The notes: generated by a model not told the origin, from the letters alone. A DNA stretch of 64,000 nt from Deltaproteobacteria bacterium (GCA_016937015.1 JAFGWT010000273.1:22878-86877), one strand, 5' to 3'. Shown: positions 1 to 64,000, numbered from the stretch's first letter. A program made the numbers and translations.

Positions 1-311
1 TGTCTTTCTGCGGCGCTCATAAATGATACCAGGTATGGCATGTATTCCCATGGCTCCGACACGTACGCGGCAGCATCGAGAGCGACACGACGGTATACGC
101 GGCTATTTCCGTACAATGCTGCCTTGAAATCGCTTAACGTGAGCTTCTGTGCAATCAGTGCAAATGTGGCATCGGTCACCGCGCCCTCTCCACGGGCGAG
201 CAAATCCATTCCTGCCCTGGAAACGGATTCATCGCTTTCCTCACAGTATATGGCGATGCTGAACAGATGAATAAACAATACAATTTGAACTATCGTTGCG
301 AATCGATTCAT
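1..311 (-). CDS. Partial CDS (N-terminal part; gene runs off left edge): predicted secreted/lipoprotein of unknown function
   Basis: Minus-strand frame is open from ATG (rc of 309-311) to position 1 with an in-frame stop just upstream (rc of 318-320). N-terminus MNRFATIVQIVLFIHLFSIAIYCEESDES.. looks like a signal peptide with lipobox-like ..AIYC. Absent from the ORF track only because there is no stop inside the window. Confidence 0.4.
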   Translation of the reverse strand, partial: MNRFATIVQIVLFIHLFSIAIYCEESDESVSRAGMDLLARGEGAVTDATFALIAQKLTLSDFKAALYGNSRVYRRVALDAAAYVSEPWEYMPYLVSFMSAAER

Positions 312-440
312 GAGTTTTCATTAACCGCTTATTCGTATTTATTCAAGAACGCAATGTCAGCTGTTTACAATAGGCTGAATTCCCAAAAGACAATTCATTG
401 CGTTGGTCCCGCCCCGGAAAAATTGTGGAGCGCAACTATT

Positions 441-1190
441 CTACACTCTCCCAAAGGTAGCTGGTGACTTATCGCCACAGACGCGACACGACGCAGACCG
501 CTGTATACGCATCGATTTTTCCCTCATGTTTGCACCATCAAACGCAAACAGCTTACCCGTATCATCACCCATCCCCGCCAGAAAACGAATCGCCAACAGG
601 GCCTGACGCGTCCCGATGACTCCAGCGGTGACGCCAAGTATGCCCAGCCCCTGCGGCGCTTCAAGCGACTCCGGCAACGTGGGAAAAAGGCAACGCAGAC
701 AGGCCTGACCCGTTTGATAAAGATACAATTGTCCGCTCATCCCGGTCGCGCCCGCATGAATGAACGGCGTGCGCTCTCGAACACATACATCATTGATGAC
801 GAACTTCGCACCAAAGCTGTCTACAGCGTCCAAAACCAGGTCGCTTCCGGTTATCAATTCCCCCAGATTATTGGCCGTCACTCTTTCGCAAAGCCCTAAA
901 ATGGATATTTCCGGATTTATCTCACGCAACCTGTCAAGGGCTGAATCCACTTTTCGCCGCCCCAAATCGCCAACGCCATGGAGTATCTGGCGATTCAGGT
1001 TGGTTTCGTCCACCACGTCAAAATCCACCACAACAATATGGCCCACTCCCGCCGCCGCCAGATACATAAGCAGTGGTGACCCCAGCCCTCCAGCGCCAAC
1101 CACCACCACTCGGCTTTTTCCGAGCTTCTCCTGTCCCGATTCACCAATTTCGGGCATCATAATTTGCCGTGCATATCTCGCCTTCGTCAT
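441..1190 (-). CDS. ThiF/MoeB/HesA-family E1-like adenylyltransferase (sulfur-carrier protein activating enzyme)
   Basis: RYARQI..GQEKL..VVVVGAGGLGSP Rossmann motif typical of MoeB/ThiF; two CxxC pairs (CLRC, CRVC) for the Zn site; GAGG RBS upstream of ATG at 1190. Confidence 0.8.
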   Translation of the reverse strand: MTKARYARQIMMPEIGESGQEKLGKSRVVVVGAGGLGSPLLMYLAAAGVGHIVVVDFDVVDETNLNRQILHGVGDLGRRKVDSALDRLREINPEISILGLCERVTANNLGELITGSDLVLDAVDSFGAKFVINDVCVRERTPFIHAGATGMSGQLYLYQTGQACLRCLFPTLPESLEAPQGLGILGVTAGVIGTRQALLAIRFLAGMGDDTGKLFAFDGANMREKSMRIQRSASCRVCGDKSPATFGRV

Positions 1191-1384
1191 TTTATCATCC
1201 TCGCGTGAAAATCAGGCATTCTAATACTACATTAAGCCCTGGCTGGTAAACCCATTTCATTTTTGGGCTGTGACATAATACGAATTTGCCGTATAACCAT
1301 ATTCCACTGAACATTTGCAGGGGTTTGCTTCCGGCGGATCGCGCAACTGACAATAGACGTTCATGGAAAACGGGGGAATATAAA

Positions 1385-2140
1385 ATGAACACCGACGCCA
1401 TTGTGTACGACCAAATGATGCAGGAGATTACATCGATTCCGCCACACAAGACACTCTCGCCATCTATGCCGATGGACGCTTACATACAGGAAGCGTTGCT
1501 GCTCCACCACTGGACGCAAGCCGACCACGACGCCCTGTTAAAGGCCGGCCTCTCTGAAACGCTGCTTGTTGATTTGCCGTATCGTGCCAACGCCGCACGT
1601 GAAGCACAGACAATCTGGCGAAATTTTCTGGAGGGTCAAAGTGAAGCACAGCAGCGATGGCGCATCGAAACCGCTGAGGCATACGAGCTTCGCGACGAGC
1701 TGATTCACGTGATGAAATATGCATATCGCGAAGAGGCAAATGCGATGTCAAAATTGATGCAAATCTGTGATTATGACAAAAATTTTGATTTAGTATCCGA
1801 CCTGCACGAACTCGCCTCACTGGGACGCGAAAACCTATCGCCACTGCGCAACGTCGGATTCAATCTTGCCCGGCTGGAACAGGCAGCAGTGCTGAGTCAC
1901 GGCATGCGTCAATTGATGGATGCCGCGGCGGGGACTGACACTCTGGTCAAAACGGTTCGCGACCAGGCATATACCTATCTAAAGGAGGCGGTTGATGCGA
2001 TTCGGGAATGCGGACTTTGCGTATTCTGGCAAAATCCGGAAAGGCGCAAGGGGTACGAAAGCAACACACTACGTCGTAAAGAATACAGTCGGAACGACGT
2101 TACCCAACCCTATGTGGCCACCAAATCATTAGGCAAATAA
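1385..2140 (+). CDS. Hypothetical cytoplasmic protein
   Basis: Long ORF; likely start ATG 1385 (MNTDAIVY) preceded by GGGGGAATATAAA; no recognizable motif. Confidence 0.45.
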   Translation: MNTDAIVYDQMMQEITSIPPHKTLSPSMPMDAYIQEALLLHHWTQADHDALLKAGLSETLLVDLPYRANAAREAQTIWRNFLEGQSEAQQRWRIETAEAYELRDELIHVMKYAYREEANAMSKLMQICDYDKNFDLVSDLHELASLGRENLSPLRNVGFNLARLEQAAVLSHGMRQLMDAAAGTDTLVKTVRDQAYTYLKEAVDAIRECGLCVFWQNPERRKGYESNTLRRKEYSRNDVTQPYVATKSLGK

Positions 2141-2300
2141 AATAATCTCACAGCTACGCGGCAACCTTCCTTTTCCAGCTCTGCGGAAATCATCAGTTCT
2201 TCATCAAATTTAGTTTTCCATATGACTTTTCAAGATAAACCTGAACCTTTTTGAATCGTTTGGATCACATAATTCATGTAACCGTTACCTCTAAAAAAAA

Positions 2301-2321
2301 TGCAACCGAATGTCGGTTGCA
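2301..2321. other. Perfect 9-bp stem hairpin (TGCAACCGA-atg-TCGGTTGCA) flanked by A8 upstream and T4 downstream
   Basis: Inverted repeat read directly; sits between the upstream gene end (2140) and the ECF sigma start; possible bidirectional terminator/attenuator. Confidence 0.35.
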
Positions 2322-2333
2322 ACGTTTTAATCC

Positions 2334-2999
2334 ATGTCCGGCAGCGAACGAAAAACGGGAATTGCAATGAAAAGACAGGATGACGAAAAGCTGTACCAGG
2401 ACGCCCTGGGAAAAATTGATGTGTTGAAGTTATATGACACATATTATGATGACATCTTTCGGTATGTATTGAATCGCACGGGAGATGTTGAGATGTCTCG
2501 GGACATCACCGCCGATGTATTCTTTAAAGTGTATCGGCACCGCTGGAAGTATGTGTTTACCAGCGCCCCTGTCTCCGCGTGGCTGTATCGCATTGCGGGC
2601 AACGAAGTGGTCTCTGCGCATCGCAACACAACACGCCGTCCTCTGCTGCTGGATGGCGAACTGCAGCACAGTGATGTTGTGCCCGTGGCATTGCGCGGAG
2701 ATTTGCAGGAGGAAATACAGCAGGCGCAGGAACAGGTCAATCGCAATGCTGCTTTTCAACGGGTTAACCAGCAGCTGAAAAAACTGCCCTCTAAGTATCA
2801 GGAAGTGATTGTATTGAGATATTTGGAAGAAAAAAGCATAAAGGAAATCGCCCTCTTACTTGGAAAACGGGAAGGCACGGTAAAATCTTTAATATCACGA
2901 GGCATTAGCCAACTAAAGCGCATCAGCTTTACCGAGAAGGATTTTTTTGCGCAAAATGGGCTGCTCGTTGAAGCGCGCACCAATGAAGGAGTGAACTGA
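2334..2999 (+). CDS. ECF-type (group IV) RNA polymerase sigma-70 factor
   Basis: Region-2-like YRIAGNEVVSAHRN and region-4 HTH EVIVLRYLEEKSIKEIALLLGKREGTVKSLISRGISQLK; true start possibly ATG 2366 (MKRQDD); stop TGA overlaps next start (TGATGATG at 2997-3004). Confidence 0.8.
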   Translation: MSGSERKTGIAMKRQDDEKLYQDALGKIDVLKLYDTYYDDIFRYVLNRTGDVEMSRDITADVFFKVYRHRWKYVFTSAPVSAWLYRIAGNEVVSAHRNTTRRPLLLDGELQHSDVVPVALRGDLQEEIQQAQEQVNRNAAFQRVNQQLKKLPSKYQEVIVLRYLEEKSIKEIALLLGKREGTVKSLISRGISQLKRISFTEKDFFAQNGLLVEARTNEGVN

Positions 3000-3838
3000 T
3001 GATGAGTCAGCACCCTGTTGAATTTGATTTGAAAGCGGCCAGACTGACTGATATTCGGATGGATAAAAATCGGACTTCCACTCGACGGGCTTTGCAGTCC
3101 GCGACTGAATACAGCTGCGTGCAGGCAAAGAAAAAACGTGTGGTCAGAGTCATCTTTTCCATGGGGGTCACGTTTGGTTTTGTGCTGGGTATTGTATGCG
3201 TTTGGATGCTGCAGCCGGCACCACAGCCGACGGTGGTTAAAGTGGCCACCAATCTGGGTTCAATATGGTGTACATACAGCGACAACGCCACAGGAGGCAG
3301 TTCAGTAGTTTGGCCTCCGGAATCCACGGAGGGGCAAAACAACTTTGTAAAAAGCGCACCGGGGTATGGAGACAAAGGGTATGCTGTGCGTTTCAAAGGA
3401 AAAGCAGGAGAACGCAGCCGAGAGGGATTTATTGGGGTTAGTACCCGCCTGGGCCCCCCATGCCAGTTCACTGGCTGCAATGGCGTCAATATTCAGAAGT
3501 TTAATAAAATCAGATTTAAAATGAAAGGCGCGGTATCCAGCGGTGAACTGGTGCTGCTCATTTCGAATGATGACGCGGCCGTCAATTCGGAGACCGAAGC
3601 TGTGTCAATGTTGGCTTCCGCAGATGTCTATGAAGCACAAATAACTGAATTTGTTTCTGATGAATGGCGCACTGTGACCCTTGACCTGAGATCAGATTTT
3701 GCGTTTGTAAAGGATGATGCAGGGGGGGCGCAGAAAGCAGACGACATTTTGGCGGATGCCAAAAACCTGAAATGGCACGTGCGTAACGCCAAGGGTGCTG
3801 ATGTCGATGTATGGATTGATGAGCTCGAATTCTTTTAA
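2999..3838 (+). CDS. Single-pass membrane anti-sigma factor with C-terminal extracytoplasmic carbohydrate-binding-module-like beta-sandwich domain
   Basis: Translationally coupled to the ECF sigma; ~50 aa cytoplasmic N-terminus, one TM (VIFSMGVTFGFVLGIVCVWML), then a ~200-aa domain paralogous to the secreted protein at 3903-4580 (shared ..LEFKMKG..SGG.L.V.L.., W.TV.L.LR.DF.., ..VWIDE/D..F/Y). Confidence 0.55.
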   Translation: MMSQHPVEFDLKAARLTDIRMDKNRTSTRRALQSATEYSCVQAKKKRVVRVIFSMGVTFGFVLGIVCVWMLQPAPQPTVVKVATNLGSIWCTYSDNATGGSSVVWPPESTEGQNNFVKSAPGYGDKGYAVRFKGKAGERSREGFIGVSTRLGPPCQFTGCNGVNIQKFNKIRFKMKGAVSSGELVLLISNDDAAVNSETEAVSMLASADVYEAQITEFVSDEWRTVTLDLRSDFAFVKDDAGGAQKADDILADAKNLKWHVRNAKGADVDVWIDELEFF

Positions 3839-3902
3839 AACAGTAAACCGCAATCGATAAACTGTTTTCGGTTGCCTGGTTTTGATTCGCAAGGAGAATG
3901 GA

Positions 3903-4580
3903 ATGAAATATACAACCCTCACCATCATAATACTTTCAATTTTGGTTTCGCTGCCTGTACTGGCTGGTAAAAAGAAATTGCACATCGACAGTTTTAGCGA
4001 CGGCAACAACGCTTCCGAACAGGGGGGGTGGTGGTACGTATACGACGATGCGCGATTGGGCGGTAACACAGAAGTCACACCACTGGGCCCTCTGAACCCG
4101 ACGAAATGTGGCGACAAGCAGGGGTTTGCCGCGCATGTGGAAGGCACCACCGGCAACAAACTCGGGTGGGACTATTTTGGATTTGGCGTCACACTGGCAT
4201 CAGACTCCGGATGTCCTGGCGGTCAAAAAGTGGACATCAGCGGGTACAGCACCCTTGAATTCAAAATGAAAGGCGATGCCTCCGGCGGACGACTGACTGT
4301 CACACTGCTTCATACCAGTGACAAGTGTGAAGGTTTAGTGCCTGAGACGCTTACACACTGGGCCGACTATGAAGCCAGCGTTACATCTGAACTGACCGGC
4401 CAATGGACAACCGTGCGCCTTAACCTGCGCAACGATTTTTCCCAGCCCAAATGGGCCAAACCCGAGGACAAAGTATCAATTGAAGCCGTGCTCAAACAGG
4501 CCAGCCAGATTCAATGGCACTACTCCAGCGCCGACGGGGACAACCTCAGCGTATGGATTGACGACATTTATCTGTATTGA
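3903..4580 (+). CDS. Secreted protein consisting of a CBM-like domain paralogous to the anti-sigma sensor domain
   Basis: AAGGAG RBS 6 nt before ATG 3903; signal peptide MKYTTLTIIILSILVSLPVLAGKK; domain-wide similarity to residues ~85-279 of the upstream anti-sigma factor. Confidence 0.6.
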   Translation: MKYTTLTIIILSILVSLPVLAGKKKLHIDSFSDGNNASEQGGWWYVYDDARLGGNTEVTPLGPLNPTKCGDKQGFAAHVEGTTGNKLGWDYFGFGVTLASDSGCPGGQKVDISGYSTLEFKMKGDASGGRLTVTLLHTSDKCEGLVPETLTHWADYEASVTSELTGQWTTVRLNLRNDFSQPKWAKPEDKVSIEAVLKQASQIQWHYSSADGDNLSVWIDDIYLY

Positions 4581-4586
4581 TGGCGT

Positions 4587-6878
4587 TTACTCCGTCAGCG
4601 TCACTGTGCCTTTGAGCCGAATATCGGCGGATGACGCACCAATAAGAACTTCCATTTCACCTGGTTCAGTCACAAACTGACTGGCGCTCATGTCAAAAAA
4701 GCCAAGATCCTTCGCATGAACAGTGAAGGCCAGTGTTTGAACTTCGCTCGGTACCAGGCTGACTCTCTTAAATCCCTGAAGTTTCTTTATCGCGACTGGA
4801 ACCGTGGCGTCCATGTCGCGAATGTACACCTGGGCCACTTCGTCCCCTTCTCTCTCCCCTGTGTTCATTACATCAAATGAAATGGCGATGTCCCCATTTA
4901 CATCAGTCGATGGAGACAGGGTTAGATTGCTGTACTCAAACTGTGTGTAACTTAGGCCATATCCGAAGGGATACAGCACTTCTCCCTCAAAAAACATATA
5001 GGTGCGTTTGCCCTGGATGATGTCGTAATTGTCCATGGCAGGTAAATCCTCGATTGATTTAAACCAGGTTTGCGGGAGCCGTCCGCCTGGGTTCTGATTT
5101 CCAAAAAGCACGTCGGCAATGGCTTTGCCCGCTGCCTGTCCGCCATACCCCGCATTGATAATGGCAGGAAGGTTTTCGTCTGCCCAATTGATGGCCAGAG
5201 GCATGCCTGTGACCAGCACGAGTATGGTATTGGCATTTACAGCCTGTACAGCGCGCAACAGTTCCTCCTGAATAGCGGACAGCGTGATGTCGTCGCGATC
5301 CTTCTCTTCGTCGGCCACGCTCAAATCGGTTCCAAGGACGACAATTGCAGCATCTGCAGATGCTGCGATGGCCGTTGCATCCTCGATACTCGACGTTTCT
5401 GACTCTCCTGGAATCGCTGCCCCCTCGGCAAACAAAACGGATATGCCAAATTTTTCAGCTTCTGCTGTGATGCCATCCAAAGGGGTCACCGGCGCTGCGG
5501 CCGTACCGCTGTATCCGCCAAACACCAATCGATTCGCATTGGGGCCGATGACCGCGAGAGACGACACGGTGGTGCCTTCGAGGGGAAGAATTCCGTCATT
5601 CTTGAGCAGTATCATAGATTTGATGGCTGCTTTTTCTGCCAGCATCCGATTGTCGGGACTGTCCAGCGCAGAATTTGGGATGGCACGGTAAGGCACATTC
5701 TGGGGCGCATCAAATTCGCCAAGCATAAAACGCGCGGTAAAAAGCCGTGTCAGCGCCTGATCCACTTCGGCTTCGCTGATAACGCCCAGTGCAACGGCTT
5801 CCACAATATCCGCCTGATAACGATCGCCACAATTCAGATCCGTCCCCGCGGCAATGGCAACATCAGATGCTTCAATATCCGTTTCGGCGTATTTATGATT
5901 TTCCACAATGTCACGAATTGCCCAGCAATCAGAAACCACATATCCCCCAAATCCCCATTCGTTTCGTAGCACATCTGTTAGCAGCCATGAGTTGGCGCAC
6001 GAGGGAATGCCGTTAACGCGATTGTAGGCACACATTACCGATTGCGCCCCTCCCTCCACCACTGTGGCTTTAAACGCCGGCATATAAAATTCACGGAGGT
6101 TGCGTTCATCCATATCTGACGATCCGGTGTGGCGCGTCGCCTCAATGTTGTTCGCAATAAAGTGTTTGGGGGTAGACACCGTTTTTAAAAATATCGGATC
6201 GTCGCCCTGCATGCCGCGCACGAATGCGACTCCCATGCGAGAGGTCAGATACGGGTCTTCGCCATAGGTTTCCTCATTGCGACCCCATCTGGGGTCTCTC
6301 GCCAGATTGACAGTGGGACTCCAGTAGGTCAGTGGCTTTTTCTGCACATTGTTTTTCACTCGCGCCTCTGTTGAAATGACAGTTGCGACCTCGAATACCA
6401 ACTGATCGTCAAAAGTGGCTGCGAGCGAAACAGCCTGAGGAAAAACAGTGGCAATCCCGGCTCGGGCCACGCCATGCAGCGCTTCGTTCCACCAATCATG
6501 TTCTTCGATATTCAGTCTTGGAATCGCTGGCGCCCGATCTCCCATTTGCGACGCTTTTTCCTCGATAGTCATCCTGGCCACCAACGCTCTGGCGCGGGAC
6601 ACAAAGTCCGTATCCACAGCCGTCAGCGCGGTGTCAGTATCGATATTGGCGGTATCGCTCTCCCCTGCGGTAGCGGTTTCGGTATCGGCTGCCGTGTCAG
6701 CATTTGTATCGGGTAAATCCGTTGATGCGGTCCCCGTTTCCACGGAGTCTGTGCCAGGATAGACTGAATCGCCGTCGCTGTCGTTATTTTTAGAGAGAGT
6801 TGTGCACCCCATAGGGGAGACCATCCAGATTATCCATGTCAGGTATATCATCCCACTTCTGGCAGACCCATTTATCAT
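4587..6878 (-). CDS. Glycoside hydrolase family 3 (beta-glucosidase/beta-xylosidase-like) lipoprotein with acidic T/D-rich N-terminal linker and C-terminal Fn3-like domain
   Basis: GH3 nucleophile motif GFGGYVVSDCWAI, KHFIANN, RDPRWGR; lipobox MVSPMGC; low-complexity DTNADTAADTETATAGESDT linker. Confidence 0.85.
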   Translation of the reverse strand: MINGSARSGMIYLTWIIWMVSPMGCTTLSKNNDSDGDSVYPGTDSVETGTASTDLPDTNADTAADTETATAGESDTANIDTDTALTAVDTDFVSRARALVARMTIEEKASQMGDRAPAIPRLNIEEHDWWNEALHGVARAGIATVFPQAVSLAATFDDQLVFEVATVISTEARVKNNVQKKPLTYWSPTVNLARDPRWGRNEETYGEDPYLTSRMGVAFVRGMQGDDPIFLKTVSTPKHFIANNIEATRHTGSSDMDERNLREFYMPAFKATVVEGGAQSVMCAYNRVNGIPSCANSWLLTDVLRNEWGFGGYVVSDCWAIRDIVENHKYAETDIEASDVAIAAGTDLNCGDRYQADIVEAVALGVISEAEVDQALTRLFTARFMLGEFDAPQNVPYRAIPNSALDSPDNRMLAEKAAIKSMILLKNDGILPLEGTTVSSLAVIGPNANRLVFGGYSGTAAAPVTPLDGITAEAEKFGISVLFAEGAAIPGESETSSIEDATAIAASADAAIVVLGTDLSVADEEKDRDDITLSAIQEELLRAVQAVNANTILVLVTGMPLAINWADENLPAIINAGYGGQAAGKAIADVLFGNQNPGGRLPQTWFKSIEDLPAMDNYDIIQGKRTYMFFEGEVLYPFGYGLSYTQFEYSNLTLSPSTDVNGDIAISFDVMNTGEREGDEVAQVYIRDMDATVPVAIKKLQGFKRVSLVPSEVQTLAFTVHAKDLGFFDMSASQFVTEPGEMEVLIGASSADIRLKGTVTLTE

Positions 6879-7233
6879 CCGTTGCTCCTTCGTTTATCAC
6901 CGCATACATCACATACGTCACGTACGTCTTTATGATTATCGTTTTTTCCAGCTCGCATATATCACCGCAGCCTTCAAAAGTCGATTCAATCCCAAACCGA
7001 ATCTAATCGGCCGCAGTTCCGAGCAGCGAAGTATTTGAAAATAAATTTTAGTATTTAGTCGATGATAAGGATGGTGTTTCCACTGTATCGCAAAAATTAT
7101 TAACAGCAACAATCTGAATATGAAAACATAATACTTCTTACGATAGATTGCATATCCGATGGGAAGCAAAGCACCACCATTGTTGCACCTGAGTGTGTGC
7201 CTGGGATGAGCGACGATCACTCAAAACAGACAA

Positions 7234-7779
7234 TCAAGCCATGTCCGGAGGGGGATCCAGATAACCGATTTCCGGGAGGTTTCGGTATTTGCCAGCGAAA
7301 TCGAGGCCGTATCCGATTACAAACTTATCAGGCACTTCGAAGCCCAGATAATCGATGGGAACCTCGACTTTGGTGCGAGAGGGTTTGTGCAGCAATGCGG
7401 CCAGCGCCAGCGACGCGGGATTTCGAGTACGCAAATTTTTGATCAGATAATCAAGCGTAAGCCCGGTATCCACAATATCCTCAACAATGAGAACGTGCTC
7501 CCCCATGAGTGGATGTTTCACATCCATGGTAATTTCAACCACCCCTGACGTGGTCATTCGATCACCATAGGATCGCAGACCGATAAACTCCACATTTATG
7601 GGCAATTCAATGGCCCGTACCAAGTCAGCGGCAAACACATAGCTGCCTTTGAGCACCACCAGTACGGTGAGTGGTTTCCCCTTGTAACTTTGGGTAATTT
7701 GAGCGCCGAGCGTCAAAATTCGCTGCGCAATTTCACCACGGGAAAAAAGGGGGTGGTAGTTGGGAGGCAAAAAGGACAT
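7234..7779 (-). CDS. hpt: Hypoxanthine-guanine phosphoribosyltransferase
   Basis: PRTase motif [14 protein letters not shown]; track ORF 7234-8094 is over-extended into purC, true start is internal ATG at 7779 ([21 protein letters not shown]). Confidence 0.85.
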
Positions 7780-7786
7780 CACAATT

Positions 7787-8779
7787 TTACAGCGCCATGT
7801 TTCTGGCAAGACGTGCGTTCGGTTCTTCGGTATTGGGTTCAAACGACTCGCCCGTGATCTGATCACACGCTGCAATATATCTGCGCGCCGCCTCCACTTT
7901 AATCTCATCGGGAATGTGCGGCAGGGGACCATCGCCAACAAAGTTTTTCTCCGTTTTAAGCCACACGCGCACATATTCCTTGTCCAATCCCTGAGGATTT
8001 TCACCTTTTTCGAACAACTCCTGATAGGTGTCGGCCTGCCAGAATCGGGATGAATCCGGTGTATGCACTTCGTCGATAACAACGATACGCCCATCAGCCG
8101 TTTTACCGAATTCGTACTTGGTATCCACCAGAATCAGTCCCTGTCTGGCGCAATGCGCTTGTCCAAAGGCAAAAAGATCCAGGCTCATTTGGGCCATGGC
8201 ATCGAAATCTTCGGCAGAAATGCGCCCAATAGCCAGAATTTCATCACGGGACACCGATACATCGTGATCACCCTGCTCTGCTTTGGTCGATGGTGTTAAA
8301 ATCGGTTTCTCCAATTTCTGATGAATCTTAAGCCCATCCGGCAACGGATTACCGCAAAAATTCCGAACGCCATTTTTATAATGTGTCCAAATTGATGTTG
8401 ATGTTGAGCCTGTAATATAAGCGCGAACAACCATCTCTACTGGCATGGGCGTACAATCTGCCACGATCATCACTGCGGGATCCGGCGTGGAAACCAGATG
8501 ATTGGGGACCATCCTCGCCGTTTTTTCGAACCAGAACGCCGCCACGCGGTTCAGTACCTGACCCTTGTACGGAATCGTTCCCAAAACCCTGTCGAACGCC
8601 GAAATTCGGTCACTGGTGACAATGTAACGCATACCATCTTTCACGTACGAATTTCGAACCTTTCCCTTTTGCGGTTCTCCATACCCCTCGAGACTGGGGT
8701 CATCAAGTGTTTTTTTTAGTCCTTCTTTTAATATTTGTTCACTTACCATGTTCTCTCCAACAGAATATTTATGTGTCAT
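7787..8779 (-). CDS. purC: Phosphoribosylaminoimidazole-succinocarboxamide (SAICAR) synthase
   Basis: 330 aa with SAICAR-synthetase-like sequence (..GKVR..Y..D.. ..[11 protein letters not shown]..); sits 7 bp upstream of hpt in the same orientation. Confidence 0.8.
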
Positions 8780-8915
8780 CTACCATACGGCGTGTTACCA
8801 CAACCGCAATACGGGTTTTAAATCGCGCCATTCATAACATAAAATTTGCGCTTCATCCCGGTTTTTGTGTTATTGCCATTACTTATAAATGTTATTTTTT
8901 CTGACTCGAAAAATA

Positions 8916-9983
8916 ATGCCGCAAATGTTTTGCGCACTTTCCACCGCATTTTTCTCAGTGCTGGTACCGGAGACCGTGCACGCCGGGCGAGGTCATGGCA
9001 CCACTGTACTCCTTGCCAGGGATACACAAATGTCAGGCTTCGAGCGCCGCATTAAAGCCGAACTCGAAGTGGCCGGATTCAATGTCAAACTCTTCGATAT
9101 GGATTTTAGAGAAGACACACAAAGAATACTTGATTTGCGGGCTCACGCGCTCAACGCGGCTGCAGCGATTGTATGTCGCCAATCTGCGGGGTTTGTCGAA
9201 ATATGGATAGCGGATAAAGTCACCAATAAGACCGTATTGCGACGTATTCAGATCCCGGCAGACGAAGATGCCGAAGCATTTGTGGCCATCAGCACAGTGG
9301 AACTTTTGCGTGCCAGTCTGCTCGAGATTCATACGGTCGCAGAATTGACCGGAACCGTAAGACCAACCCCAGAAATTGAAAAGCTGATAGCCCCCAAACC
9401 CGGTGACAGATCATCCATTCGTGCCATATCCGGCACCCCTCCGCCCCGTTTCAGCCTGCAAGTCAATCCTGCGGTTCTTATTCTTCGTTTTGAGGGGAAT
9501 CCGCTGATTAACATCCAACTGGGATTCGCCATGGTGCTGCATAAACAGTTGGAGTTAAAACTCCACGGCCAGACACCGGTAATACCGCAGCGGTTTTCTG
9601 AAGATATTGGTGAAGTGGCGGTGCGGGCGGGATACGCGGCACTGGGGCTGAACTGGATTTTGGTGCATCCCCGATATCTGGCCAGCGGCGATATTGGCAT
9701 GGGCATGGCGCTTGTCGCATGTCGCATCGAAGGGGAACCTTTTGAGCGCACCACCGCAGATAGCAACTCATACCCCACAGGGTCTCGTCAAACATACTTT
9801 CTTCCAGCGCCATATATCGTGTTTGGTATGGATGTCCGCCTGACTAAAACGGTTCGTATTCGTCTCGAAACCATGGCCGGCTGGTCCCTGTCGCCTATTT
9901 CCATCACGGTAAACAAAGAGGAAGTCGCCATTATGGGCCATTTCCTGATCAGTGCGGGCCTGGGGCTGATGTTCCTGCTGTAA
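8916..9983 (+). CDS. Hypothetical secreted protein
   Basis: Signal peptide MPQMFCALSTAFFSVLVPETVHA; no known motif. Confidence 0.45.
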   Translation: MPQMFCALSTAFFSVLVPETVHAGRGHGTTVLLARDTQMSGFERRIKAELEVAGFNVKLFDMDFREDTQRILDLRAHALNAAAAIVCRQSAGFVEIWIADKVTNKTVLRRIQIPADEDAEAFVAISTVELLRASLLEIHTVAELTGTVRPTPEIEKLIAPKPGDRSSIRAISGTPPPRFSLQVNPAVLILRFEGNPLINIQLGFAMVLHKQLELKLHGQTPVIPQRFSEDIGEVAVRAGYAALGLNWILVHPRYLASGDIGMGMALVACRIEGEPFERTTADSNSYPTGSRQTYFLPAPYIVFGMDVRLTKTVRIRLETMAGWSLSPISITVNKEEVAIMGHFLISAGLGLMFLL

Positions 9984-10095
9984 TTCAGTTGCCGCCTCTC
10001 CATCCCCAAAAAAAGCATATTTTTTTTCAGTCGGTTCTCTCCGATGTGATGTCCGGGATTTGTTCCTGTAAATACCTCAAAAGGAGCGTGACTGA

Positions 10096-11172
10096 ATGAA
10101 AATTTATGCAAATTATCTGATTCTCGCCGCCTGCTATATGCTGGCAGGCACCACAATTGGCTGCGACGGCGAAATTTTTGATACCGTTGAACGAAAAAGC
10201 GATACCGAAACTGGCCAACCTCCCCAAAACCAGGGTTCAAACATGTCGCAGACCCCGGTTGATATGGTATCCAGTGCGGAGTCGCCTGTTCAAACTGTTG
10301 TGGATACAGATTCCGCTGCGGGTAATACGCCTGAAACTGGTGCCGCCCTATCCACCGATAGCGCTGCGTTGTCCAATAGCGTTACAGACACTGCTGAACC
10401 GGCATCGTCCCCAAACGCCAATGCCGAAAATTGTGTGGCGCCGTCCAGAGAGGACTACATGGCCAGCCATGGTATCACCGCCGATAACAGAGATTTGACT
10501 GATCCCAATGTGGTAACGGCAAAGGCGTATACCCAGCTTTTCATTTTTGACAAATCCGGCAGTATGGATAGCGCATGGAATGAAGATGGCGGTTCAAAAT
10601 GGGACATTGCCCGAGATACTATGATTGCCGCCGTTTCTCCATTTCAACAGTATTTAAGTGCAGGGGCCATATTTTTTTCGCTGGAGGACGGCACGCATGA
10701 AGTCGCCTTAATCGACTCAGGAAAACAAATAGACTATGCCAGCGCCACCGATTTTCTGGATATATGGGACGAAAACATGGGTATGTACGCAGCAGGTGGC
10801 GGCACCCCGCTAATGGATGCATTGGAAGCGGCCAATGATGCAATTGCCCACGCCTGCGAACTGGGTCTGTTAAACTGGCCTTTTGAAATCACTCTGATTA
10901 CGGATGGAATGCCCGATTACTGGAATTCACAGAGAGGCCTTGAACTCGTTAAGGATTGGTACGACCACGGCATTCCGACATCAGTGGTCGGCATGCCAGG
11001 TTCGGATTCCGCAACGCAGATTCTGTCGGACATCGCCGCTGTTGGAAGTGGCGGCGAACTCCAGATTGATGGCACTGTGGACAATTCCACCGCTACGGCA
11101 GAAGAAATTGTATATACACAGGACAGTACTGTGACTGATTTTGAAGAAGATATGATGCTGCTGGTGGAATAA
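10096..11172 (+). CDS. Lipoprotein with von Willebrand factor A (vWA) domain and Ser/Thr/Asp-rich linker
   Basis: Lipobox ..TIGC; MIDAS motif LFIFDKSGSMD; acidic S/T-rich spacer after the signal peptide. Confidence 0.6.
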   Translation: MKIYANYLILAACYMLAGTTIGCDGEIFDTVERKSDTETGQPPQNQGSNMSQTPVDMVSSAESPVQTVVDTDSAAGNTPETGAALSTDSAALSNSVTDTAEPASSPNANAENCVAPSREDYMASHGITADNRDLTDPNVVTAKAYTQLFIFDKSGSMDSAWNEDGGSKWDIARDTMIAAVSPFQQYLSAGAIFFSLEDGTHEVALIDSGKQIDYASATDFLDIWDENMGMYAAGGGTPLMDALEAANDAIAHACELGLLNWPFEITLITDGMPDYWNSQRGLELVKDWYDHGIPTSVVGMPGSDSATQILSDIAAVGSGGELQIDGTVDNSTATAEEIVYTQDSTVTDFEEDMMLLVE

Positions 11173-11220
11173 CGAGGGCTATGATGGTGCGCGCTTAATC
11201 TTGCAGGTGAAAGTTGCGAT

Positions 11221-12483
11221 TTACGGGAATCTGAATCCCACCATAAATTCAAATCCATACCCGCGCCCAAAATTGATAACCTTTGACACCTGTTCCTCCA
11301 CAATCTGATTCAGCGTCTCATCCGGCGACCAATCCGGACCGGCATTGGGAGGAGGCTCGATGCCAAGACGATCAGCCAGCGCCGTCCGGTCGCTTTCACT
11401 TTCCAAATCGTAGTCATTCCAGTCAATGGATTCGACATCATTCTGAGTGATGCCATACTGCGACTCCAGGTCGGCGTACAGCGCATCCTGATCCGGCATT
11501 TTTTTACGAATACCTGTCACGCCGAGCATAAACGCGAATTCAACAACAATTCCAAGATGTTTGGCAACGTACCATGTAAATCCAGCGGGGATTCGGCCAT
11601 AAATATCGGCACCATACTCGATACCATCGCCAAAAAGATACGTTCCGTGAAAACCAATTCCCAGATGAGGGAAAAAGCTACCCCATGATCCACGGAACAT
11701 AAGGTTCATCTGACCTCCGGCTGCCAGCAGGCTACCCGACACACCACTGCTTAAATCCTCGCTGAAACTGCGGATGTCACCACCAATCTTTTGGTATGCG
11801 AGCAACGGGACAAGTTCAAACGCGAGCCCGTCACCTCCCATGTCGAGATGCAGTTTCAGTACAAATGAGTTTCGTTTATCAACATTAAAAGAAAGACCAT
11901 CATACTCAAACTCAGATTCCGGGAAGTAGGCGTATCCAATCTGCGGGGAGAAGGAAAACGGAGCGAACGTCTGTTCGTCTTCACCAGAAGGAGAAGACAC
12001 CGGCGCAGGCGGCTGAGTAATCGGTTCCGACGCGGGCGGCACTGATTCGTCAACCGGGGTGGGGGGGCCCTCAACAACGGGTTCAGGTGGTGCTTCAACA
12101 GGCGCCAGTGGTTGCGCAGGGACCGTGGTGATGCCAGTCAGATTCGCTGGGGTATTTGCAGCGCTGGGACCAGCTGGCGGTAGAGTGGCAGGCGCCAATG
12201 GTTGAGAAAGTGGCGGCGGACCGGCAGGTGAAACCGGTGGTGATTCGACCATAGGCGGCTCCTCAACCGGTGTGGGAGGTTCCTCCAGTGCAGGGGGGGA
12301 AACTTCGGCAGGGGGTGGTTCTTCCGTTGGGGGCAGTTCTTCGGCCGGAGGTTGGACTTCATCCGGGGCTTCCGACATCGGCGGTGCCTCTATGGCGCCG
12401 TCATCGGCGAAAGCCGTCGTGCCTTGAGTTATCGGCAAAAACAGAAAGACAAGGGCAGCCACGGCAGGCACGTGTAATTTCAT
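11221..12483 (-). CDS. Secreted proline-rich protein (EPP/PPA repeats) with C-terminal globular domain
   Basis: AAGGAG RBS 7 nt upstream of ATG (rc 12481-12483); signal peptide MKLHVPAVAALVFLFLPITQG; ~150-aa Pro-rich segment. Confidence 0.55.
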   Translation of the reverse strand: MKLHVPAVAALVFLFLPITQGTTAFADDGAIEAPPMSEAPDEVQPPAEELPPTEEPPPAEVSPPALEEPPTPVEEPPMVESPPVSPAGPPPLSQPLAPATLPPAGPSAANTPANLTGITTVPAQPLAPVEAPPEPVVEGPPTPVDESVPPASEPITQPPAPVSSPSGEDEQTFAPFSFSPQIGYAYFPESEFEYDGLSFNVDKRNSFVLKLHLDMGGDGLAFELVPLLAYQKIGGDIRSFSEDLSSGVSGSLLAAGGQMNLMFRGSWGSFFPHLGIGFHGTYLFGDGIEYGADIYGRIPAGFTWYVAKHLGIVVEFAFMLGVTGIRKKMPDQDALYADLESQYGITQNDVESIDWNDYDLESESDRTALADRLGIEPPPNAGPDWSPDETLNQIVEEQVSKVINFGRGYGFEFMVGFRFP

Positions 12484-12591
12484 AGGTACTCCTTTGAAAA
12501 GATTTTTCTTTCTGGACAAACCATCGTAAAATCGCCTACACCAAGTCTAACACAAGATGCAGGGTTGCGAAGCGTAAGAAGGAGCTTTCCG

Positions 12592-12948
12592 ATGGAAATT
12601 TCAGAAAAAATTAAAATCTGCAAAGTTGTTGCACAGGCGGTTCTCGCAGATGGACAAATTACCGATGAAGAAGATGGCTTCATCAAAGCCCTGATGGATA
12701 AATATGCACTCACCGATGAGCAGCGTAACGCTGTGATGGAGCGCAACATCGATGACGATCCAGCCTCTCTCGTCGAGGGTATAACAGCATTTTCATCGAA
12801 AAACGAGCTTATCGTTGAACTGGTAATGGCCGTTGCCGCAGACAATAAATTGACTAAAACCGAAACCCAGCTTCTAAACACAGTCGCAGCGGCCATTGGC
12901 GTCGACGAAGCAGACATGGCCATGCTTGTTAAAAATGCGTTGATGTAG
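12592..12948 (+). CDS. TerB-like (tellurite-resistance TerB / DjlA N-terminal-like) domain protein
   Basis: AAGGAG RBS before ATG 12592; ..DGQITDEEDGFI..LTDEQRNAVME.. pattern typical of TerB-family helical bundle. Confidence 0.45.
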   Translation: MEISEKIKICKVVAQAVLADGQITDEEDGFIKALMDKYALTDEQRNAVMERNIDDDPASLVEGITAFSSKNELIVELVMAVAADNKLTKTETQLLNTVAAAIGVDEADMAMLVKNALM

Positions 12949-12993
12949 TTCGTCCAGGACGTTACGTCCGCTCATATAAATGGATACCGCGTA

Positions 12994-13371
12994 ATGATTG
13001 AGGTGCTTTGTGTAATGACAGCCGGCGCGGTTGGCGCTCTGGCACGGTGGGGGACGGACAATCTCTCAAGACACTATCTGGGTGCGGCGTTCCCCTGGGG
13101 CACCCTGTTTGTCAACGTACTGGGGTGCTTTCTGTTTGGTCTCTTCATGCAAATCGACGCCCAGAGCGGCGGATTTTCCAAACCGCTAAAACTGGTTGTC
13201 ACCAGTGGGTTTCTTGGCGCGTTCACCACTTTTTCCACGTTTGGATTCAACACATGGATTTTTATTAAAGACGGTCATTACACATCGGCGTTGCTCAATA
13301 TTGGCACCAATCTGATATTGGGTATTCTGGCAGTATGGGGCGGCGCCACAATTGCAAAATTCCTGAACTGA
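12994..13371 (+). CDS. crcB: Fluoride ion channel CrcB/Fluc
   Basis: Four-TM ~125-aa protein with GALARW, FPWGTLFVNVLGCFLFG and GFLGAFTTFSTF motifs; start may be 13015. Confidence 0.8.
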   Translation: MIEVLCVMTAGAVGALARWGTDNLSRHYLGAAFPWGTLFVNVLGCFLFGLFMQIDAQSGGFSKPLKLVVTSGFLGAFTTFSTFGFNTWIFIKDGHYTSALLNIGTNLILGILAVWGGATIAKFLN

Positions 13372-13500
13372 CGTTTTTTTTTACACTCAGTAAATACATG
13401 AATATACGGCACTATTTTGCGTGAAATTGTTTGTCAAACCACTCTAATTTGTATACGATTGCGCAGATTTTCAATCGTAAACGTTTACTGAAAGGTACCC

Positions 13501-15414
13501 TTGATGCCGAAAATGTTCCGAAGCATATCAGTTTTCGTCGTTATATTGAGCTTTATCCCGATAAGTCTTTGGGCTCAAAGCAATCGTCTCGTGCGAAGCG
13601 GTCATGGTATGTCCCAATCCCTTTTTGATCCCGCAATTGACACGAAAGGGCACATTACAGTTGATGGCAGTCCTGTGCTTCCTCATCTTCGCTTTTCTCT
13701 CGGCCTGCTGCTCGATTTGGGTTTTAATTCATGGGTAGCTGTGGAGCAGAATGATACGCCTATCGAGGATGAAATACCCACTACTCACAGTGGCGAGTTC
13801 ACAACAATAGACGGATATAATCACATCACACTCGACCGCATGGTGTCCGCCCGATTTCAGGCCAACTTTGGGTTGTTCAACCGATTTGCTGTTGGTCTTC
13901 AAATTCCATTGCTTGTGCCAGTGGGTCAATATTATTCCTTTGACGCTGAAGGTTACGAAGATCAAACCCATTGGTCCAACAAAGGGACGTTCGGGGACAT
14001 TTCTCTGCACATTAAAGCTTCCATACTGCGATCCGATTGGCATCCGTTTGGTCTCGCGTTCATTGCTCAGTATTTTATTCCCACAGGCAAGTCCGAATTA
14101 CTTACCGGCGAACCTGGCGGCGGTGCATTTGCATTTAAGGCGATTTTGGATGCTGAACCGTTTTCCTGGTACCGAATTGGGTTTAACGCAGGCGTCCGGC
14201 TGCCGCTTGGTGCAGAAGAGCGCAATCTGCTTAGCTGGCATCGTGGCGATGATGCCTATGATGATATTGAAGGTCACGTAAACGGATGTGATGGTGACTG
14301 TCAGGACAATGAACCTCGCGAATTGTTTAAATATGGTTCGTCCTTTTACTTCGGCGTCGGTCAGAGTATTACGATGTTTCCTGAAATCATGGACCTGGTG
14401 CTGGAATTTTACGGAAATCAACTGATTTCCCAAATGGGCAATACAAAATATCTGTCATTGGAGGCATCCGGCGCGCTCAAATTTTTCATCGAGGAAAGCT
14501 CTTATCTGATGGCAGGATATGCCCATGGTATTCCGGTTGCCGATACCCAATCCGGTTATGCATATCAGAACATGGAACATCGTATGTTCCTGGGATTTTG
14601 CTACGAACCGTCCATGGATGTACTTATTCGCGACGAAGACATGGATCGTGACGGAGACGGTATTCCCGATAAGAGCGATGCATGTCCCGACGATCCAGAG
14701 GATTTGAACGGAATTGAAGATGATGACGGTTGCCCCGAAAACGATATGGACGGTGACGGCATCAAAGATAAGTTCGACCGTTGCCCACTGGTGCCCGAGG
14801 ACCGTGACGGTGATCGCGATGACGACGGCTGCCCAGAGTCAAACGAATACGTGGGTGCTGCAAACGCTGGTCCATCGCAGACATCTGACCGCGATATGGA
14901 CAGGATAGTCGATGTAAACGATCAATGCCCTGATTCACCTGAAACCTACAACGGTTTCAATGACGAAGACGGCTGCCCGGATGAAGGCGATGTCGTTGTG
15001 ACCGCCGGCGAAATCCAGATTTTAAAGAAAATATATTTTGAGTACAATTCTTCAACTATCAAACCCATTTCTTACCCAATTCTGGACCAGGTGGCTGCGA
15101 CAATCATTAACAATCCGCAAATCACAAAAATCGAAGTTCAAGGCCACGCTGATGAGCGGGGAAAAGACAGCTACAACCTGAAACTCACCAAACGTCGCGC
15201 GCGTTCGGTAAAAAAATACCTTACGGGAAAAGGTGTTCCGGATGCGAAACTTCAATCACAGGGATATGGCGAGTACTGCCCCATTGATGAGTCAGGTACC
15301 GAGAAAGCCTGGGAAGAAAATCGCCGCGTTGAATTTAAAGTGGTTACGCTTAATAACAAACCCACTGGAATTAAACTCGGCTGTGCGCTTTCTGATCAAA
15401 AAGGTGTGAAGTAA
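13501..15414 (+). CDS. OmpA-family outer-membrane protein with thrombospondin type-3 (Ca-binding) repeats and C-terminal OmpA/MotB peptidoglycan-binding domain
   Basis: Signal peptide; N-terminal beta-barrel-like region; repeated DxDxDGxxDxxDxCP units (14626-15001); C-terminal ..NSSTIKP..ILDQVA..KIEVQGHADERG..YNLKLTKRRARSV.. Confidence 0.75.
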   Translation: MMPKMFRSISVFVVILSFIPISLWAQSNRLVRSGHGMSQSLFDPAIDTKGHITVDGSPVLPHLRFSLGLLLDLGFNSWVAVEQNDTPIEDEIPTTHSGEFTTIDGYNHITLDRMVSARFQANFGLFNRFAVGLQIPLLVPVGQYYSFDAEGYEDQTHWSNKGTFGDISLHIKASILRSDWHPFGLAFIAQYFIPTGKSELLTGEPGGGAFAFKAILDAEPFSWYRIGFNAGVRLPLGAEERNLLSWHRGDDAYDDIEGHVNGCDGDCQDNEPRELFKYGSSFYFGVGQSITMFPEIMDLVLEFYGNQLISQMGNTKYLSLEASGALKFFIEESSYLMAGYAHGIPVADTQSGYAYQNMEHRMFLGFCYEPSMDVLIRDEDMDRDGDGIPDKSDACPDDPEDLNGIEDDDGCPENDMDGDGIKDKFDRCPLVPEDRDGDRDDDGCPESNEYVGAANAGPSQTSDRDMDRIVDVNDQCPDSPETYNGFNDEDGCPDEGDVVVTAGEIQILKKIYFEYNSSTIKPISYPILDQVAATIINNPQITKIEVQGHADERGKDSYNLKLTKRRARSVKKYLTGKGVPDAKLQSQGYGEYCPIDESGTEKAWEENRRVEFKVVTLNNKPTGIKLGCALSDQKGVK

Positions 15415-16061
15415 ACGTTTCACTGCCCCAGCTCCCGTTTGCCCCTGCCCTCTTCCCACATTGCTTTTTGTTTTGCACTTGCCCAGCATGATTTGATTGC
15501 TATTTAGTCATGACATTAACTGAATTTATCAAGACGCCTGCCGTTAGATTCAGTGCTCATTGCAGAGGCGTTCTCCTGGCTTTCCCCTGGTTGCTTTTGC
15601 GGCACATCATCAGCAGGCTGATTGCCTTTACTTAGGTAAAGAAGCTTGTTGCATACTGATGAACGCGCCAACCTCGCTTCCGAAAACTTGAATGTCACCG
15701 TTGAAACGCACATCGTTTTCTTAATTCAGGTCAACAGGTTTTGTAAAAAAACTCTGAGTCGGCAAGGTTTCCAACTATTTCGGCGGGCACCATCCGCGTC
15801 CTTTTAAAGATACGATGTCACGGTGGACCTTTTGGACGCCAAAAAACCAAGGTATCACAGGCTGTAATGCAACACATCAATAAACAACAGTCTTTTGCGC
15901 CTGATAGTGTTCTTCCACGGACGAGGCGCATCCTACAATAGGCAGGTACTGTTGGTCGTTGCGGTAAACATGCAGCTCTGCGATTGTCAAAGACCGCAAA
16001 TGATAAGTTGCAAACAATAGGGGAATAGGGGAATGAAGCAAATCAGGTGAAATGAGGAGAA

Positions 16062-17495
16062 CTACTCAGCAGAACCAGCGTTATTGGCTTTGTTGGCTTT
16101 GTATTCTTCGAAGAGTTCCTCTGAATTGATACCACTTGCGGTAATGGCGGGAACGGGCTCACGAGAACAGTTATCGTCGAGAGGTCCGAACATATTATCC
16201 TGCTCCTCACCCATGATTTTTAACAATTTGGCCATCTCTTCCAGACGGGAAATGTATGCATTAAAATGCGACTGAGTGGCATTTTGCAAAACGGATTTTT
16301 TGGATTGCGCACCAACCGGGATCACATAGGAATCCGGCTCAGTGGTCAACTTGTCGTCCGCGCCTTCAGGATTGTAAAGCTTCCGTTTATCGCTAAAGGA
16401 ACCTGGCTTGGCTTGAATCTGGATTTCGTCGCCTTCCGCTGCGCCAAGTAAAACGATATTACCAGTAAGTGCGCCATTGTTGTTTTTATCGCGACTGAAA
16501 ATCACACCGTAATTAGCCTGCATCAGCTTAGCAAACTCCTCACCGGCTGCAGACAATGCTTTCTCATCGTTATTGGTCGCAGCGCGATGCTCTGCAATCA
16601 GATTGGCCAACTGATCCCAATTGCGAAACAGATTGGCCATCATCTGCACAACCAATGGATTGAGCGCTTTATAATTGCGTTCTGTAAAGAGGCGTGCATC
16701 AAATGGATTGCCTTTAACCTTTTGAGCCAGCAAAGCAACGTGTGCCTTATTGAATTTTTTCTGCTGTGCATCAGCCAGAGCAGTATTGACTGCCGCCTGC
16801 ACCTCTCCGTGAAGATTACGCAGCTCCTTCATTTCGTATTGAATGATCCAGGCATCGGCAAGTACCTTATTGAGAACACCGCGCTGGTTCACCGCAAGTC
16901 CGGCGCCGTAACCGATGCCAAAGAACACTAAGCCCAGGATGGCGCCAATAACGAAAAGCGCTTTGGTGTTTTTTCCTGGCGCCAAATCGCCAAGCCCTGC
17001 GGAACCCATATCAGATGCGGCATCAATAGGGGCGCTGAAAGAACCAGGCGCCGGTCCGCTTTGTGCAAACGGATCTCGTGCCATCTCTTTTTGTCGCTCA
17101 GCTTCCTGCTGTTTTTTAATAAAATCGGGCACCGCACCGCCAGCTGCAGGGCCAGGCATGGGGGCAACACTGGGCCCGCCAATACCGGGGAGACCGCCAG
17201 CCGGTTTTGCGCCGATACCGGGGAGACCACCGGCGGGTCGCTGACCAATGCCGGGGAGACCGCCCGCTGCCGGGGCAACGGAACCGAGACCTGGAAGTCC
17301 ACCTGGCGCAGGTGCTGTCGAACCAAGGCCGGGGAGGCCGCCACCCACGGGCCTTGCCCCCAGACCTGGCAAACCGCCAGCGGGTCTGGAACCGAGTCCG
17401 GGTAAACCGCCTGCTGCAGGAACAGTACTGGTTGGTTGTAGTGGAGCACCTGCTGGAGATGCGCTAGTTTGTCCTAAGTTTTTCTGGTCGCTCAA
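16062..17495 (-). CDS. Membrane protein with 8 N-terminal GGLPG(L/I)G tandem repeats, one TM helix and a C-terminal extracytoplasmic domain; function unknown
   Basis: Repeats (R/K)PAGGLPG(L/I)G x8 at residues ~27-112; TM ALFVIGAILGLVFFGIGYGAGL; no family assignment possible. Confidence 0.55.
   Translation of the reverse strand: MSDQKNLGQTSASPAGAPLQPTSTVPAAGGLPGLGSRPAGGLPGLGARPVGGGLPGLGSTAPAPGGLPGLGSVAPAAGGLPGIGQRPAGGLPGIGAKPAGGLPGIGGPSVAPMPGPAAGGAVPDFIKKQQEAERQKEMARDPFAQSGPAPGSFSAPIDAASDMGSAGLGDLAPGKNTKALFVIGAILGLVFFGIGYGAGLAVNQRGVLNKVLADAWIIQYEMKELRNLHGEVQAAVNTALADAQQKKFNKAHVALLAQKVKGNPFDARLFTERNYKALNPLVVQMMANLFRNWDQLANLIAEHRAATNNDEKALSAAGEEFAKLMQANYGVIFSRDKNNNGALTGNIVLLGAAEGDEIQIQAKPGSFSDKRKLYNPEGADDKLTTEPDSYVIPVGAQSKKSVLQNATQSHFNAYISRLEEMAKLLKIMGEEQDNMFGPLDDNCSREPVPAITASGINSEELFEEYKANKANNAGSAE
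17160..17420. repeat. Imperfect ~27-30-bp tandem DNA repeats encoding the GGLPGLG units
   Basis: Recurrent ..ccggggagaccgcc.. / ..accgccagcggg.. units visible in sequence. Confidence 0.6.
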
Positions 17496-17781
17496 CGTAT
17501 TCCTCCCAAGCTTCGACGCGTCAGAAACTTCCCTGGAAGTTTCGCTATTTTGTACTGTGAGGCAGCATTACTGCCTGGGGCGCCTCCAGCCTGAACTGTC
17601 GGCTAAACTCCAAACAGTTGTTTGGCGGCCAAACATTACTGACAATTCCCCTTCCTTGTCAAGGCATCTGATCGTATAAAGTAATGGAAATATCAACACT
17701 TTAACAGTGCAAATTTACCTACAGAGGAACTTAACAGAATCATTACAAATCATGCCCTGTCTGAAGGATTTTCCATTATTT

Positions 17782-18453
17782 ATGCCACAGAAATCGACAG
17801 CCTATTTCTCTTTGATAACAGCAACTGCGGCGCTTTTTTTCTTCGCACCATCAGTATGTTCATCCACCGATTTATCGGTCGATTACCAGGGTAAATTCGG
17901 AATTGGTGCAGAGCTGGGATATACTCGCCTTCCACTTCGGAACCGTCATGCGCCAGACCACGTGCCTGGAATATCTGGCGGATTTCGAATCTTCTGGGCC
18001 ATTACCAACGCCATCGGTCTCGAAGCATCAATCATCGGAAGCAATCTGCGCGACTATGAACCGTTAATGTCCATTCCCTCCGAAGACGAGACGCTTGCAC
18101 CCCAGGTCGTTGCCTATCCCAAGGTATATCGTCCGCAGCAGCAACAGTTGTCAGTCGGGGTTATTTACAATCTCGATATTTACAGACTCACTCCCAGTAT
18201 TTCAGCCGGATTTGCACGAATGCGCACAGGCGCATTTTCGGTGGAACGCGGTGCAACTGTAATGGACAATCATTTATATCTGAATTTAGGTGCAGATTAT
18301 CGTATTACCTCGTATGTCTGGGCCGGTTTCCATACGCGTTTCAATCTTGCCCTAAGTGAAAATGCCCCTTATTCCGGCCCGATTGGCTTTATGATTAGAA
18401 TTACTGCGGTTTGGACAATTGAAAGATTGAGTTCCTCATTTAAAAAAAGGTAA
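17782..18453 (+). CDS. Putative outer-membrane beta-barrel protein
   Basis: Signal peptide MPQKSTAYFSLITATAALFFFAPSVC; alternating amphipathic beta-strand-like segments. Confidence 0.4.
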   Translation: MPQKSTAYFSLITATAALFFFAPSVCSSTDLSVDYQGKFGIGAELGYTRLPLRNRHAPDHVPGISGGFRIFWAITNAIGLEASIIGSNLRDYEPLMSIPSEDETLAPQVVAYPKVYRPQQQQLSVGVIYNLDIYRLTPSISAGFARMRTGAFSVERGATVMDNHLYLNLGADYRITSYVWAGFHTRFNLALSENAPYSGPIGFMIRITAVWTIERLSSSFKKR

Positions 18454-18463
18454 AAAGTAGCCA

Positions 18464-19210
18464 ATGAAGCCCGTACTCACCATCTGCCTCCTTCTAACAA
18501 TGGCTTTGTTGTCCTGTGGCGGCAACCGGCAGAGGCCTACTAACCCACACCACGGTGCTTTTTTTCGTTCAGAATGGCAGCCAATTTACCTTGCAGGTAA
18601 TGATACATCATTAACATCCGCAACAATATCCGCAACATCCGCCTCCCATGCAAAAAAGGAAACCGAGACATTTCGCGCAACTGGGAATGCCATGCGTGAC
18701 GCCATCGTACGCGAGGCGCTTCAGTTATACCGCTCGGGAAAATCGGCAGAACACTATGGCGACGGCGATGTGGCCGACGTTTTCAACAAGGCCGGGTATC
18801 CCGGCTGTTGGCAGACGAACGATGATGTGCCGAAAATGGTAAAGAAAGCGGTTCAACTAAAGGCTTATCGCACCAAAGAAAAACCGGAGCCCGGAGATTT
18901 GTTGCTTTTTCACAACCAGACAGATCGAAATCGCAATGGCAAATCTGATGACTGGTTTACCGGTGTGGCCATCGTTGTTGAGACGGGGCGTCACACTCAT
19001 TTGGCGGTAACACGCACCGGTGGTCAACCCATAAAAATTTTCATTTCCCCGAATGGGCCAATGGTCCGGACTTATAAAGGCACAACCGTAAACAGCTTTG
19101 TTCGCCTTCCTGGTCCCCATGATCCGCTGGACGCCCAGTATCTGTCCGGGCAGCTGTACGCAGGATTCATTGATTCCGAAGTGATTGTCTCCCGGCGCGA
19201 TGTCAAATAA
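18464..19210 (+). CDS. Hypothetical lipoprotein
   Basis: Lipobox LLSCGG; no confident domain call. Confidence 0.45.
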   Translation: MKPVLTICLLLTMALLSCGGNRQRPTNPHHGAFFRSEWQPIYLAGNDTSLTSATISATSASHAKKETETFRATGNAMRDAIVREALQLYRSGKSAEHYGDGDVADVFNKAGYPGCWQTNDDVPKMVKKAVQLKAYRTKEKPEPGDLLLFHNQTDRNRNGKSDDWFTGVAIVVETGRHTHLAVTRTGGQPIKIFISPNGPMVRTYKGTTVNSFVRLPGPHDPLDAQYLSGQLYAGFIDSEVIVSRRDVK

Positions 19211-19239
19211 TTGTCAAACAAGCAAGGCATCCCAACGAT

Positions 19240-19992
19240 ATGAGCAAGGAACGAATTGACAAATTGATGGTTGAACAACAACTCGCACCGACCCGGCAAA
19301 GGGCTCAGGCACTGCTGATGGCTGGGCAGGTGTTGGTGGACGATACCGCAGTCACCAAAGCGGGGACCCTTGTGAGTCGCGTTGCGGCCATTCGTATTCG
19401 CGGCGAACAGAATCCCTATGTTTCAAGAGGCGGACTAAAGATGGCGGGTGCGCTCGATCTGCTGCATATCGATGTGTCGCAAAAAATCGTGCTTGATATT
19501 GGCGCATCAACCGGTGGATTTACCGATTGCTGCCTGCAGAAAGGCGCGTTGAAATCCTATGCCGTCGATGTAGGCACAAACCAGTTGGTCTATTCACTGC
19601 GAACGGACGCGCGAGTGGTGAGTTACGAACAGACCAATGCCCGAGATATCACCCCGGAGCTGTTTGATCCACCGCCAAATTTCGCGGTGATTGACGTTTC
19701 TTTCATATCAATAACCAAGCTGCTTCAACCTGTGGTGGACTGTCTTTCCGCCTCCGCTGATATTCTGGCCATGGTGAAACCCCAGTTCGAAGTGGGCAAG
19801 GACAAAGTGGGCAAAGGCGGCGTGGTCCGAAGCGATGCGGATCGCATGGCAGCAGTTGAGAAAGTTAAGGCCTGCGCCATTGAGCTGGGGCTCGAGGTTA
19901 TTGCTCAGGCCGAATCAGTAATCAGCGGTCCCAAAGGAAACCGGGAAGTGTTCGTCCATTTTAAAAAGAGGATTTGTCCGGATACACCATGA
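19240..19992 (+). CDS. tlyA: TlyA-family rRNA 2'-O-ribose methyltransferase (S4 + FtsJ-like domains)
   Basis: N-terminal S4-like RIDKLMVEQQLAPTRQRAQALLMAGQVLVD; SAM motif VLDIGASTGGFTDCCLQKGA. Confidence 0.8.
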   Translation: MSKERIDKLMVEQQLAPTRQRAQALLMAGQVLVDDTAVTKAGTLVSRVAAIRIRGEQNPYVSRGGLKMAGALDLLHIDVSQKIVLDIGASTGGFTDCCLQKGALKSYAVDVGTNQLVYSLRTDARVVSYEQTNARDITPELFDPPPNFAVIDVSFISITKLLQPVVDCLSASADILAMVKPQFEVGKDKVGKGGVVRSDADRMAAVEKVKACAIELGLEVIAQAESVISGPKGNREVFVHFKKRICPDTP

Positions 19993-20897
19993 TTGTTATC
20001 GGCATTGACGAAAACGGATTAGGGCCAGTGCTGGGCCCAATGGTAGTCACCGCCTGCGCTTTTCGTGCGAGCAGTTACAATACACAGACGTTCTGGACGC
20101 TTGCCGATGCGGCGCTTCCGGCCGACGACTCCAAAGTGGTCTTTAAACAAAATAAAAAAGTTCAGGCAGAGCAGGCAGTTCTCAAATGGTTGCAACTCTT
20201 CAATCAGAGCGCCAACGACGCCGTTGCGTTGTATGATAGAGTATCCCGCCCGCTCAAACGTCCCTGCCCCGGTCAGCAACAAAATATGTGCCGTCCCGCC
20301 GTTTCCCTGTCCGTCCCGCAATTTGGGGCATCCGTGCCCAAAATCACCGATGAAATAAATGCGCGTTTCAACACGGCTGGCATCGAAACGTTGACCTGTG
20401 CCGCCTTTACAGTCTGCCCTGGAACTTTTAATCAAACACTCAAAGATAAAAATCTGAACAAACTCAAGCTCGACTTTCTGCTGATGCTTCAGCTGACAGA
20501 CCATATCCGTCGCCTGTACCCCTGCGAATCTGTTCTTGCGTTGTGCGGAAAAGTTGGCGGCACCCGGTGCTACCTGCCGTGGTTTGAATTCGCAAAAGTT
20601 CATGATGCAACACCTATACACGAAGAACATGATGAAAGCAGGTATGCGGTAGGCACCGACTTTGAAATCGCATTCATTAAAAACAGCGACGCCCTTCACT
20701 TACCTGTTGCCGTGGCGTCGATGGTCGGCAAGTATCTGCGTGAGCTGCAAATGACCGAAATTAATGAATTGCTGCTGCCCGGCGAAAAGCATGTGAGCGG
20801 ATACCGGGACACGCGAACCAGGGCATTTATTCAGAGAAGCGCGCAGAAGCGACTTGAACTCGGATTACCTGAACGATGCTTTTCCCGCAACTGTTGA
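19974..20897 (+). CDS. Divergent RNase HII-family-like protein with ~100-aa C-terminal extension
   Basis: N-terminus IVIGIDENGLGPVLGPMVV resembles the RNase HII GxDEAGRGPxxGPxV active-site motif (Arg->Leu), followed by a DSK motif (PADDSKVV); overlaps tlyA by 19 nt. Confidence 0.35.
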   Translation: MSGYTMIVIGIDENGLGPVLGPMVVTACAFRASSYNTQTFWTLADAALPADDSKVVFKQNKKVQAEQAVLKWLQLFNQSANDAVALYDRVSRPLKRPCPGQQQNMCRPAVSLSVPQFGASVPKITDEINARFNTAGIETLTCAAFTVCPGTFNQTLKDKNLNKLKLDFLLMLQLTDHIRRLYPCESVLALCGKVGGTRCYLPWFEFAKVHDATPIHEEHDESRYAVGTDFEIAFIKNSDALHLPVAVASMVGKYLRELQMTEINELLLPGEKHVSGYRDTRTRAFIQRSAQKRLELGLPERCFSRNC

Positions 20898-20925
20898 AAA
20901 AACATTAAAAAACCAATTACCTATC

Positions 20926-20954
20926 TTGACACATGAATTGCGTGCATGTAAATA
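20926..20954 (+). promoter_or_regulatory. Candidate sigma-70-type promoter for the tRNA pair: TTGACA-N17-TAAATA
   Basis: Perfect -35 hexamer, 17-nt spacer, A/T-rich -10; predicted TSS ~6-8 nt before tRNA-Gln. Confidence 0.35.
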
Positions 20955-20967
20955 AGCCGCCTGTGAT

Positions 20968-21038
20968 TCGGGAATCGTCTAACGGCAGGACGACGGGTTC
21001 TGGCCCCGTTAATCTAGGTTCGAATCCTAGTTCCCGAG
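20968..21038 (+). tRNA. tRNA-Gln (anticodon CUG)
   Basis: Cloverleaf folded by hand: acceptor TCGGGAA/TTCCCGA, T-arm CTAGG-TTCGAAT-CCTAG, anticodon stem ACGGG/CCCGT with loop TTCTGGC, discriminator G; CCA not encoded. Confidence 0.85.
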
Positions 21039-21046
21039 CAATGCAA

Positions 21047-21119
21047 GGCCCCATCGTCTAGTGGCCTAGGACACTGGCCTCTCACGCCGGTAACAGGGGT
21101 TCGAGTCCCCTTGGGGTCA
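21047..21119 (+). tRNA. tRNA-Glu (anticodon CUC)
   Basis: Near-identical in architecture to E. coli tRNA-Glu (GTCTAGTGGCCTAGGACAC..TAACAGGGGTTCGAGTCCCCT); anticodon loop CTCTCAC; discriminator A. Confidence 0.9.
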
Positions 21120-21121
21120 AA

Positions 21122-21157
21122 GCCTTGAATTCCTTACGGTTTCAGGGCTTTTTTTTG
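21122..21157 (+). terminator. Rho-independent terminator after the tRNA pair
   Basis: 8-bp stem GCCTTGAA/TTCAGGGC (one G-U pair) with 11-nt loop followed by T9. Confidence 0.6.
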
Positions 21158-21263
21158 TCCCTCCCTTTTCCTGCAAACACCAAATTACAAGCCAATAAAA
21201 TCTACACGCAGCCAGGGCAATTCATTTTTGCTGCGCTCACAATTCCGCCAACTCTGAATAATC

Positions 21264-22229
21264 TTAAAAGTTCAAAAAATGAAGTACCACACTGGTGATT
21301 GCAGCAGTGGAAACACCAACGGTGAGGAGGATGACGGCGGCGCGCTTTCGCGCTCGGATTTTCATTCGGTGATGGCGCGCATGTGCGGCAACTTTTCGTC
21401 TTTCAATTCGCTGATTATTCCGAGCGGTTTCTTCGTTTAGTCGGCGCAGCGTCCGATCGATTTTTTGTCGAAGCACCGACGGTCCCTGAAATACCATCCA
21501 CCAGGGCGTAGGCGAATCGGGAACCGGCAGCGTGGGACGGGAATCATCCTTTGAGCGTTCGGCCAGATGCCAGGGACTGATACATGCAAACAGAAACAGA
21601 TAGTCTTCGATGTTTGACATCAATTCATATTCCTGAAATTCGCCGCATTCACCACACTGAGTCACAAGCGTACCGTCATCAACACGAATGGCCAATGGCA
21701 AATGGCAATTCTCGCATACTGGATTTCCCGGGCTAACATCGACGTTATATTGGGCCAGATGGGGCCGGCGGTTGGTAATAGTATATGCCGCGCTGTTTCT
21801 GCCAATGGCGCGAAATCGGCGAAGGACATCCTCCCCTTCCCGCTCCCGAAATGTCTGCCAGAAAACGGTATCCGTCGCATCCGGTTGATCAAACCCGCAT
21901 AAATCCGCCACATTGTGCGCGTATTTAACGATATCCTCCCAAAGCGCCCAGTCGAATCGTTCCTGACTGTTACATACTGGGCATTGAAATCCTTCCAACG
22001 TAAAATGGCTGATGGCTATATTTTCGCCGCATCGCCTGCAAACAAAATTTCCAATCAGTCTGGCATAGCTCAGTTCGTTATCAGGGGGAGACACCTCGAC
22101 CCGGTTCGAATCAAACAGTGCATGACACTGCGCACACTGATATTTGCCGGGGGGTGCGATGGTCCCGCAGGAACCGCAGATTTCCATTCTGTCTTTCATG
22201 ACGCGCAGCATACGAAAATTGCGTTCCAT
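21264..22229 (-). CDS. Tail-anchored protein with three tandem zinc-ribbon (paired CxxC) modules
   Basis: CxxC pairs at C18/C21+C32/C35, C64/C67+C83/C86, CENC+CGEC; basic stretch RRKVAAHARHHRMKIRARKR then C-terminal TM AAVILLTVGVSTAAITSVVLHFL. Confidence 0.5.
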   Translation of the reverse strand: MERNFRMLRVMKDRMEICGSCGTIAPPGKYQCAQCHALFDSNRVEVSPPDNELSYARLIGNFVCRRCGENIAISHFTLEGFQCPVCNSQERFDWALWEDIVKYAHNVADLCGFDQPDATDTVFWQTFREREGEDVLRRFRAIGRNSAAYTITNRRPHLAQYNVDVSPGNPVCENCHLPLAIRVDDGTLVTQCGECGEFQEYELMSNIEDYLFLFACISPWHLAERSKDDSRPTLPVPDSPTPWWMVFQGPSVLRQKIDRTLRRLNEETARNNQRIERRKVAAHARHHRMKIRARKRAAVILLTVGVSTAAITSVVLHFLNF

Positions 22230-22280
22230 TACAAGACTGAATGGTCAGTTATTTCAAAAAAACTGTAATTCGAGAAAGGT

Positions 22281-23819
22281 TCAGGTGGGAATATTGCCGT
22301 TGCGGCGCTCTGGGCGGACTTCAATCTTGTTGAAGTGACTCTTCAGATGCCGATAAAGTTTCTGTCGTGTTTCACTGGGTTGAATCACCGCATCCACATA
22401 GCCGCGTTCCATCGCGCGAGCGGGATTGAGGAATTTGCTCTCGTATTCCTCCATTTTTTCTTCTGTGGCCTGCTTCTGATCCGGTGCCTGGATTATTTCC
22501 TTGCGGAAAAGCACCTCCACCGCACCTGCTGCCCCCATAACCGCCACTTCAGCAGTGGGCCACGCGAGGTTGACATCCGCGCCCACGTGCTTGGAGCTCA
22601 TGACAATATAAGCGCCGCCATATGCCTTGCGCATAATCACCGCTATCTTGGGCACTGTCGCTTCGCAGTAGGCGTACATTAACTTTGCGCCATGTGCAAT
22701 CACACCGTTATGTTCCTGGCCGGTCCCTGGCAGAAAACCCGGTACATCAATCAGTGAAATAATTGGAATATTAAATGAATTGCATGTCCGAATAAACCGC
22801 GCTGCCTTTCGGGATGCATCGCAGTCAAGTACCCCGGCCATCATACCAGGCTGATTGGCAATCACACCAACGGAATATCCGCCAAGTCTTGCGAAACCAA
22901 CCACGACGTTCTTTGCCCAGTTCTTCTGGATTTCAAAAAACGAGTTTTCGTCAAAAATGGTTTTTACAATGGTTTTCACGTTGTAAATCTGCTTTGATGA
23001 TACGGGAATCGCAGAATCAAGTTCTGAACAATCCCTGTCGATCGGATCATGATTTTCTTCAAAGGGAGGTTTTTCCAGATAACTCTGAGGCAGATAACTG
23101 AGCAGCTCGCGTACCCCTGCAATCGCTGATTCATCATCTTTATAGATGAGGTGCGCAATACCACTTGTTCGCCCGTGTACATCTGCACCCCCCAACGACT
23201 CAGCATCAACATCCTCAAACGTCACAGTTTTTACAACTTTGGGGCCGGTGAGAAACATGTAACTCTGCTTGCGAACCATAACCACAAAATCGGTAAGCGC
23301 GGGCGAATATACGGCTCCCCCTGCACATGGCCCCAAAACCATTGAAATCTGGGGACAAACGCCCGAACTCAGCACATTTCGCCTGAAAATTTCACCATAT
23401 CCCCCCAGTGAATCAATCCCTTCCTGTATCCGCGCTCCGCCTGAATCGTTTATTCCAACAAGTGGCGCCTTGGCACGCATGGCCAAGTCCTGGATGCGCG
23501 CAATTTTTTTCGCGTGTGCTTCTCCCAGTGACCCGCCCATTACACTGCGATCCTGAGAATAGGCAAAAACAATTCTGCCGTTCACTTCGCCAGAACCCGT
23601 AATGACGCCATCACCTGGAATGCGCTTTTTATCCAGTCCAAAATCCGTTGATCGATTCACGACACCGGCGCCGATTTCCTCAAAAGTTCCTTCATCAAAC
23701 AGCATGTCCAGGCGGCGACGGGCCAATCCTTCAAACGGATTTTTGCTGTCTCTTTTTTCGGCGTTATTTTCGGAGGTTTCGGGGGTAATGACTTGTTGTA
23801 CTGCATTATTTTCGGACAT
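22281..23819 (-). CDS. pccB: Acyl-CoA carboxylase carboxyltransferase subunit (propionyl-CoA carboxylase beta / methylmalonyl-CoA carboxyltransferase family)
   Basis: 512 aa with two carboxyltransferase halves; characteristic ..GGARIQEG..SLG.. and ..GGAYIVMSSKHVGAD.. segments. Confidence 0.8.
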   Translation of the reverse strand: MSENNAVQQVITPETSENNAEKRDSKNPFEGLARRRLDMLFDEGTFEEIGAGVVNRSTDFGLDKKRIPGDGVITGSGEVNGRIVFAYSQDRSVMGGSLGEAHAKKIARIQDLAMRAKAPLVGINDSGGARIQEGIDSLGGYGEIFRRNVLSSGVCPQISMVLGPCAGGAVYSPALTDFVVMVRKQSYMFLTGPKVVKTVTFEDVDAESLGGADVHGRTSGIAHLIYKDDESAIAGVRELLSYLPQSYLEKPPFEENHDPIDRDCSELDSAIPVSSKQIYNVKTIVKTIFDENSFFEIQKNWAKNVVVGFARLGGYSVGVIANQPGMMAGVLDCDASRKAARFIRTCNSFNIPIISLIDVPGFLPGTGQEHNGVIAHGAKLMYAYCEATVPKIAVIMRKAYGGAYIVMSSKHVGADVNLAWPTAEVAVMGAAGAVEVLFRKEIIQAPDQKQATEEKMEEYESKFLNPARAMERGYVDAVIQPSETRQKLYRHLKSHFNKIEVRPERRNGNIPT

Positions 23820-24125
23820 TACTTTTCCTTCTTTTCTGAAATTATGTGCAACGTTGATTAACGTATTTGAAATTTGAAATATGCTCTAGCAACAATTGCA
23901 CCATCGTGCAACAATGGATTTCACGGCTCTAAAAAAACTGATTATGTCATTAATTTAAAAAGGTTACACCAAAACAGATTATTTGCGAACAGTTCTTTAA
24001 GTCTTACGATAAGAGAGCCCGGTTACGCACCGACACTTTTGGTACGCACTCATGACTCAACGAAGATTCCTTGCCAAAAGGAACCGGATTGATGTAGGAA
24101 ATATTCTATTTAACAAGGACTACCA

Positions 24126-25130
24126 ATGAAGAGTATTTCCGTGTCTCGTACGGTCGCAATTTTACTTTTATTTCCGCTTTGTCTGGCATCATGCGCGCCA
24201 AAGCAAACCGAATATGTATCACAACGCATCCTGAAAATATTAGGTTCAAGACCGCCCATTGACGAGGATCTCGCGACCCTCGCACCAGCCGGACTGCAGG
24301 GCGCAGCGTGGATAAATCTTGATTCCATGCGCCACTCTCCTTTGTGGCCAACCCTTGAATCCGTGCTTGAGACCCATTATGCCAGCGATCTGTTTCCACG
24401 CGAAACAGTACTTTATATCTTGCGCCACGCAGATGAAATTCTTGCAGTCAGTGGCCATCGAAATGAACACGAGGCGGATGGCTTTGTAACGCTTATGAAA
24501 GGCAGCTGGGACACAGCTGAAGTGCTCAATCGCCTGACAGCGACAGGCGAGTTTAAGTCCACAGCCAGTGAAACAGGAAATATGCTGGCGAGGTCGAATA
24601 TTCGAATATTCGCAGTCACAGCAAAAACGCTTGCTGTTGTATCTGACAACCTGCTGGATAAAGTGATTGAGCTGATTGCACAAAATGGCAGGTCGCTCAG
24701 AGAAGACAATCATTTTGACCAGCTCAAACTGCCGGACAACGGCGGTTCAATTGCCCGTTATGTACGTGGCAATTCATCGTTAAACACCCAATCATTCAGT
24801 GCTCTTCCTCTCGTGTATCGCAAGTTTGCAAAAAATGCTGAAGGCGCCGATATCGCCTTTCGCATCAGTCACGCCATCGCGGTCAAGGGGAACATCACCA
24901 TGTCGTCAGAGAAGCAGGCGAGTCAATTGAAAAAATCCGTTGATCGTGAACTGAAGACGTTGTCGTCAAATGTTCTGATTGCCATGCTGGGTGTCAAATC
25001 ATTGTTTAATAAACTCAAACTCTCAACCCAGGCAAATCGTGTCAAACTATCCATGGGGCTGACACAAAAGGACGTAAATAAACTTCTGCAGCTGGTCGAC
25101 CCCCTGATGCAGCTGAAAGAGATGCTTTAA
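24126..25130 (+). CDS. Hypothetical lipoprotein
   Basis: Signal/lipobox MKSISVSRTVAILLLFPLCLASC. Confidence 0.45.
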   Translation: MKSISVSRTVAILLLFPLCLASCAPKQTEYVSQRILKILGSRPPIDEDLATLAPAGLQGAAWINLDSMRHSPLWPTLESVLETHYASDLFPRETVLYILRHADEILAVSGHRNEHEADGFVTLMKGSWDTAEVLNRLTATGEFKSTASETGNMLARSNIRIFAVTAKTLAVVSDNLLDKVIELIAQNGRSLREDNHFDQLKLPDNGGSIARYVRGNSSLNTQSFSALPLVYRKFAKNAEGADIAFRISHAIAVKGNITMSSEKQASQLKKSVDRELKTLSSNVLIAMLGVKSLFNKLKLSTQANRVKLSMGLTQKDVNKLLQLVDPLMQLKEML

Positions 25131-25148
25131 TTCGGAAAGATTTCACCT

Positions 25149-25814
25149 ATGAGAAACAAACCTGTTGTAGCCATTGATGGCCCATCCGGCGTCGGCAAAA
25201 GCACCGTAGCCAAAGGTGTCGCCGCCGCGTTGAATTTTCAGTTTATAGATACCGGCGCCATTTACCGGTCCGTCGCCCTTGCGGCGAAAAGAAACAAAAT
25301 AGACTGGCATGACGGTCCCAAAGTGGGAGAGGAAGCGTTACGCCACCGATTTGCATTTGATGGGGATGGGAATCTGTTGCTCGATGGCGGCCCAGTGGGA
25401 GACCTCATTCGCACGACAGAGATGAGCGAAGGGGCATCAACGGTGGCAAAGCATCCTGAGGTGAGAGACGCCCTGTTGGATATTCAGCGCCTGCTCGGGA
25501 AGGACGGCGGAGTGGTGCTCGAGGGCCGAGATATTGGGACCGTTGTATTTCCAGACGCTGAAGCCAAATTTTTCCTTGTGGCGTCATCGAAGGAACGCGC
25601 CCGACGCAGATATTTACAACTAAAAGAAAAAGACGAATCGGTGACATTGGACGAAATCGAAAAGGCGCAGCAGATTCGCGATGAGCGGGATGCCAATCGC
25701 CTTGTCGCCCCCCTGCGTAAAGCCAATGACGCCGAAGAAATCAATTGCGAAAAAACATCCGCAGCCGAGGTGATTAACCACATCACGCATTCAGTAGTCT
25801 CCCGTTTTCCTTGA
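25149..25814 (+). CDS. cmk: Cytidylate kinase
   Basis: P-loop VAIDGPSGVGKST; conserved cmk-rpsA adjacency. Confidence 0.9.
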   Translation: MRNKPVVAIDGPSGVGKSTVAKGVAAALNFQFIDTGAIYRSVALAAKRNKIDWHDGPKVGEEALRHRFAFDGDGNLLLDGGPVGDLIRTTEMSEGASTVAKHPEVRDALLDIQRLLGKDGGVVLEGRDIGTVVFPDAEAKFFLVASSKERARRRYLQLKEKDESVTLDEIEKAQQIRDERDANRLVAPLRKANDAEEINCEKTSAAEVINHITHSVVSRFP

Positions 25815-25928
25815 TTTTTGGCGCAAAATCCTTTGACTTCCAATTAAAAAGAATATAAAGGTGCCTGCGTCGCAGTCGAAGGCCTTGTAACATCAATAAT
25901 ATTTTATTTAAACCTTCAACCCGTTACA

Positions 25929-27731
25929 TTGCCGACGGCAGACAATGAGAGGAGTGTGGCCAAGTGGCCAACAACTGAAAGAATGAACGATATTAAAACA
26001 GCCAAAGCAAATGATTTTGAAATGCTGCTCGAAGGAACCTTTGAGCAGGAAAATTCCCTGGAGGAGGGAAACATCATCACGGGAACCGTGGTCAAGGTGA
26101 GCAAGGATTTCGTTATCGTTGACATCGGTTACAAATCAGAAGGAGAAATTCCCATTTCTCAGTTCACCGCTCCCGACGGCAGAGTTGCCGTGGAGATTGG
26201 TCAGAAAATTGATGTTTATCTGAACGAACTTGAGAATGAGCACGGTTTGGTTGAGCTTTCAAAAGAGAAAGCTGACAAGATGCGTGTATGGGATGATATT
26301 TCCGACGCATGCGATCAGGAGTCCATCATCGAAGGAACTATCAGTCAGCGCGTCAAAGGCGGGCTGTCGGTAACCATCGCCGGTGGCGTGAAAGCATTTT
26401 TACCCGGATCTCAGGTTGATCTTCGTCCGATTCGCAACCTCGAAAAGCTTATTGGCGAAACGCACCGATTCAAAATCATCAAGTTCAACAAGAAGCGCGG
26501 CAACATCGTACTTTCCAGAAGAGCACTCCTCGAGCAGGAACGCAATCAGATGAAAGAGCACACACTGGAAAATCTCCAGGAAGGTGCCATCATCGAAGGT
26601 ATCGTCAAAAATATCACCGAATACGGTGCGTTTGTTGATCTCGGCGGTATCGATGGTCTGCTCCATATCACAGATATGAGCTGGGGACGCATTGGTCATC
26701 CCTCTGAAATCCTCAAGGTTGGTGACAAAATTGAAGTTCGCGTACTTAAGTACAACGAAGATAACGAGCGCGTATCGCTCGGTCTCAAACAGACACAACC
26801 CGATCCATGGGAAGATGCGGTATCCCGTTATCCCATCGGTCTCAAAGTCAGCGGCAAGGTTGTTTCAGTTACCGATTACGGCGCATTTGTCGAACTCGAG
26901 CAGGGTATCGAAGGTCTCATTCATGTTTCCGAGATGAGCTGGACCAAACGCGTGAAACATCCTTCCAAAGTATTGGAAGTTGGTGATGAAGTTGAATGTG
27001 TCATCCTCGATGTGGATACGAGTGCTCAGCGCATTTCACTTGGCCTGAAACAGCTCGAACCGCATCCATGGGAGCGCTTTATTGAGCAGTATCAGCCGGG
27101 TAACACCATTAAAGGCAAGATTCGCTCCATCACCGATTACGGTGTGTTCATTGGTATCGATGACAACATCGACGGCATGGTTCACAAAAGCGATTTGTCC
27201 TGGACGCAGCGTATCAATCACCCATCTGAACTTTTCCGCAAAGGTGAAGAGGTTGAGGCAGTAATTCTCAACATCGATCATGAGGAAGAAAAGGTCAGCC
27301 TGGGCATTAAGCAGTTGTACGAAGATCCATGGGAAAGAATTCCAATGGATTACCCCCTTGGCCAGGTTCGAGAAGTGAAGGTTATCAAAATCACCGATTT
27401 CGGTGCGTTCGTGGAACTTGAACCCGGCATTGAAGGTCTGATTCACGTTTCCGAACTCAGCAATGAACGAATCGATGATCCCAAAAGCATCATTCAGGAA
27501 GGCGAATCCATCAAGGCGGAAATCATTACTCTCGATCCTCAGGAACGCAAAATCGGTCTGTCCATTAAGTCACTGACCGGTAATGAGGAAGAAGGCGACA
27601 TGACTGAATACGCCAAAAAGATGGCCAAGAAGCCCACTGAAAAAGCCACTTTGGGCGACCTTCTCAGCAGTCAAATTGGTCATATCGCTGAAAAGAAAGA
27701 AGCTAAGGTCGATGCCGACGACGCCGAATAA
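25929..27731 (+). CDS. rpsA: 30S ribosomal protein S1 (six S1 domains)
   Basis: Six repeats of the S1 OB-fold pattern (G.V..I...GAFV.L..GI.GL.H.S.....); true start possibly ATG 25983 (MNDIKTAK). Confidence 0.9.
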
Positions 27732-27964
27732 TTCGGAATAGCTATCTCAAGGGCAACACGCCTGTTTCGCCCTCCCCTCTGTCCCGACACTTCTAAATGC
27801 CAATTACCCTTTTAAGCCTTTCGGAGGTTTTCATAAATAAGAACTGAGACTGCACGAAGCGCAGCCGATTTTCCAAGCTGATTGCATTGGCAAAAATTGG
27901 AACTGGTTTCTACCCAAATACAAATTATCAAACACCAAATACCCAAAACGATTCTTGATATTAT

Positions 27965-28657
27965 TTGGGACTGTGTTTATCTAACCACATGCAAATCCCC
28001 GTTCAAACCCATGCTGCGCAAAGTCGAATCGAAACATATATGGAGATCCTTCAGCGGGAATCAGCTGCCGCCGGTCTGGCGGATTTCCGGTTGGCCAGGG
28101 AAGAATTTCACAGGCTCACCGGTGAGTTCGAAGAGGGCGAGCCATGGTTTGAGACCCGGATGACCATGTTTATGGACTGGTATTTGCTGGAACGAAAGGA
28201 TAAAAGCGGACACACCCCGGTTGCTAAATATTTGATTGCGCACGGTGACAATTTAAGTGACGATGATTTGCGCTCATTCCAAAACCTGAATGTCTCAATG
28301 CGTTCCACATTTCAGATTCAAAAGATGTCAGGTGATATTCTGCTGCTGGAAGACCTCATCCTGGGTGGCCAATGGAAGGCACACTGGATTTTGCCGTTTG
28401 CCGGTCTGAAGGTCGATGACATCTTTAATTCACGAATCATCCTCGCTGATTCTGAAATTGAGGTGGGCAGAGGCGCTGTCCTCCATCCCACAGACGCCCA
28501 TGAAGCGTTGTTCGACATTGTGGACAGGGCGCGTCGGGAGCACATGCCGCTGAGTCAAACGGTATGTCATCTTGACAAAGTAAAATTGAAGCTGGATCGT
28601 TATTCAAACGTTAAAATCAGACACGTTTACAAATACCCAACCGATGTAGTGTTTTAA
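27965..28657 (+). CDS. Hypothetical protein
   Basis: ORF only; start uncertain (27965/27989/28016). Confidence 0.4.
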   Translation: MGLCLSNHMQIPVQTHAAQSRIETYMEILQRESAAAGLADFRLAREEFHRLTGEFEEGEPWFETRMTMFMDWYLLERKDKSGHTPVAKYLIAHGDNLSDDDLRSFQNLNVSMRSTFQIQKMSGDILLLEDLILGGQWKAHWILPFAGLKVDDIFNSRIILADSEIEVGRGAVLHPTDAHEALFDIVDRARREHMPLSQTVCHLDKVKLKLDRYSNVKIRHVYKYPTDVVF

Positions 28658-28661
28658 ACTC

Positions 28662-29888
28662 ATGTTAAAATACACAATAAAAACAAAAGTGAAACCTGTG
28701 ACAGAACGACTTCCCAAGTGGTCGAATTTCATGCAATTACAAATCACTGTGGTCGGTTTATTTTTACTGTTTGCCACAGGCATTGCAGCAAATCCAACCA
28801 CGCCAAATGCCGCGAGTCAGGTCAGCAACGACGCCATTGACGCAAAAGAAAAGACCGCTGAATCTCCTGGACCTCTATACACCGCGCCACCTGCACAGAA
28901 AGGCGTTGCACTGGGTCTGTTTCGGCAGGAGCCCAACTGGAATTACAGTGATTTCATTGTGGAGATAAAACAGCTCGGCGCGTCGCACGTCGCCATTGTT
29001 GTTTCGAATTACATGAAAACCAATCTTCACGACGAAATTTATGATCTAAAGGGATACACAACCCCGATGCCCACAGTGGAAAAAACAATTCGGCAGGTTC
29101 AGAAAAACGGCATGCAGGTTTTTCTGTTTCCCATTCTTCGCGTGGAAGACAAATCGAACGGTGGCTGGCGCGGCACTCTTGCCCCCGCAAATCCAGATAC
29201 CTTCTTTGCCAACTATATCAATTACATTATTCGCTATGCAAAAGTAGCCGAAAAATATCATGTGCCGTTAATGAGTATTGGATCTGAACTGGGTTCAATG
29301 GATGTGCTTACTGACAAATGGCGTGATATCATTATGGAAGTACGAAAAGTCTATCAAGGAAAACTCACCTACTCCGCCAACTGGGACCACTACGAGAAAG
29401 TGGAATTCTTCGATGAGCTCGACTACCTGGGCGTTACCGGTTATTTTCAGTTGGCCGATCACAGACTCCCGTTCGAGAATAACCCACCTGTGGAATCGCT
29501 GGTACATAGCTGGCGCGAAATCTATTTCAAGCTGATGCGCTGGCAACACAAATGGCAAAAACCGCTGATATTCACGGAAGTCGGTTACCTTAGTCAGAAA
29601 GGGGCGGCAGCGCAGCCATGGGCGGAAGGTGCAAATGAAAAGGTGGACCTCGAAATTCAAAGACGCTGTTACGAGGCGTTCATTCGTGTATGGGATGGCG
29701 AAGATCGGGTTGCAGGCGCATATTTCTGGAACTGGTTTGATTGGGAAGGCGAAAATGATCGCGAATACACTCCACGTGAAAAGCCTGCAGCGTCCGAGAT
29801 GGAAAACTGGTTCTCCGCTGCCGCGCAGACTGAACCCAGTTCACAGGAGTCATCATCTCCACCATCTAAAGTTCGTGCTGGACGCTGA
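28662..29888 (+). CDS. Secreted putative glycoside hydrolase, clan GH-A-like (beta/alpha)8 barrel; family uncertain
   Basis: Signal peptide; candidate catalytic Glu pair ..MSIGSELGS.. and ..LIFTEVGY.. at spacing typical of GH-A strands 4/7. Confidence 0.45.
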   Translation: MLKYTIKTKVKPVTERLPKWSNFMQLQITVVGLFLLFATGIAANPTTPNAASQVSNDAIDAKEKTAESPGPLYTAPPAQKGVALGLFRQEPNWNYSDFIVEIKQLGASHVAIVVSNYMKTNLHDEIYDLKGYTTPMPTVEKTIRQVQKNGMQVFLFPILRVEDKSNGGWRGTLAPANPDTFFANYINYIIRYAKVAEKYHVPLMSIGSELGSMDVLTDKWRDIIMEVRKVYQGKLTYSANWDHYEKVEFFDELDYLGVTGYFQLADHRLPFENNPPVESLVHSWREIYFKLMRWQHKWQKPLIFTEVGYLSQKGAAAQPWAEGANEKVDLEIQRRCYEAFIRVWDGEDRVAGAYFWNWFDWEGENDREYTPREKPAASEMENWFSAAAQTEPSSQESSSPPSKVRAGR

Positions 29889-29961
29889 AGACAAAATTCA
29901 GTACCCTTGGGCGCAAAATCAGTTAAGCATGGAACCGAAATATCAGAAAGGATACGTGGCT

Positions 29962-30678
29962 ATGAAAAGTGCGATTTACGGAATGACAGGCTTCATGATT
30001 CTGGCAGTTGTTGCCGCCTGCTCCCCGACACCGGTAGGCATTAAGTTTGAAAAGGATATGTACGTCCTGGAAGGCCCCGATGCCGAAGACAAAATCGTTG
30101 CCTATGGCGTGGATGCGGACGGAAATAAAATCACAGAGGGTCTCAATTATACGTTTTTCTGCGAGAAAAGGGATATAGTTATCTCTTCCAATGACGGTAC
30201 CATTAAAGCAGTTGCATCCGGCGAGGAAACCGTGGAAGCGGAAATTGTCGGCTACGACATTAAAGCCACTGTAAAAATCCGAGTCAAGATTCCCACTGAC
30301 ATCGAGGTCTCCCACGAAAAACTGAGCCTGTGGGTTGGTCAGGTGAAAAAGAACGTGGCGGCGTGGGTTGTGAGTGAAAAAGGTGCATATGTCGAAGGAT
30401 ATACGCCCAAATGGATTTCCGCCGATCCTACCATCGTCAGCGTTAAGGATATTCCCGACCCCACCAGGGGCAAAATGCAGAAATCCTACGTTGAGATGAA
30501 AGGGCTCAAATCGGGCGACACCACAATAAGTGCCGTATTTGAGGGCATGGAAAAAGAGATAACCGTACGCGTCTACCGCGAAGACGAGGAACTGGATCTT
30601 TCCGGACGCAGAAAGCCACCGGTCGAAGAGCAGGAAAAAGAGACGAAGAAAAAGAAAAAAAGCGGCAAAAAGCGATAG
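29962..30678 (+). CDS. Lipoprotein with bacterial Ig-like (Big_2) domains and Lys-rich C-terminal tail
   Basis: Lipobox VVAACS; Big_2-like segments (..YTFFCEKRDIVISSNDGTIKAVASGEETVEAEI.., ..TTISAVFEGMEKEITVRV..); C-term KKKKKSGKKR. Confidence 0.5.
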   Translation: MKSAIYGMTGFMILAVVAACSPTPVGIKFEKDMYVLEGPDAEDKIVAYGVDADGNKITEGLNYTFFCEKRDIVISSNDGTIKAVASGEETVEAEIVGYDIKATVKIRVKIPTDIEVSHEKLSLWVGQVKKNVAAWVVSEKGAYVEGYTPKWISADPTIVSVKDIPDPTRGKMQKSYVEMKGLKSGDTTISAVFEGMEKEITVRVYREDEELDLSGRRKPPVEEQEKETKKKKKSGKKR

Positions 30679-30802
30679 TTGCCTTTTTCCGTTTCCGTAT
30701 TCTTCCCACCACTGAAGGGGCAAAGCACCTGCGGCGCTCATAAAATATCGATTCCGTTCTGTTATACTTTTAAGTATACTGTCGCATCGCCAAAGTGAGG
30801 AA

Positions 30803-31303
30803 ATGATGAGCAAGCAAATTTGGGCCCCGTGGCGCATGGAATATATCAAGGATAAGGATACGGGCAGTTGCGTCTTCTGCGAAGGTGCGATTGCCGGCCA
30901 TCGCGACCGTGCCGCATACAGGATTCTGGCTGGTCGCGCTGACGAGTTTGTGGTGCTCAACAAATACCCTTACGTATTTGGACATATTCTCATCTGCCCC
31001 CGGAGGCACGTGTCCAGTCTGGAAGACCTGCTGCCAAAGGAGCAGGAGAGTCTGTTCCGTCTGGCGATAGATGCTCAGATTATGTTGAAAAGCATCCTCA
31101 ATCCGCACGGAATTAACTGGGGGATCAATATTGGTAAACAGGCGGGTGCCGGTATTGAAGCCCATCTGCATGTGCACATCGTTCCCAGATGGGAAGGAGA
31201 TACCAATTTTATGCCGGTCGTGGCGGACTGTCACATAATGCCAGGCCATTTGGACAAACTATACGCGCAGCTGATACCTGAATTCAGCAGACTGGATTCG
31301 TAA
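30803..31303 (+). CDS. HIT-family (histidine triad) nucleotide hydrolase/transferase
   Basis: Histidine-triad HLHVHIVPRW; GTGAGGAA RBS. Confidence 0.7.
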   Translation: MMSKQIWAPWRMEYIKDKDTGSCVFCEGAIAGHRDRAAYRILAGRADEFVVLNKYPYVFGHILICPRRHVSSLEDLLPKEQESLFRLAIDAQIMLKSILNPHGINWGINIGKQAGAGIEAHLHVHIVPRWEGDTNFMPVVADCHIMPGHLDKLYAQLIPEFSRLDS

Positions 31304-31305
31304 AC

Positions 31306-31689
31306 GTGTCATCCACCAGAAACACAAAGCGCAGAATTGGTGCAATATTCGTTACCTCTGTCGCAGGATGCATTTTTTTGATACTGGTTGTAATCACCAA
31401 TACCCACTGGATTCCCTTGTATATTCCCAGTCTCCCCTGGAAATCAGATCCTGTTCTTGTCGCATTTGAAACCCCCCTCATCGCAGCGCTGGCTGTCTCA
31501 TTCGCCATTGGATGCCTGGTGACCTTTGTTATCTGGCGGGCAATTTACCAGCAGTCACAAATCAAACAAGGGATGCTTCGACAGCATGTATCTTCCCTTG
31601 AGAACACGCTTGAAAAAACCCAGCGGCTGATTTCCACCGCAACGGTGGACGCTGGTCATTCACGCGATTCGTCCCAGGAACAGGAATAG
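31306..31689 (+). CDS. Small membrane protein (two N-terminal TM helices)
   Basis: ORF with hydrophobic segments IGAIFVTSVAGCIFLILVVI and LIAALAVSFAIGCLVTFVIW. Confidence 0.4.
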   Translation: MSSTRNTKRRIGAIFVTSVAGCIFLILVVITNTHWIPLYIPSLPWKSDPVLVAFETPLIAALAVSFAIGCLVTFVIWRAIYQQSQIKQGMLRQHVSSLENTLEKTQRLISTATVDAGHSRDSSQEQE

Positions 31690-31691
31690 CT

Positions 31692-32360
31692 ATGATTGTA
31701 TTTTCTTATCGCGTTTTTTTGGTTGTATTACTCAGTGCATTCGCATTGGGGTGCAATACCCCATTGCAGTCTCAAAAATATTTTGCGCAGGCCGTCAAAA
31801 ACGATCCGGTGATGGAGCCGCTGCATCAGACCGCGCTGTACACGGTGTACTTCGACCATGCTCTGCAACGGTGTGTGCTGCATTCCTCTTACACCTGGGG
31901 GGAAAGCGGTGGCGGCACAGGGGGAACGGGGCTGGGCGTCAGTGTGTTCAACTGCAATCCGCAGGCGCTCAAAGCCCATGCGGACAGACTTCGAGAGCAA
32001 ATTAAAAATGGAACCGACTATTTTGAATTGCCCGTCCCCAAAGTACGCCAGACAAAACCCACATCGCAGCAATCGACCTCCGGGCTGACCCAACCCGGTC
32101 CGCGCCTTTCCACCGCCCCGGCTACAGTATCGAAACCGTCGACCCCGCCGATGATGTCCCCATCTGTGCAGGTTCAAACCGCGCCCCCTGCCTCCCAGTC
32201 CGTTCAGGGAGCCGCAGCATCGCCACCGGCATCATCGTCCGGCAAGGGATTGGCACCACAGGGGAAAAGCACCACATCGCCCCCGCCAGAGGAACAGCCC
32301 TCCCCCGGAAATCAACAGAATGGCGGTCCAAAATTGCTTCAACCCATCACCATGCCATAA
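31692..32360 (+). CDS. Hypothetical secreted protein with Pro/Ser/Gln-rich C-terminal tail
   Basis: Signal peptide MIVFSYRVFLVVLLSAFALGC; low-complexity tail. Confidence 0.45.
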   Translation: MIVFSYRVFLVVLLSAFALGCNTPLQSQKYFAQAVKNDPVMEPLHQTALYTVYFDHALQRCVLHSSYTWGESGGGTGGTGLGVSVFNCNPQALKAHADRLREQIKNGTDYFELPVPKVRQTKPTSQQSTSGLTQPGPRLSTAPATVSKPSTPPMMSPSVQVQTAPPASQSVQGAAASPPASSSGKGLAPQGKSTTSPPPEEQPSPGNQQNGGPKLLQPITMP

Positions 32361-32371
32361 TAAGTGACACT

Positions 32372-32824
32372 ATGAACGAAGACAAAACACCCAAAGACGA
32401 GACTTCATCATCCCCCCCCCATGAGGATTCCATCTTTGAAAAAGTCCTTAAAAAAGATGGGATAGCAGGACGAGTGAAGCAGGTTGTAAACGAATTGAAA
32501 ATGCCCCGAGAAGCGATAAATTATATTTTTAAGCAGGTTGATGAAACCAAACATGCCGCTGTAAAAATAATTGCCAAAGAAGTACGGGAACTGCTTGAAA
32601 AAACGGATCTGGCCGAGGAAGCCACAAAAGTACTCACCAGCGTGTCCTTCGAAATAACAACCAACATTCGTTTTGTTCCAAATCCTGACGGGAAAAACAA
32701 ACGGGTGAAAATAAAAATGACCAGCCATCAGGACCCTTCTGAACAACGAAACCTAAATAAGGATAGCGGTGAAGCAGACACTGACATCTCGGACAATCCC
32801 GCCGATTTATCTAACAACGACTGA
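32372..32824 (+). CDS. Hypothetical acidic protein
   Basis: ORF only. Confidence 0.35.
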   Translation: MNEDKTPKDETSSSPPHEDSIFEKVLKKDGIAGRVKQVVNELKMPREAINYIFKQVDETKHAAVKIIAKEVRELLEKTDLAEEATKVLTSVSFEITTNIRFVPNPDGKNKRVKIKMTSHQDPSEQRNLNKDSGEADTDISDNPADLSNND

Positions 32825-32836
32825 TGGCATTTGACT

Positions 32837-32864
32837 CACATGCGTTAGCATGTGCCAATTTTCG
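32837..32864 (+). terminator. Candidate terminator hairpin CACATGC-gtta-GCATGTG followed by CCAATTTTCG
   Basis: Perfect 7-bp inverted repeat 13 nt after the stop of the 32372-32824 ORF; weak T tract. Confidence 0.3.
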
Positions 32865-33059
32865 AAATGCGATTACTTTTCTGCATGCGGCATTACAATT
32901 CCAGGTAAAGAAAACACGGCAATACGAATATGCTGCCTGCGCCATATTCCAATAGAAACAATGATATCCTGTCGCCACATATTGGGGTTTACTTATTCAA
33001 AAACAGGCATTAGAGTACCAATTTATTTTTTGAAAGTCATACAAACAAAAGGAATTATT

Positions 33060-34196
33060 ATGGGGTTCAATACAAAAGCAGTTCACACTGGTGTCGCTAA
33101 GGATTCACAATACAAATCAGTGACCACGCCACTTTATACATCGTCCAACTTTGCATTCAGTGATATCAGTACCCATACCGGATATGATTATACACGTTCC
33201 GGGAACCCAACTCGCAGAGCGGCCGAAGAAAACATAGCCACTCTTGAAGAGGGCGTGGACGCCCGCTGCACGTCAACTGGCATGAGCGCCGTGACAGGCG
33301 TTCTGCATCTGTTACAGGCCGGCGACCATGTTGTATGCGGCAATGATATATACGGCGGCACATTCAGACTCATGCACAGCGTATTTTCGAAAATGGGAAT
33401 CGTATTTTCATTTATTGATATGCGGAAAGCGCAAAACGTGACCGAAGCACTGCGGGCCAACACCAAAATGGTTTGGATAGAAACCCCCTCAAATCCGCTG
33501 TTAAATATTGTGGACATCGAAGCCGTTGCAGCAATTGCCAGAAAACACGGTGCGATAAGCGTGGTCGACAATACATTCATGACCCCTTACTATCAGAAGC
33601 CCATTCGGCTGGGAGTGGATATCGTGCTGCATTCGACCACAAAATATATCAATGGACACAGCGATGTGGTCGGTGGCGCAATTGTCAGCTCTTCCAAAAC
33701 GCTGGCAGAACAGATACAGTTCAATGTCAATGCCCTTGGCATAGGTGAGGCGCCATTCGATGCATGGCTGGTTTTGCGCGGTGTTAAAACACTGGGCCTT
33801 CGCATGGAGCAACATTCTCGCAATGCAATGGCTGTGGCGCAATTTCTTGATGGTCATCCCAGCATTGAAACGGTTTACTATCCTGGATTGCCTTCTCATC
33901 CGGGACACGACCTTGCCAAACGTCAAATGAGCGGATTTGGGGGCATGGTCAGTTTTGATTTCAAACCCAACACCATTGATTTGAATGTTTTTTTCAATAG
34001 GCTGACCTACTTCACCCTTGCCGAATCACTGGGCGGCGTGGAATCACTCGTGGAGGCGCCGTACTTTATGAGTCACGCATCAATGACCGAATCAGCCCGT
34101 ACTGAAGCAGGAATAAAACAAACCAATGTGCGTTTGTCAGTTGGCATAGAAGACGTCAATGATCTGCTTGACGATTTGAAATCCGCACTAAAATAA
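33060..34196 (+). CDS. PLP-dependent Cys/Met-metabolism enzyme (cystathionine gamma-synthase / gamma-lyase / beta-lyase family)
   Basis: MGFNTKAVHTG.. start with AAGGA RBS; PLP-lysine region ..DIVLHSTTKYINGHSDVVGG..; the track ORF from 32850 is an over-extension. Confidence 0.8.
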   Translation: MGFNTKAVHTGVAKDSQYKSVTTPLYTSSNFAFSDISTHTGYDYTRSGNPTRRAAEENIATLEEGVDARCTSTGMSAVTGVLHLLQAGDHVVCGNDIYGGTFRLMHSVFSKMGIVFSFIDMRKAQNVTEALRANTKMVWIETPSNPLLNIVDIEAVAAIARKHGAISVVDNTFMTPYYQKPIRLGVDIVLHSTTKYINGHSDVVGGAIVSSSKTLAEQIQFNVNALGIGEAPFDAWLVLRGVKTLGLRMEQHSRNAMAVAQFLDGHPSIETVYYPGLPSHPGHDLAKRQMSGFGGMVSFDFKPNTIDLNVFFNRLTYFTLAESLGGVESLVEAPYFMSHASMTESARTEAGIKQTNVRLSVGIEDVNDLLDDLKSALK

Positions 34197-34328
34197 CCCT
34201 TCCTGGAACTTTTTCGAAAAGTCAGATGTCGATGTAGTCATGCCGATTGGTGCGGATTGGCAGTTGCGGGCAGGATAATTGTGGAATCCAAATTGCAATT
34301 CGAAAAGAGCAACATATACTCACACCAA

Positions 34329-37300
34329 ATGAATCGAATAGGTGTTATATTCAGTCTGCTCTTCTCCCTCTTCGTTCCGGCATATGGGCATACCCATTCA
34401 AAAGCGCTTTCCGCTCTGCAGCGCCAGCCCGATTCGCGGTTTGCAGACTTGCTTGTGTTGCAGATTTTTGACGAATATGCCACGTCAGGAAGAGTCGTTA
34501 TTGAAGCGGAGCTGAATGCAGCACTGAGTCTAAAAAGGCTTGATTGGGCAGCAAGGGACCGTGTCCTCTATCTGTTGGCACAACTGAAAATGATGTCGGG
34601 GGATTACAACACAGCCAACCGGATGTTTGCCGAATTGGGATTTATCACGGACTGGACAATTGTTGGACCGTTCCCACATGAATCCGGTTCAGGAATTACC
34701 GACACGCTTTCGATTAACAGTGAAGACAGCTCCACAACGCCATTAAACCTGCAGGTTGCCCCGAACTGCGTCCCGTCTCTGTCTCGCGGTCCCTGTCAGT
34801 TTTCGACCAGCTGGATGAGCCACAGCATGGGACGAATCAGTTTCGAGCCACTGTTTTCGCCCTCGTCAAACATCTGTACACTGGCGCAAACAACTGTACA
34901 CGTTGACAATGCTGGCGTGCATCAACTGGTTTTTGGCGCTGGAGGGCAGAGTCAAGTCACAGTTGACACAAAAATTGTCCTCACTGACACAAGTGAGTAT
35001 GACGCGGATATTAACCGCCATGCACTGCAGATACCGCTCGAAAAAGGGGCTCACACACTGACAGTTAAGATCTGCAGCGGTGAATCTGGCAGAGCCGGAT
35101 TTTATGCACGTCTGATTGCGCCGGAGGGCCGACCACTGCATTCAGCGAAAGCCAGTCCGTTTGAACCCGTTTCAATGGCAACTCCCGTAAACGCGCCTAA
35201 TAAGTCACCACTTAAGAAAATGACGCCAAGTGAAAAGAGCCGTCTCGCGCATTTGGGATTTTTCGCTCAGTATGCCAAGCATACCGGCGCTGTTGGGAAA
35301 GACACAACTGTATTCGATGCCGCCAGAGCGGCATGTACGTCACTGAAAACCGTTTCATTTTGCAAAACATTTGCCGAATTGTCGGGCGACATCAATACAA
35401 AGCTTCAAGCATGGCGAAACGTTCTTTCCGCCACACCGGAAAACAGGGAAGCAAAACTGGCGATACTGTTACTTCGCGCGCGACACCAGCTTGATTCAGA
35501 TGCTGCTTATGCCCTTCAGGAACTGGCAACTGCAAAAGATGCAGACATCAATTCTCGTTGTGCCCTTCTCGAATATTTCACAATGAATCTTCCACAGACG
35601 GCGCAGCATTTGCGAGTGGCGCATATGGATGATGCCGACATATTGCCTGGAGAGATTCGGTGCATCGCAGACAATCTGAAAGGTATTCCTGTGGACCTGC
35701 ACACGGCTGCACTTTTAGACATGGCGCTGCGGATTGATTTTACGGATTATGATTATCAAATACGCCGAATGAATATGCATGGCCGCACCCTTGAAAACGA
35801 GCTTCCCAAAGTGGCGGCTGCGTGGAAGGGACTTGGCGCGCCACCTGTGCACGGGGTTCGGGCACTCATTGAACTCGCCCGCGGCGCTGGCCTCAACCGA
35901 CTGGCATCCGACCTCGCCAAAGATACACGCCTTTATGCTCCTGCTGTGAGTCTGTATCGCCAGGATGCGGGTAAAGCAGCCCTTTTTACCGATCAGTCCA
36001 TGGGGATAAGCCTGTTAAAGGAAGCATTGGCTCAGTCCCCTCAGAATAAGTCACTAAGAGACTACATCGCGCACATCGAACCCCAACGCAGTTTTGAATC
36101 AGCGTATATTGTGCCCCCGTCAGATTTTTTAAACAACAAACAAAAATGCATATCTCAAAAGACAGATTGTTACCTGGTGAACAACACCATGGTTCGGGTG
36201 CATGAAAACGGCCTTGCATCGTCAGTCTCTCAAATAGTTGTTGCCATCGCTTCTGCAGAGGGAACACGTCAATGGCAGCAATACAGTGAGCAGTTTTCAT
36301 CTAATCAAACAATCCAGGTTCTGGGTGCGCGAATTTATCGTGCAGATGGCAAAGTGGAGCAGGCAACGGGACAGGCCACGTTCCCCGTATCGGAACCATG
36401 GTATCGCCTGTACTACGATATAGAAGCAGAAGTGGTTGAGCTACCCAGCCCTGAAGTGGGTGACGTTGTCGAATTTCAATTTCGAATTGACGATATTGGC
36501 AGCGAGAACATGTTTGGCGAATACTTTGGCACAATCGTTCCAATCAACGCCGAACTTCCGGTCGAATCGTTTCAACTGGTTATCATGCGCCCCAAATCGC
36601 TTCCGCTTCAGTTTGAATCCAGCAAGGCGGTTCGACGCGACGAATGGATTGAAAATGAAACGGTCACCACCGTGTTCAGTGATAAAGGAATTAAAGCAAT
36701 TCCCGACGAACCTGCAGCACCTGGTGCGATGTCGCTGGTCCAGTATGTGCATGCCACCACTTGGACATCGTGGGCCAAAATGGAAGCGTGGTATCGCGCA
36801 CTTATTAAGCCCCAGTTAAGACACGATGCCGAATTAAAAGAACGTGTGTTGGCGCTTACGCACGGGGCAAAATCCAGGCAGGAAAAAATTGCTGCTATTT
36901 ATAACTGGGTTACAACAAATATCCGCTACGTTGGGCTGGAATTTGGAATTCATGGCTATAAGCCATACAGCACCACACAGGTGCTGACCAGGGGTTTTGG
37001 CGACTGTAAAGACACAGCATCGCTCATCGTCACAATGTTAAATGAAGCGGGAATCGACGCACATGTGGCATTGGTCCGAACCCGAACAGCCGGGGAATTG
37101 AATACTCGTTTTCCGTCGCTCGCATTGTTTAACCATGCGATTGCATATGTTCCGGAATTTGATCTTTGGCTGGACGGCACTGCAACATTTCACGGCACAA
37201 CGGATATGCCGTTCGAAGACCAGGGTATCAACGCCCTGGTGATTGGGCTGGCACCGATGTTACCCAGACAAACCAAAACTCTGAGGCCAGAAGACGCCAC

Positions 37301-37934
37301 GTTTGTGCAACACGATGTAATATCGCCAAACCCGGATGGCAGCGCAGCTATCGCGAGCACAGTTACCGCTTCCGGATCCCCTTTTGCGCCATGGCTGAGA
37401 AGCACATTTGCATCTGCGCAACGACAGGATATACTGGAAAACCATTTTTCTGACATGTATTCCGCTGTTACAATAGACCATGCTGACTTTACAGAATTTA
37501 GCCCATTGTCCCCCTCCCCTGTCATAACATTTCAAGGAAACATCCCATCACTTTTTATATTAAAAAGGGGTATTGCGACATTCCGTGCAGCGCCGCCCCT
37601 GAATCTGAAGCAGAAATTCGCCCCCATTGCTAAACGGCAGCATGCGCTGCAAATTGGCCCGGCTCGAAAAGCAACCTACACGGTCCGATATCTGTTGCCG
37701 GCTGGATTTGTTTCAACAACTGAGCCATCCGTCGCGTCAGTTCACACAAAATTTGGTACATATCAACGGGAAATCCAATCCGAAACAAATTGCATCACGG
37801 TGTCGCGTACCTTCGAGATCAATCAACCCCTTGTGCCTGCGTCGCAATATGGTGAATTTGTCAAATTCACTCGTGATGTGGACGTACTCGAAAAAGCGCA
37901 GATTTCAATAAAACAACAGGAGATCACACCGTAA
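34329..37934 (+). CDS. Large secreted multidomain protein with transglutaminase-like cysteine-protease-fold domain (Cys-His-Asp present) and DUF3857-like architecture
   Basis: Signal peptide MNRIGVIFSLLFSLFVPAYG; TGase core GFGDCKDTASLIVTMLNEAGIDAHVALV..FNHAIAYV..WLDGTA. Confidence 0.6.
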   Translation: MNRIGVIFSLLFSLFVPAYGHTHSKALSALQRQPDSRFADLLVLQIFDEYATSGRVVIEAELNAALSLKRLDWAARDRVLYLLAQLKMMSGDYNTANRMFAELGFITDWTIVGPFPHESGSGITDTLSINSEDSSTTPLNLQVAPNCVPSLSRGPCQFSTSWMSHSMGRISFEPLFSPSSNICTLAQTTVHVDNAGVHQLVFGAGGQSQVTVDTKIVLTDTSEYDADINRHALQIPLEKGAHTLTVKICSGESGRAGFYARLIAPEGRPLHSAKASPFEPVSMATPVNAPNKSPLKKMTPSEKSRLAHLGFFAQYAKHTGAVGKDTTVFDAARAACTSLKTVSFCKTFAELSGDINTKLQAWRNVLSATPENREAKLAILLLRARHQLDSDAAYALQELATAKDADINSRCALLEYFTMNLPQTAQHLRVAHMDDADILPGEIRCIADNLKGIPVDLHTAALLDMALRIDFTDYDYQIRRMNMHGRTLENELPKVAAAWKGLGAPPVHGVRALIELARGAGLNRLASDLAKDTRLYAPAVSLYRQDAGKAALFTDQSMGISLLKEALAQSPQNKSLRDYIAHIEPQRSFESAYIVPPSDFLNNKQKCISQKTDCYLVNNTMVRVHENGLASSVSQIVVAIASAEGTRQWQQYSEQFSSNQTIQVLGARIYRADGKVEQATGQATFPVSEPWYRLYYDIEAEVVELPSPEVGDVVEFQFRIDDIGSENMFGEYFGTIVPINAELPVESFQLVIMRPKSLPLQFESSKAVRRDEWIENETVTTVFSDKGIKAIPDEPAAPGAMSLVQYVHATTWTSWAKMEAWYRALIKPQLRHDAELKERVLALTHGAKSRQEKIAAIYNWVTTNIRYVGLEFGIHGYKPYSTTQVLTRGFGDCKDTASLIVTMLNEAGIDAHVALVRTRTAGELNTRFPSLALFNHAIAYVPEFDLWLDGTATFHGTTDMPFEDQGINALVIGLAPMLPRQTKTLRPEDATFVQHDVISPNPDGSAAIASTVTASGSPFAPWLRSTFASAQRQDILENHFSDMYSAVTIDHADFTEFSPLSPSPVITFQGNIPSLFILKRGIATFRAAPPLNLKQKFAPIAKRQHALQIGPARKATYTVRYLLPAGFVSTTEPSVASVHTKFGTYQREIQSETNCITVSRTFEINQPLVPASQYGEFVKFTRDVDVLEKAQISIKQQEITP

Positions 37935-40900
37935 TGAGCAATCTTCCCCAATGGGCTAATTCCGCGCGAGTGATGGCTCTAATATTCTTTGTGCTGGGGT
38001 GTGCCGCCGCTCATTCTCCTGCACACAAAACAGAAACATTAAGCGAAAACCGGACTTTTCTTTCTGCGCCAACAATACCACAGCTGGAGAAGCAATTTAA
38101 GTCCAGCAACCGTGAAGGCGATCTGTTTGTTTTGGCCACTCTTTACGACAAGACTGGTCGCCCTGAATTGGCTTTCAACACATATATTCAGGCAATGGAT
38201 GCAGCCAGTATATCCCCCGGACTTTACTGGGAAGGCATAGGTGCAGCCATTGGCATTGTCAATATCCGGCGCCGGGTAAGGGACTTTGAAAACAGGATTT
38301 ACCCGCATCTCATGAAATGGTCGGCTTCCCCCGGTGCGCTTGCGCCGGAAGCGTTGTATCAGTTACGCACGCTAACGTTCTCCTTCGCACTAAAAAAAGG
38401 AAAGATGAAGCACGCCAGCCAATTGCTGAATCAAACCGGTTGCATCACAGATTGGCTGGTCGCCGGCCCCATCGCGACCGACAAGCGCGGCGCAATTAGC
38501 AGCAAACAGCTTCTGGATTCACGCGTGTGGCCGAGGGAAATTGACGCGGGTGCCGGCCGTCCAAATATGCCTGTGGTTCATAAATCGCTTGGAATCTGCC
38601 AATTGACTGCGCCCCCGGTATCCTCTGCCAGTACAGGCACAATCATTGGCACAACAGCAATACATGTTTCATCGACGGGAGATGCCAGTTTCAGACTGCA
38701 TTCAACATCTGATTCAAAAATTTTTATTAACGGCCATCAGGTGTATTCCCAGCAGAGTCAGACACGTTGGCTTCCGGAAACCCGTTGGTTTACCGTATGG
38801 CTTCCCGCAGGCCACCACCAGATTACCGTGCAGGTATTTTCACCCACTTTTGAACCATCTTTTTCGTTGAGCGTATTGTCATCCAGTCAACGCCCACTGA
38901 CTAACAACAGCACAACCCTGCCAGTGACTACAGAATACAAACCCAATAAAGGCATTACACGCATTGATTCAAAGATGACGGGTGAGTCAACCATTCTGGC
39001 GAGAATGCAATATGCGCTTTGGAACGTGGATCCATACGAGTGGCAAGAATATGCAAAAATGCTCGATGAGAAGTTGCCGCTGCACCGGTTATTCATCGCG
39101 GCGTATCAGCTGATGACTCCGTTCAACGCGCCCGAGGTTGCCATGGAAAGCGCCAGACATCTCTACGCTGGCGTGTTATCAAAAATGCCTACTGCGTTCG
39201 AAGCGTCGGTTTATCTGGCCAAACAGGCGCACAGCAACGGCCGCACCGAAGAATCGATTGGCATGCTTAAAAACGCAATCGCCGCGATGCCTGATGAGCC
39301 AATGCTGCCACTGGTGCTTACTGAAATTGCGTTTGAAAAGGAATGGATACCCGAAACGAGAAAATACCTCTCAATGGCAACCGATATGCTCGGTGACAAC
39401 TGCGAAACCCTGCAATGGAGATATGCTGTTGCGTTGCATGAAAAAAAATTTGATGCGACAATGCAGCTTGCTCACTCAATCAGCCAATGCGCCGCATCAT
39501 CCACTGATTTGGCCACAGAACTCACCAGAGAGGGAGATTTTATGGGCGCCTCAAATATTTTGTGGCGACAGGCCAAACGGCAGCCCAATTCGATGTCGGC
39601 ACAATTAGATGCAGCGCTGAGTTTTGCCCGTTCCGGTGCCCCGGATAGAGGCATCGAATTATTAGAGATTACCCACAGGCAATTTCCACTTTCCAACACG
39701 CCAGTTTTACACCTGATTGACGCGTATCTTGCTTCCAACAAAACTGAGAAGGCACAGGTACTATGCCACCTACAGCACCGAATGCCATCTGATCCTCAAA
39801 CACTCCTTGCGTGTGAGTCGGTCGAACTGACAAACCCGCTTGGTATGTATCGGGTGGATGGACTGAAAACGGTCAATCAGTTTATCAAGAGAGATGACAA
39901 ACCGAAATCGGACTTTTCATGGGTACTGGATCGGACAGTTTACGCGGTTGACAGGTTTGGCACAGGTAATCAATTGGTGCACTCGATTGGATACATCAAT
40001 TCACAGGATGCGGTCTCCGAGTACGGCGAGTTGAGTATTCCTTACGGATCAAAAGTTTTGCAGGCGCGTGTCATCAAACCATCGCTTGAGCAGTTTTATC
40101 CAACACTGGTCGAAGGTAAACCGGGGCTATCGCTGCCCAATCTGGCCGTCGGCGATTTTGTCGAATTGGAAACAATAAGTGCCATTCCTGCGCATTCTGT
40201 ATTTCCAGGCGGGTTCGACACCGAGCCCTTTTATTTCCGGGACTTTAATTCGGCATTCGTAAGATCGGAACTGATAGTCGTTGCGCCTGAATCGTTTAAT
40301 CTGCAATTCGATACACGAGGCGCCGCTCCTCCACCTGTCCATCATTCACTGAACGGAATGCAGGTCGTCACTTTTCGAACCAGAGACCAGCATCCGTTGC
40401 GAATTGAACCGGACACACCGGATGCCCGGGAGTTTTTACCTTCAGTGCGCATTACAGCCCACGCGTCCATTGAATCGGTATGTCAAAATATTAACGAACA
40501 GTTGTATGCGATGTCACAATGGTGTCCGGAGATTGACCAGACGATAACTCGCAGCATCGTCAAACAAAACAATCGCGACGCAAAAATCGAGGCGATATAC
40601 AATTGGATCTCTTTAAACATTGAGGATGACATGATACTGTTTGAGCCTGCCGCCCATGTACTAAGCCGAAAAAGAGGTAGTCGTGCCCGGCTGTTTATAC
40701 AAATGCTCGCACAGGCAAATATCGATGCAGAACTGGGGTTGGCAATGACTGCGTTCGATGACCATACACCCGCTACCGTTGCTGATGTGAACCGCTATAC
40801 GGTTCCTGTGGTTAAATTGCCGAACGGTAAATGGATCAGTTTTCAGGAACGACATGCTCCTTTAGGGACCTTACCTTCGGAGTTGCGACATCAGCCGGTT

Positions 40901-41590
40901 TTGCTGCCCAAAAATTGCCGTATTGAAAAGACAGATGCGGGCACTGTCCCATTTGAAAGTTCCACTGTTACCGCCGAACTAAACATTGATCAACAGGGGA
41001 ACGCAACAGGAACAGTAACCGAACTGATTGAAGGCGATACCGCAGCCATACTTCGGTCGCTACTGGAGAGTCCCGAATCCGAACACCGGAAGCTTTTCGA
41101 GGAACATTTACTGTCGGCTCTTTTCCCGGATGCAGTGCTCACAGCATTTTCCGTGGAAAACACGCGCGAGGTTCAACTACCACTCAAAATAGTATACAAT
41201 GTAGCCGTTTCACAGATCATCAAACAGGCCAATAATGTCGCACGCATGTTCGTTCCTATGCCAGTCAGTTTTGAACAGTTCACCAATGGCATTGCCAGTC
41301 GTGAATTGCCACTTGTATTGGCAACATATCTAAAAAACAGCCGTAAAATACATTTAAACCTGCCGTCCAATATGATCATTCAACAGCTGCCCGAAAATCA
41401 CTGTGAACAATCAGCCAACACCGTCGCGAGCTATTGTATGCAATTCAAATCCTCAGAAGACTCAATATACATAGATATGGAAGCCATTATTAATATCCAG
41501 CGAATCCCGGCCAGACACTACACGGATTTTCAGAATTTCATACTGACAACCAAACAAATGAACAGTTCATCTATTGATATCCAATACTAA
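37934..41590 (+). CDS. Paralogous large lipoprotein with degenerate (Cys-less) transglutaminase-like domain
   Basis: Lipobox FFVLGCAAA; N-terminal region homologous to upstream gene (G(F/C)ITDW.(V/A)GP); TGase position reads KRGSRARLFIQMLAQANIDAELGLA (no Cys/His); start overlaps upstream stop (TAATG). Confidence 0.6.
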   Translation: MSNLPQWANSARVMALIFFVLGCAAAHSPAHKTETLSENRTFLSAPTIPQLEKQFKSSNREGDLFVLATLYDKTGRPELAFNTYIQAMDAASISPGLYWEGIGAAIGIVNIRRRVRDFENRIYPHLMKWSASPGALAPEALYQLRTLTFSFALKKGKMKHASQLLNQTGCITDWLVAGPIATDKRGAISSKQLLDSRVWPREIDAGAGRPNMPVVHKSLGICQLTAPPVSSASTGTIIGTTAIHVSSTGDASFRLHSTSDSKIFINGHQVYSQQSQTRWLPETRWFTVWLPAGHHQITVQVFSPTFEPSFSLSVLSSSQRPLTNNSTTLPVTTEYKPNKGITRIDSKMTGESTILARMQYALWNVDPYEWQEYAKMLDEKLPLHRLFIAAYQLMTPFNAPEVAMESARHLYAGVLSKMPTAFEASVYLAKQAHSNGRTEESIGMLKNAIAAMPDEPMLPLVLTEIAFEKEWIPETRKYLSMATDMLGDNCETLQWRYAVALHEKKFDATMQLAHSISQCAASSTDLATELTREGDFMGASNILWRQAKRQPNSMSAQLDAALSFARSGAPDRGIELLEITHRQFPLSNTPVLHLIDAYLASNKTEKAQVLCHLQHRMPSDPQTLLACESVELTNPLGMYRVDGLKTVNQFIKRDDKPKSDFSWVLDRTVYAVDRFGTGNQLVHSIGYINSQDAVSEYGELSIPYGSKVLQARVIKPSLEQFYPTLVEGKPGLSLPNLAVGDFVELETISAIPAHSVFPGGFDTEPFYFRDFNSAFVRSELIVVAPESFNLQFDTRGAAPPPVHHSLNGMQVVTFRTRDQHPLRIEPDTPDAREFLPSVRITAHASIESVCQNINEQLYAMSQWCPEIDQTITRSIVKQNNRDAKIEAIYNWISLNIEDDMILFEPAAHVLSRKRGSRARLFIQMLAQANIDAELGLAMTAFDDHTPATVADVNRYTVPVVKLPNGKWISFQERHAPLGTLPSELRHQPVLLPKNCRIEKTDAGTVPFESSTVTAELNIDQQGNATGTVTELIEGDTAAILRSLLESPESEHRKLFEEHLLSALFPDAVLTAFSVENTREVQLPLKIVYNVAVSQIIKQANNVARMFVPMPVSFEQFTNGIASRELPLVLATYLKNSRKIHLNLPSNMIIQQLPENHCEQSANTVASYCMQFKSSEDSIYIDMEAIINIQRIPARHYTDFQNFILTTKQMNSSSIDIQY

Positions 41591-41668
41591 TCTCCTGCAA
41601 TTTCAATAAAAAAGTATGCCAACAATTTGACTCTATGCTCTCCTGTTCAGTAGTATTGCTTACACTTA

Positions 41669-41684
41669 CTGCACCAAATAACAG
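41669..41684 (+). promoter_or_regulatory. Candidate SOS/LexA-type operator CTGC-N8-ACAG (TACTGCACCAAATAACAGGT) upstream of the LexA-family gene
   Basis: One mismatch to CTGT-N8-ACAG, 28 nt upstream of the start codon; the box consensus is lineage-specific, so this is a weak call. Confidence 0.25.
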
Positions 41685-41711
41685 GTTGTTGACCGTGGAG
41701 GAAACTTTCAT

Positions 41712-42335
41712 ATGCAAGGACTGACAAAAAGACAGGAAAAAGTGCTCGATTACATCACCAGCTCAATTACGGAACGCGGTTATCCGCCTACGTTGAGGGA
41801 GATTGGGCGCCATATGGGAATTCGATCAACGAATGGGGTCAACGACCACCTGCGTGCTTTGGAGCGCAAAGGATATTTAAAACGCGAAGATATGAAATCC
41901 CGCGCACTCAGACCTGTAAACATGGAAGACAAAAAGCAGTCCGATACGGTCAAAATTCCAGTTGTAGGCCGTGTCGCCGCGGGCCAGCCTGTGCTGTCAG
42001 AGCAGAACATTGAAGACTACGTTACAGTCGATCGTTTTCTTATCGGTAATACAAAAGAAGTTTTTGGGATGTGGGTTCACGGTGATGCCATGTTGCAGGC
42101 GGGAATACACAACGGCGATTTTATTTTTGTAAAAAAACAGATGTTCGCCGAAAAAGGTGATGTCGTGGTTGCATTGCTTGGTGATAACGCCGCAGTTCGT
42201 TATTATCATCCGGAGCGTGACCATATTCGCTTTGTACCAGCCAACACCAATTGCGCGCCAATCATGGTTCGACGTCAGGATTTCCTGCCCATGCAGCTAC
42301 TGGGTGTCGTTACCGGCATTTACAGACGCCTGTAG
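41712..42335 (+). CDS. lexA: LexA-family repressor with both catalytic dyad residues substituted (Ser->Ala, Lys->Arg)
   Basis: LexA wHTH N-domain (LTKRQEKVLDYI..GYPPTLREIG..), linker with VVGRVAAGQP (Ala-Gly site kept), S24 domain; aligned to E. coli LexA GMSM->GDAM and VTVKRL->AAVRYY. Confidence 0.8.
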   Translation: MQGLTKRQEKVLDYITSSITERGYPPTLREIGRHMGIRSTNGVNDHLRALERKGYLKREDMKSRALRPVNMEDKKQSDTVKIPVVGRVAAGQPVLSEQNIEDYVTVDRFLIGNTKEVFGMWVHGDAMLQAGIHNGDFIFVKKQMFAEKGDVVVALLGDNAAVRYYHPERDHIRFVPANTNCAPIMVRRQDFLPMQLLGVVTGIYRRL

Positions 42336-42371
42336 TCGCTTACGTCTCTGCAACTCACCAAAAAAATAATA

Positions 42372-43493
42372 TCAGAGTCTCTCTCTTGTTTCGAAAATCG
42401 CTGCGTATATGTTTGCGATGTCTGAACTGGTCAAAGCAACCGGGTGGTTTTTCAATCGTTCGATGTTCACCTGTTCCATTAAACGCATCATCTGTGTCCC
42501 GGAGATGTTGAATCGCATCTCTCCCAAAACCCGGCGGTATGCGTCGAGCATACATTTTTGAAAGGCCATAAAACCCGCAACAAAATCACTGCCCCATGGC
42601 ATCAACACTTTATCAAGCGCTGCCGAACTGTCTCTAAAGAAGCCATATTTTTGCGCCATAAGCTGTATCAGCGGCCCCATCACCAGCAGCACAGCGATCC
42701 CATGAGGTATTCCCAGCTCAGCAGTAAGACCGTAGCTCAGTGCATGTCCCGCAGTTGTTTTGGTAATATTTATGGCTTTGCCAGCCAAATTCGCAGCCCG
42801 GAGCAAATTCTGCCTCGCTGCATGGTGCGCTGGAGTCGTCAGAACAAGCGTTAAATTGTCAGGAATTATCTGCAAGGCCGACAGGGCGTATGACCGTGAC
42901 GTATCGGTGGCCTTCGGTGACCAGAATGACTCAATCGATTGACAAAACGCATCCACGCCACTTGCGATGGTCACCGACGGTGGACATGTAATGGTAAGGG
43001 ACGCATCCAGCACCGTCCAGTCAGGAAGCAACGTGTCGTGAGCGACGGAATACTTACGCCCATTCTGGTAAGCAACGGCAAAATGGGTTGCCTCACTACC
43101 GGACCCGGCTGTCGTTGGCGCGACCCAAAATAACGGCCTGTCTTTCCCACGAATCTCATTTCGCAATAAATCAAACGCGGATGTGCCCATTGCGATGGCA
43201 AGCAGCAGTTTCGAGGTGTCGATAACGCTGCCGCCGCCAATTGCAACGATCAAATCGAGCTGCCGCAGCGGAAGTGTTGTCGACAGACTGGCAATGAAGT
43301 CTATGTCGGGATTAGAGGGAATATTGCTGATACAAATCAGATTTTGAATATCAATATCATGCTGTATCGCGGACAGTGCTGCCGCAAAGGCGCGTCCATG
43401 CAAAACAAGGACATTTTTAAAATGCCGTTCAGACGCAGCAGCAAGCATGCGCCGGATAACGCCTTCACCAACTGCATCAGTATCTGCGTTCAT
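42372..43493 (-). CDS. Group III iron-containing alcohol dehydrogenase; putative phosphonoacetaldehyde reductase (FomC/PhpC-like)
   Basis: Fe-ADH motif GGGSVIDTSK; start overlaps upstream stop (ATGA 43490-43493); last gene of the PEP-mutase operon. Confidence 0.6.
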   Translation of the reverse strand: MNADTDAVGEGVIRRMLAAASERHFKNVLVLHGRAFAAALSAIQHDIDIQNLICISNIPSNPDIDFIASLSTTLPLRQLDLIVAIGGGSVIDTSKLLLAIAMGTSAFDLLRNEIRGKDRPLFWVAPTTAGSGSEATHFAVAYQNGRKYSVAHDTLLPDWTVLDASLTITCPPSVTIASGVDAFCQSIESFWSPKATDTSRSYALSALQIIPDNLTLVLTTPAHHAARQNLLRAANLAGKAINITKTTAGHALSYGLTAELGIPHGIAVLLVMGPLIQLMAQKYGFFRDSSAALDKVLMPWGSDFVAGFMAFQKCMLDAYRRVLGEMRFNISGTQMMRLMEQVNIERLKNHPVALTSSDIANIYAAIFETRERL

Positions 43494-44635
43494 TTAATTA
43501 TTTTATCCATAAATGTGTGTTTATTGTCGATTGGCGTTGTGGTTGGACGCCCCAGATCCTCGCGAGCGCCCTTCTTTATCACAAATTCAATAAATGCAGG
43601 GCCCTGCTTCTTCCTGATGTCATCCATCGCGGTGTGCAATTCAGTAATGCTCCGGACGGTCACCGTCGACTTGTATCCACAGGCACTGGCAATTGATGCG
43701 AACGAAATTTGCCTGCCAATGGTGGGCTGCCCCCCAACCGAATCATGTGCGCCGTTATTCAGTACAAAATGCAAAAATGACGATGGGGCGTATTGCGCAA
43801 TCAGCGGCAGTGCACCCATGTGCATCAGCACAGCGCCATCGCCGTCAATGCACGCAACGGGGCTATCCTGGTAGCCGGCAATTCCCAATGCAATCATTCC
43901 GGCATGGCCCATCGATCCCACGGTTAAAAAATCCCGGTGGTGCCCCTGATTCAGCCTCTCTCGTATCTCAAAAATTTCACGGGAAGTCATTCCGGTTGTG
44001 GAGACAATTTTTGTTTTCTCGTTTACCATTGCCAGAATTGATTCCACCGCCTGCTCACGGGTCATCAGTTCGGTTTCGGCCACGTCTGGCACTGCCGTAT
44101 CTGCGCCGGCGACACTGTACTTTCCAAAAGCTCCCTTGGGCACAAGCAATAACACCGGGGTGGACGCTGCCTTCATTTGCCGGGAAAGCCGCTCTATCTG
44201 CAATCGGACTTCATCCGTATTTGACGCCAGTATTTCATGTGGATACCCGATGGCGCTCATTAAATCCATTTGCACTTTTCCCTGTTTTACATGTTGCGGT
44301 TCGTCTTTTATCCCCGGCGCGCCGCGCCAGCCAATCATTACAAGCATGGGGATACTGTATACATCCGGATCAGCCAGAGACAATAACGGGTTAATCGCAT
44401 TTCCAATGCCTGAATTCTGCATGTAAACCAGTCCCGACTCTCCCGTTGCCAGGTGGTACCCTGTCGCTAAACCAATCGCCGCGCCCTCATTGGCTGCGAT
44501 AATGTGCTGCCGCTCTGGAAATTGATCCGTAACGCAGGCGCAGAATTCCTTTAACAGGGAATCCGGCACTCCCGTAAAAAAGCTGAAGCCGCTGGCCTTA
44601 AGTAGATTAACAAAACTGGACGGATCTAGCATCAT
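43490..44635 (-). CDS. ppd: ThDP-dependent phosphonopyruvate decarboxylase
   Basis: N-terminal [13 protein letters not shown]; ThDP-binding GDGA..NN ([31 protein letters not shown]); coupled to neighbours by ATGA overlaps. Confidence 0.7.
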
Positions 44636-45933
44636 GCCCCTCCCAGCGGAATCAGCTCAAGAATTTCCCTGATGGGCAGCAATCCGGATCTCGCCTCGTA
44701 AGCCCGCTGATGAGTCAGTATACTGCGAGCGGTTTGCATCATGGCCGGGTATGCGCTGCGTATAAGCTGGTTTGCGTAAATGATCACATTGGCCCCTGCT
44801 CTTGAGAGCTCGTCTTCGTAAATGGTGTCATATGTTGTCGGCACAACAACAACTGGCACTTTGCGACTGAAATTTCGATAAGCATCAAGAAATGCGAGGA
44901 TCTCATCGGGAGTCTCCTGTTTGGAATGAATCATTATGCCATCCGCACCGGCAGCAATATAGCTCCTGGCCCGTAACAGCGCATCGTCAATCCCCTGTTT
45001 GAGAATCAGGCTTTCGATTCGCGCGATAATCATAAAGTCATCGCTTACCTGGGCGCGCTTCCCCGCAGCAATTTTCTGTGTAAAATGCTCAATACTATCC
45101 TGATTTTGTGGCACTTCCAGCCCATACAGGGAATTTCTTTTAAGACCTATTTTATCTTCAATAATGACAGCGGACACACCCAGTCGCTCCAGCGTGCGGA
45201 CCGTAAAAATAAAGTGTTCGGTTTTTCCCCCGGTATCGCCATCGAAGATGATGGGTTTGGTGGTCACTTCAAGCAGATCGTTAATATTGGTTAACCGTGC
45301 TGAAATATCGACTGCTTCTATATCGGGCTTTCCTTTTGCGGTGGAATCTGTCAGGCTGGATGCCCACATTGCATCAAATTCGCGACGTTTGCCATTGACT
45401 TCCACATACGTCTCCTCAACGATGCGACCGGTTAGCCCGCTATGCGCCTCAATAACGCGAACCACTTCTTTTGCCTGAATGAGCCGCCGCAACCGCAATC
45501 GACGAACGTCGGGACTGATGCCAACTTCACGGATAGCCTTGTTTAATTGCGTGGAGGAAATACCTGTAGTGTATGAAAGCTCAACAAGCTGCCCCCCCCA
45601 TTGCTGCAGAGTATCGATAACCTGCTGCCGGGTTTCCTTCTGAACCCCCTCTTTCCAGTCATCGCCATGAACCACAAAGTCCGGACGAAGTTGTTCAAGA
45701 TTAGGACGGTAATCCAGAGTCTCCTGCGCAACAACACGGCTTACACCTTTTAATCCCTCAACCACTGCTTTCCGCTGTTCAAATTCCAGATACGGCAGGC
45801 GTTTGTAACTTGCGATGGCTCTGTCTGTCAGCAGACCGACCGTTAATTCCCCAAGTTTCGCTGCTTCCCTGATGATATTCATGTGACCGGGATGCACTAA
45901 ATCGGCACTCATCCCTACATACACGGTTTTCAT
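44632..45933 (-). CDS. Bifunctional TagD-like cytidylyltransferase / phosphoenolpyruvate phosphomutase (Fom1-like fusion)
   Basis: Residues 1-135 align to glycerol-3-phosphate cytidylyltransferase ([32 protein letters not shown]); residues ~140-433 are PEP mutase ([40 protein letters not shown]). Confidence 0.8.
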
Positions 45934-46033
45934 AAGATTTATTCCTTCGTTAAATTACGCTGTCGACAAACGTCACTCAAAACATGAAAAAAATGATACT
46001 ATTTCGCTTTTATGCGGCTGTCTATAAAGAGTG

Positions 46034-46048
46034 TCTGCAGCCTGCAGA
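46034..46048. promoter_or_regulatory. Perfect 7-1-7 palindrome TCTGCAGcCTGCAGA in the divergent intergenic region of the phosphonate locus (candidate operator)
   Basis: Read directly; lies midway in the 277-bp region between the divergently transcribed operons. Confidence 0.25.
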
Positions 46049-46210
46049 ATATCTTTCTGAATTTGAGCGCAACAAGGCCACATGAACCCCGGCAATCACG
46101 CACAGACAGCGACGATATTTGTTTCATTTTTGTGACAATTATTGTAAGCAACAACGACCGATTTTCCTGAGCCAAACAGAAAGACAACCTTCAACCAAGA
46201 TCATTGAATC

Positions 46211-49200
46211 ATGTCTGATTTTTTTTATACCGTTTTTATCTATCCATTGGAATTTCTGATGAAGTGTGTGATGGAAACGGTTCTGAATAATACGGGAGAC
46301 CCCATTCTTTCTCTCGTTGCTGTAAGCGCGTTTGTTTCAATTGGGTCATTACCGCTGTATCACATTGCCGAGAAATGGCAGGACAACGAACGGGCCATTC
46401 AGGAAAAGCTTCAACCCAAAATAAGAGAATTTAAAAGCGTATTCAAAGGCGCCAGCCTCAACGCTTATATTCAAACGCTGTATCGACAAAACGAGTATCA
46501 TCCGGTAATGGCGATTCGTGCTGTATTGGGGATACTGATTCAGATTCCCTTCTTCATCGCCGCTTACCATTTGCTATCCGAATATCCGGCATTCGAGGGC
46601 GTTTCCGCTATATTTTTTAACGATCTGGGTCGCCCGGATGGTTTGATCAAACTTGGAAGTTTAAGTATCAATGTGCTTCCTTTCCTGATGACTGGCGTCA
46701 ATATTCTGTCCGCAGTGATTTACGGCAAGAAACTTGGGACAAAGGAAAAAATTCAAACATATGGCATCGCCGGCGTATTTCTTGTGGCGTTGTATTCATC
46801 GCCGGCATCTCTTCTCTTTTACTGGACATCAAACAACATTTTCAGTCTGGCCAAAAATGGCATATATCGACTGATTTATCCTGACGGAAGAATTAAATCC
46901 ACGCAGCAGAATGAAACACGGATCTGGCCAATATTTCTTCGGATTTCCGCGTTGCGCCCCTCGACATGGGGACAGATAACTCTGTTTGTTTTAACGCTGG
47001 CGCTGTATCTCATTGCGCCGGAATTCACAAAGCCTAACTCTGAAACACAGGGACAGCTTTATGGCCTGATCTACACCGTGTTGCTAATGCTGGGCGGATT
47101 GACGATCGCTGGCGCGCTGGCCAATAAAACAATGCGACGCAGCGCCAGAAATACGACTGCCGCGGTTTATGGCATCGTTGTTCTTATTTCATTGGGACTG
47201 CAACTGGTATGGATGCTGAATGTGGTGCCGGACGTTAAATTCACCCAATACGCCGCCAATAGCCTGTTCGCTTTAATGTTTTTTAACGGCGCGCGCAGTG
47301 TTTTCGCTCTCTGGTCCAACTGGATAGCAAAAAACGAACTTGAAGTCACCACACGCCCCGGGACGCTGTTTGCGCTTGCCGTGCTGACCCTCCTGACCAC
47401 AATTTTTATTGCTGTCCCGTTGCCGCTTGTTTCAACCGCCAGTGTTGGTGATTTCGAAAAATCGCTTTCTTATTATCTATTTTTTATGCTGATGCTGGTT
47501 GTTTCCTTTTTTATACTCAGCTGCGTTGTGTATTCGTATCTGTCCAGAGCATCCCGTAGCCTCCTTATCTACATCATCAGTTTCCTTGCAATCCTGTCAC
47601 TGGTCAATGCCTTCGTGTTTGCAGGCGAATACGGTGATATGAGCAATTTCAATTTCGAAAATGGTCTGCCGGAAGAACCCGTCGCCAAAATCGTAAATAT
47701 GTTTGTACTCATCATCATTGGCGGCGGACTCATTCTGCTGTTTCTCAAACGTTTGTACAAATGGCTGTTGCCAGTGTGGATCATATGCCTGCTGTCAATC
47801 GGTGTTGTGACTGTCAGCGAAAGCCATCGGTTTTACCAAAAGAGTCAAAAGATATCCCTTAAGTTCGCGCAGGCTTCGCAGCTTGACAAGCAATTTGTTT
47901 TTTCGAGGACGCAGCCAAATGTTCTGGTGATCATGCTTGACCGATTTGTTGGAGGTATGGTGCCCAAAGCATTTGAGCTGGCGCCGGTGTTAAAGAGTCA
48001 GTTTGAAGGATTCACGTGGTATCCGCAATATTTTTCCGATGGTGCATTCACCATTTTAGGGGTGCCTTCGCTGATGGGGGGATGGGAATATCATACAAAA
48101 GAAGTGCAATATACGCGCACGACAATGCCACTCAAACAGAAGCTGGACGAGTCTGCCAGAGTACTGCCATACAATTTCAACAAAGCCGGTTATCAAACAA
48201 CCGTTTTTGCCGATCTTGAGGCATACTTTGATCCCGAAAACAGGAAATACATTGAGCGAACAAAATTTGCGTCATTGAAAGCCCAATACAAGGACCTTTG
48301 GCTGCAGGAGCATCAAAAAAAACTCAAAGAAGATAATGTCAGAGGAAAGCTGGCTATCTTTGGACTTTTCCGAACAGCTCCACCGATATTGCGAAACTAT
48401 ATTTACGACAATGGTGACTGGTTACTCGGTTCGAAGGCAAAAAACACTGACATGGGAAACAAAAGCATCATAGGGGACAAACAGGTATCATTCCTGACAA
48501 CAAATGATGCGCAGATAAATCGTGCTGTTGAAGGGTTCAGCACGCTATACTTTTTGCCTCGCCTGTCAGCAACATCCGACAAAGCGCATAAACAGTTTTA
48601 CTATTTCTCAAATGCATTCACCCACGAACCGGTTATAGCGAACGCGAATTTTGACTTGTCTGTTCACGAGCGAATTTTCTACCCAAGGGATGTGTACGAC
48701 GAGTTTGATGAAAGTATGTATACACTGCAGCATCTGTACACCGACACAACCGCCCTTGTGGCGATTGGAAAATGGTTCGAGTGGATGAAGCAGAACGATG
48801 TATACGACAACACAAAAATAATAGTGGTTTCCGATCATGGCAGAAATGTTTACGATCCTGTTTTAAAATCTCAGAAAATCATCAGTTCACTCAACGCTAA
48901 AAAGCCCGATGCGTCATGGTTTCATGGTTTACTCATGGTGAAGGATTTTGGGCAAAAAGGGGCCATGCGAAAAAGCAATCAGTTTCTCACGACGTGTGAT
49001 GTTCCGTGGCTGACCATGAAAGACATTGTCACCAATCCAATCAACCCGACATCGAAAAAGAAAATCGTGTTCAACGCAGACAGGTATCCATTCTCCATGT
49101 TTTTCACGCCACCGATGATCTGGCAGCAGACAAAATATAAATACAAGGTGAAAGATATTTTCGAGATTCAGCGTAAAAATGATGTCCTGGATCCGGCGAA

Positions 49201-49225
49201 ATGGAAGCGCGTTAATGTTAAATAG
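46211..49225 (+). CDS. Fusion membrane protein: N-terminal YidC/Oxa1-family insertase core (5 TM), additional TM region, C-terminal sulfatase/LtaS-like (alkaline-phosphatase superfamily) extracytoplasmic domain
   Basis: Residues ~3-225 align to the YidC core (LPLYHIAEKW..LQPKIREF..LYRQNEYHP..LIQIPFFIAAYHLL..FFNDL..VLPFLMTGVNIL..LLFYWTSNNIFSLAKNGIYR); C-terminal VLVIMLDRF..FTILGVPSLMGG..IIVVSDHG matches the LtaS/EptA/sulfatase fold without a CxPxR sulfatase motif. Confidence 0.65.
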   Translation: MSDFFYTVFIYPLEFLMKCVMETVLNNTGDPILSLVAVSAFVSIGSLPLYHIAEKWQDNERAIQEKLQPKIREFKSVFKGASLNAYIQTLYRQNEYHPVMAIRAVLGILIQIPFFIAAYHLLSEYPAFEGVSAIFFNDLGRPDGLIKLGSLSINVLPFLMTGVNILSAVIYGKKLGTKEKIQTYGIAGVFLVALYSSPASLLFYWTSNNIFSLAKNGIYRLIYPDGRIKSTQQNETRIWPIFLRISALRPSTWGQITLFVLTLALYLIAPEFTKPNSETQGQLYGLIYTVLLMLGGLTIAGALANKTMRRSARNTTAAVYGIVVLISLGLQLVWMLNVVPDVKFTQYAANSLFALMFFNGARSVFALWSNWIAKNELEVTTRPGTLFALAVLTLLTTIFIAVPLPLVSTASVGDFEKSLSYYLFFMLMLVVSFFILSCVVYSYLSRASRSLLIYIISFLAILSLVNAFVFAGEYGDMSNFNFENGLPEEPVAKIVNMFVLIIIGGGLILLFLKRLYKWLLPVWIICLLSIGVVTVSESHRFYQKSQKISLKFAQASQLDKQFVFSRTQPNVLVIMLDRFVGGMVPKAFELAPVLKSQFEGFTWYPQYFSDGAFTILGVPSLMGGWEYHTKEVQYTRTTMPLKQKLDESARVLPYNFNKAGYQTTVFADLEAYFDPENRKYIERTKFASLKAQYKDLWLQEHQKKLKEDNVRGKLAIFGLFRTAPPILRNYIYDNGDWLLGSKAKNTDMGNKSIIGDKQVSFLTTNDAQINRAVEGFSTLYFLPRLSATSDKAHKQFYYFSNAFTHEPVIANANFDLSVHERIFYPRDVYDEFDESMYTLQHLYTDTTALVAIGKWFEWMKQNDVYDNTKIIVVSDHGRNVYDPVLKSQKIISSLNAKKPDASWFHGLLMVKDFGQKGAMRKSNQFLTTCDVPWLTMKDIVTNPINPTSKKKIVFNADRYPFSMFFTPPMIWQQTKYKYKVKDIFEIQRKNDVLDPAKWKRVNVK

Positions 49226-50477
49226 CATCCTGTTATATTTGGATCCCGGTTCCGGAAGTATGTTGCTCTCGGCGGTGGCGGGCATTATTGCAACGCTCTA
49301 TTTCCTGATAAAAGGGGTATTCTTCAAGTTGCTCAATATGCCCGCATATCTGTCGGGAAAAAGAACAAAATCGGCTATCAAAGACAAAATTGTGTTTTAT
49401 TCAGAGGGCGGCCAGTACTGGAACGTTTTCAAGCCCATTATTGAAGAACTGAATCACCGCGAAATATCCTGCCTCTACCTTACAAGCAAAGAGAACGACG
49501 AAGGTCTTTCGTGCGGACTTGATCACGTTAAAACGAAGTATATTGGCGAGGGAAACAAAGCCTATTTCGTTCTCAATACGCTCAGTGCGGAACTGCTAAT
49601 CATGACCACGCCGGGAGTTGATGTTTTGCAAATCAAACGCAGCAGAGGTGTAAGGAAATACGTACACATAACCCATTCGGCCGGTGGTTGCAGCGGATAT
49701 GCCACCTATGGTGTAGACTATTACGATGTGGTCCTGACAGGAGGAACCGGCGACAAGGCAATGATTGAGGATTTGGAACGCGCTCGCGGCACTCACAAAA
49801 AAGATATTAGAATCATCGGATGCACATATCTTGATGTTCTCAGAAAAAAACTGCGTGAAACCGATGCTGAGCTTTATTTTGAGCGCGTTCGACCCACCAT
49901 TATGCTGTCGCCCACGTGGGGATTGCACGGGTTGCTCAGAAAATCCGGTGAAACTATTTTAAAACAGCTCACTTTGCTCGACAGGTACAATATAATTGTC
50001 AGACCGCACCCCCAGGCGTTTATTTCAGATAAAGATGTAATGGAAAAACTTACGGCACTGTTTCCCGACAGTGAAACCTTACGGTGGGATAACGCGCCTG
50101 ATGGCCTGAATTCAATGCGCCAGTCCGATATGATGATTAGCGATTTTTCAGGGGTTCTGTTTGATTACATTTTCCTTTTTGAAAAGCCGGTGCTGTCATT
50201 TAAAGGACATTATGACAAAAGAGGCCACGACTCGATGGACCTCAGCGATGACCCATGGAATCTGCGCATGCTTGAAAAAACAGGCCTCTCAATTAGCCAC
50301 GATGATCTGAGCACATTGCCCGACATTGTGGAGAATCAGCTCAAAGGGGGCACAGCGATAAGCACCTTTCTCGATGAACTGCGTGATGGGATGGACAAAT
50401 ATCCCGACCTTTCCGGTATTCGCGGCGCAGACGCTGTTGAGTCACTCCTCATGGCAAACGATGCGCAAATTTCCTGA
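49179..50477 (+). CDS. TagB/TagF-type CDP-alcohol phosphotransferase (Glyphos_transf family)-like protein
   Basis: LSPTWG..(TagF YAPTWR-like), IVRPHPQ, MMISDFSGVLFDYIFL (TagF ITDYSSV.FD-like); start overlaps upstream gene (49179 or 49215). Confidence 0.7.
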   Translation: MMSWIRRNGSALMLNSILLYLDPGSGSMLLSAVAGIIATLYFLIKGVFFKLLNMPAYLSGKRTKSAIKDKIVFYSEGGQYWNVFKPIIEELNHREISCLYLTSKENDEGLSCGLDHVKTKYIGEGNKAYFVLNTLSAELLIMTTPGVDVLQIKRSRGVRKYVHITHSAGGCSGYATYGVDYYDVVLTGGTGDKAMIEDLERARGTHKKDIRIIGCTYLDVLRKKLRETDAELYFERVRPTIMLSPTWGLHGLLRKSGETILKQLTLLDRYNIIVRPHPQAFISDKDVMEKLTALFPDSETLRWDNAPDGLNSMRQSDMMISDFSGVLFDYIFLFEKPVLSFKGHYDKRGHDSMDLSDDPWNLRMLEKTGLSISHDDLSTLPDIVENQLKGGTAISTFLDELRDGMDKYPDLSGIRGADAVESLLMANDAQIS

Positions 50478-50660
50478 CTGTTGTTTCGAATATCAGCAGG
50501 CACGACACAAGCCGCGCATTGCAGAACGACCGGCGAGAAAAGTTTTACTCCCTCAGCACAAAAAAAAATGATTTCGAGATTGACTGAATCCGCTTGAACT
50601 GAAAATATGCCACCCTCGTGATTCTATGGATGTTCAACCTATTATTTAAAGGAGAGTGCC

Positions 50661-51530
50661 ATGTATAAAGTAATCGTAGCGAGTGCTGTTACCCTGCTGC
50701 TTGTTGCATGCAATAAACCATGCCCCGAATGCAAACAGGAAGAGCCTCAAAAAGTGGAAGTTACCAAAAAAGAACTGAAAGATCTCAACGATAAGTTAAA
50801 TTATTCAGTGGGTTACGACGTCGGTCGCTCCGCCGCCCGAAACCAGATGGAACTCAAGGACGAAATATTCCTCAAAGGCGTAAAAGACGGCATGAACGAC
50901 GAAGAAAATCCCGAAGCCGCACTCATGGATGATAAAGAGCGCATTGAAACCAAGCGTGAGCACTCCAAAATCAGAAGAGAAGAAGAGCGCAAGCAACGGG
51001 AAGTCGAAGCGGTTGAGAATAAAAAGAAAGCCGATGCCTTCATGGCTGAAAACAAAAGCAAGGAAGGCGTAATCACCACCGAAACGGGTCTCCAGTACAT
51101 CATCGAAAAAGAGGGTGATGGTCCCAAACCCGCCATGGAAGACAGAGTGTCGGTTCACTACAAGGGGACACTCATTGATGGTACAGAGTTCGACAGTTCC
51201 TACAAACGCAACCGCCCGGCAACGTTCCCGGTGGGCCGTGTTGTCAAAGGCTGGACCGAAGCGCTCCAGCTGATGCCTGTAGGATCCAAATGGAAGCTGT
51301 TTATCCCACCGGATTTGGGATATGGCGAACGCGGCGCTGGCTCAAAAATCGGTCCCAACAGCGCATTGATTTTCGAGATTGAACTGCTTGAAATCATCAG
51401 TGGCGAAGAAACTGCCCCGGGGGCCCCAGCGGCATCCGGAAAACCAGCCCCCCCCAAACCGGCTGCAAAAAAATCGCCAGTTGCACCAGCCCCGGCGGCA
51501 GCCGCTGCTCAGCCTGCTGCTGCTGAATAG
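50661..51530 (+). CDS. FKBP-type peptidyl-prolyl cis-trans isomerase lipoprotein (FkpA/Mip-like) with Ala/Pro-rich C-terminal tail
   Basis: Lipobox LLVAC; FKBP core [52 protein letters not shown]. Confidence 0.8.
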
Positions 51531-51667
51531 CAACAGAGATTACTGAATTTCCCGTATCCATCTCCCATTTTTTCCCTGAAAAACCAAATCTGCCGTTGCA
51601 AAACAAAAAATATTCTCTATTATCCGCAGGTCTTTGGTCGCACTAACCTGATAAATACCAGCCACTA

Positions 51668-52063
51668 ATGGAGCGAACTCAAATGAAACTAAACTTCGAT
51701 AAACTGGGAAACGGTCTGCTTCCCGCGATTGTGCAGGACTTCGAATCCGGAAAAGTGCTCATGGTCGCGTTTATGAATCAGGAAGCCTTCGACCACACTG
51801 TGAAAACAAAAAAAGCCACTTTCTACTCCCGCTCACGCAACCAGCTCTGGGTCAAAGGCGAGAGTTCCGGAAATATTCAGGAAGTGAAGGAAATATACGT
51901 CGATTGTGACGAAGACACCGTGCTGGTTAAAGTGAATCAGATTGGAAACGCCGCCTGTCATAAAGGATACAATTCCTGCTTCTACCGGAAGCTTGACGAC
52001 AATGGGGCGCTTAACATTGTAGAGGAGCTCGTGTTCGATCCGAGCGAGGTATACAAAAAGTAA
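51668..52063 (+). CDS. hisI: Phosphoribosyl-AMP cyclohydrolase (standalone HisI)
   Basis: [27 protein letters not shown] metal-binding segment; 131 aa. Confidence 0.85.
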
Positions 52064-52075
52064 GGGAGGGTTGAC

Positions 52076-52951
52076 ATGAGCCGTACACTTAAACTGGGTA
52101 TCCCCAAAGGCAGTCTGCAGGAAAGCACTGCTGCACTTTTCGCCAAGGCTGGTTATCACATCACTTTTCGTTCAAGAAGCTATTATCCGTCCATTGATGA
52201 TAAGGAAATTGAATGCATGCTCATCCGGGCACAGGAGATGTCCCGATATGTTGAAAACGGTATTCTCGATTTGGGACTGACCGGGCTTGACTGGATTGTT
52301 GAGAATGGATCGGATGTGGCAGAGGTTGCGGAGCTTGAATATGCCAAGGCCAGCTATGGGAACGTACGCTGGGTACTCGCGGTGCCCAACGATTCGGATA
52401 TTAAGGGGCCAAAGGATCTCGAAGGAAAAACCATCGCCACGGAAGTGGTCAATTTGACCAAAGAATATCTGAAAAAACATGGTGTAACCGCTAAAGTCGA
52501 ATTTTCCTGGGGGGCGACCGAAGTCAAACCGCCCAAACTGGCCGACGCGATAGTGGAAATCACCGAGACCGGTTCGTCGCTCCGAGCCAATAATCTTAAA
52601 ATCATTGACGACATTCAGGTCTCCACCACCCGTCTCATCGCCAACAAAGAGGCAATGAAAGATGAGTGGAAAAGCGGAAAAATATCCCGCATTGCATTGA
52701 TGCTCGAATCCGCCATTCGCGCCCGCAGTTTTGTGGGCGTCAAGCTCAACTGCTCAGTGGATGCCCTCGATAAAATCATCGAATTACTGCCTTCGCTCCA
52801 CAACCCCACAGTATCGCATCTGACAGATGAAAACTGGCGTGCTGTGGAAATCATTGTGGAAGAGTCGATAGTTCGCACACTGCTTCCCCGGCTGAAGGAA
52901 GCCGGTGCAGAGGGCATCATTGAGTATCCGATCAATAAGATAATTCCCTGA
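52076..52951 (+). CDS. hisG: ATP phosphoribosyltransferase, long form with C-terminal regulatory domain
   Basis: [19 protein letters not shown]..; 291 aa; GGAGG RBS. Confidence 0.85.
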
Positions 52952-53026
52952 ATTGATTCTTTTTCAGATCATTTCCATCCAGCAAAAAGTTTCGGTCAAA
53001 ATCAAGCTCTGTGATATAGTTGCCCA

Positions 53027-53452
53027 ATGATGTTTGGGCGATGCCATCAACTCCAGATTCTCGCAATACTCATGTGTGTTGAATTGCTTTCAGTTTCCGC
53101 CTGCGCCCGAAGCTACCATCCAGGCGCCCGTCTTTCTGGAATTGCCGCGTATTACGCTGATAAATTTCAAGGCCGCAAGACCGCCAGTGGCGAGGTGTAC
53201 GACAAAAACCAATTTACTGCCGCGCATAAAACCCTCCCCTTTGGCACGAAAGTAAAAGTGACGAATTTATCGAACATGCAAACCGTTATCGTCAGAATCA
53301 ACGACCGCGGGCCGTTTGGGGACCGAAAGCGCATAATCGATTTATCGCGTGCCGCAGCGGAGCAGCTGGATATGATTCGTCAGGGAATTATCGAAGTTGA
53401 AGTTGAGATACTCGAAATGCCGGAAAAACAGGCGAAGAAATCAGAGAGTTAG
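53027..53452 (+). CDS. rlpA: RlpA-like double-psi beta-barrel lipoprotein
   Basis: GIAAYYADKFQGRKTASGEVYD..TAAHKTLPFGTKVKVTN..VIVRINDRGPF; signal peptide. Confidence 0.7.
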   Translation: MMFGRCHQLQILAILMCVELLSVSACARSYHPGARLSGIAAYYADKFQGRKTASGEVYDKNQFTAAHKTLPFGTKVKVTNLSNMQTVIVRINDRGPFGDRKRIIDLSRAAAEQLDMIRQGIIEVEVEILEMPEKQAKKSES

Positions 53453-54466
53453 CTTTCGAATCCATCCGTGCACGTCAGCGTCGATGCCAAGCTGAATGTT
53501 CACCAGCCGGTTATACAGTTTGGTGCAGTATTCCCCTGGGTTGTCGTCGGCACAGTAAACGACTTCCCTGTCTCTCCAGGTGATGGATTTGACAGGCGTT
53601 ATCACCGCAGCGGTGCCACAGCACCCCGCATCAACAAAGTCAAAAATTTCCTCAACAGGCACTGCCCGACGCTGGGGTTGCATGCCCATATCTTCAGCGA
53701 TCTGAATCAGGGACATATTCGTAATGGAGGGCAACACGGAGCTGCTGGCCGGGGTAACGTACTGCCCGTCTTTGGTAATTCCAAAGAAATTGGCAGGACC
53801 GGATTCGTCCAGATATTTCTTTTCTTTGGCATCGAGGTAGAGCGCCTCGGTAAACCCGTTGTTTTTTGCTTTGATACTGGCGCGCAATCCTGCCGCATAG
53901 TTTCCCCCAACCTTGACATCTCCCACGCCATTGGGGGCAGCGCGATCGAACAACTCCTCGACGACAAGGGTCACCGGTTTAAATCCCGCTTTAAAATATG
54001 GACCAACCGGAGTGACCATCACGATAAACATATATTCGTCGGCTGGACGCACGCCGATGCGCGGCCCGGTGCCAATCATCAACGGTCGAACATACATTGT
54101 CGCCCCCGTGCCAAATGGGGGCACGAAACGGCGGTTGGCAGCCACCACGCGATCAATTGCATCCTGAAACATCGCCGCGGGGACTGGCGGCATATAAATT
54201 TTTTCGCAGGACCGAATCATTCGGCGGGCATTCTCAATATCCCGAAAGACAACTACATCGCCATTTTTCTGTTCATAAACTTTCAGGCCTTCAAATGCTT
54301 CCTGACCATAGTGAAGACAGGAAGCGGCCATGTGCATGGGAATATACTCATCGCTGCTGAGTACACCATCACCCCACTCCCCATCTTTCCAGGTGTAGCG
54401 AATATTGAAATCGGTTTTCCGATATGTAAATCCCAGGTTTTTCCAATCCAAATCGACCCGTTGCAT
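53441..54466 (-). CDS. ilvE: Branched-chain amino acid aminotransferase (fold-type IV)
   Basis: ..EGLKVYEQKNGDVVVFRDIENARRM..; 341 aa. Confidence 0.85.
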   Translation of the reverse strand: MQRVDLDWKNLGFTYRKTDFNIRYTWKDGEWGDGVLSSDEYIPMHMAASCLHYGQEAFEGLKVYEQKNGDVVVFRDIENARRMIRSCEKIYMPPVPAAMFQDAIDRVVAANRRFVPPFGTGATMYVRPLMIGTGPRIGVRPADEYMFIVMVTPVGPYFKAGFKPVTLVVEELFDRAAPNGVGDVKVGGNYAAGLRASIKAKNNGFTEALYLDAKEKKYLDESGPANFFGITKDGQYVTPASSSVLPSITNMSLIQIAEDMGMQPQRRAVPVEEIFDFVDAGCCGTAAVITPVKSITWRDREVVYCADDNPGEYCTKLYNRLVNIQLGIDADVHGWIRKLTL

Positions 54467-54590
54467 CCAGTTACTCCAAACTACGTTAATATTCCATCAA
54501 AGCCATTACAAAGCGGCATCATTTACCATCCCATACCATCCCGGTTTCTGCATGGCTGATGGGGCCAAACGTTATAAAATGACGTATCGA

Positions 54591-55466
54591 TTATTTCAAT
54601 CTTTTTAATGCATTAAAGCTTAACTCCCGCATCTGGGAATTCTGATGCCCAAGCGCCAGCATTTCAAGCCAGGCCACGGCGTCTTCTCCGCCAATGCGTG
54701 ACAGTACCTGAATACACCTTGCCTCCACTTCAATGCCCCCCCCCTGTGCAATCTCAATAATCCGATTGGCGTGCCGCTGATCCGCCAGCTCGGATGCTGC
54801 TTCAACCGCGGCCTGCCCCACCTCAATCCGGGGATCATTCAATAATTCAATCACCTTGGAGGCGGCAAACTTTTTCCGGTATTGCTGAAGTAATGATAAT
54901 GCCAGAATCTGTTCGTCGGGTTCAGGAGACTTAAGCGCTGCCACCCATCGCTTTGCCGTACCGTTACAGATACGGATATGAGATGCCAGTCCACGCTGAA
55001 GGTCGGTCATCGCCCCCAGAACCAGACGATTCCGTTTTTTTGGATCTGTGCCGTCTATTCTGCCAAGCACCACAACTTTTACCGGAAGATGTACTGCCGC
55101 AGACATATCGCTGTATAAAAAACGCCCTTCGAGCATCATTTCACTCTGATCATATCGGGGGTCATCGCTCCGGACAGTAATTGTTGTCAAAGTGCCGCGA
55201 ACAAATAGAACCGAAACACCTTCCTGTGCCAGTCGGGGGAGTGGCGTGACTACTTTTGTTTTTAAAAGCTGCTCAAAAGATGCATTTGTAATGGCTCCCG
55301 AATCATCGTGCCATTCCCGAATGTTTAAATCAAATTCGTCCTCGCCGGTAATGGGGTTGAACTTTTCACATCCAGCCGTCAGTCCACCAACGACAATCAG
55401 GGCTATTAAAAGGGGCCACGCTGAGCGACTCGCTGAGGTGGGATATGGTGCAGTATTATGCGTCAT
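54591..55466 (-). CDS. HEAT-repeat lipoprotein
   Basis: Lipobox GGLTAGC; C-terminal HEAT/PBS-like repeats (LLNDPRIEVGQAAVEAASEL..). Confidence 0.5.
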   Translation of the reverse strand: MTHNTAPYPTSASRSAWPLLIALIVVGGLTAGCEKFNPITGEDEFDLNIREWHDDSGAITNASFEQLLKTKVVTPLPRLAQEGVSVLFVRGTLTTITVRSDDPRYDQSEMMLEGRFLYSDMSAAVHLPVKVVVLGRIDGTDPKKRNRLVLGAMTDLQRGLASHIRICNGTAKRWVAALKSPEPDEQILALSLLQQYRKKFAASKVIELLNDPRIEVGQAAVEAASELADQRHANRIIEIAQGGGIEVEARCIQVLSRIGGEDAVAWLEMLALGHQNSQMRELSFNALKRLK

Positions 55467-55503
55467 TGCTTCAGATTCATTTCAAAATCATTTCAGAGTT
55501 ATC

Positions 55504-56421
55504 TCATTTGGGGGAACCGGCACAATCGTCCAGCAACCGATGCAATGCCTCATTTCCTGTTTCATCAAAATCAGACCGATAATTATGCCCCGCGCCACCC
55601 ATGTCAACATATACGGAAATTATCCCGGTTTTTTTAATTCTCTTTTGCAACACCGGAATTTTTGAACGATTTGCGGGTGTGCTCATTGCCAGTCCTATCC
55701 GATTGACACCGTTCCGCTTCATGCCTTGCAGGTATCTTTCCATCTGTTTTATACCGCCCTCAATTATAAACACTGTTTCAAATTCGCCGGGCTGCAATTG
55801 AACGATTTCAGGCAACAAAATTGCGCCAAGGGAAAATCCCACCAAAACGGTCCCCTCCAGACTAATAGCGCCGGGAAAACGATTTTGGAGAGCGATAAGT
55901 GCCGCGTTCATCTCTTTGGAAACCTGTCCTGCACCACCTCGATACGTCCAGCGATCTTCCTCGAGCGTGGCATAAGGTGTGCGGACACCGCGGGGACACA
56001 GCACCCATCCGTACCACGACGCGACATCCCGCCACATTTCGCATTGCCATTCGGGTCGATCAAAATTACCGTGCAGCACAATAACCACAGGCATTGGCGT
56101 ATTCGACTCTGTTGACGGTGTCACAAAAGATGCGTCGTTAAATCCAGGCACTGATAGTCTCTGCGGCGCCGTCAGCACCGGAAACAGAGAACCAGCAGAG
56201 GAATCGCCGATCGGGTCTGGTCCATTATTCGGTTCAACAATCCTCCTGGGTGTACCATTTTGCGGATTCAACTGGGCTTCAGCGGGAACATGTTGCGCGG
56301 GGTAAGGCATATCCAGAGGCTCAGCCAGATGCGGTTCATTGCCATCTCCGCTCCCGCTGCCACAGCATGGCCAACTGAACGCCGCGAATGCGAAAATAAC
56401 GATTCGGATACGACATTTCAT
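55504..56421 (-). CDS. Secreted alpha/beta-hydrolase (esterase-like)
   Basis: Signal peptide; nucleophile elbow GFSLGA; VIVLHGN oxyanion-region. Confidence 0.6.
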   Translation of the reverse strand: MKCRIRIVIFAFAAFSWPCCGSGSGDGNEPHLAEPLDMPYPAQHVPAEAQLNPQNGTPRRIVEPNNGPDPIGDSSAGSLFPVLTAPQRLSVPGFNDASFVTPSTESNTPMPVVIVLHGNFDRPEWQCEMWRDVASWYGWVLCPRGVRTPYATLEEDRWTYRGGAGQVSKEMNAALIALQNRFPGAISLEGTVLVGFSLGAILLPEIVQLQPGEFETVFIIEGGIKQMERYLQGMKRNGVNRIGLAMSTPANRSKIPVLQKRIKKTGIISVYVDMGGAGHNYRSDFDETGNEALHRLLDDCAGSPK

Positions 56422-58448
56422 TTTGCCGCCGCAAGATCTCTCAGCGCGCCATACTTGTGATTTCGCTCGGGAAAGTTAATATCATCGGTGAGTCCAAAAC
56501 TTCCATATCGCGTGTAGGCACTGCTCAAAATAAAGTGCATCGCCATTGCTCCACCTAGCTCAAGAAACGCGTCGCCATAATTGTATTTAAGAAGTTCCCC
56601 CATTCCAGAATCTCTCTCAGCGCTGATAACGTTATCAATGTTTGTCAGATTTCCAAGTTCCGGGTGGCCGCCGCCCTCATAAATGAAATATCCGCCAGCC
56701 AGTCCCCAGTCTCCGGCGGTGGTTATCCATTGCATTCGTCCGGCTTCATTCACCCCATCGGTTTCATCAATCTGCGCTGCAATATCATCGCGGGCCAGTG
56801 CCAGAATATCTGCAATACTTTGCCCGTCTTCCATTGGCATTGAAAAGTAGGCCTGACTGGCAATACCATACAAATAATTGGCCGGCTCACCGATATTGTC
56901 GCGAATGTATTCCAGCATGGGAACCACCCACCATTTCAGCATTGGTTTGTGACTGCACAAAATCGGGCGGATCCGTGTATTGATAGCCCCCTGCCCCATT
57001 ACTTCTCCAAAAATGTCTGCCAGTTCAACGGTTCGGCGCGCATGATTCTCATGTTCGCCAATTCCGAGGTCATCTGCCTGCGCCAGGTTCCAGGGCTGTT
57101 GCGGAAAAATGCTATTCCAAACTTCGTTGGAGTTTTCCACGTAAACATTCAGGTCACTGTCCAGTGTGTCGGCGATAAGTTGTGCCAGATTTCGCACGTA
57201 GTCCTCGGTGGCACTGTTCGGTATGCATATCCAAATGTCCTTTCTGAGCATGTTCCCAAGCGCAATGACATATTCCCATGCCGCTGCATCATACTTTCCA
57301 GTAGAATCGAGTCTGGACTGAGATGCATCGTCCGGAAGTTTTCGCATGGCCCATTCGGTGACTTGCGGATACGTTTCTTCCACGTCATTTGTACCCACAA
57401 ACGGCATAAACCGGATAGCCTCAAACGCAATCCCCTGCAAGGCCGCAATAAACGCATCAGTAAAGATTTTATCGGTATCAGGCGGATAGCCCGGACGATA
57501 CATTTTAAAATCCGTGAATCCGCTTTCACCAGTATCTGATGCGGTGCGTCTGGTCTCTGTAAAGTCAATGAGCACAAACCCGTATCCAGCCCCTGAGGCG
57601 TCTGGAATAACAAAATCAAATGTCGTTGTGTTCGTCGCCGTATCGTAATTGAGATTCTCAACAGTCCCACCCGAGTTGCCCGACACATTTGCCTGCCCTT
57701 TAAATGAACACTTATACGTTCCGGAGATATTAATGCGATATTCCTCGGGATCGTCAATTTCACCTGCCCATTCCGCCACGGGGCGATTGTCCCACACAAA
57801 CTGGGCGTCCACTTTAGGCCATCCTTTGCTGTCCACCTGTGAAGCGGTTAAGTCGCTTCCACCTGTATTCCAGCGGTAATTCTCCTTCACCACATCCACG
57901 AATGTACCGCCGCGTTCCGGAAAATTTAGATTAATGCCAATGCCTGTGCGGGGCGGCAGCATCAGGGACACGGTATCGCTGTCACTGTCGTTGACCGTGA
58001 TAGTCTCGGTTTCTGAGTCATTTCCACTGTCAGTGCCATTTTCAAAAGGATCACCGGTACTGCTGCCAGTGTCTGCCTCTGTTCCCGTATCCTGTCCCGT
58101 CTCCGTATTTGAATCATTAGCTGTCACGATGTCGGATTCGCTGTCGGTGCTGTTTAAAGCTGTATTTGAATCATTAGCTGTCACGATGTCGGATTCGCTG
58201 TCGGTGCCGCCCAGGACTGTGTCGGCGGAACGACTGTCGGTCTCATTGGTTATATCTGAAACCGTTCCCGTATCCTGCCCAATGACCGTATCATTGTCGG
58301 TGGGAGTAGAAATTGAGTCATTAGAATCATTCACAGTCTCCGAATCGGCCACAGTCTCCGAATCGGTGGTACCGGAAGAACTACTGCCACTGCAGCCAGC
58401 GAACAGAAACACGCCAGCCAATCCCAATAATGCTAATATTTTTTTCAT
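56418..58448 (-). CDS. Secreted lipoprotein: acidic S/T/D-rich repeat linker plus clan GH-A-like glycoside-hydrolase domain
   Basis: AGAGG RBS and lipobox LFAGCSGS; YVENSNEVWN (NE acid/base-like); start overlaps esterase gene stop (ATGA). Confidence 0.55.
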   Translation of the reverse strand: MKKILALLGLAGVFLFAGCSGSSSSGTTDSETVADSETVNDSNDSISTPTDNDTVIGQDTGTVSDITNETDSRSADTVLGGTDSESDIVTANDSNTALNSTDSESDIVTANDSNTETGQDTGTEADTGSSTGDPFENGTDSGNDSETETITVNDSDSDTVSLMLPPRTGIGINLNFPERGGTFVDVVKENYRWNTGGSDLTASQVDSKGWPKVDAQFVWDNRPVAEWAGEIDDPEEYRINISGTYKCSFKGQANVSGNSGGTVENLNYDTATNTTTFDFVIPDASGAGYGFVLIDFTETRRTASDTGESGFTDFKMYRPGYPPDTDKIFTDAFIAALQGIAFEAIRFMPFVGTNDVEETYPQVTEWAMRKLPDDASQSRLDSTGKYDAAAWEYVIALGNMLRKDIWICIPNSATEDYVRNLAQLIADTLDSDLNVYVENSNEVWNSIFPQQPWNLAQADDLGIGEHENHARRTVELADIFGEVMGQGAINTRIRPILCSHKPMLKWWVVPMLEYIRDNIGEPANYLYGIASQAYFSMPMEDGQSIADILALARDDIAAQIDETDGVNEAGRMQWITTAGDWGLAGGYFIYEGGGHPELGNLTNIDNVISAERDSGMGELLKYNYGDAFLELGGAMAMHFILSSAYTRYGSFGLTDDINFPERNHKYGALRDLAAAK
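58105..58207. repeat. Perfect 57-bp tandem duplication (2 copies; 46 nt identical core) encoding TDSESDIVTANDSNT
   Basis: gtatttgaatcattagctgtcacgatgtcggattcgctgtcggtgc occurs at 58105-58150 and 58162-58207. Confidence 0.9.
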
Positions 58449-58724
58449 ATTTACCTCTTTTGTGAACAGGATAAACATCATCGTATCATTAAAATCAGGC
58501 AAATGAAAATCAGGCAAATGCAGTAAAGCGAAATGAATTGGCGGCAGTATACAGGAGGGAAAGATATAGCGTCACTCGTGGGAACGTTCCAGATTTTCAA
58601 CCCAGTACCGCTGCGTTACCCATTTCATCCTTTACACCTGGCGCCAATAGTGCCAAAGATGAGCCGTTAACTCTGAAAAAGGAAGCCCCTGATTATCAAC
58701 AATTTCGGTCAGGCTGAATTTAAA

Positions 58725-60686
58725 ATGAAGTTATTACGCGTCGCTGCAGCAAGTCTCAATCAAACACCCATTCATTGGGCGCGCAATTTAAACAACATCA
58801 AATCAGCTGTCTCGCTGGCCAGGACACAACAGGTATCCCTGCTCTGTCTTCCCGAGATGGCGATTACCGGTTATGGCTGCGAAGATGCGTTTCTTTCTCC
58901 GTCACTCCAGCAAACCGCCCTCGATATGCTGGGGGAAATTGTTGATGTCTGCCGCGATATCACTGTGGCAGTTGGATTGCCGGTGAATTTCGAAAACACC
59001 CTATACAACTGTGTGGCGCTGATCAGTGACGGCGAGCTCTGCGGCATTGTGGCCAAGCAATACCTCGCAGGCGATGGCATACATTACGAACCCAGGTGGT
59101 TCAAGCCATGGCCATCCGGCAAACGCGGAGCGTTGCGGTTTCGAGACACGACAGTCCCGTTTGGAGATATTCTGTTCGCTATTAACGGCGTACGGATTGG
59201 CTTCGAAATCTGTGAGGATGCATGGGTGGCAGAGCGGCCCGGGGTACAGCTGGCCAAACGGGGCGTCGACATCATCCTCAATCCCAGCGCGAGTCATTTC
59301 AGTTTTGGAAAGCACGAAATTCGAAAATCCTTTGTCCGCGAAGGCTCTCGTGCGTTTGCTGCCATCTATGTGTACACAAACCTTGTTGGCAACGAAGCGG
59401 GTCGAATTGTGTACGATGGTGGCCCACTGATTGCTGCCGCAGGTAAGATGATGGCCACAGGCAAGCGGTTTACTTTCGAACCCGTTATGCTGCTGGCACA
59501 CGATGTCGATATAGAGCATACCCGAATGCATAAAACGCAGCGCCCTGCATCCCTTTCTGAAGCGGGCGCCGTCGATGTCTCGCTGACCCGCGCTCATTTC
59601 AGCGAACCTGTTTCACCTTTGCCCCGGGACCATCGCAGCGAAGATGCGGTTTTCGAAAAGGCGGATGAATTCGCCCGCGCTGTCAGTCTGGGACTCTGGG
59701 ACTATATGACCAAAAGTCGTTCAAGGGGCTTTGTACTGTCCTTAAGTGGCGGCGCGGATTCCAGCGCAGTCGCGACACTCATTCGAATTATGGTAGAGTT
59801 GGCCCTCAGGGAAATCGGCGAACAGAAAATCAGGGCTGCAGCGCCATGGATTTCCATGGACGCCCCAAACGCAGATGCGATTATGAGCCAACTGCTGACA
59901 TGTATATACCAGAGCACCCGTCACAGTTCAGCGGTCACGCTCGATGCAGCACGAACCGTAGCCCAATCCGTTGGTGCACAGTTCATGCGTTGGGATGTGG
60001 ACAATCTGGTGTCGTCCTATACGCACATGCTCGAACGATCCATTGAAAGGCCGCTCAGCTGGGATACAGACGATTTGGCGCTGCAGAATATCCAGGCGAG
60101 GGTAAGAGCCCCGGGGGTCTGGATGCTGGCCAACATCAAAGGCGCACTCCTTATTTCCACCAGCAACCGATCCGAGGCGGCAGTCGGGTATGCGACCATG
60201 GACGGCGACACCAGCGGGGGACTGAGTCCTATCGCCGGTATCGACAAGGCGTATCTGTTGGACTGGCTTCGCGAAGCCGAAACCGCCGGTGTGTCAGGGT
60301 TGGCCTCCATGCCATGGTTAAGGGTGATTACATCGCAAAATCCCACCGCGGAATTGCGTCCAATCGAAAATGAGCAGACAGATGAAGGAGACCTCATGCC
60401 CTACCCGGTTCTTGAAGCCATTGAAAAGCTGGCCATCCGGGACAGAAAAGGTCCCGTTCAGATTTACAGACTGCTCAAACATGAACGTCCAGAATCAGGT
60501 GCCCAGTTGAAGCAATGGGTTCGCCGATTTTTTACTCTGTGGTCCCGCAACCAGTGGAAAAGGGAGCGATATGCCCCATCATTTCATTTGGATGACAAAA
60601 ACCTGGACCCCAAAACATGGTGCCGGTTTCCGATTCTCAGTGGCGGATTTTCCCTGGAACTGGACTTAATGGATAAAGAATCCTGA
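58725..60686 (+). CDS. nadE: Glutamine-dependent NAD+ synthetase (N-terminal nitrilase-like domain + NAD synthetase domain)
   Basis: CN-hydrolase N-domain; PP-loop SLSGGADSS; 653 aa. Confidence 0.9.
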   Translation: MKLLRVAAASLNQTPIHWARNLNNIKSAVSLARTQQVSLLCLPEMAITGYGCEDAFLSPSLQQTALDMLGEIVDVCRDITVAVGLPVNFENTLYNCVALISDGELCGIVAKQYLAGDGIHYEPRWFKPWPSGKRGALRFRDTTVPFGDILFAINGVRIGFEICEDAWVAERPGVQLAKRGVDIILNPSASHFSFGKHEIRKSFVREGSRAFAAIYVYTNLVGNEAGRIVYDGGPLIAAAGKMMATGKRFTFEPVMLLAHDVDIEHTRMHKTQRPASLSEAGAVDVSLTRAHFSEPVSPLPRDHRSEDAVFEKADEFARAVSLGLWDYMTKSRSRGFVLSLSGGADSSAVATLIRIMVELALREIGEQKIRAAAPWISMDAPNADAIMSQLLTCIYQSTRHSSAVTLDAARTVAQSVGAQFMRWDVDNLVSSYTHMLERSIERPLSWDTDDLALQNIQARVRAPGVWMLANIKGALLISTSNRSEAAVGYATMDGDTSGGLSPIAGIDKAYLLDWLREAETAGVSGLASMPWLRVITSQNPTAELRPIENEQTDEGDLMPYPVLEAIEKLAIRDRKGPVQIYRLLKHERPESGAQLKQWVRRFFTLWSRNQWKRERYAPSFHLDDKNLDPKTWCRFPILSGGFSLELDLMDKES

Positions 60687-60895
60687 ATTAAAAATCATCC
60701 AGTCACATTCGGGGCATTTGTCACGTTTAAATTAAAGAAAAATTCAAAAATTCATTATTTTTGTTTTTTTTCATTCGTCTCATTGACTTCGCCTTCAGAT
60801 AATGTAAATATCACGCCATCTTGAAAGCTAAATGGACGAATTTTTTGCACAAAGGGAAATCCCTCTTTTGCAACAACTCAATCAAGGAGAAGAAA

Positions 60896-61108
60896 ATGAA
60901 AAAAATGGTTAAAGTATTCGTTGGTGCATTGGTTCTCGCAGCTGCAGTTACAGCATGTTCTTATGGCAGCATGGCAATTACACCTTCAAACAAAGCAATC
61001 GTTCTTCGCAACGACGGTTTCCTGATGGGTGCGTTGAGAAAAGCATATGTATGCGACGTTTCTGACGCCGGTTTAAGCAACTGCCAGGCCTCTGCAGAGA
61101 AGCCATAA
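60896..61108 (+). CDS. Small lipoprotein (70 aa)
   Basis: AAGGAGA RBS; MKKMVKVFVGALVLAAAVTAC. Confidence 0.45.
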   Translation: MKKMVKVFVGALVLAAAVTACSYGSMAITPSNKAIVLRNDGFLMGALRKAYVCDVSDAGLSNCQASAEKP

Positions 61109-61152
61109 TCTCCCTTCTTGAGTCAATCTCAATTTCCAGCTAAAGTCTTCCC

Positions 61153-61608
61153 ATGAAATTTTATACTGTTTTCAAATCAATGATGGTTTTGTGCCTCTTT
61201 AGCGCGCTCAGTGGCTGCGGGACGGAATCAGAACGGGGCAACACTGCAGTCGACCCTGCCCAGGAACCTGTTGCCATTATTCTAAACCCCAAAGGCAATC
61301 TTCCTGGCATGGATATCGCCGCGGTTTTAACCCCCAAGGCAGACTCTCTTAAAACCGCAGAAGCGCTGTCGCTGGCATTTCATACGGCCAGAGCAGCCTG
61401 TGCCGAAAGTCTCATTAAGCCCAACGAAAAAATTCACAGTATCGAAGGGATCACTGTTTTCGAAGGAAAAATGTCGGTTAAACCATCAGGGGAATCTGAC
61501 AACGGCCTGTCGTGCCTGACATCAAAACTCGACGGCCAGACACTGAAGGGGTTTAAGGACATGACCCACATGATGGATTTGCAAATTAAATTGAGAAGTG
61601 CCCAATGA
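61153..61608 (+). CDS. Lipoprotein
   Basis: MKFYTVFKSMMVLCLFSALSGC lipobox. Confidence 0.45.
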   Translation: MKFYTVFKSMMVLCLFSALSGCGTESERGNTAVDPAQEPVAIILNPKGNLPGMDIAAVLTPKADSLKTAEALSLAFHTARAACAESLIKPNEKIHSIEGITVFEGKMSVKPSGESDNGLSCLTSKLDGQTLKGFKDMTHMMDLQIKLRSAQ

Positions 61609-62177
61609 CAAACAAATTGTCACTGGTTTGTCTTTCATTTGTTTTCACAACGCTGCTCTCACTAAATGCAGTATCGGTGAATGCCGGGGGCTCGAGTCGA
61701 GGCAAATCAAGGGGCGGGGGACCTATGTTCGACTCCAGAAATATCAACGCCGAACTGGAAACCGGATTTGTCGCCTTTAACAACAGCCAGATTCCCGGGC
61801 GACTCTTTGCGCGAATGCAGGTGGGGATGCTTAGAGCAATAGATCCCGTTTTTGCCACAGCGGGACTGGGGCTGGATATTGGCGGCATCAGAAATGCAGC
61901 CCCTGGTGTACATATGAGCGTCATGCATCTTGTCAGCGGATTCAGTGCACAGGCATTTTTCAATTTGGCGCTCGATGGCACTCCCATATTCGGCGCAGGC
62001 GTTGGCTGGAGTCTGATTGGCGCCGAATATCAGGTTGGAAAAAGCGAAAAATTTGAACGGCTGTTGCTTTTTAAATTAAAAATTCCTTTCGGAGTGGGGA
62101 TGTATGGCATTCATAAAATGGCACGGGATGTGAAATTGCAGTCACTTAATCCCCACAGTTCAACCGACACCCCATAA
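61605..62177 (+). CDS. Secreted protein, unknown function
   Basis: Signal peptide; start overlaps upstream stop (ATGA). Confidence 0.4.
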   Translation: MTNKLSLVCLSFVFTTLLSLNAVSVNAGGSSRGKSRGGGPMFDSRNINAELETGFVAFNNSQIPGRLFARMQVGMLRAIDPVFATAGLGLDIGGIRNAAPGVHMSVMHLVSGFSAQAFFNLALDGTPIFGAGVGWSLIGAEYQVGKSEKFERLLLFKLKIPFGVGMYGIHKMARDVKLQSLNPHSSTDTP

Positions 62178-63036
62178 TCGCTCGCTCCATTTGTCCCAAT
62201 GGATCGATGATTGTAACCAGAATATTTCTCAATACCCTTGTTGACACGCCCCGCAAAATAAGTCGAATCAGCTGATAGCGCAGTTCGCCAATGACCGCAC
62301 CTGCAAAGGGCGTCCATGCCAAATCGATACCGGACGGTCTCTGGAACCAGGATTCAACAAGATACTCCCAGGTAAACGAGGCAAAAACAGCGTATAAGAA
62401 CGAAACAAACCCATTATGTCCGTAAGTCCGTCCAGCCAGATAGACCTCGGAACCATACAGCCCATGCAGTACTGTGTTGATCACCCACGGATCGTCATCG
62501 AGTTCAAAAAAAATCCTGCTGCCGTTCATGTACGGAGGTTGTGTCCAGCTTTCCCGAAATTGTGCCCGGCTGCCCTCGGTCGGTAAAAATGCATGCGGCC
62601 ACAATACCATCAGCCCCACGTACATACCCACATCAAGAATCGCTGTTCGCATCAGAGGCAATTTGGCTCGCGTGGCGCCAGACAATGTGTCACATTCAGG
62701 TCGGGGTGGACCTTCCGGTTCTACACCATGAGAGTAAGACGGCGCAATCGTCAAAAAAACCAAAACGAGAATGAAAAACCTGGACAAATGAACAAGGCTG
62801 CGTCTATCGCCTTTTTGGGATGTTACAGTAGATCTTGTCGACATTGTCTGGACCCCTTCATAACACGGATTCCCGCGCAGCCTACCCGTCTGAAGGGGGA
62901 CGTGACAAACGTTATCGAGTGTGGCCAATGGCCCGATTTTTCTGTTTATTCCAATCTCTTTTAAAAACGAAACCGCCAAAAAATTGAGACTAATCTTCTT
63001 TGACTGAGCTGATTTTGCTGACGCAGCGCTATCCAT
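62146..63036 (-). CDS. Hypothetical membrane/secreted protein
   Basis: ORF with hydrophobic segment LVHLSRFFILVLVFLTIAPSYS; start probably internal (~62844). Confidence 0.35.
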   Translation of the reverse strand: MDSAASAKSAQSKKISLNFLAVSFLKEIGINRKIGPLATLDNVCHVPLQTGRLRGNPCYEGVQTMSTRSTVTSQKGDRRSLVHLSRFFILVLVFLTIAPSYSHGVEPEGPPRPECDTLSGATRAKLPLMRTAILDVGMYVGLMVLWPHAFLPTEGSRAQFRESWTQPPYMNGSRIFFELDDDPWVINTVLHGLYGSEVYLAGRTYGHNGFVSFLYAVFASFTWEYLVESWFQRPSGIDLAWTPFAGAVIGELRYQLIRLILRGVSTRVLRNILVTIIDPLGQMERAIMGCRLNCGD

Positions 63037-63499
63037 TCAGACACTCCGCCATTAAATTCTTAATTTCCGATGGCGTGACAGCATCCGGTACCCAACGCAG
63101 AGATGGATGAATCCGGCGAAGGTGCTCATAGCGCTTGAGTTGCCTCGAAAAATCATATGCCAGAATCACTGGTATCTGTCCATGCCCTTCGTTTCGCAAT
63201 TTTTCCAAAATAAAAAGCCCCTGATTATTTTGCAGAAACTTAAACGCCCGCAAGGGGTCCCCATTGTGTTCGCGGGTGGCCTTGACGTGATCACCGAGAA
63301 GATCACCAATAGGAATCCGGTCGAATCTCATATCCAGATAAATCAAATCCACCGAACGTTCCTGAAGCAGACTGACAGCCTGATCGCCGTTTCGGGCCTG
63401 CAGGTAAAGGGGGCCTTCCACAAATTTGCTCAAGCTGTCCAAATACTCGTCGCCGTCTTCAATGATCAGCACCACAGCATCTGAAATATTTTTTGTCAT
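63029..63499 (-). CDS. Standalone response-regulator receiver (CheY-like) domain protein
   Basis: VVLIIEDGDEY..LIYLDMRF (phospho-acceptor Asp) pattern; 156 aa, no output domain. Confidence 0.6.
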   Translation of the reverse strand: MTKNISDAVVLIIEDGDEYLDSLSKFVEGPLYLQARNGDQAVSLLQERSVDLIYLDMRFDRIPIGDLLGDHVKATREHNGDPLRAFKFLQNNQGLFILEKLRNEGHGQIPVILAYDFSRQLKRYEHLRRIHPSLRWVPDAVTPSEIKNLMAECLNG

Positions 63500-64000
63500 C
63501 AGGTATCATCTCCATAGGTAGCCACAGGCAACTTGACCGCCACAGCCTTCTGCCAGGTTGAATCTCCACCGTACACATCAAGGGTACCATCGTATCGCGT
63601 CACCAAATCGGCGGTCAACCCCAACCCCTCCTCAATATAACGTCCGCGAAGCATCTCGGCTGTCAGCTCTCTCGGCGACTTATCTTTTACCAGCAGCACT
63701 GCCCGCTCAATACCCGTCACCATATCCACTTCAGTCTGAAGTGTGAGTCCAATTTCCACGGCCTCCAAATCTTCGACATACAGGAGGGATGACTGCACTG
63801 CATTACGAATCAGGTTCGTCACAATATCAACGAATGCGGCACGGGGGACGGCCACATTTACCGAGCTGTTGTCCGGGACGTTCAGCTCCAGCGTCAGAGG
63901 TGCAAACCGGGCGCCAGAAAACGCGGGTTCAAGCCGGCACTGTTCGTACACTGTGCGCAAAAGCTTCTCATTCACCTCAAGGGTGCGCAACTGATTCAGC
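63499..64000 (-). CDS. Sensor histidine kinase, C-terminal HATPase_c part (partial; N-terminus beyond right edge)
   Basis: G1/G2-box-like ..IEEGLGLTADLVTRYDGTLDVYGG..; frame open to window end; stop overlaps RR start. Confidence 0.55.
   Translation of the reverse strand, partial: LNQLRTLEVNEKLLRTVYEQCRLEPAFSGARFAPLTLELNVPDNSSVNVAVPRAAFVDIVTNLIRNAVQSSLLYVEDLEAVEIGLTLQTEVDMVTGIERAVLLVKDKSPRELTAEMLRGRYIEEGLGLTADLVTRYDGTLDVYGGDSTWQKAVAVKLPVATYGDDT

Follow-up and report, generated by a model that had tools for sequence, protein, structure and literature searches.

[quoted passage not shown] It represents a real, widespread, and apparently unstudied family of membrane proteins. FUS probably moves small phosphate or phosphonate groups, in this window 2-hydroxyethylphosphonate (HEP), from the cytoplasm to the cell surface, and we infer that it makes up one half, in the membrane and the periplasm, of a conserved machine for envelope decoration that has a TagF-like enzyme as its partner.

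The open reading frame (ORF) was present as an earlier note on this DNA had described it, and its product was identical to MBN2716709.1, encoded on an 88-kb MAG contig and labeled at NCBI as ‘YidC/Oxa1 family membrane protein insertase’. A database search recovered relatives in at least 2,400 protein clusters (2,423 50%-identity clusters at E<=1e-30) and in genomes of at least 579 species; the ‘unusual fusion’ of the earlier note is no rare oddity. An assembly or frameshift artefact joining two genes is refuted, because the same full-length architecture of YidC fold and AP domain recurs in hundreds of independent assemblies, complete Treponema genomes among them, and the confident AlphaFold2 model (mean pLDDT 88.8, pTM 0.81) is continuous across the domain junctions. 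No published account of a YidC-fold/AP-domain fusion was found in the literature searched.

Residues 1-225 (46211..46885) comprise an amphipathic N-terminal helix, five core TM helices, and a cytoplasmic C1 hairpin. Pfam 60KD_IMP (PF02096) matched residues 57-216 with E=1.1e-19 and 71.5 bits (gathering score 35), bearing out the proposed five-TM YidC core. As in YidC/Oxa1/Alb3 insertases, the core is complete, is preceded by the amphipathic helix, carries the cytoplasmic coiled-coil hairpin, and keeps most canonical motifs (Q-x-P in TM2, LPxxM in TM3, and Y-W-x-x-N in TM5). Neither a P1 domain nor a signal peptide was found at the N-terminus in the alignment and the AlphaFold2 model, and the chain opens directly with the amphipathic helix, so that the likeness to the Gram-positive and Oxa1 forms also stands. 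No other part of the protein is as well conserved as this module, whose median identity to the query is 48%, compared with 17% for the middle TM helices and 31% for the AP domain.

The family nevertheless differs from YidC/Oxa1/Alb3 in the groove of this module, where S/T/N replaces the groove arginine throughout. This arginine is R72 in B. halodurans YidC2 and R366 in E. coli YidC, whose structures are PDB 3WO6/3WO7 and 3WVF, respectively. Alignments to both proteins placed Ser43 of FUS (46337..46339) at this site. The arginine was absent in 120/120 fused relatives (column S/T/N/G/V) and in 79/79 stand-alone YidC-like relatives (column N/S/T); thus, canonical YidC behavior need not hold for this module. 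The earlier note had missed this absence. Lys215 in the last core TM helix (46853..46855), at the place of a Gln in B. halodurans YidC2, is invariant in the fused forms, whereas among the 79 stand-alone forms 71 have K here and another 7 have R; it may represent the groove charge in a new position. Other polar residues of the module, S39, N154, T161, N164, T206, and N208, are like K215 invariant and specific to the family, and are kept in fused and stand-alone forms. The C1 hairpin is strongly conserved in both forms alike.

The invariant Lys, the extra invariant Asn and Thr residues of the bundle, and the highly conserved C1 hairpin all separate the family from YidC/Oxa1/Alb3. Unlike those proteins, the fused form has no free C-terminal tail, and the module is fused to, or encoded beside, enzymes. 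FUS scored 67.5 bits with NCBIfam TIGR03592 (yidC_oxa1_cterm), below the cutoff of 84.3, and fell far under all cutoffs of the YidC equivalog models. The ORFs can be multiple per locus (about two to six fusion-family ORFs in 34/79 loci by a crude ORF call) and are found in glycan loci, not in the rnpA-yidD-yidC context. The neighbors of FUS itself are phosphonate, TagF-like, and glycan genes instead of rnpA-yidD-yidC-mnmE, in accord with the non-housekeeping context noted earlier, and no second YidC-like gene was detected within the window. Relatives are routinely annotated in public databases as ‘membrane protein insertase YidC’, although they have no groove arginine and are sited in glycan loci. 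This mislabeling contaminates YidC paralogue counts and the inferences drawn from them.

Nine further TM helices were predicted from hydropathy and the AlphaFold2 model in residues 226-556 (46886..47878), the least conserved part of the protein. Gap analysis showed that residues 230-253 and 320-375 are missing from most relatives, which have fewer helices. Alignment to full-length PbgA and MCR-1 covered more FUS residues than alignment to their catalytic domains alone. Because these nine helices separate the two domains, the catalytic domain is predicted to be extracytoplasmic, as the earlier note had supposed.

The AP-superfamily domain (residues 557-1004, 47879..49222) was matched by Pfam Sulfatase (PF00884) over residues 569-887 with E=1.7e-8 and 34.6 bits, above the gathering score of 25. 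The three motifs by which the domain had been recognized hold the catalytic positions of the family: the invariant predicted metal ligand Asp577 in VLVIMLDRF (47939..47941), the predicted nucleophile Thr614 in FTILGVPS (48050..48052; Thr in 119 of 120 relatives and Ser in one), and the invariant predicted metal ligands Asp875-His876 in VVSDHG (48833..48838). His805 (48623..48625) is also invariant. The C/S-x-P/A-x-R motif of formylglycine (S1) sulfatases was absent at the nucleophile site in 120/120 relatives, consistent with the non-sulfatase, LtaS/EptA-type assignment. Judged by motif equivalence and profile alignment, the Thr nucleophile and the putative Asp/Thr/Asp-His metal site are those of the LtaS/EptA-type transferases. 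FUS further resembles this group (LtaS/LtaP, EptA/EptC/MCR-1, GacH, BcsG, and PbgA) in that a multi-TM N-terminal region is followed by an alpha/beta AP core outside the membrane, and in its siting in cell-surface polymer loci. It differs in having 14 TM helices instead of 5, an N-terminal YidC module, a TagF-like partner in most loci examined, and a donor that is presumably tailor-made, in place of bulk PG or PE. For this domain, a PDB search with the single FUS sequence gave no hit at E<=1, and a family-profile search gave marginal matches to LtaS (E=0.0017-0.002) and MCR-1 (E=0.13-0.3). Neither the EptA N-terminal domain nor an NCBIfam model of these transferases matched FUS. On this sequence evidence, the domain is a separate subfamily outside the LtaS and EptA families, with LtaS and LtaP as structural neighbors. 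By analogy only, its donor would be a lipid head group. Some family members carry a C-terminal NPCBM carbohydrate-binding module.

Immediately downstream lies the TagF-like partner gene (49215..50477, + strand; 420 aa), which encodes MBN2716710.1, a ‘CDP-glycerol glycerophosphotransferase family protein’ at NCBI. From the partner start codon to the FUS stop codon, the two genes overlap by 11 nt (ATGTTAAATAG, 49215..49225, + strand), a layout typical of translational coupling; the median gap across loci was -3 bp. A TagF-like gene was present in 62/80 loci and in 34/37 loci of at least 20 kb, and was on the same strand within 100 bp of the FUS-type gene in 61/71 cases. Several FUS paralogues can share a locus with one TagF-like gene, as expected if one donor serves several acceptors. 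The overlapping gene and its invariant peptide, described below, had been overlooked in the earlier note.

The partner matched PF04464 above the gathering score and has a GT-B fold with PTW, RPHP, and SDxSG motifs in the nucleotide-binding half, features that it shares with TagF/TagB/TarL, Cps3D, and Bcs3. A single TM helix is predicted at its N-terminus, with the GT-B domain in the cytoplasm; in the window, a short acidic tail precedes this helix. Unlike the TagF/TagB/TarL group, it is a minimal protein with an N-out TM anchor, is linked to CMP-phosphonate or other CDP-head-group pathways, and is encoded beside a YidC-like module in most loci examined. A further difference is its N-terminal peptide, Y-L-D-P-G-S-G-S (49236..49259, + strand), which is usually exposed by signal-peptide cleavage. 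The form YLDPG(S/T)GS was invariant in 67 locus-derived partners and was found in 113/120 database partners, directly following a Sec-type signal peptide in about 100 of the 113; the peptide is predicted to be extracytoplasmic.

A phosphonate operon diverges from FUS on the - strand. It encodes a Fom1-type cytidylyltransferase (PF01467, EDKxxxxxNS motif present) fused to PEP mutase (Ppm; 44632..45933), phosphonopyruvate decarboxylase (Ppd; 43490..44635; TIGR03297 E=5e-145, above cutoff), and a Fe-dependent alcohol dehydrogenase (42372..43493; Pfam Fe-ADH), a candidate phosphonoacetaldehyde reductase that would yield HEP. The best NCBIfam match of the last was TIGR03405 Phn_Fe-ADH, below cutoff; PhpC is a precedent for such a reductase (PMC8942020), and HEP is the substrate of the cytidylyltransferase Fom1 (Rice et al. 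2019, PMC6697681). From its gene content, the operon should make CMP-HEP, not AEP, and CMP-HEP is the predicted donor of the partner in this window. In the 277-bp divergent intergenic region (45934..46210), promoter prediction made no call above shuffled controls.

The location in a phosphonate locus, stated in the earlier note, holds for this window, but the link is facultative, with true Ppm in 19/80 FUS loci. The phosphonate route most commonly found beside the module is HEP (11 loci vs 4 with AEP), and other loci contain AEP pathways or other nucleotidyltransferase fusions; on this genomic evidence, phosphonate is only one cargo of FUS-type modules. The loci resemble the Pnt/Lic (PntC, LicC, LicD) and Fom1/Fom2/FomC pathways in combining a Ppm-cytidylyltransferase fusion with Ppd and either Fe-ADH (HEP) or AEPT (AEP), with a CMP-activated phosphonate bound for the cell surface. 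The window has no Fom3-type methyltransferase, unlike fosfomycin biosynthesis, and the product is therefore not fosfomycin. The ‘Pnt’ steps have been called enigmatic, and the attachment of CMP-activated phosphonates to surfaces is an acknowledged gap (PMC6697681). Whereas a LicD-like transferase is proposed in the literature, the TagF-like enzyme and the YidC-AP protein are concrete candidates for this attachment. Cultured carriers exist, among them Treponema sp. OMZ 798/799, T. putidum, T. pectinovorum, Neptunomonas qingdaonensis, and Erysipelothrix urinaevulpis.

The YidC-like part also occurs as a separate 220-240-aa protein beside a TagF-like gene, the two being adjacent in 6/6 split loci examined. 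Loci L040 and L080 have three separate genes (YidC-like, TagF-like, and TM+AP), L083 has the YidC-like/TagF-like pair beside two separate AP proteins, and Erysipelothrix has a separate YidC-like gene next to what is tentatively a TagF~AP fusion. The AP step is not universal: no AP gene was found within 8 kb in L084, and in L082 the place of the AP protein is taken by a 13-TM protein lacking the DHG motif.

We suggest, as a tentative model given somewhat less than an even chance, that FUS and its partner form a machine that loads a lipid, carries the head group over to the outer side of the membrane, and transfers it to a surface glycan. The divergent operon would supply CMP-HEP, a close analogue of CDP-glycerol, and at the cytoplasmic face the TagF-like enzyme would load a membrane-lipid carrier with the hydroxyethylphosphonyl group. 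The YidC-like module would dock the partner; the conserved C1 hairpin would touch the cytoplasmic domain, while the TM bundle and outer face of the module would touch the anchor and the N-terminal peptide. The head group would cross the bilayer in the polar groove of the module, and Thr614 of the AP domain would then take it off the lipid and hand it on to a glycan or glycolipid of the surface. Elsewhere, the module is paired with AEP or non-phosphonate cargoes. Such load-flip-transfer logic would be that of GtrABC, ArnC/E/F/T, and CsbB-GtcA-YfhO, each of which combines a loader in the cytoplasm with a small translocator in the membrane and a polytopic transferase that faces outward, and the chemistry would be of the LtaS/EptA/GacH type. 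These systems also have variable or multiple transferase components and are found in the same loci as FUS. There is no homology of components, and FUS and its partner have no GT2, GtrA/EamA, or GT-C domains. The cargo would be a head group (phospho- or phosphono-) instead of a sugar, and the presumed translocator has a YidC fold instead of a GtrA/EamA fold. In favor of the decoration model are the fold and catalytic residues, the linkage to the partner gene, the split loci as Rosetta-stone evidence, the signal peptides ahead of the invariant partner motif, the conservation of the YidC module, phospholipid scrambling by Oxa1-family proteins, the cargo genes, and the surface-glycan context. TagF-family enzymes are not known as makers of simple head-group lipids, which normally come from CDP-alcohol phosphatidyltransferases; their known targets are lipid-linked glycans or polymers. 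This speaks against the decoration model, as do the missing groove arginine, the split loci without an AP protein, and the lack of a lipid-synthesis gene recurring with the module (a DAG-kinase-like gene was found in one locus only).

The use of the YidC groove for lipid or substrate access, raised in the earlier note, is still the idea with the most support, although it is unproven. A bolder reading, which we consider less likely than not, is that in thousands of bacteria the YidC/Oxa1 fold was exapted from protein insertion to become a dedicated subunit of a machine for small-molecule decoration. It would grip the TagF-like anchor and YLDPG(S/T)GS and serve as a flippase or scramblase conduit for a tailor-made phospho- or phosphono-head-group lipid used outside by the attached LtaS/EptA-like domain. 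Scrambling of phospholipids in vitro is documented for E. coli YidC and further members of the Oxa1 family (PMC11047089). For insertases, this activity has to date been seen in vitro and in silico, and a YidC fold permanently joined to a transferase that depends on lipid would offer a natural experiment on its physiological use. If exaptation is correct, FUS would be the first natural Oxa1-superfamily member with a lipid head group, not a protein, as its physiological cargo, and the missing transferase steps of bacterial surface tailoring with phosphonates (HEP/AEP) would be identified.

Less probable than the decoration model is that the YidC fold only docks the partner, as a permanent receptor for the TM anchor and N-terminal peptide resembling a frozen insertion intermediate, without moving lipid. 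The two would form a trans-membrane complex, the cargo would exit otherwise, for example as Und-PP-glycan via Wzx, and the AP domain would perform a separate periplasmic step. An invariant peptide outside the membrane, belonging to an enzyme that is cytoplasmic in all other parts, implies that the contact is fixed, and the conserved C1 hairpin, the Wzx-type flippases of some loci, and the YidC-like/TagF-like pair as the invariant core, even without a nearby AP gene, all agree with docking. On the other hand, docking explains neither why polar residues within the TM bundle are invariant and specific to the family nor the frequent fusion of an AP-type transferase to exactly this module, and a five-TM fold at 48% identity across phyla is rarely needed for simple docking.

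The TagF-like enzyme might instead build a polymer on a lipid anchor, either from HEP, whose hydroxyl is free, or from glycerol phosphate; the YidC-like module and extra TM helices would export this teichoic-acid-like chain, and the AP domain would ligate or extend it in the manner of LtaS. The similarity of CMP-HEP to CDP-glycerol, the polymerases TagF, TarL, Cps3D, and Bcs3 as the closest relatives of the partner, the structural proximity of LtaS and LtaP, and the predominance of HEP among coupled phosphonate routes are in its favor. We regard it as improbable all the same: the same module is also paired with AEP pathways, and AEP cannot polymerize because it has no hydroxyl; the 420-aa partner lacks the extra domains of polymerases; and we know of no precedent for polymer export via a YidC groove.

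Still less likely is a genuine insertase acting on its own downstream TM helices, as the earlier note had alternatively proposed, or on the N-out anchor of the partner. The complete YidC fold with most canonical motifs would suit this role, and the short acidic tail and single TM helix of the window's partner have the classic shape of a YidC-only substrate. Against it, no member has the groove arginine, and LtaS and EptA-type enzymes insert without any such module. The Sec signal peptides on about 100/113 partners mean that no special insertase is needed, and the stand-alone forms together with loci that have as many as about six fusion-family ORFs (crude ORF call) point to a stoichiometric subunit rather than a biogenesis catalyst. 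A degradative role of the AP domain, as a membrane-tethered sulfatase, phosphonate monoester hydrolase, or phosphodiesterase for scavenging or remodeling, is very unlikely in view of the Thr nucleophile without a formylglycine motif, the strict coupling to biosynthetic genes (nucleotidyltransferases, TagF-like, and glycosyltransferases), and the membrane-embedded, transferase-like architecture.

FUS carriers include host-associated spirochaetes (oral and gut Treponema, Brachyspira), rumen and gut Clostridia, and Sutterella, in which zwitterionic or phosphonate surface decorations probably influence recognition by the immune system as well as resistance to phosphatases and cationic peptides. 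FUS loci are surface-glycan loci adjoined by GtrII/EamA/GT2 modification modules; in Treponema, a GT2 and EamA pair and GtrII genes adjoin FUS.

The fusion gene (FUS) is a single ORF of 1004 aa on the plus strand (46211-49225) and encodes the same protein as NCBI record MBN2716709.1, which belongs to an 88-kb contig of the 'Deltaproteobacteria bacterium' MAG. [quoted passage not shown] Pfam bears this out, with both domains above the gathering score: 60KD_IMP/YidC at residues 57-216 (E=1.1e-19, 71.5 bits, gathering score 35) and Sulfatase at residues 569-887 (E=1.7e-8, 34.6 bits, gathering score 25). In NCBIfam, only YidC models matched FUS, each under its own cutoff (TIGR03592, 67.5 versus 84.3 bits). 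A search for the same architecture elsewhere recovered hundreds of full-length relatives: at least 281 (835-1257 aa), sharing both Pfam domains, in a word-indexed search, and 2,423 cluster representatives at E≤1e-30 in an exhaustive profile search of 1.84 billion representatives, the best 150 of which all had the full-length architecture. When one genome per species was scanned, relatives turned up in at least 579 species. This recurrence in hundreds of assemblies, complete genomes included, rules out an assembly or frameshift artefact and refutes the possibility, raised in that note, that a frameshift had fused two genes.

The layout of FUS was taken from a structure model and hydropathy. It comprises an amphipathic N-terminal helix (residues 2-28), five YidC core helices (about residues 31-50, 98-123, 156-172, 177-193, and 199-222), a C1 hairpin (residues 51-93), nine further TM helices (residues 252-552), and a soluble domain (residues 557-1004). 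The loop charges obey the positive-inside rule, with the YidC core predicted to be in its normal orientation; because the number of added helices is odd, the catalytic domain is predicted to be extracytoplasmic.

Most canonical YidC motifs are retained in the family, apart from the groove arginine (R72 in B. halodurans YidC2, R366 in E. coli YidC), which aligns to Ser43 of FUS; in 120 fused relatives this column holds S, T, N, G, or V and never Arg. The module has its own invariant polar residues (S39, N154, T161, N164, Y171, T206, N208, and K215) and a strongly conserved C1 hairpin (A53, Q57, E60, R61, F78, G80, Y91, R92, and Y96). Lys215, whose alignment counterpart in B. halodurans YidC2 is Gln, could be a relocated groove charge. 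A housekeeping YidC is ruled out by the missing groove Arg, the sub-threshold score, the glycan context, and the fact that many loci hold several fusion-family ORFs. Median identity to the query was 48% for the YidC-like module, 31% for the AP domain, and 17% for the middle TM helices. Since the YidC-like module is the best-conserved part of FUS, it is probably more than a mere membrane anchor, for which such conservation would not be expected.

To compare gene neighborhoods, we used the best-matching 79 loci from the species scan together with the window (80 loci), with ORFs called by a simple script and then clustered. The 79 loci are mostly from Spirochaetota (Treponema, Brachyspira), where T. 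putidum and T. pectinovorum are each represented by the type strain, and also from Lachnospiraceae, other Clostridia, Sutterella, Desulfovibrio, Sumerlaeota, and Neptunomonas. In the window, FUS is followed by a TagF-like gene (PF04464; MBN2716710.1; 49215-50477, plus strand), the start of which overlaps the end of FUS, stop codon included, by 11 nt. Homologues of this partner were present in 62 of the 80 loci (34 of the 37 loci of at least 20 kb), and in 61 of 71 cases partner and FUS lay on the same strand and at most 100 bp apart, with a median gap of -3 bp.

All locus partners carry an invariant N-terminal peptide, Y-(L/I)-D-P-G-(S/T)-G-S, immediately N-terminal to a TM helix (codons 49236-49259 in the window; likewise in the partners of the related loci L001-L084), and the motif was found in 113 of 120 partners of an independent database set. 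In about 100 of these 113, a classical Sec signal peptide with an A-x-A-like end directly precedes the motif, which is therefore predicted to form the mature extracytoplasmic N-terminus of a protein with a cytoplasmic enzyme domain. In the window partner, only seven residues (MLNSILL) stand ahead of the motif Tyr, and the signal peptide is absent. A conserved outward peptide on a cytoplasmic enzyme implies that something in the membrane or periplasm binds it, for which FUS would be the obvious candidate. We found no description of this N-terminal motif in the literature searched.

In six split loci, the YidC-like part is encoded by a gene of its own. In L040 (1437-5259) and L080 (8001-11788), the system consists of three tightly packed genes, of which one encodes the YidC-like protein (223-230 aa) and another the TagF-like protein (430 aa). 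The third product (597 aa) has a DHG motif and about five TM helices; Pfam Sulfatase matches it in L040, and in L080 it has zero Pfam matches. The L080 locus is laid out divergently as in the window, but with an AEP (alternative phosphonate cargo) pathway (PntC-AEPT, Ppd, and CT-Ppm, a cytidylyltransferase fused to PEP mutase). In L083, the YidC-like and TagF-like pair adjoins genes for two separate proteins with a sulfatase domain, and the locus has a fused FUS too. In L081 of Erysipelothrix urinaevulpis (5189-11728), the genes stand in this order: a sulfatase-domain protein (619 aa), a DAG-kinase-like (DAGK_cat) protein, a stand-alone YidC-like protein of 224 aa, and a TagF-like protein of 1018 aa. 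The C-terminal third of the last has about six TM helices and DHG; because the Pfam Sulfatase match (E=1.3e-3) and the HHalign match at the metal motif (E=3.5e-4) are both weak, we regard it only tentatively as a TagF-AP fusion. The third gene of L082 encodes a 13-TM protein without DHG. In L084 (8001-13600), the YidC-like and TagF-like pair is directly followed by CT-Ppm, Ppd, and an Fe-alcohol dehydrogenase (Fe-ADH), with no third or AP-domain gene within 8 kb, so that this system may do without the AP step, or a gene at another site may supply it. Alignment of the separate AP proteins with the FUS profile was confined to the DHG motif region; judged by this, they are members of the AP superfamily and not close relatives of FUS. 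Stand-alone YidC-like proteins, such as WP_159519199.1 and the 223-aa protein of L080, are common (205-250 aa in 79 of the best 120 matches) and have N, S, or T at the arginine position, with the other invariant residues the same as in fused forms. In all six split loci the YidC-like gene adjoins the TagF-like gene and every partner has the motif. Thus, the YidC-like and TagF-like pair is the invariant core, usually joined by an AP-type transferase as third component, which is often fused.

In the AP domain of FUS, the catalytic positions D577, H805, D875-H876, and K911 are invariant among 120 relatives, and T614 is Thr in 119 of them. The formylglycine motif (C/S-x-P/A-x-R) occurs in 0 of the 120, confirming the earlier remark that a CxPxR sulfatase motif is missing; this and the Thr nucleophile rule out a formylglycine sulfatase. 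Judging from the residue pattern, the catalytic set is the signature of LtaS/EptA-type phosphotransferases and not of sulfatases. At the sequence level, the domain is marginally related to these types (LtaS, E=0.002 with the family profile) and so forms its own subfamily; a PDB search with the single AP-domain sequence gave zero matches. PbgA and MCR-1 aligned over 342 and 320 residues at full length versus 263 and 249 with the isolated catalytic domain, which suggests that the last TM helices and the AP domain of the modeled FUS may together resemble a complete LtaS/EptA/PbgA-like unit. Two family members, P0025 (1257 aa) and P0029 (1247 aa), have an NPCBM carbohydrate-binding module after the AP domain; its C-terminal position rules it out as an N-terminal P1-like domain.

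The divergent operon of the window encodes a PF01467 cytidylyltransferase with the EDKxxxxxNS motif fused to PEP mutase, a phosphonopyruvate decarboxylase (NCBIfam), and, as the third gene, an Fe-ADH (42372-43493, minus strand), which among NCBIfam models comes closest to the one for phosphonate-cluster Fe-ADH, with a score below cutoff. As this gene is not an aminotransferase or AEP transaminase, an 'AEP locus' is ruled out. Fe-ADHs of the PhpC/FomC type reduce phosphonoacetaldehyde to 2-hydroxyethylphosphonate (HEP) (PMC8942020), and the PF01467 domain of Fom1 makes CMP-HEP (PMC6697681). On the basis of the Fe-ADH type and the Fom1-type cytidylyltransferase, the operon product is therefore predicted to be CMP-2-hydroxyethylphosphonate, a close analogue of CDP-glycerol.

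Across the loci, the 'CT-Ppm' context cluster (50 of 80) is a single-linkage mix of different nucleotidyltransferase fusions. The exact count of true Ppm is 19 of 80, which rules out a phosphonate-specific module; Ppm is combined with Fe-ADH (HEP route) in 11 loci and with AEP transaminase (AEP route) in 4, HEP-type operons thus being the commoner. In 15 loci (L079:12679-14703 and 14 others), a LicC/MobA-type nucleotidyltransferase (NTP_transf_3) is fused to a HisC/CobD-like PLP enzyme of the histidinol-phosphate aminotransferase/threonine-phosphate decarboxylase family, in 12 of them without Ppm. This fusion is the commonest third partner in Treponema, usually without Ppm, and suggests some CDP-amino-alcohol cargo. 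Further loci have other nucleotidyltransferases. As Ppm is present in only part of the loci and other nucleotidyltransferases in others, the FUS module would be a general handler of CDP/CMP-activated head groups, phosphonate being one option. An ABC importer (SBP_bac_6/8 binding protein, BPD_transp_1 permease, and ATPase) recurs near the module in L029, L046, L063 (e.g., 19233-20207), L070, and L081, and may take up the compound from which the head group is made, for instance AEP or an amino alcohol.

LtaS, EptA, GacH, and BcsG transfer groups from PG or PE. We propose, at a little short of an even chance for the full scheme, that FUS and its partner load, flip, and transfer a head group. With CMP/CDP-X as donor, the TagF-like enzyme would place it on a lipid carrier at the inner membrane face; the YidC-like module would dock the partner and supply a polar transbilayer path; and Thr614 of the AP domain would accept the group and hand it on to an external glycan. 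The system would be similar in logic to the Gtr/Arn/CsbB-GtcA-YfhO systems and, in its presumed chemistry, to LtaS/EptA. Its weak points are that no lipid-synthesis gene was seen to recur with the module and that the AP step is not universal; moreover, no TagF enzyme is known to make simple head-group lipids. The DAG kinase-like gene in L081 hints at a DAG-releasing lipid donor, and such a gene neighbors the module in L081 only (0 of the 79 other loci). Lipid scrambling has been shown in vitro for E. coli YidC and for other members of the Oxa1 family (PMC11047089). That the YidC fold merely docks the partner is unlikely. Synthesis of a polymer carries smaller weight, because AEP cargo cannot be polymerized, which argues for decoration in general. 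Similarly small weight is given to FUS as a true insertase, or as a hydrolase.

Load-flip-transfer would act among surface-glycan genes: the neighbors encode GT2, GT4, WbaP-like, UDP-glucose dehydrogenase, epimerase, DegT, Wzx, and Wzy proteins, and genuine modules for periplasmic modification, with a GtrB/ArnC-like GT2, small EamA proteins in pairs, and GtrII, are nearby. In Treponema (L046:1496-6000, L064, L067, L071, L079, and others), complete GtrABC/Arn-like modules adjoin FUS, each made up of DegT, GT2, a pair of small EamA proteins, and either GtrII or a ~600-aa protein that lacks annotation; surface decoration after export seems to be concentrated at such loci. By our crude ORF call, 34 of the 79 loci have two to about six fusion-family ORFs, usually with only one or two TagF-like genes, a pattern that fits several outward transferases served by one cytoplasmic loader. 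The window version is a compact five-gene cassette (42372-50477) without adjacent glycosyltransferases, and scans for promoters and terminators gave nothing beyond shuffled controls. Neptunomonas qingdaonensis CGMCC 1.10971 (L075), a cultured carrier, has an operon with the same CT-Ppm, Ppd, Fe-ADH, TagF-like, and FUS genes; other cultured carriers are Treponema sp. OMZ 798/799, T. putidum ATCC 700334, T. pectinovorum ATCC 33768, and E. urinaevulpis.

All three component folds are already well known. We found no description of the YidC+AP architecture in the literature searched, the coverage of which leaves out most subscription journals; enzymes of this kind that have a YidC fold fused to them or encoded alongside, in company with a TagF-like enzyme bearing an exported invariant N-terminal peptide, thus appear undescribed. 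There is a realistic, albeit minority, chance that the Oxa1/YidC fold has here been put to a new physiological use. The system also appears to be misannotated at scale. NCBI/JGI label WP_253707138.1, WP_253730590.1, WP_253694927.1, WP_159519199.1, and MBN2716709.1 'membrane protein insertase YidC' or 'YidC/Oxa1 family membrane protein insertase', and such labels stand on both fused and stand-alone members; this naming is probably systematic over-annotation.

A LexA gene of the window (41712-42335) is closely preceded by two adjacent giant ORFs (1225 and 1218 aa; 34257-37934 and 37934-41590, plus strand), which contain DUF3857 and transglutaminase-like or TPR domains and have no evident link to FUS. 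Just downstream of the partner gene is one for an FKBP-type peptidyl-prolyl isomerase (50661-51530, plus strand), the N-terminus of which resembles that of a lipoprotein and the C-terminal tail of which is rich in Ala and Pro. In L080, an FKBP_N+FKBP_C gene (15126-15776) is likewise found downstream of the split system, a few genes away, a recurrence that may be coincidence.
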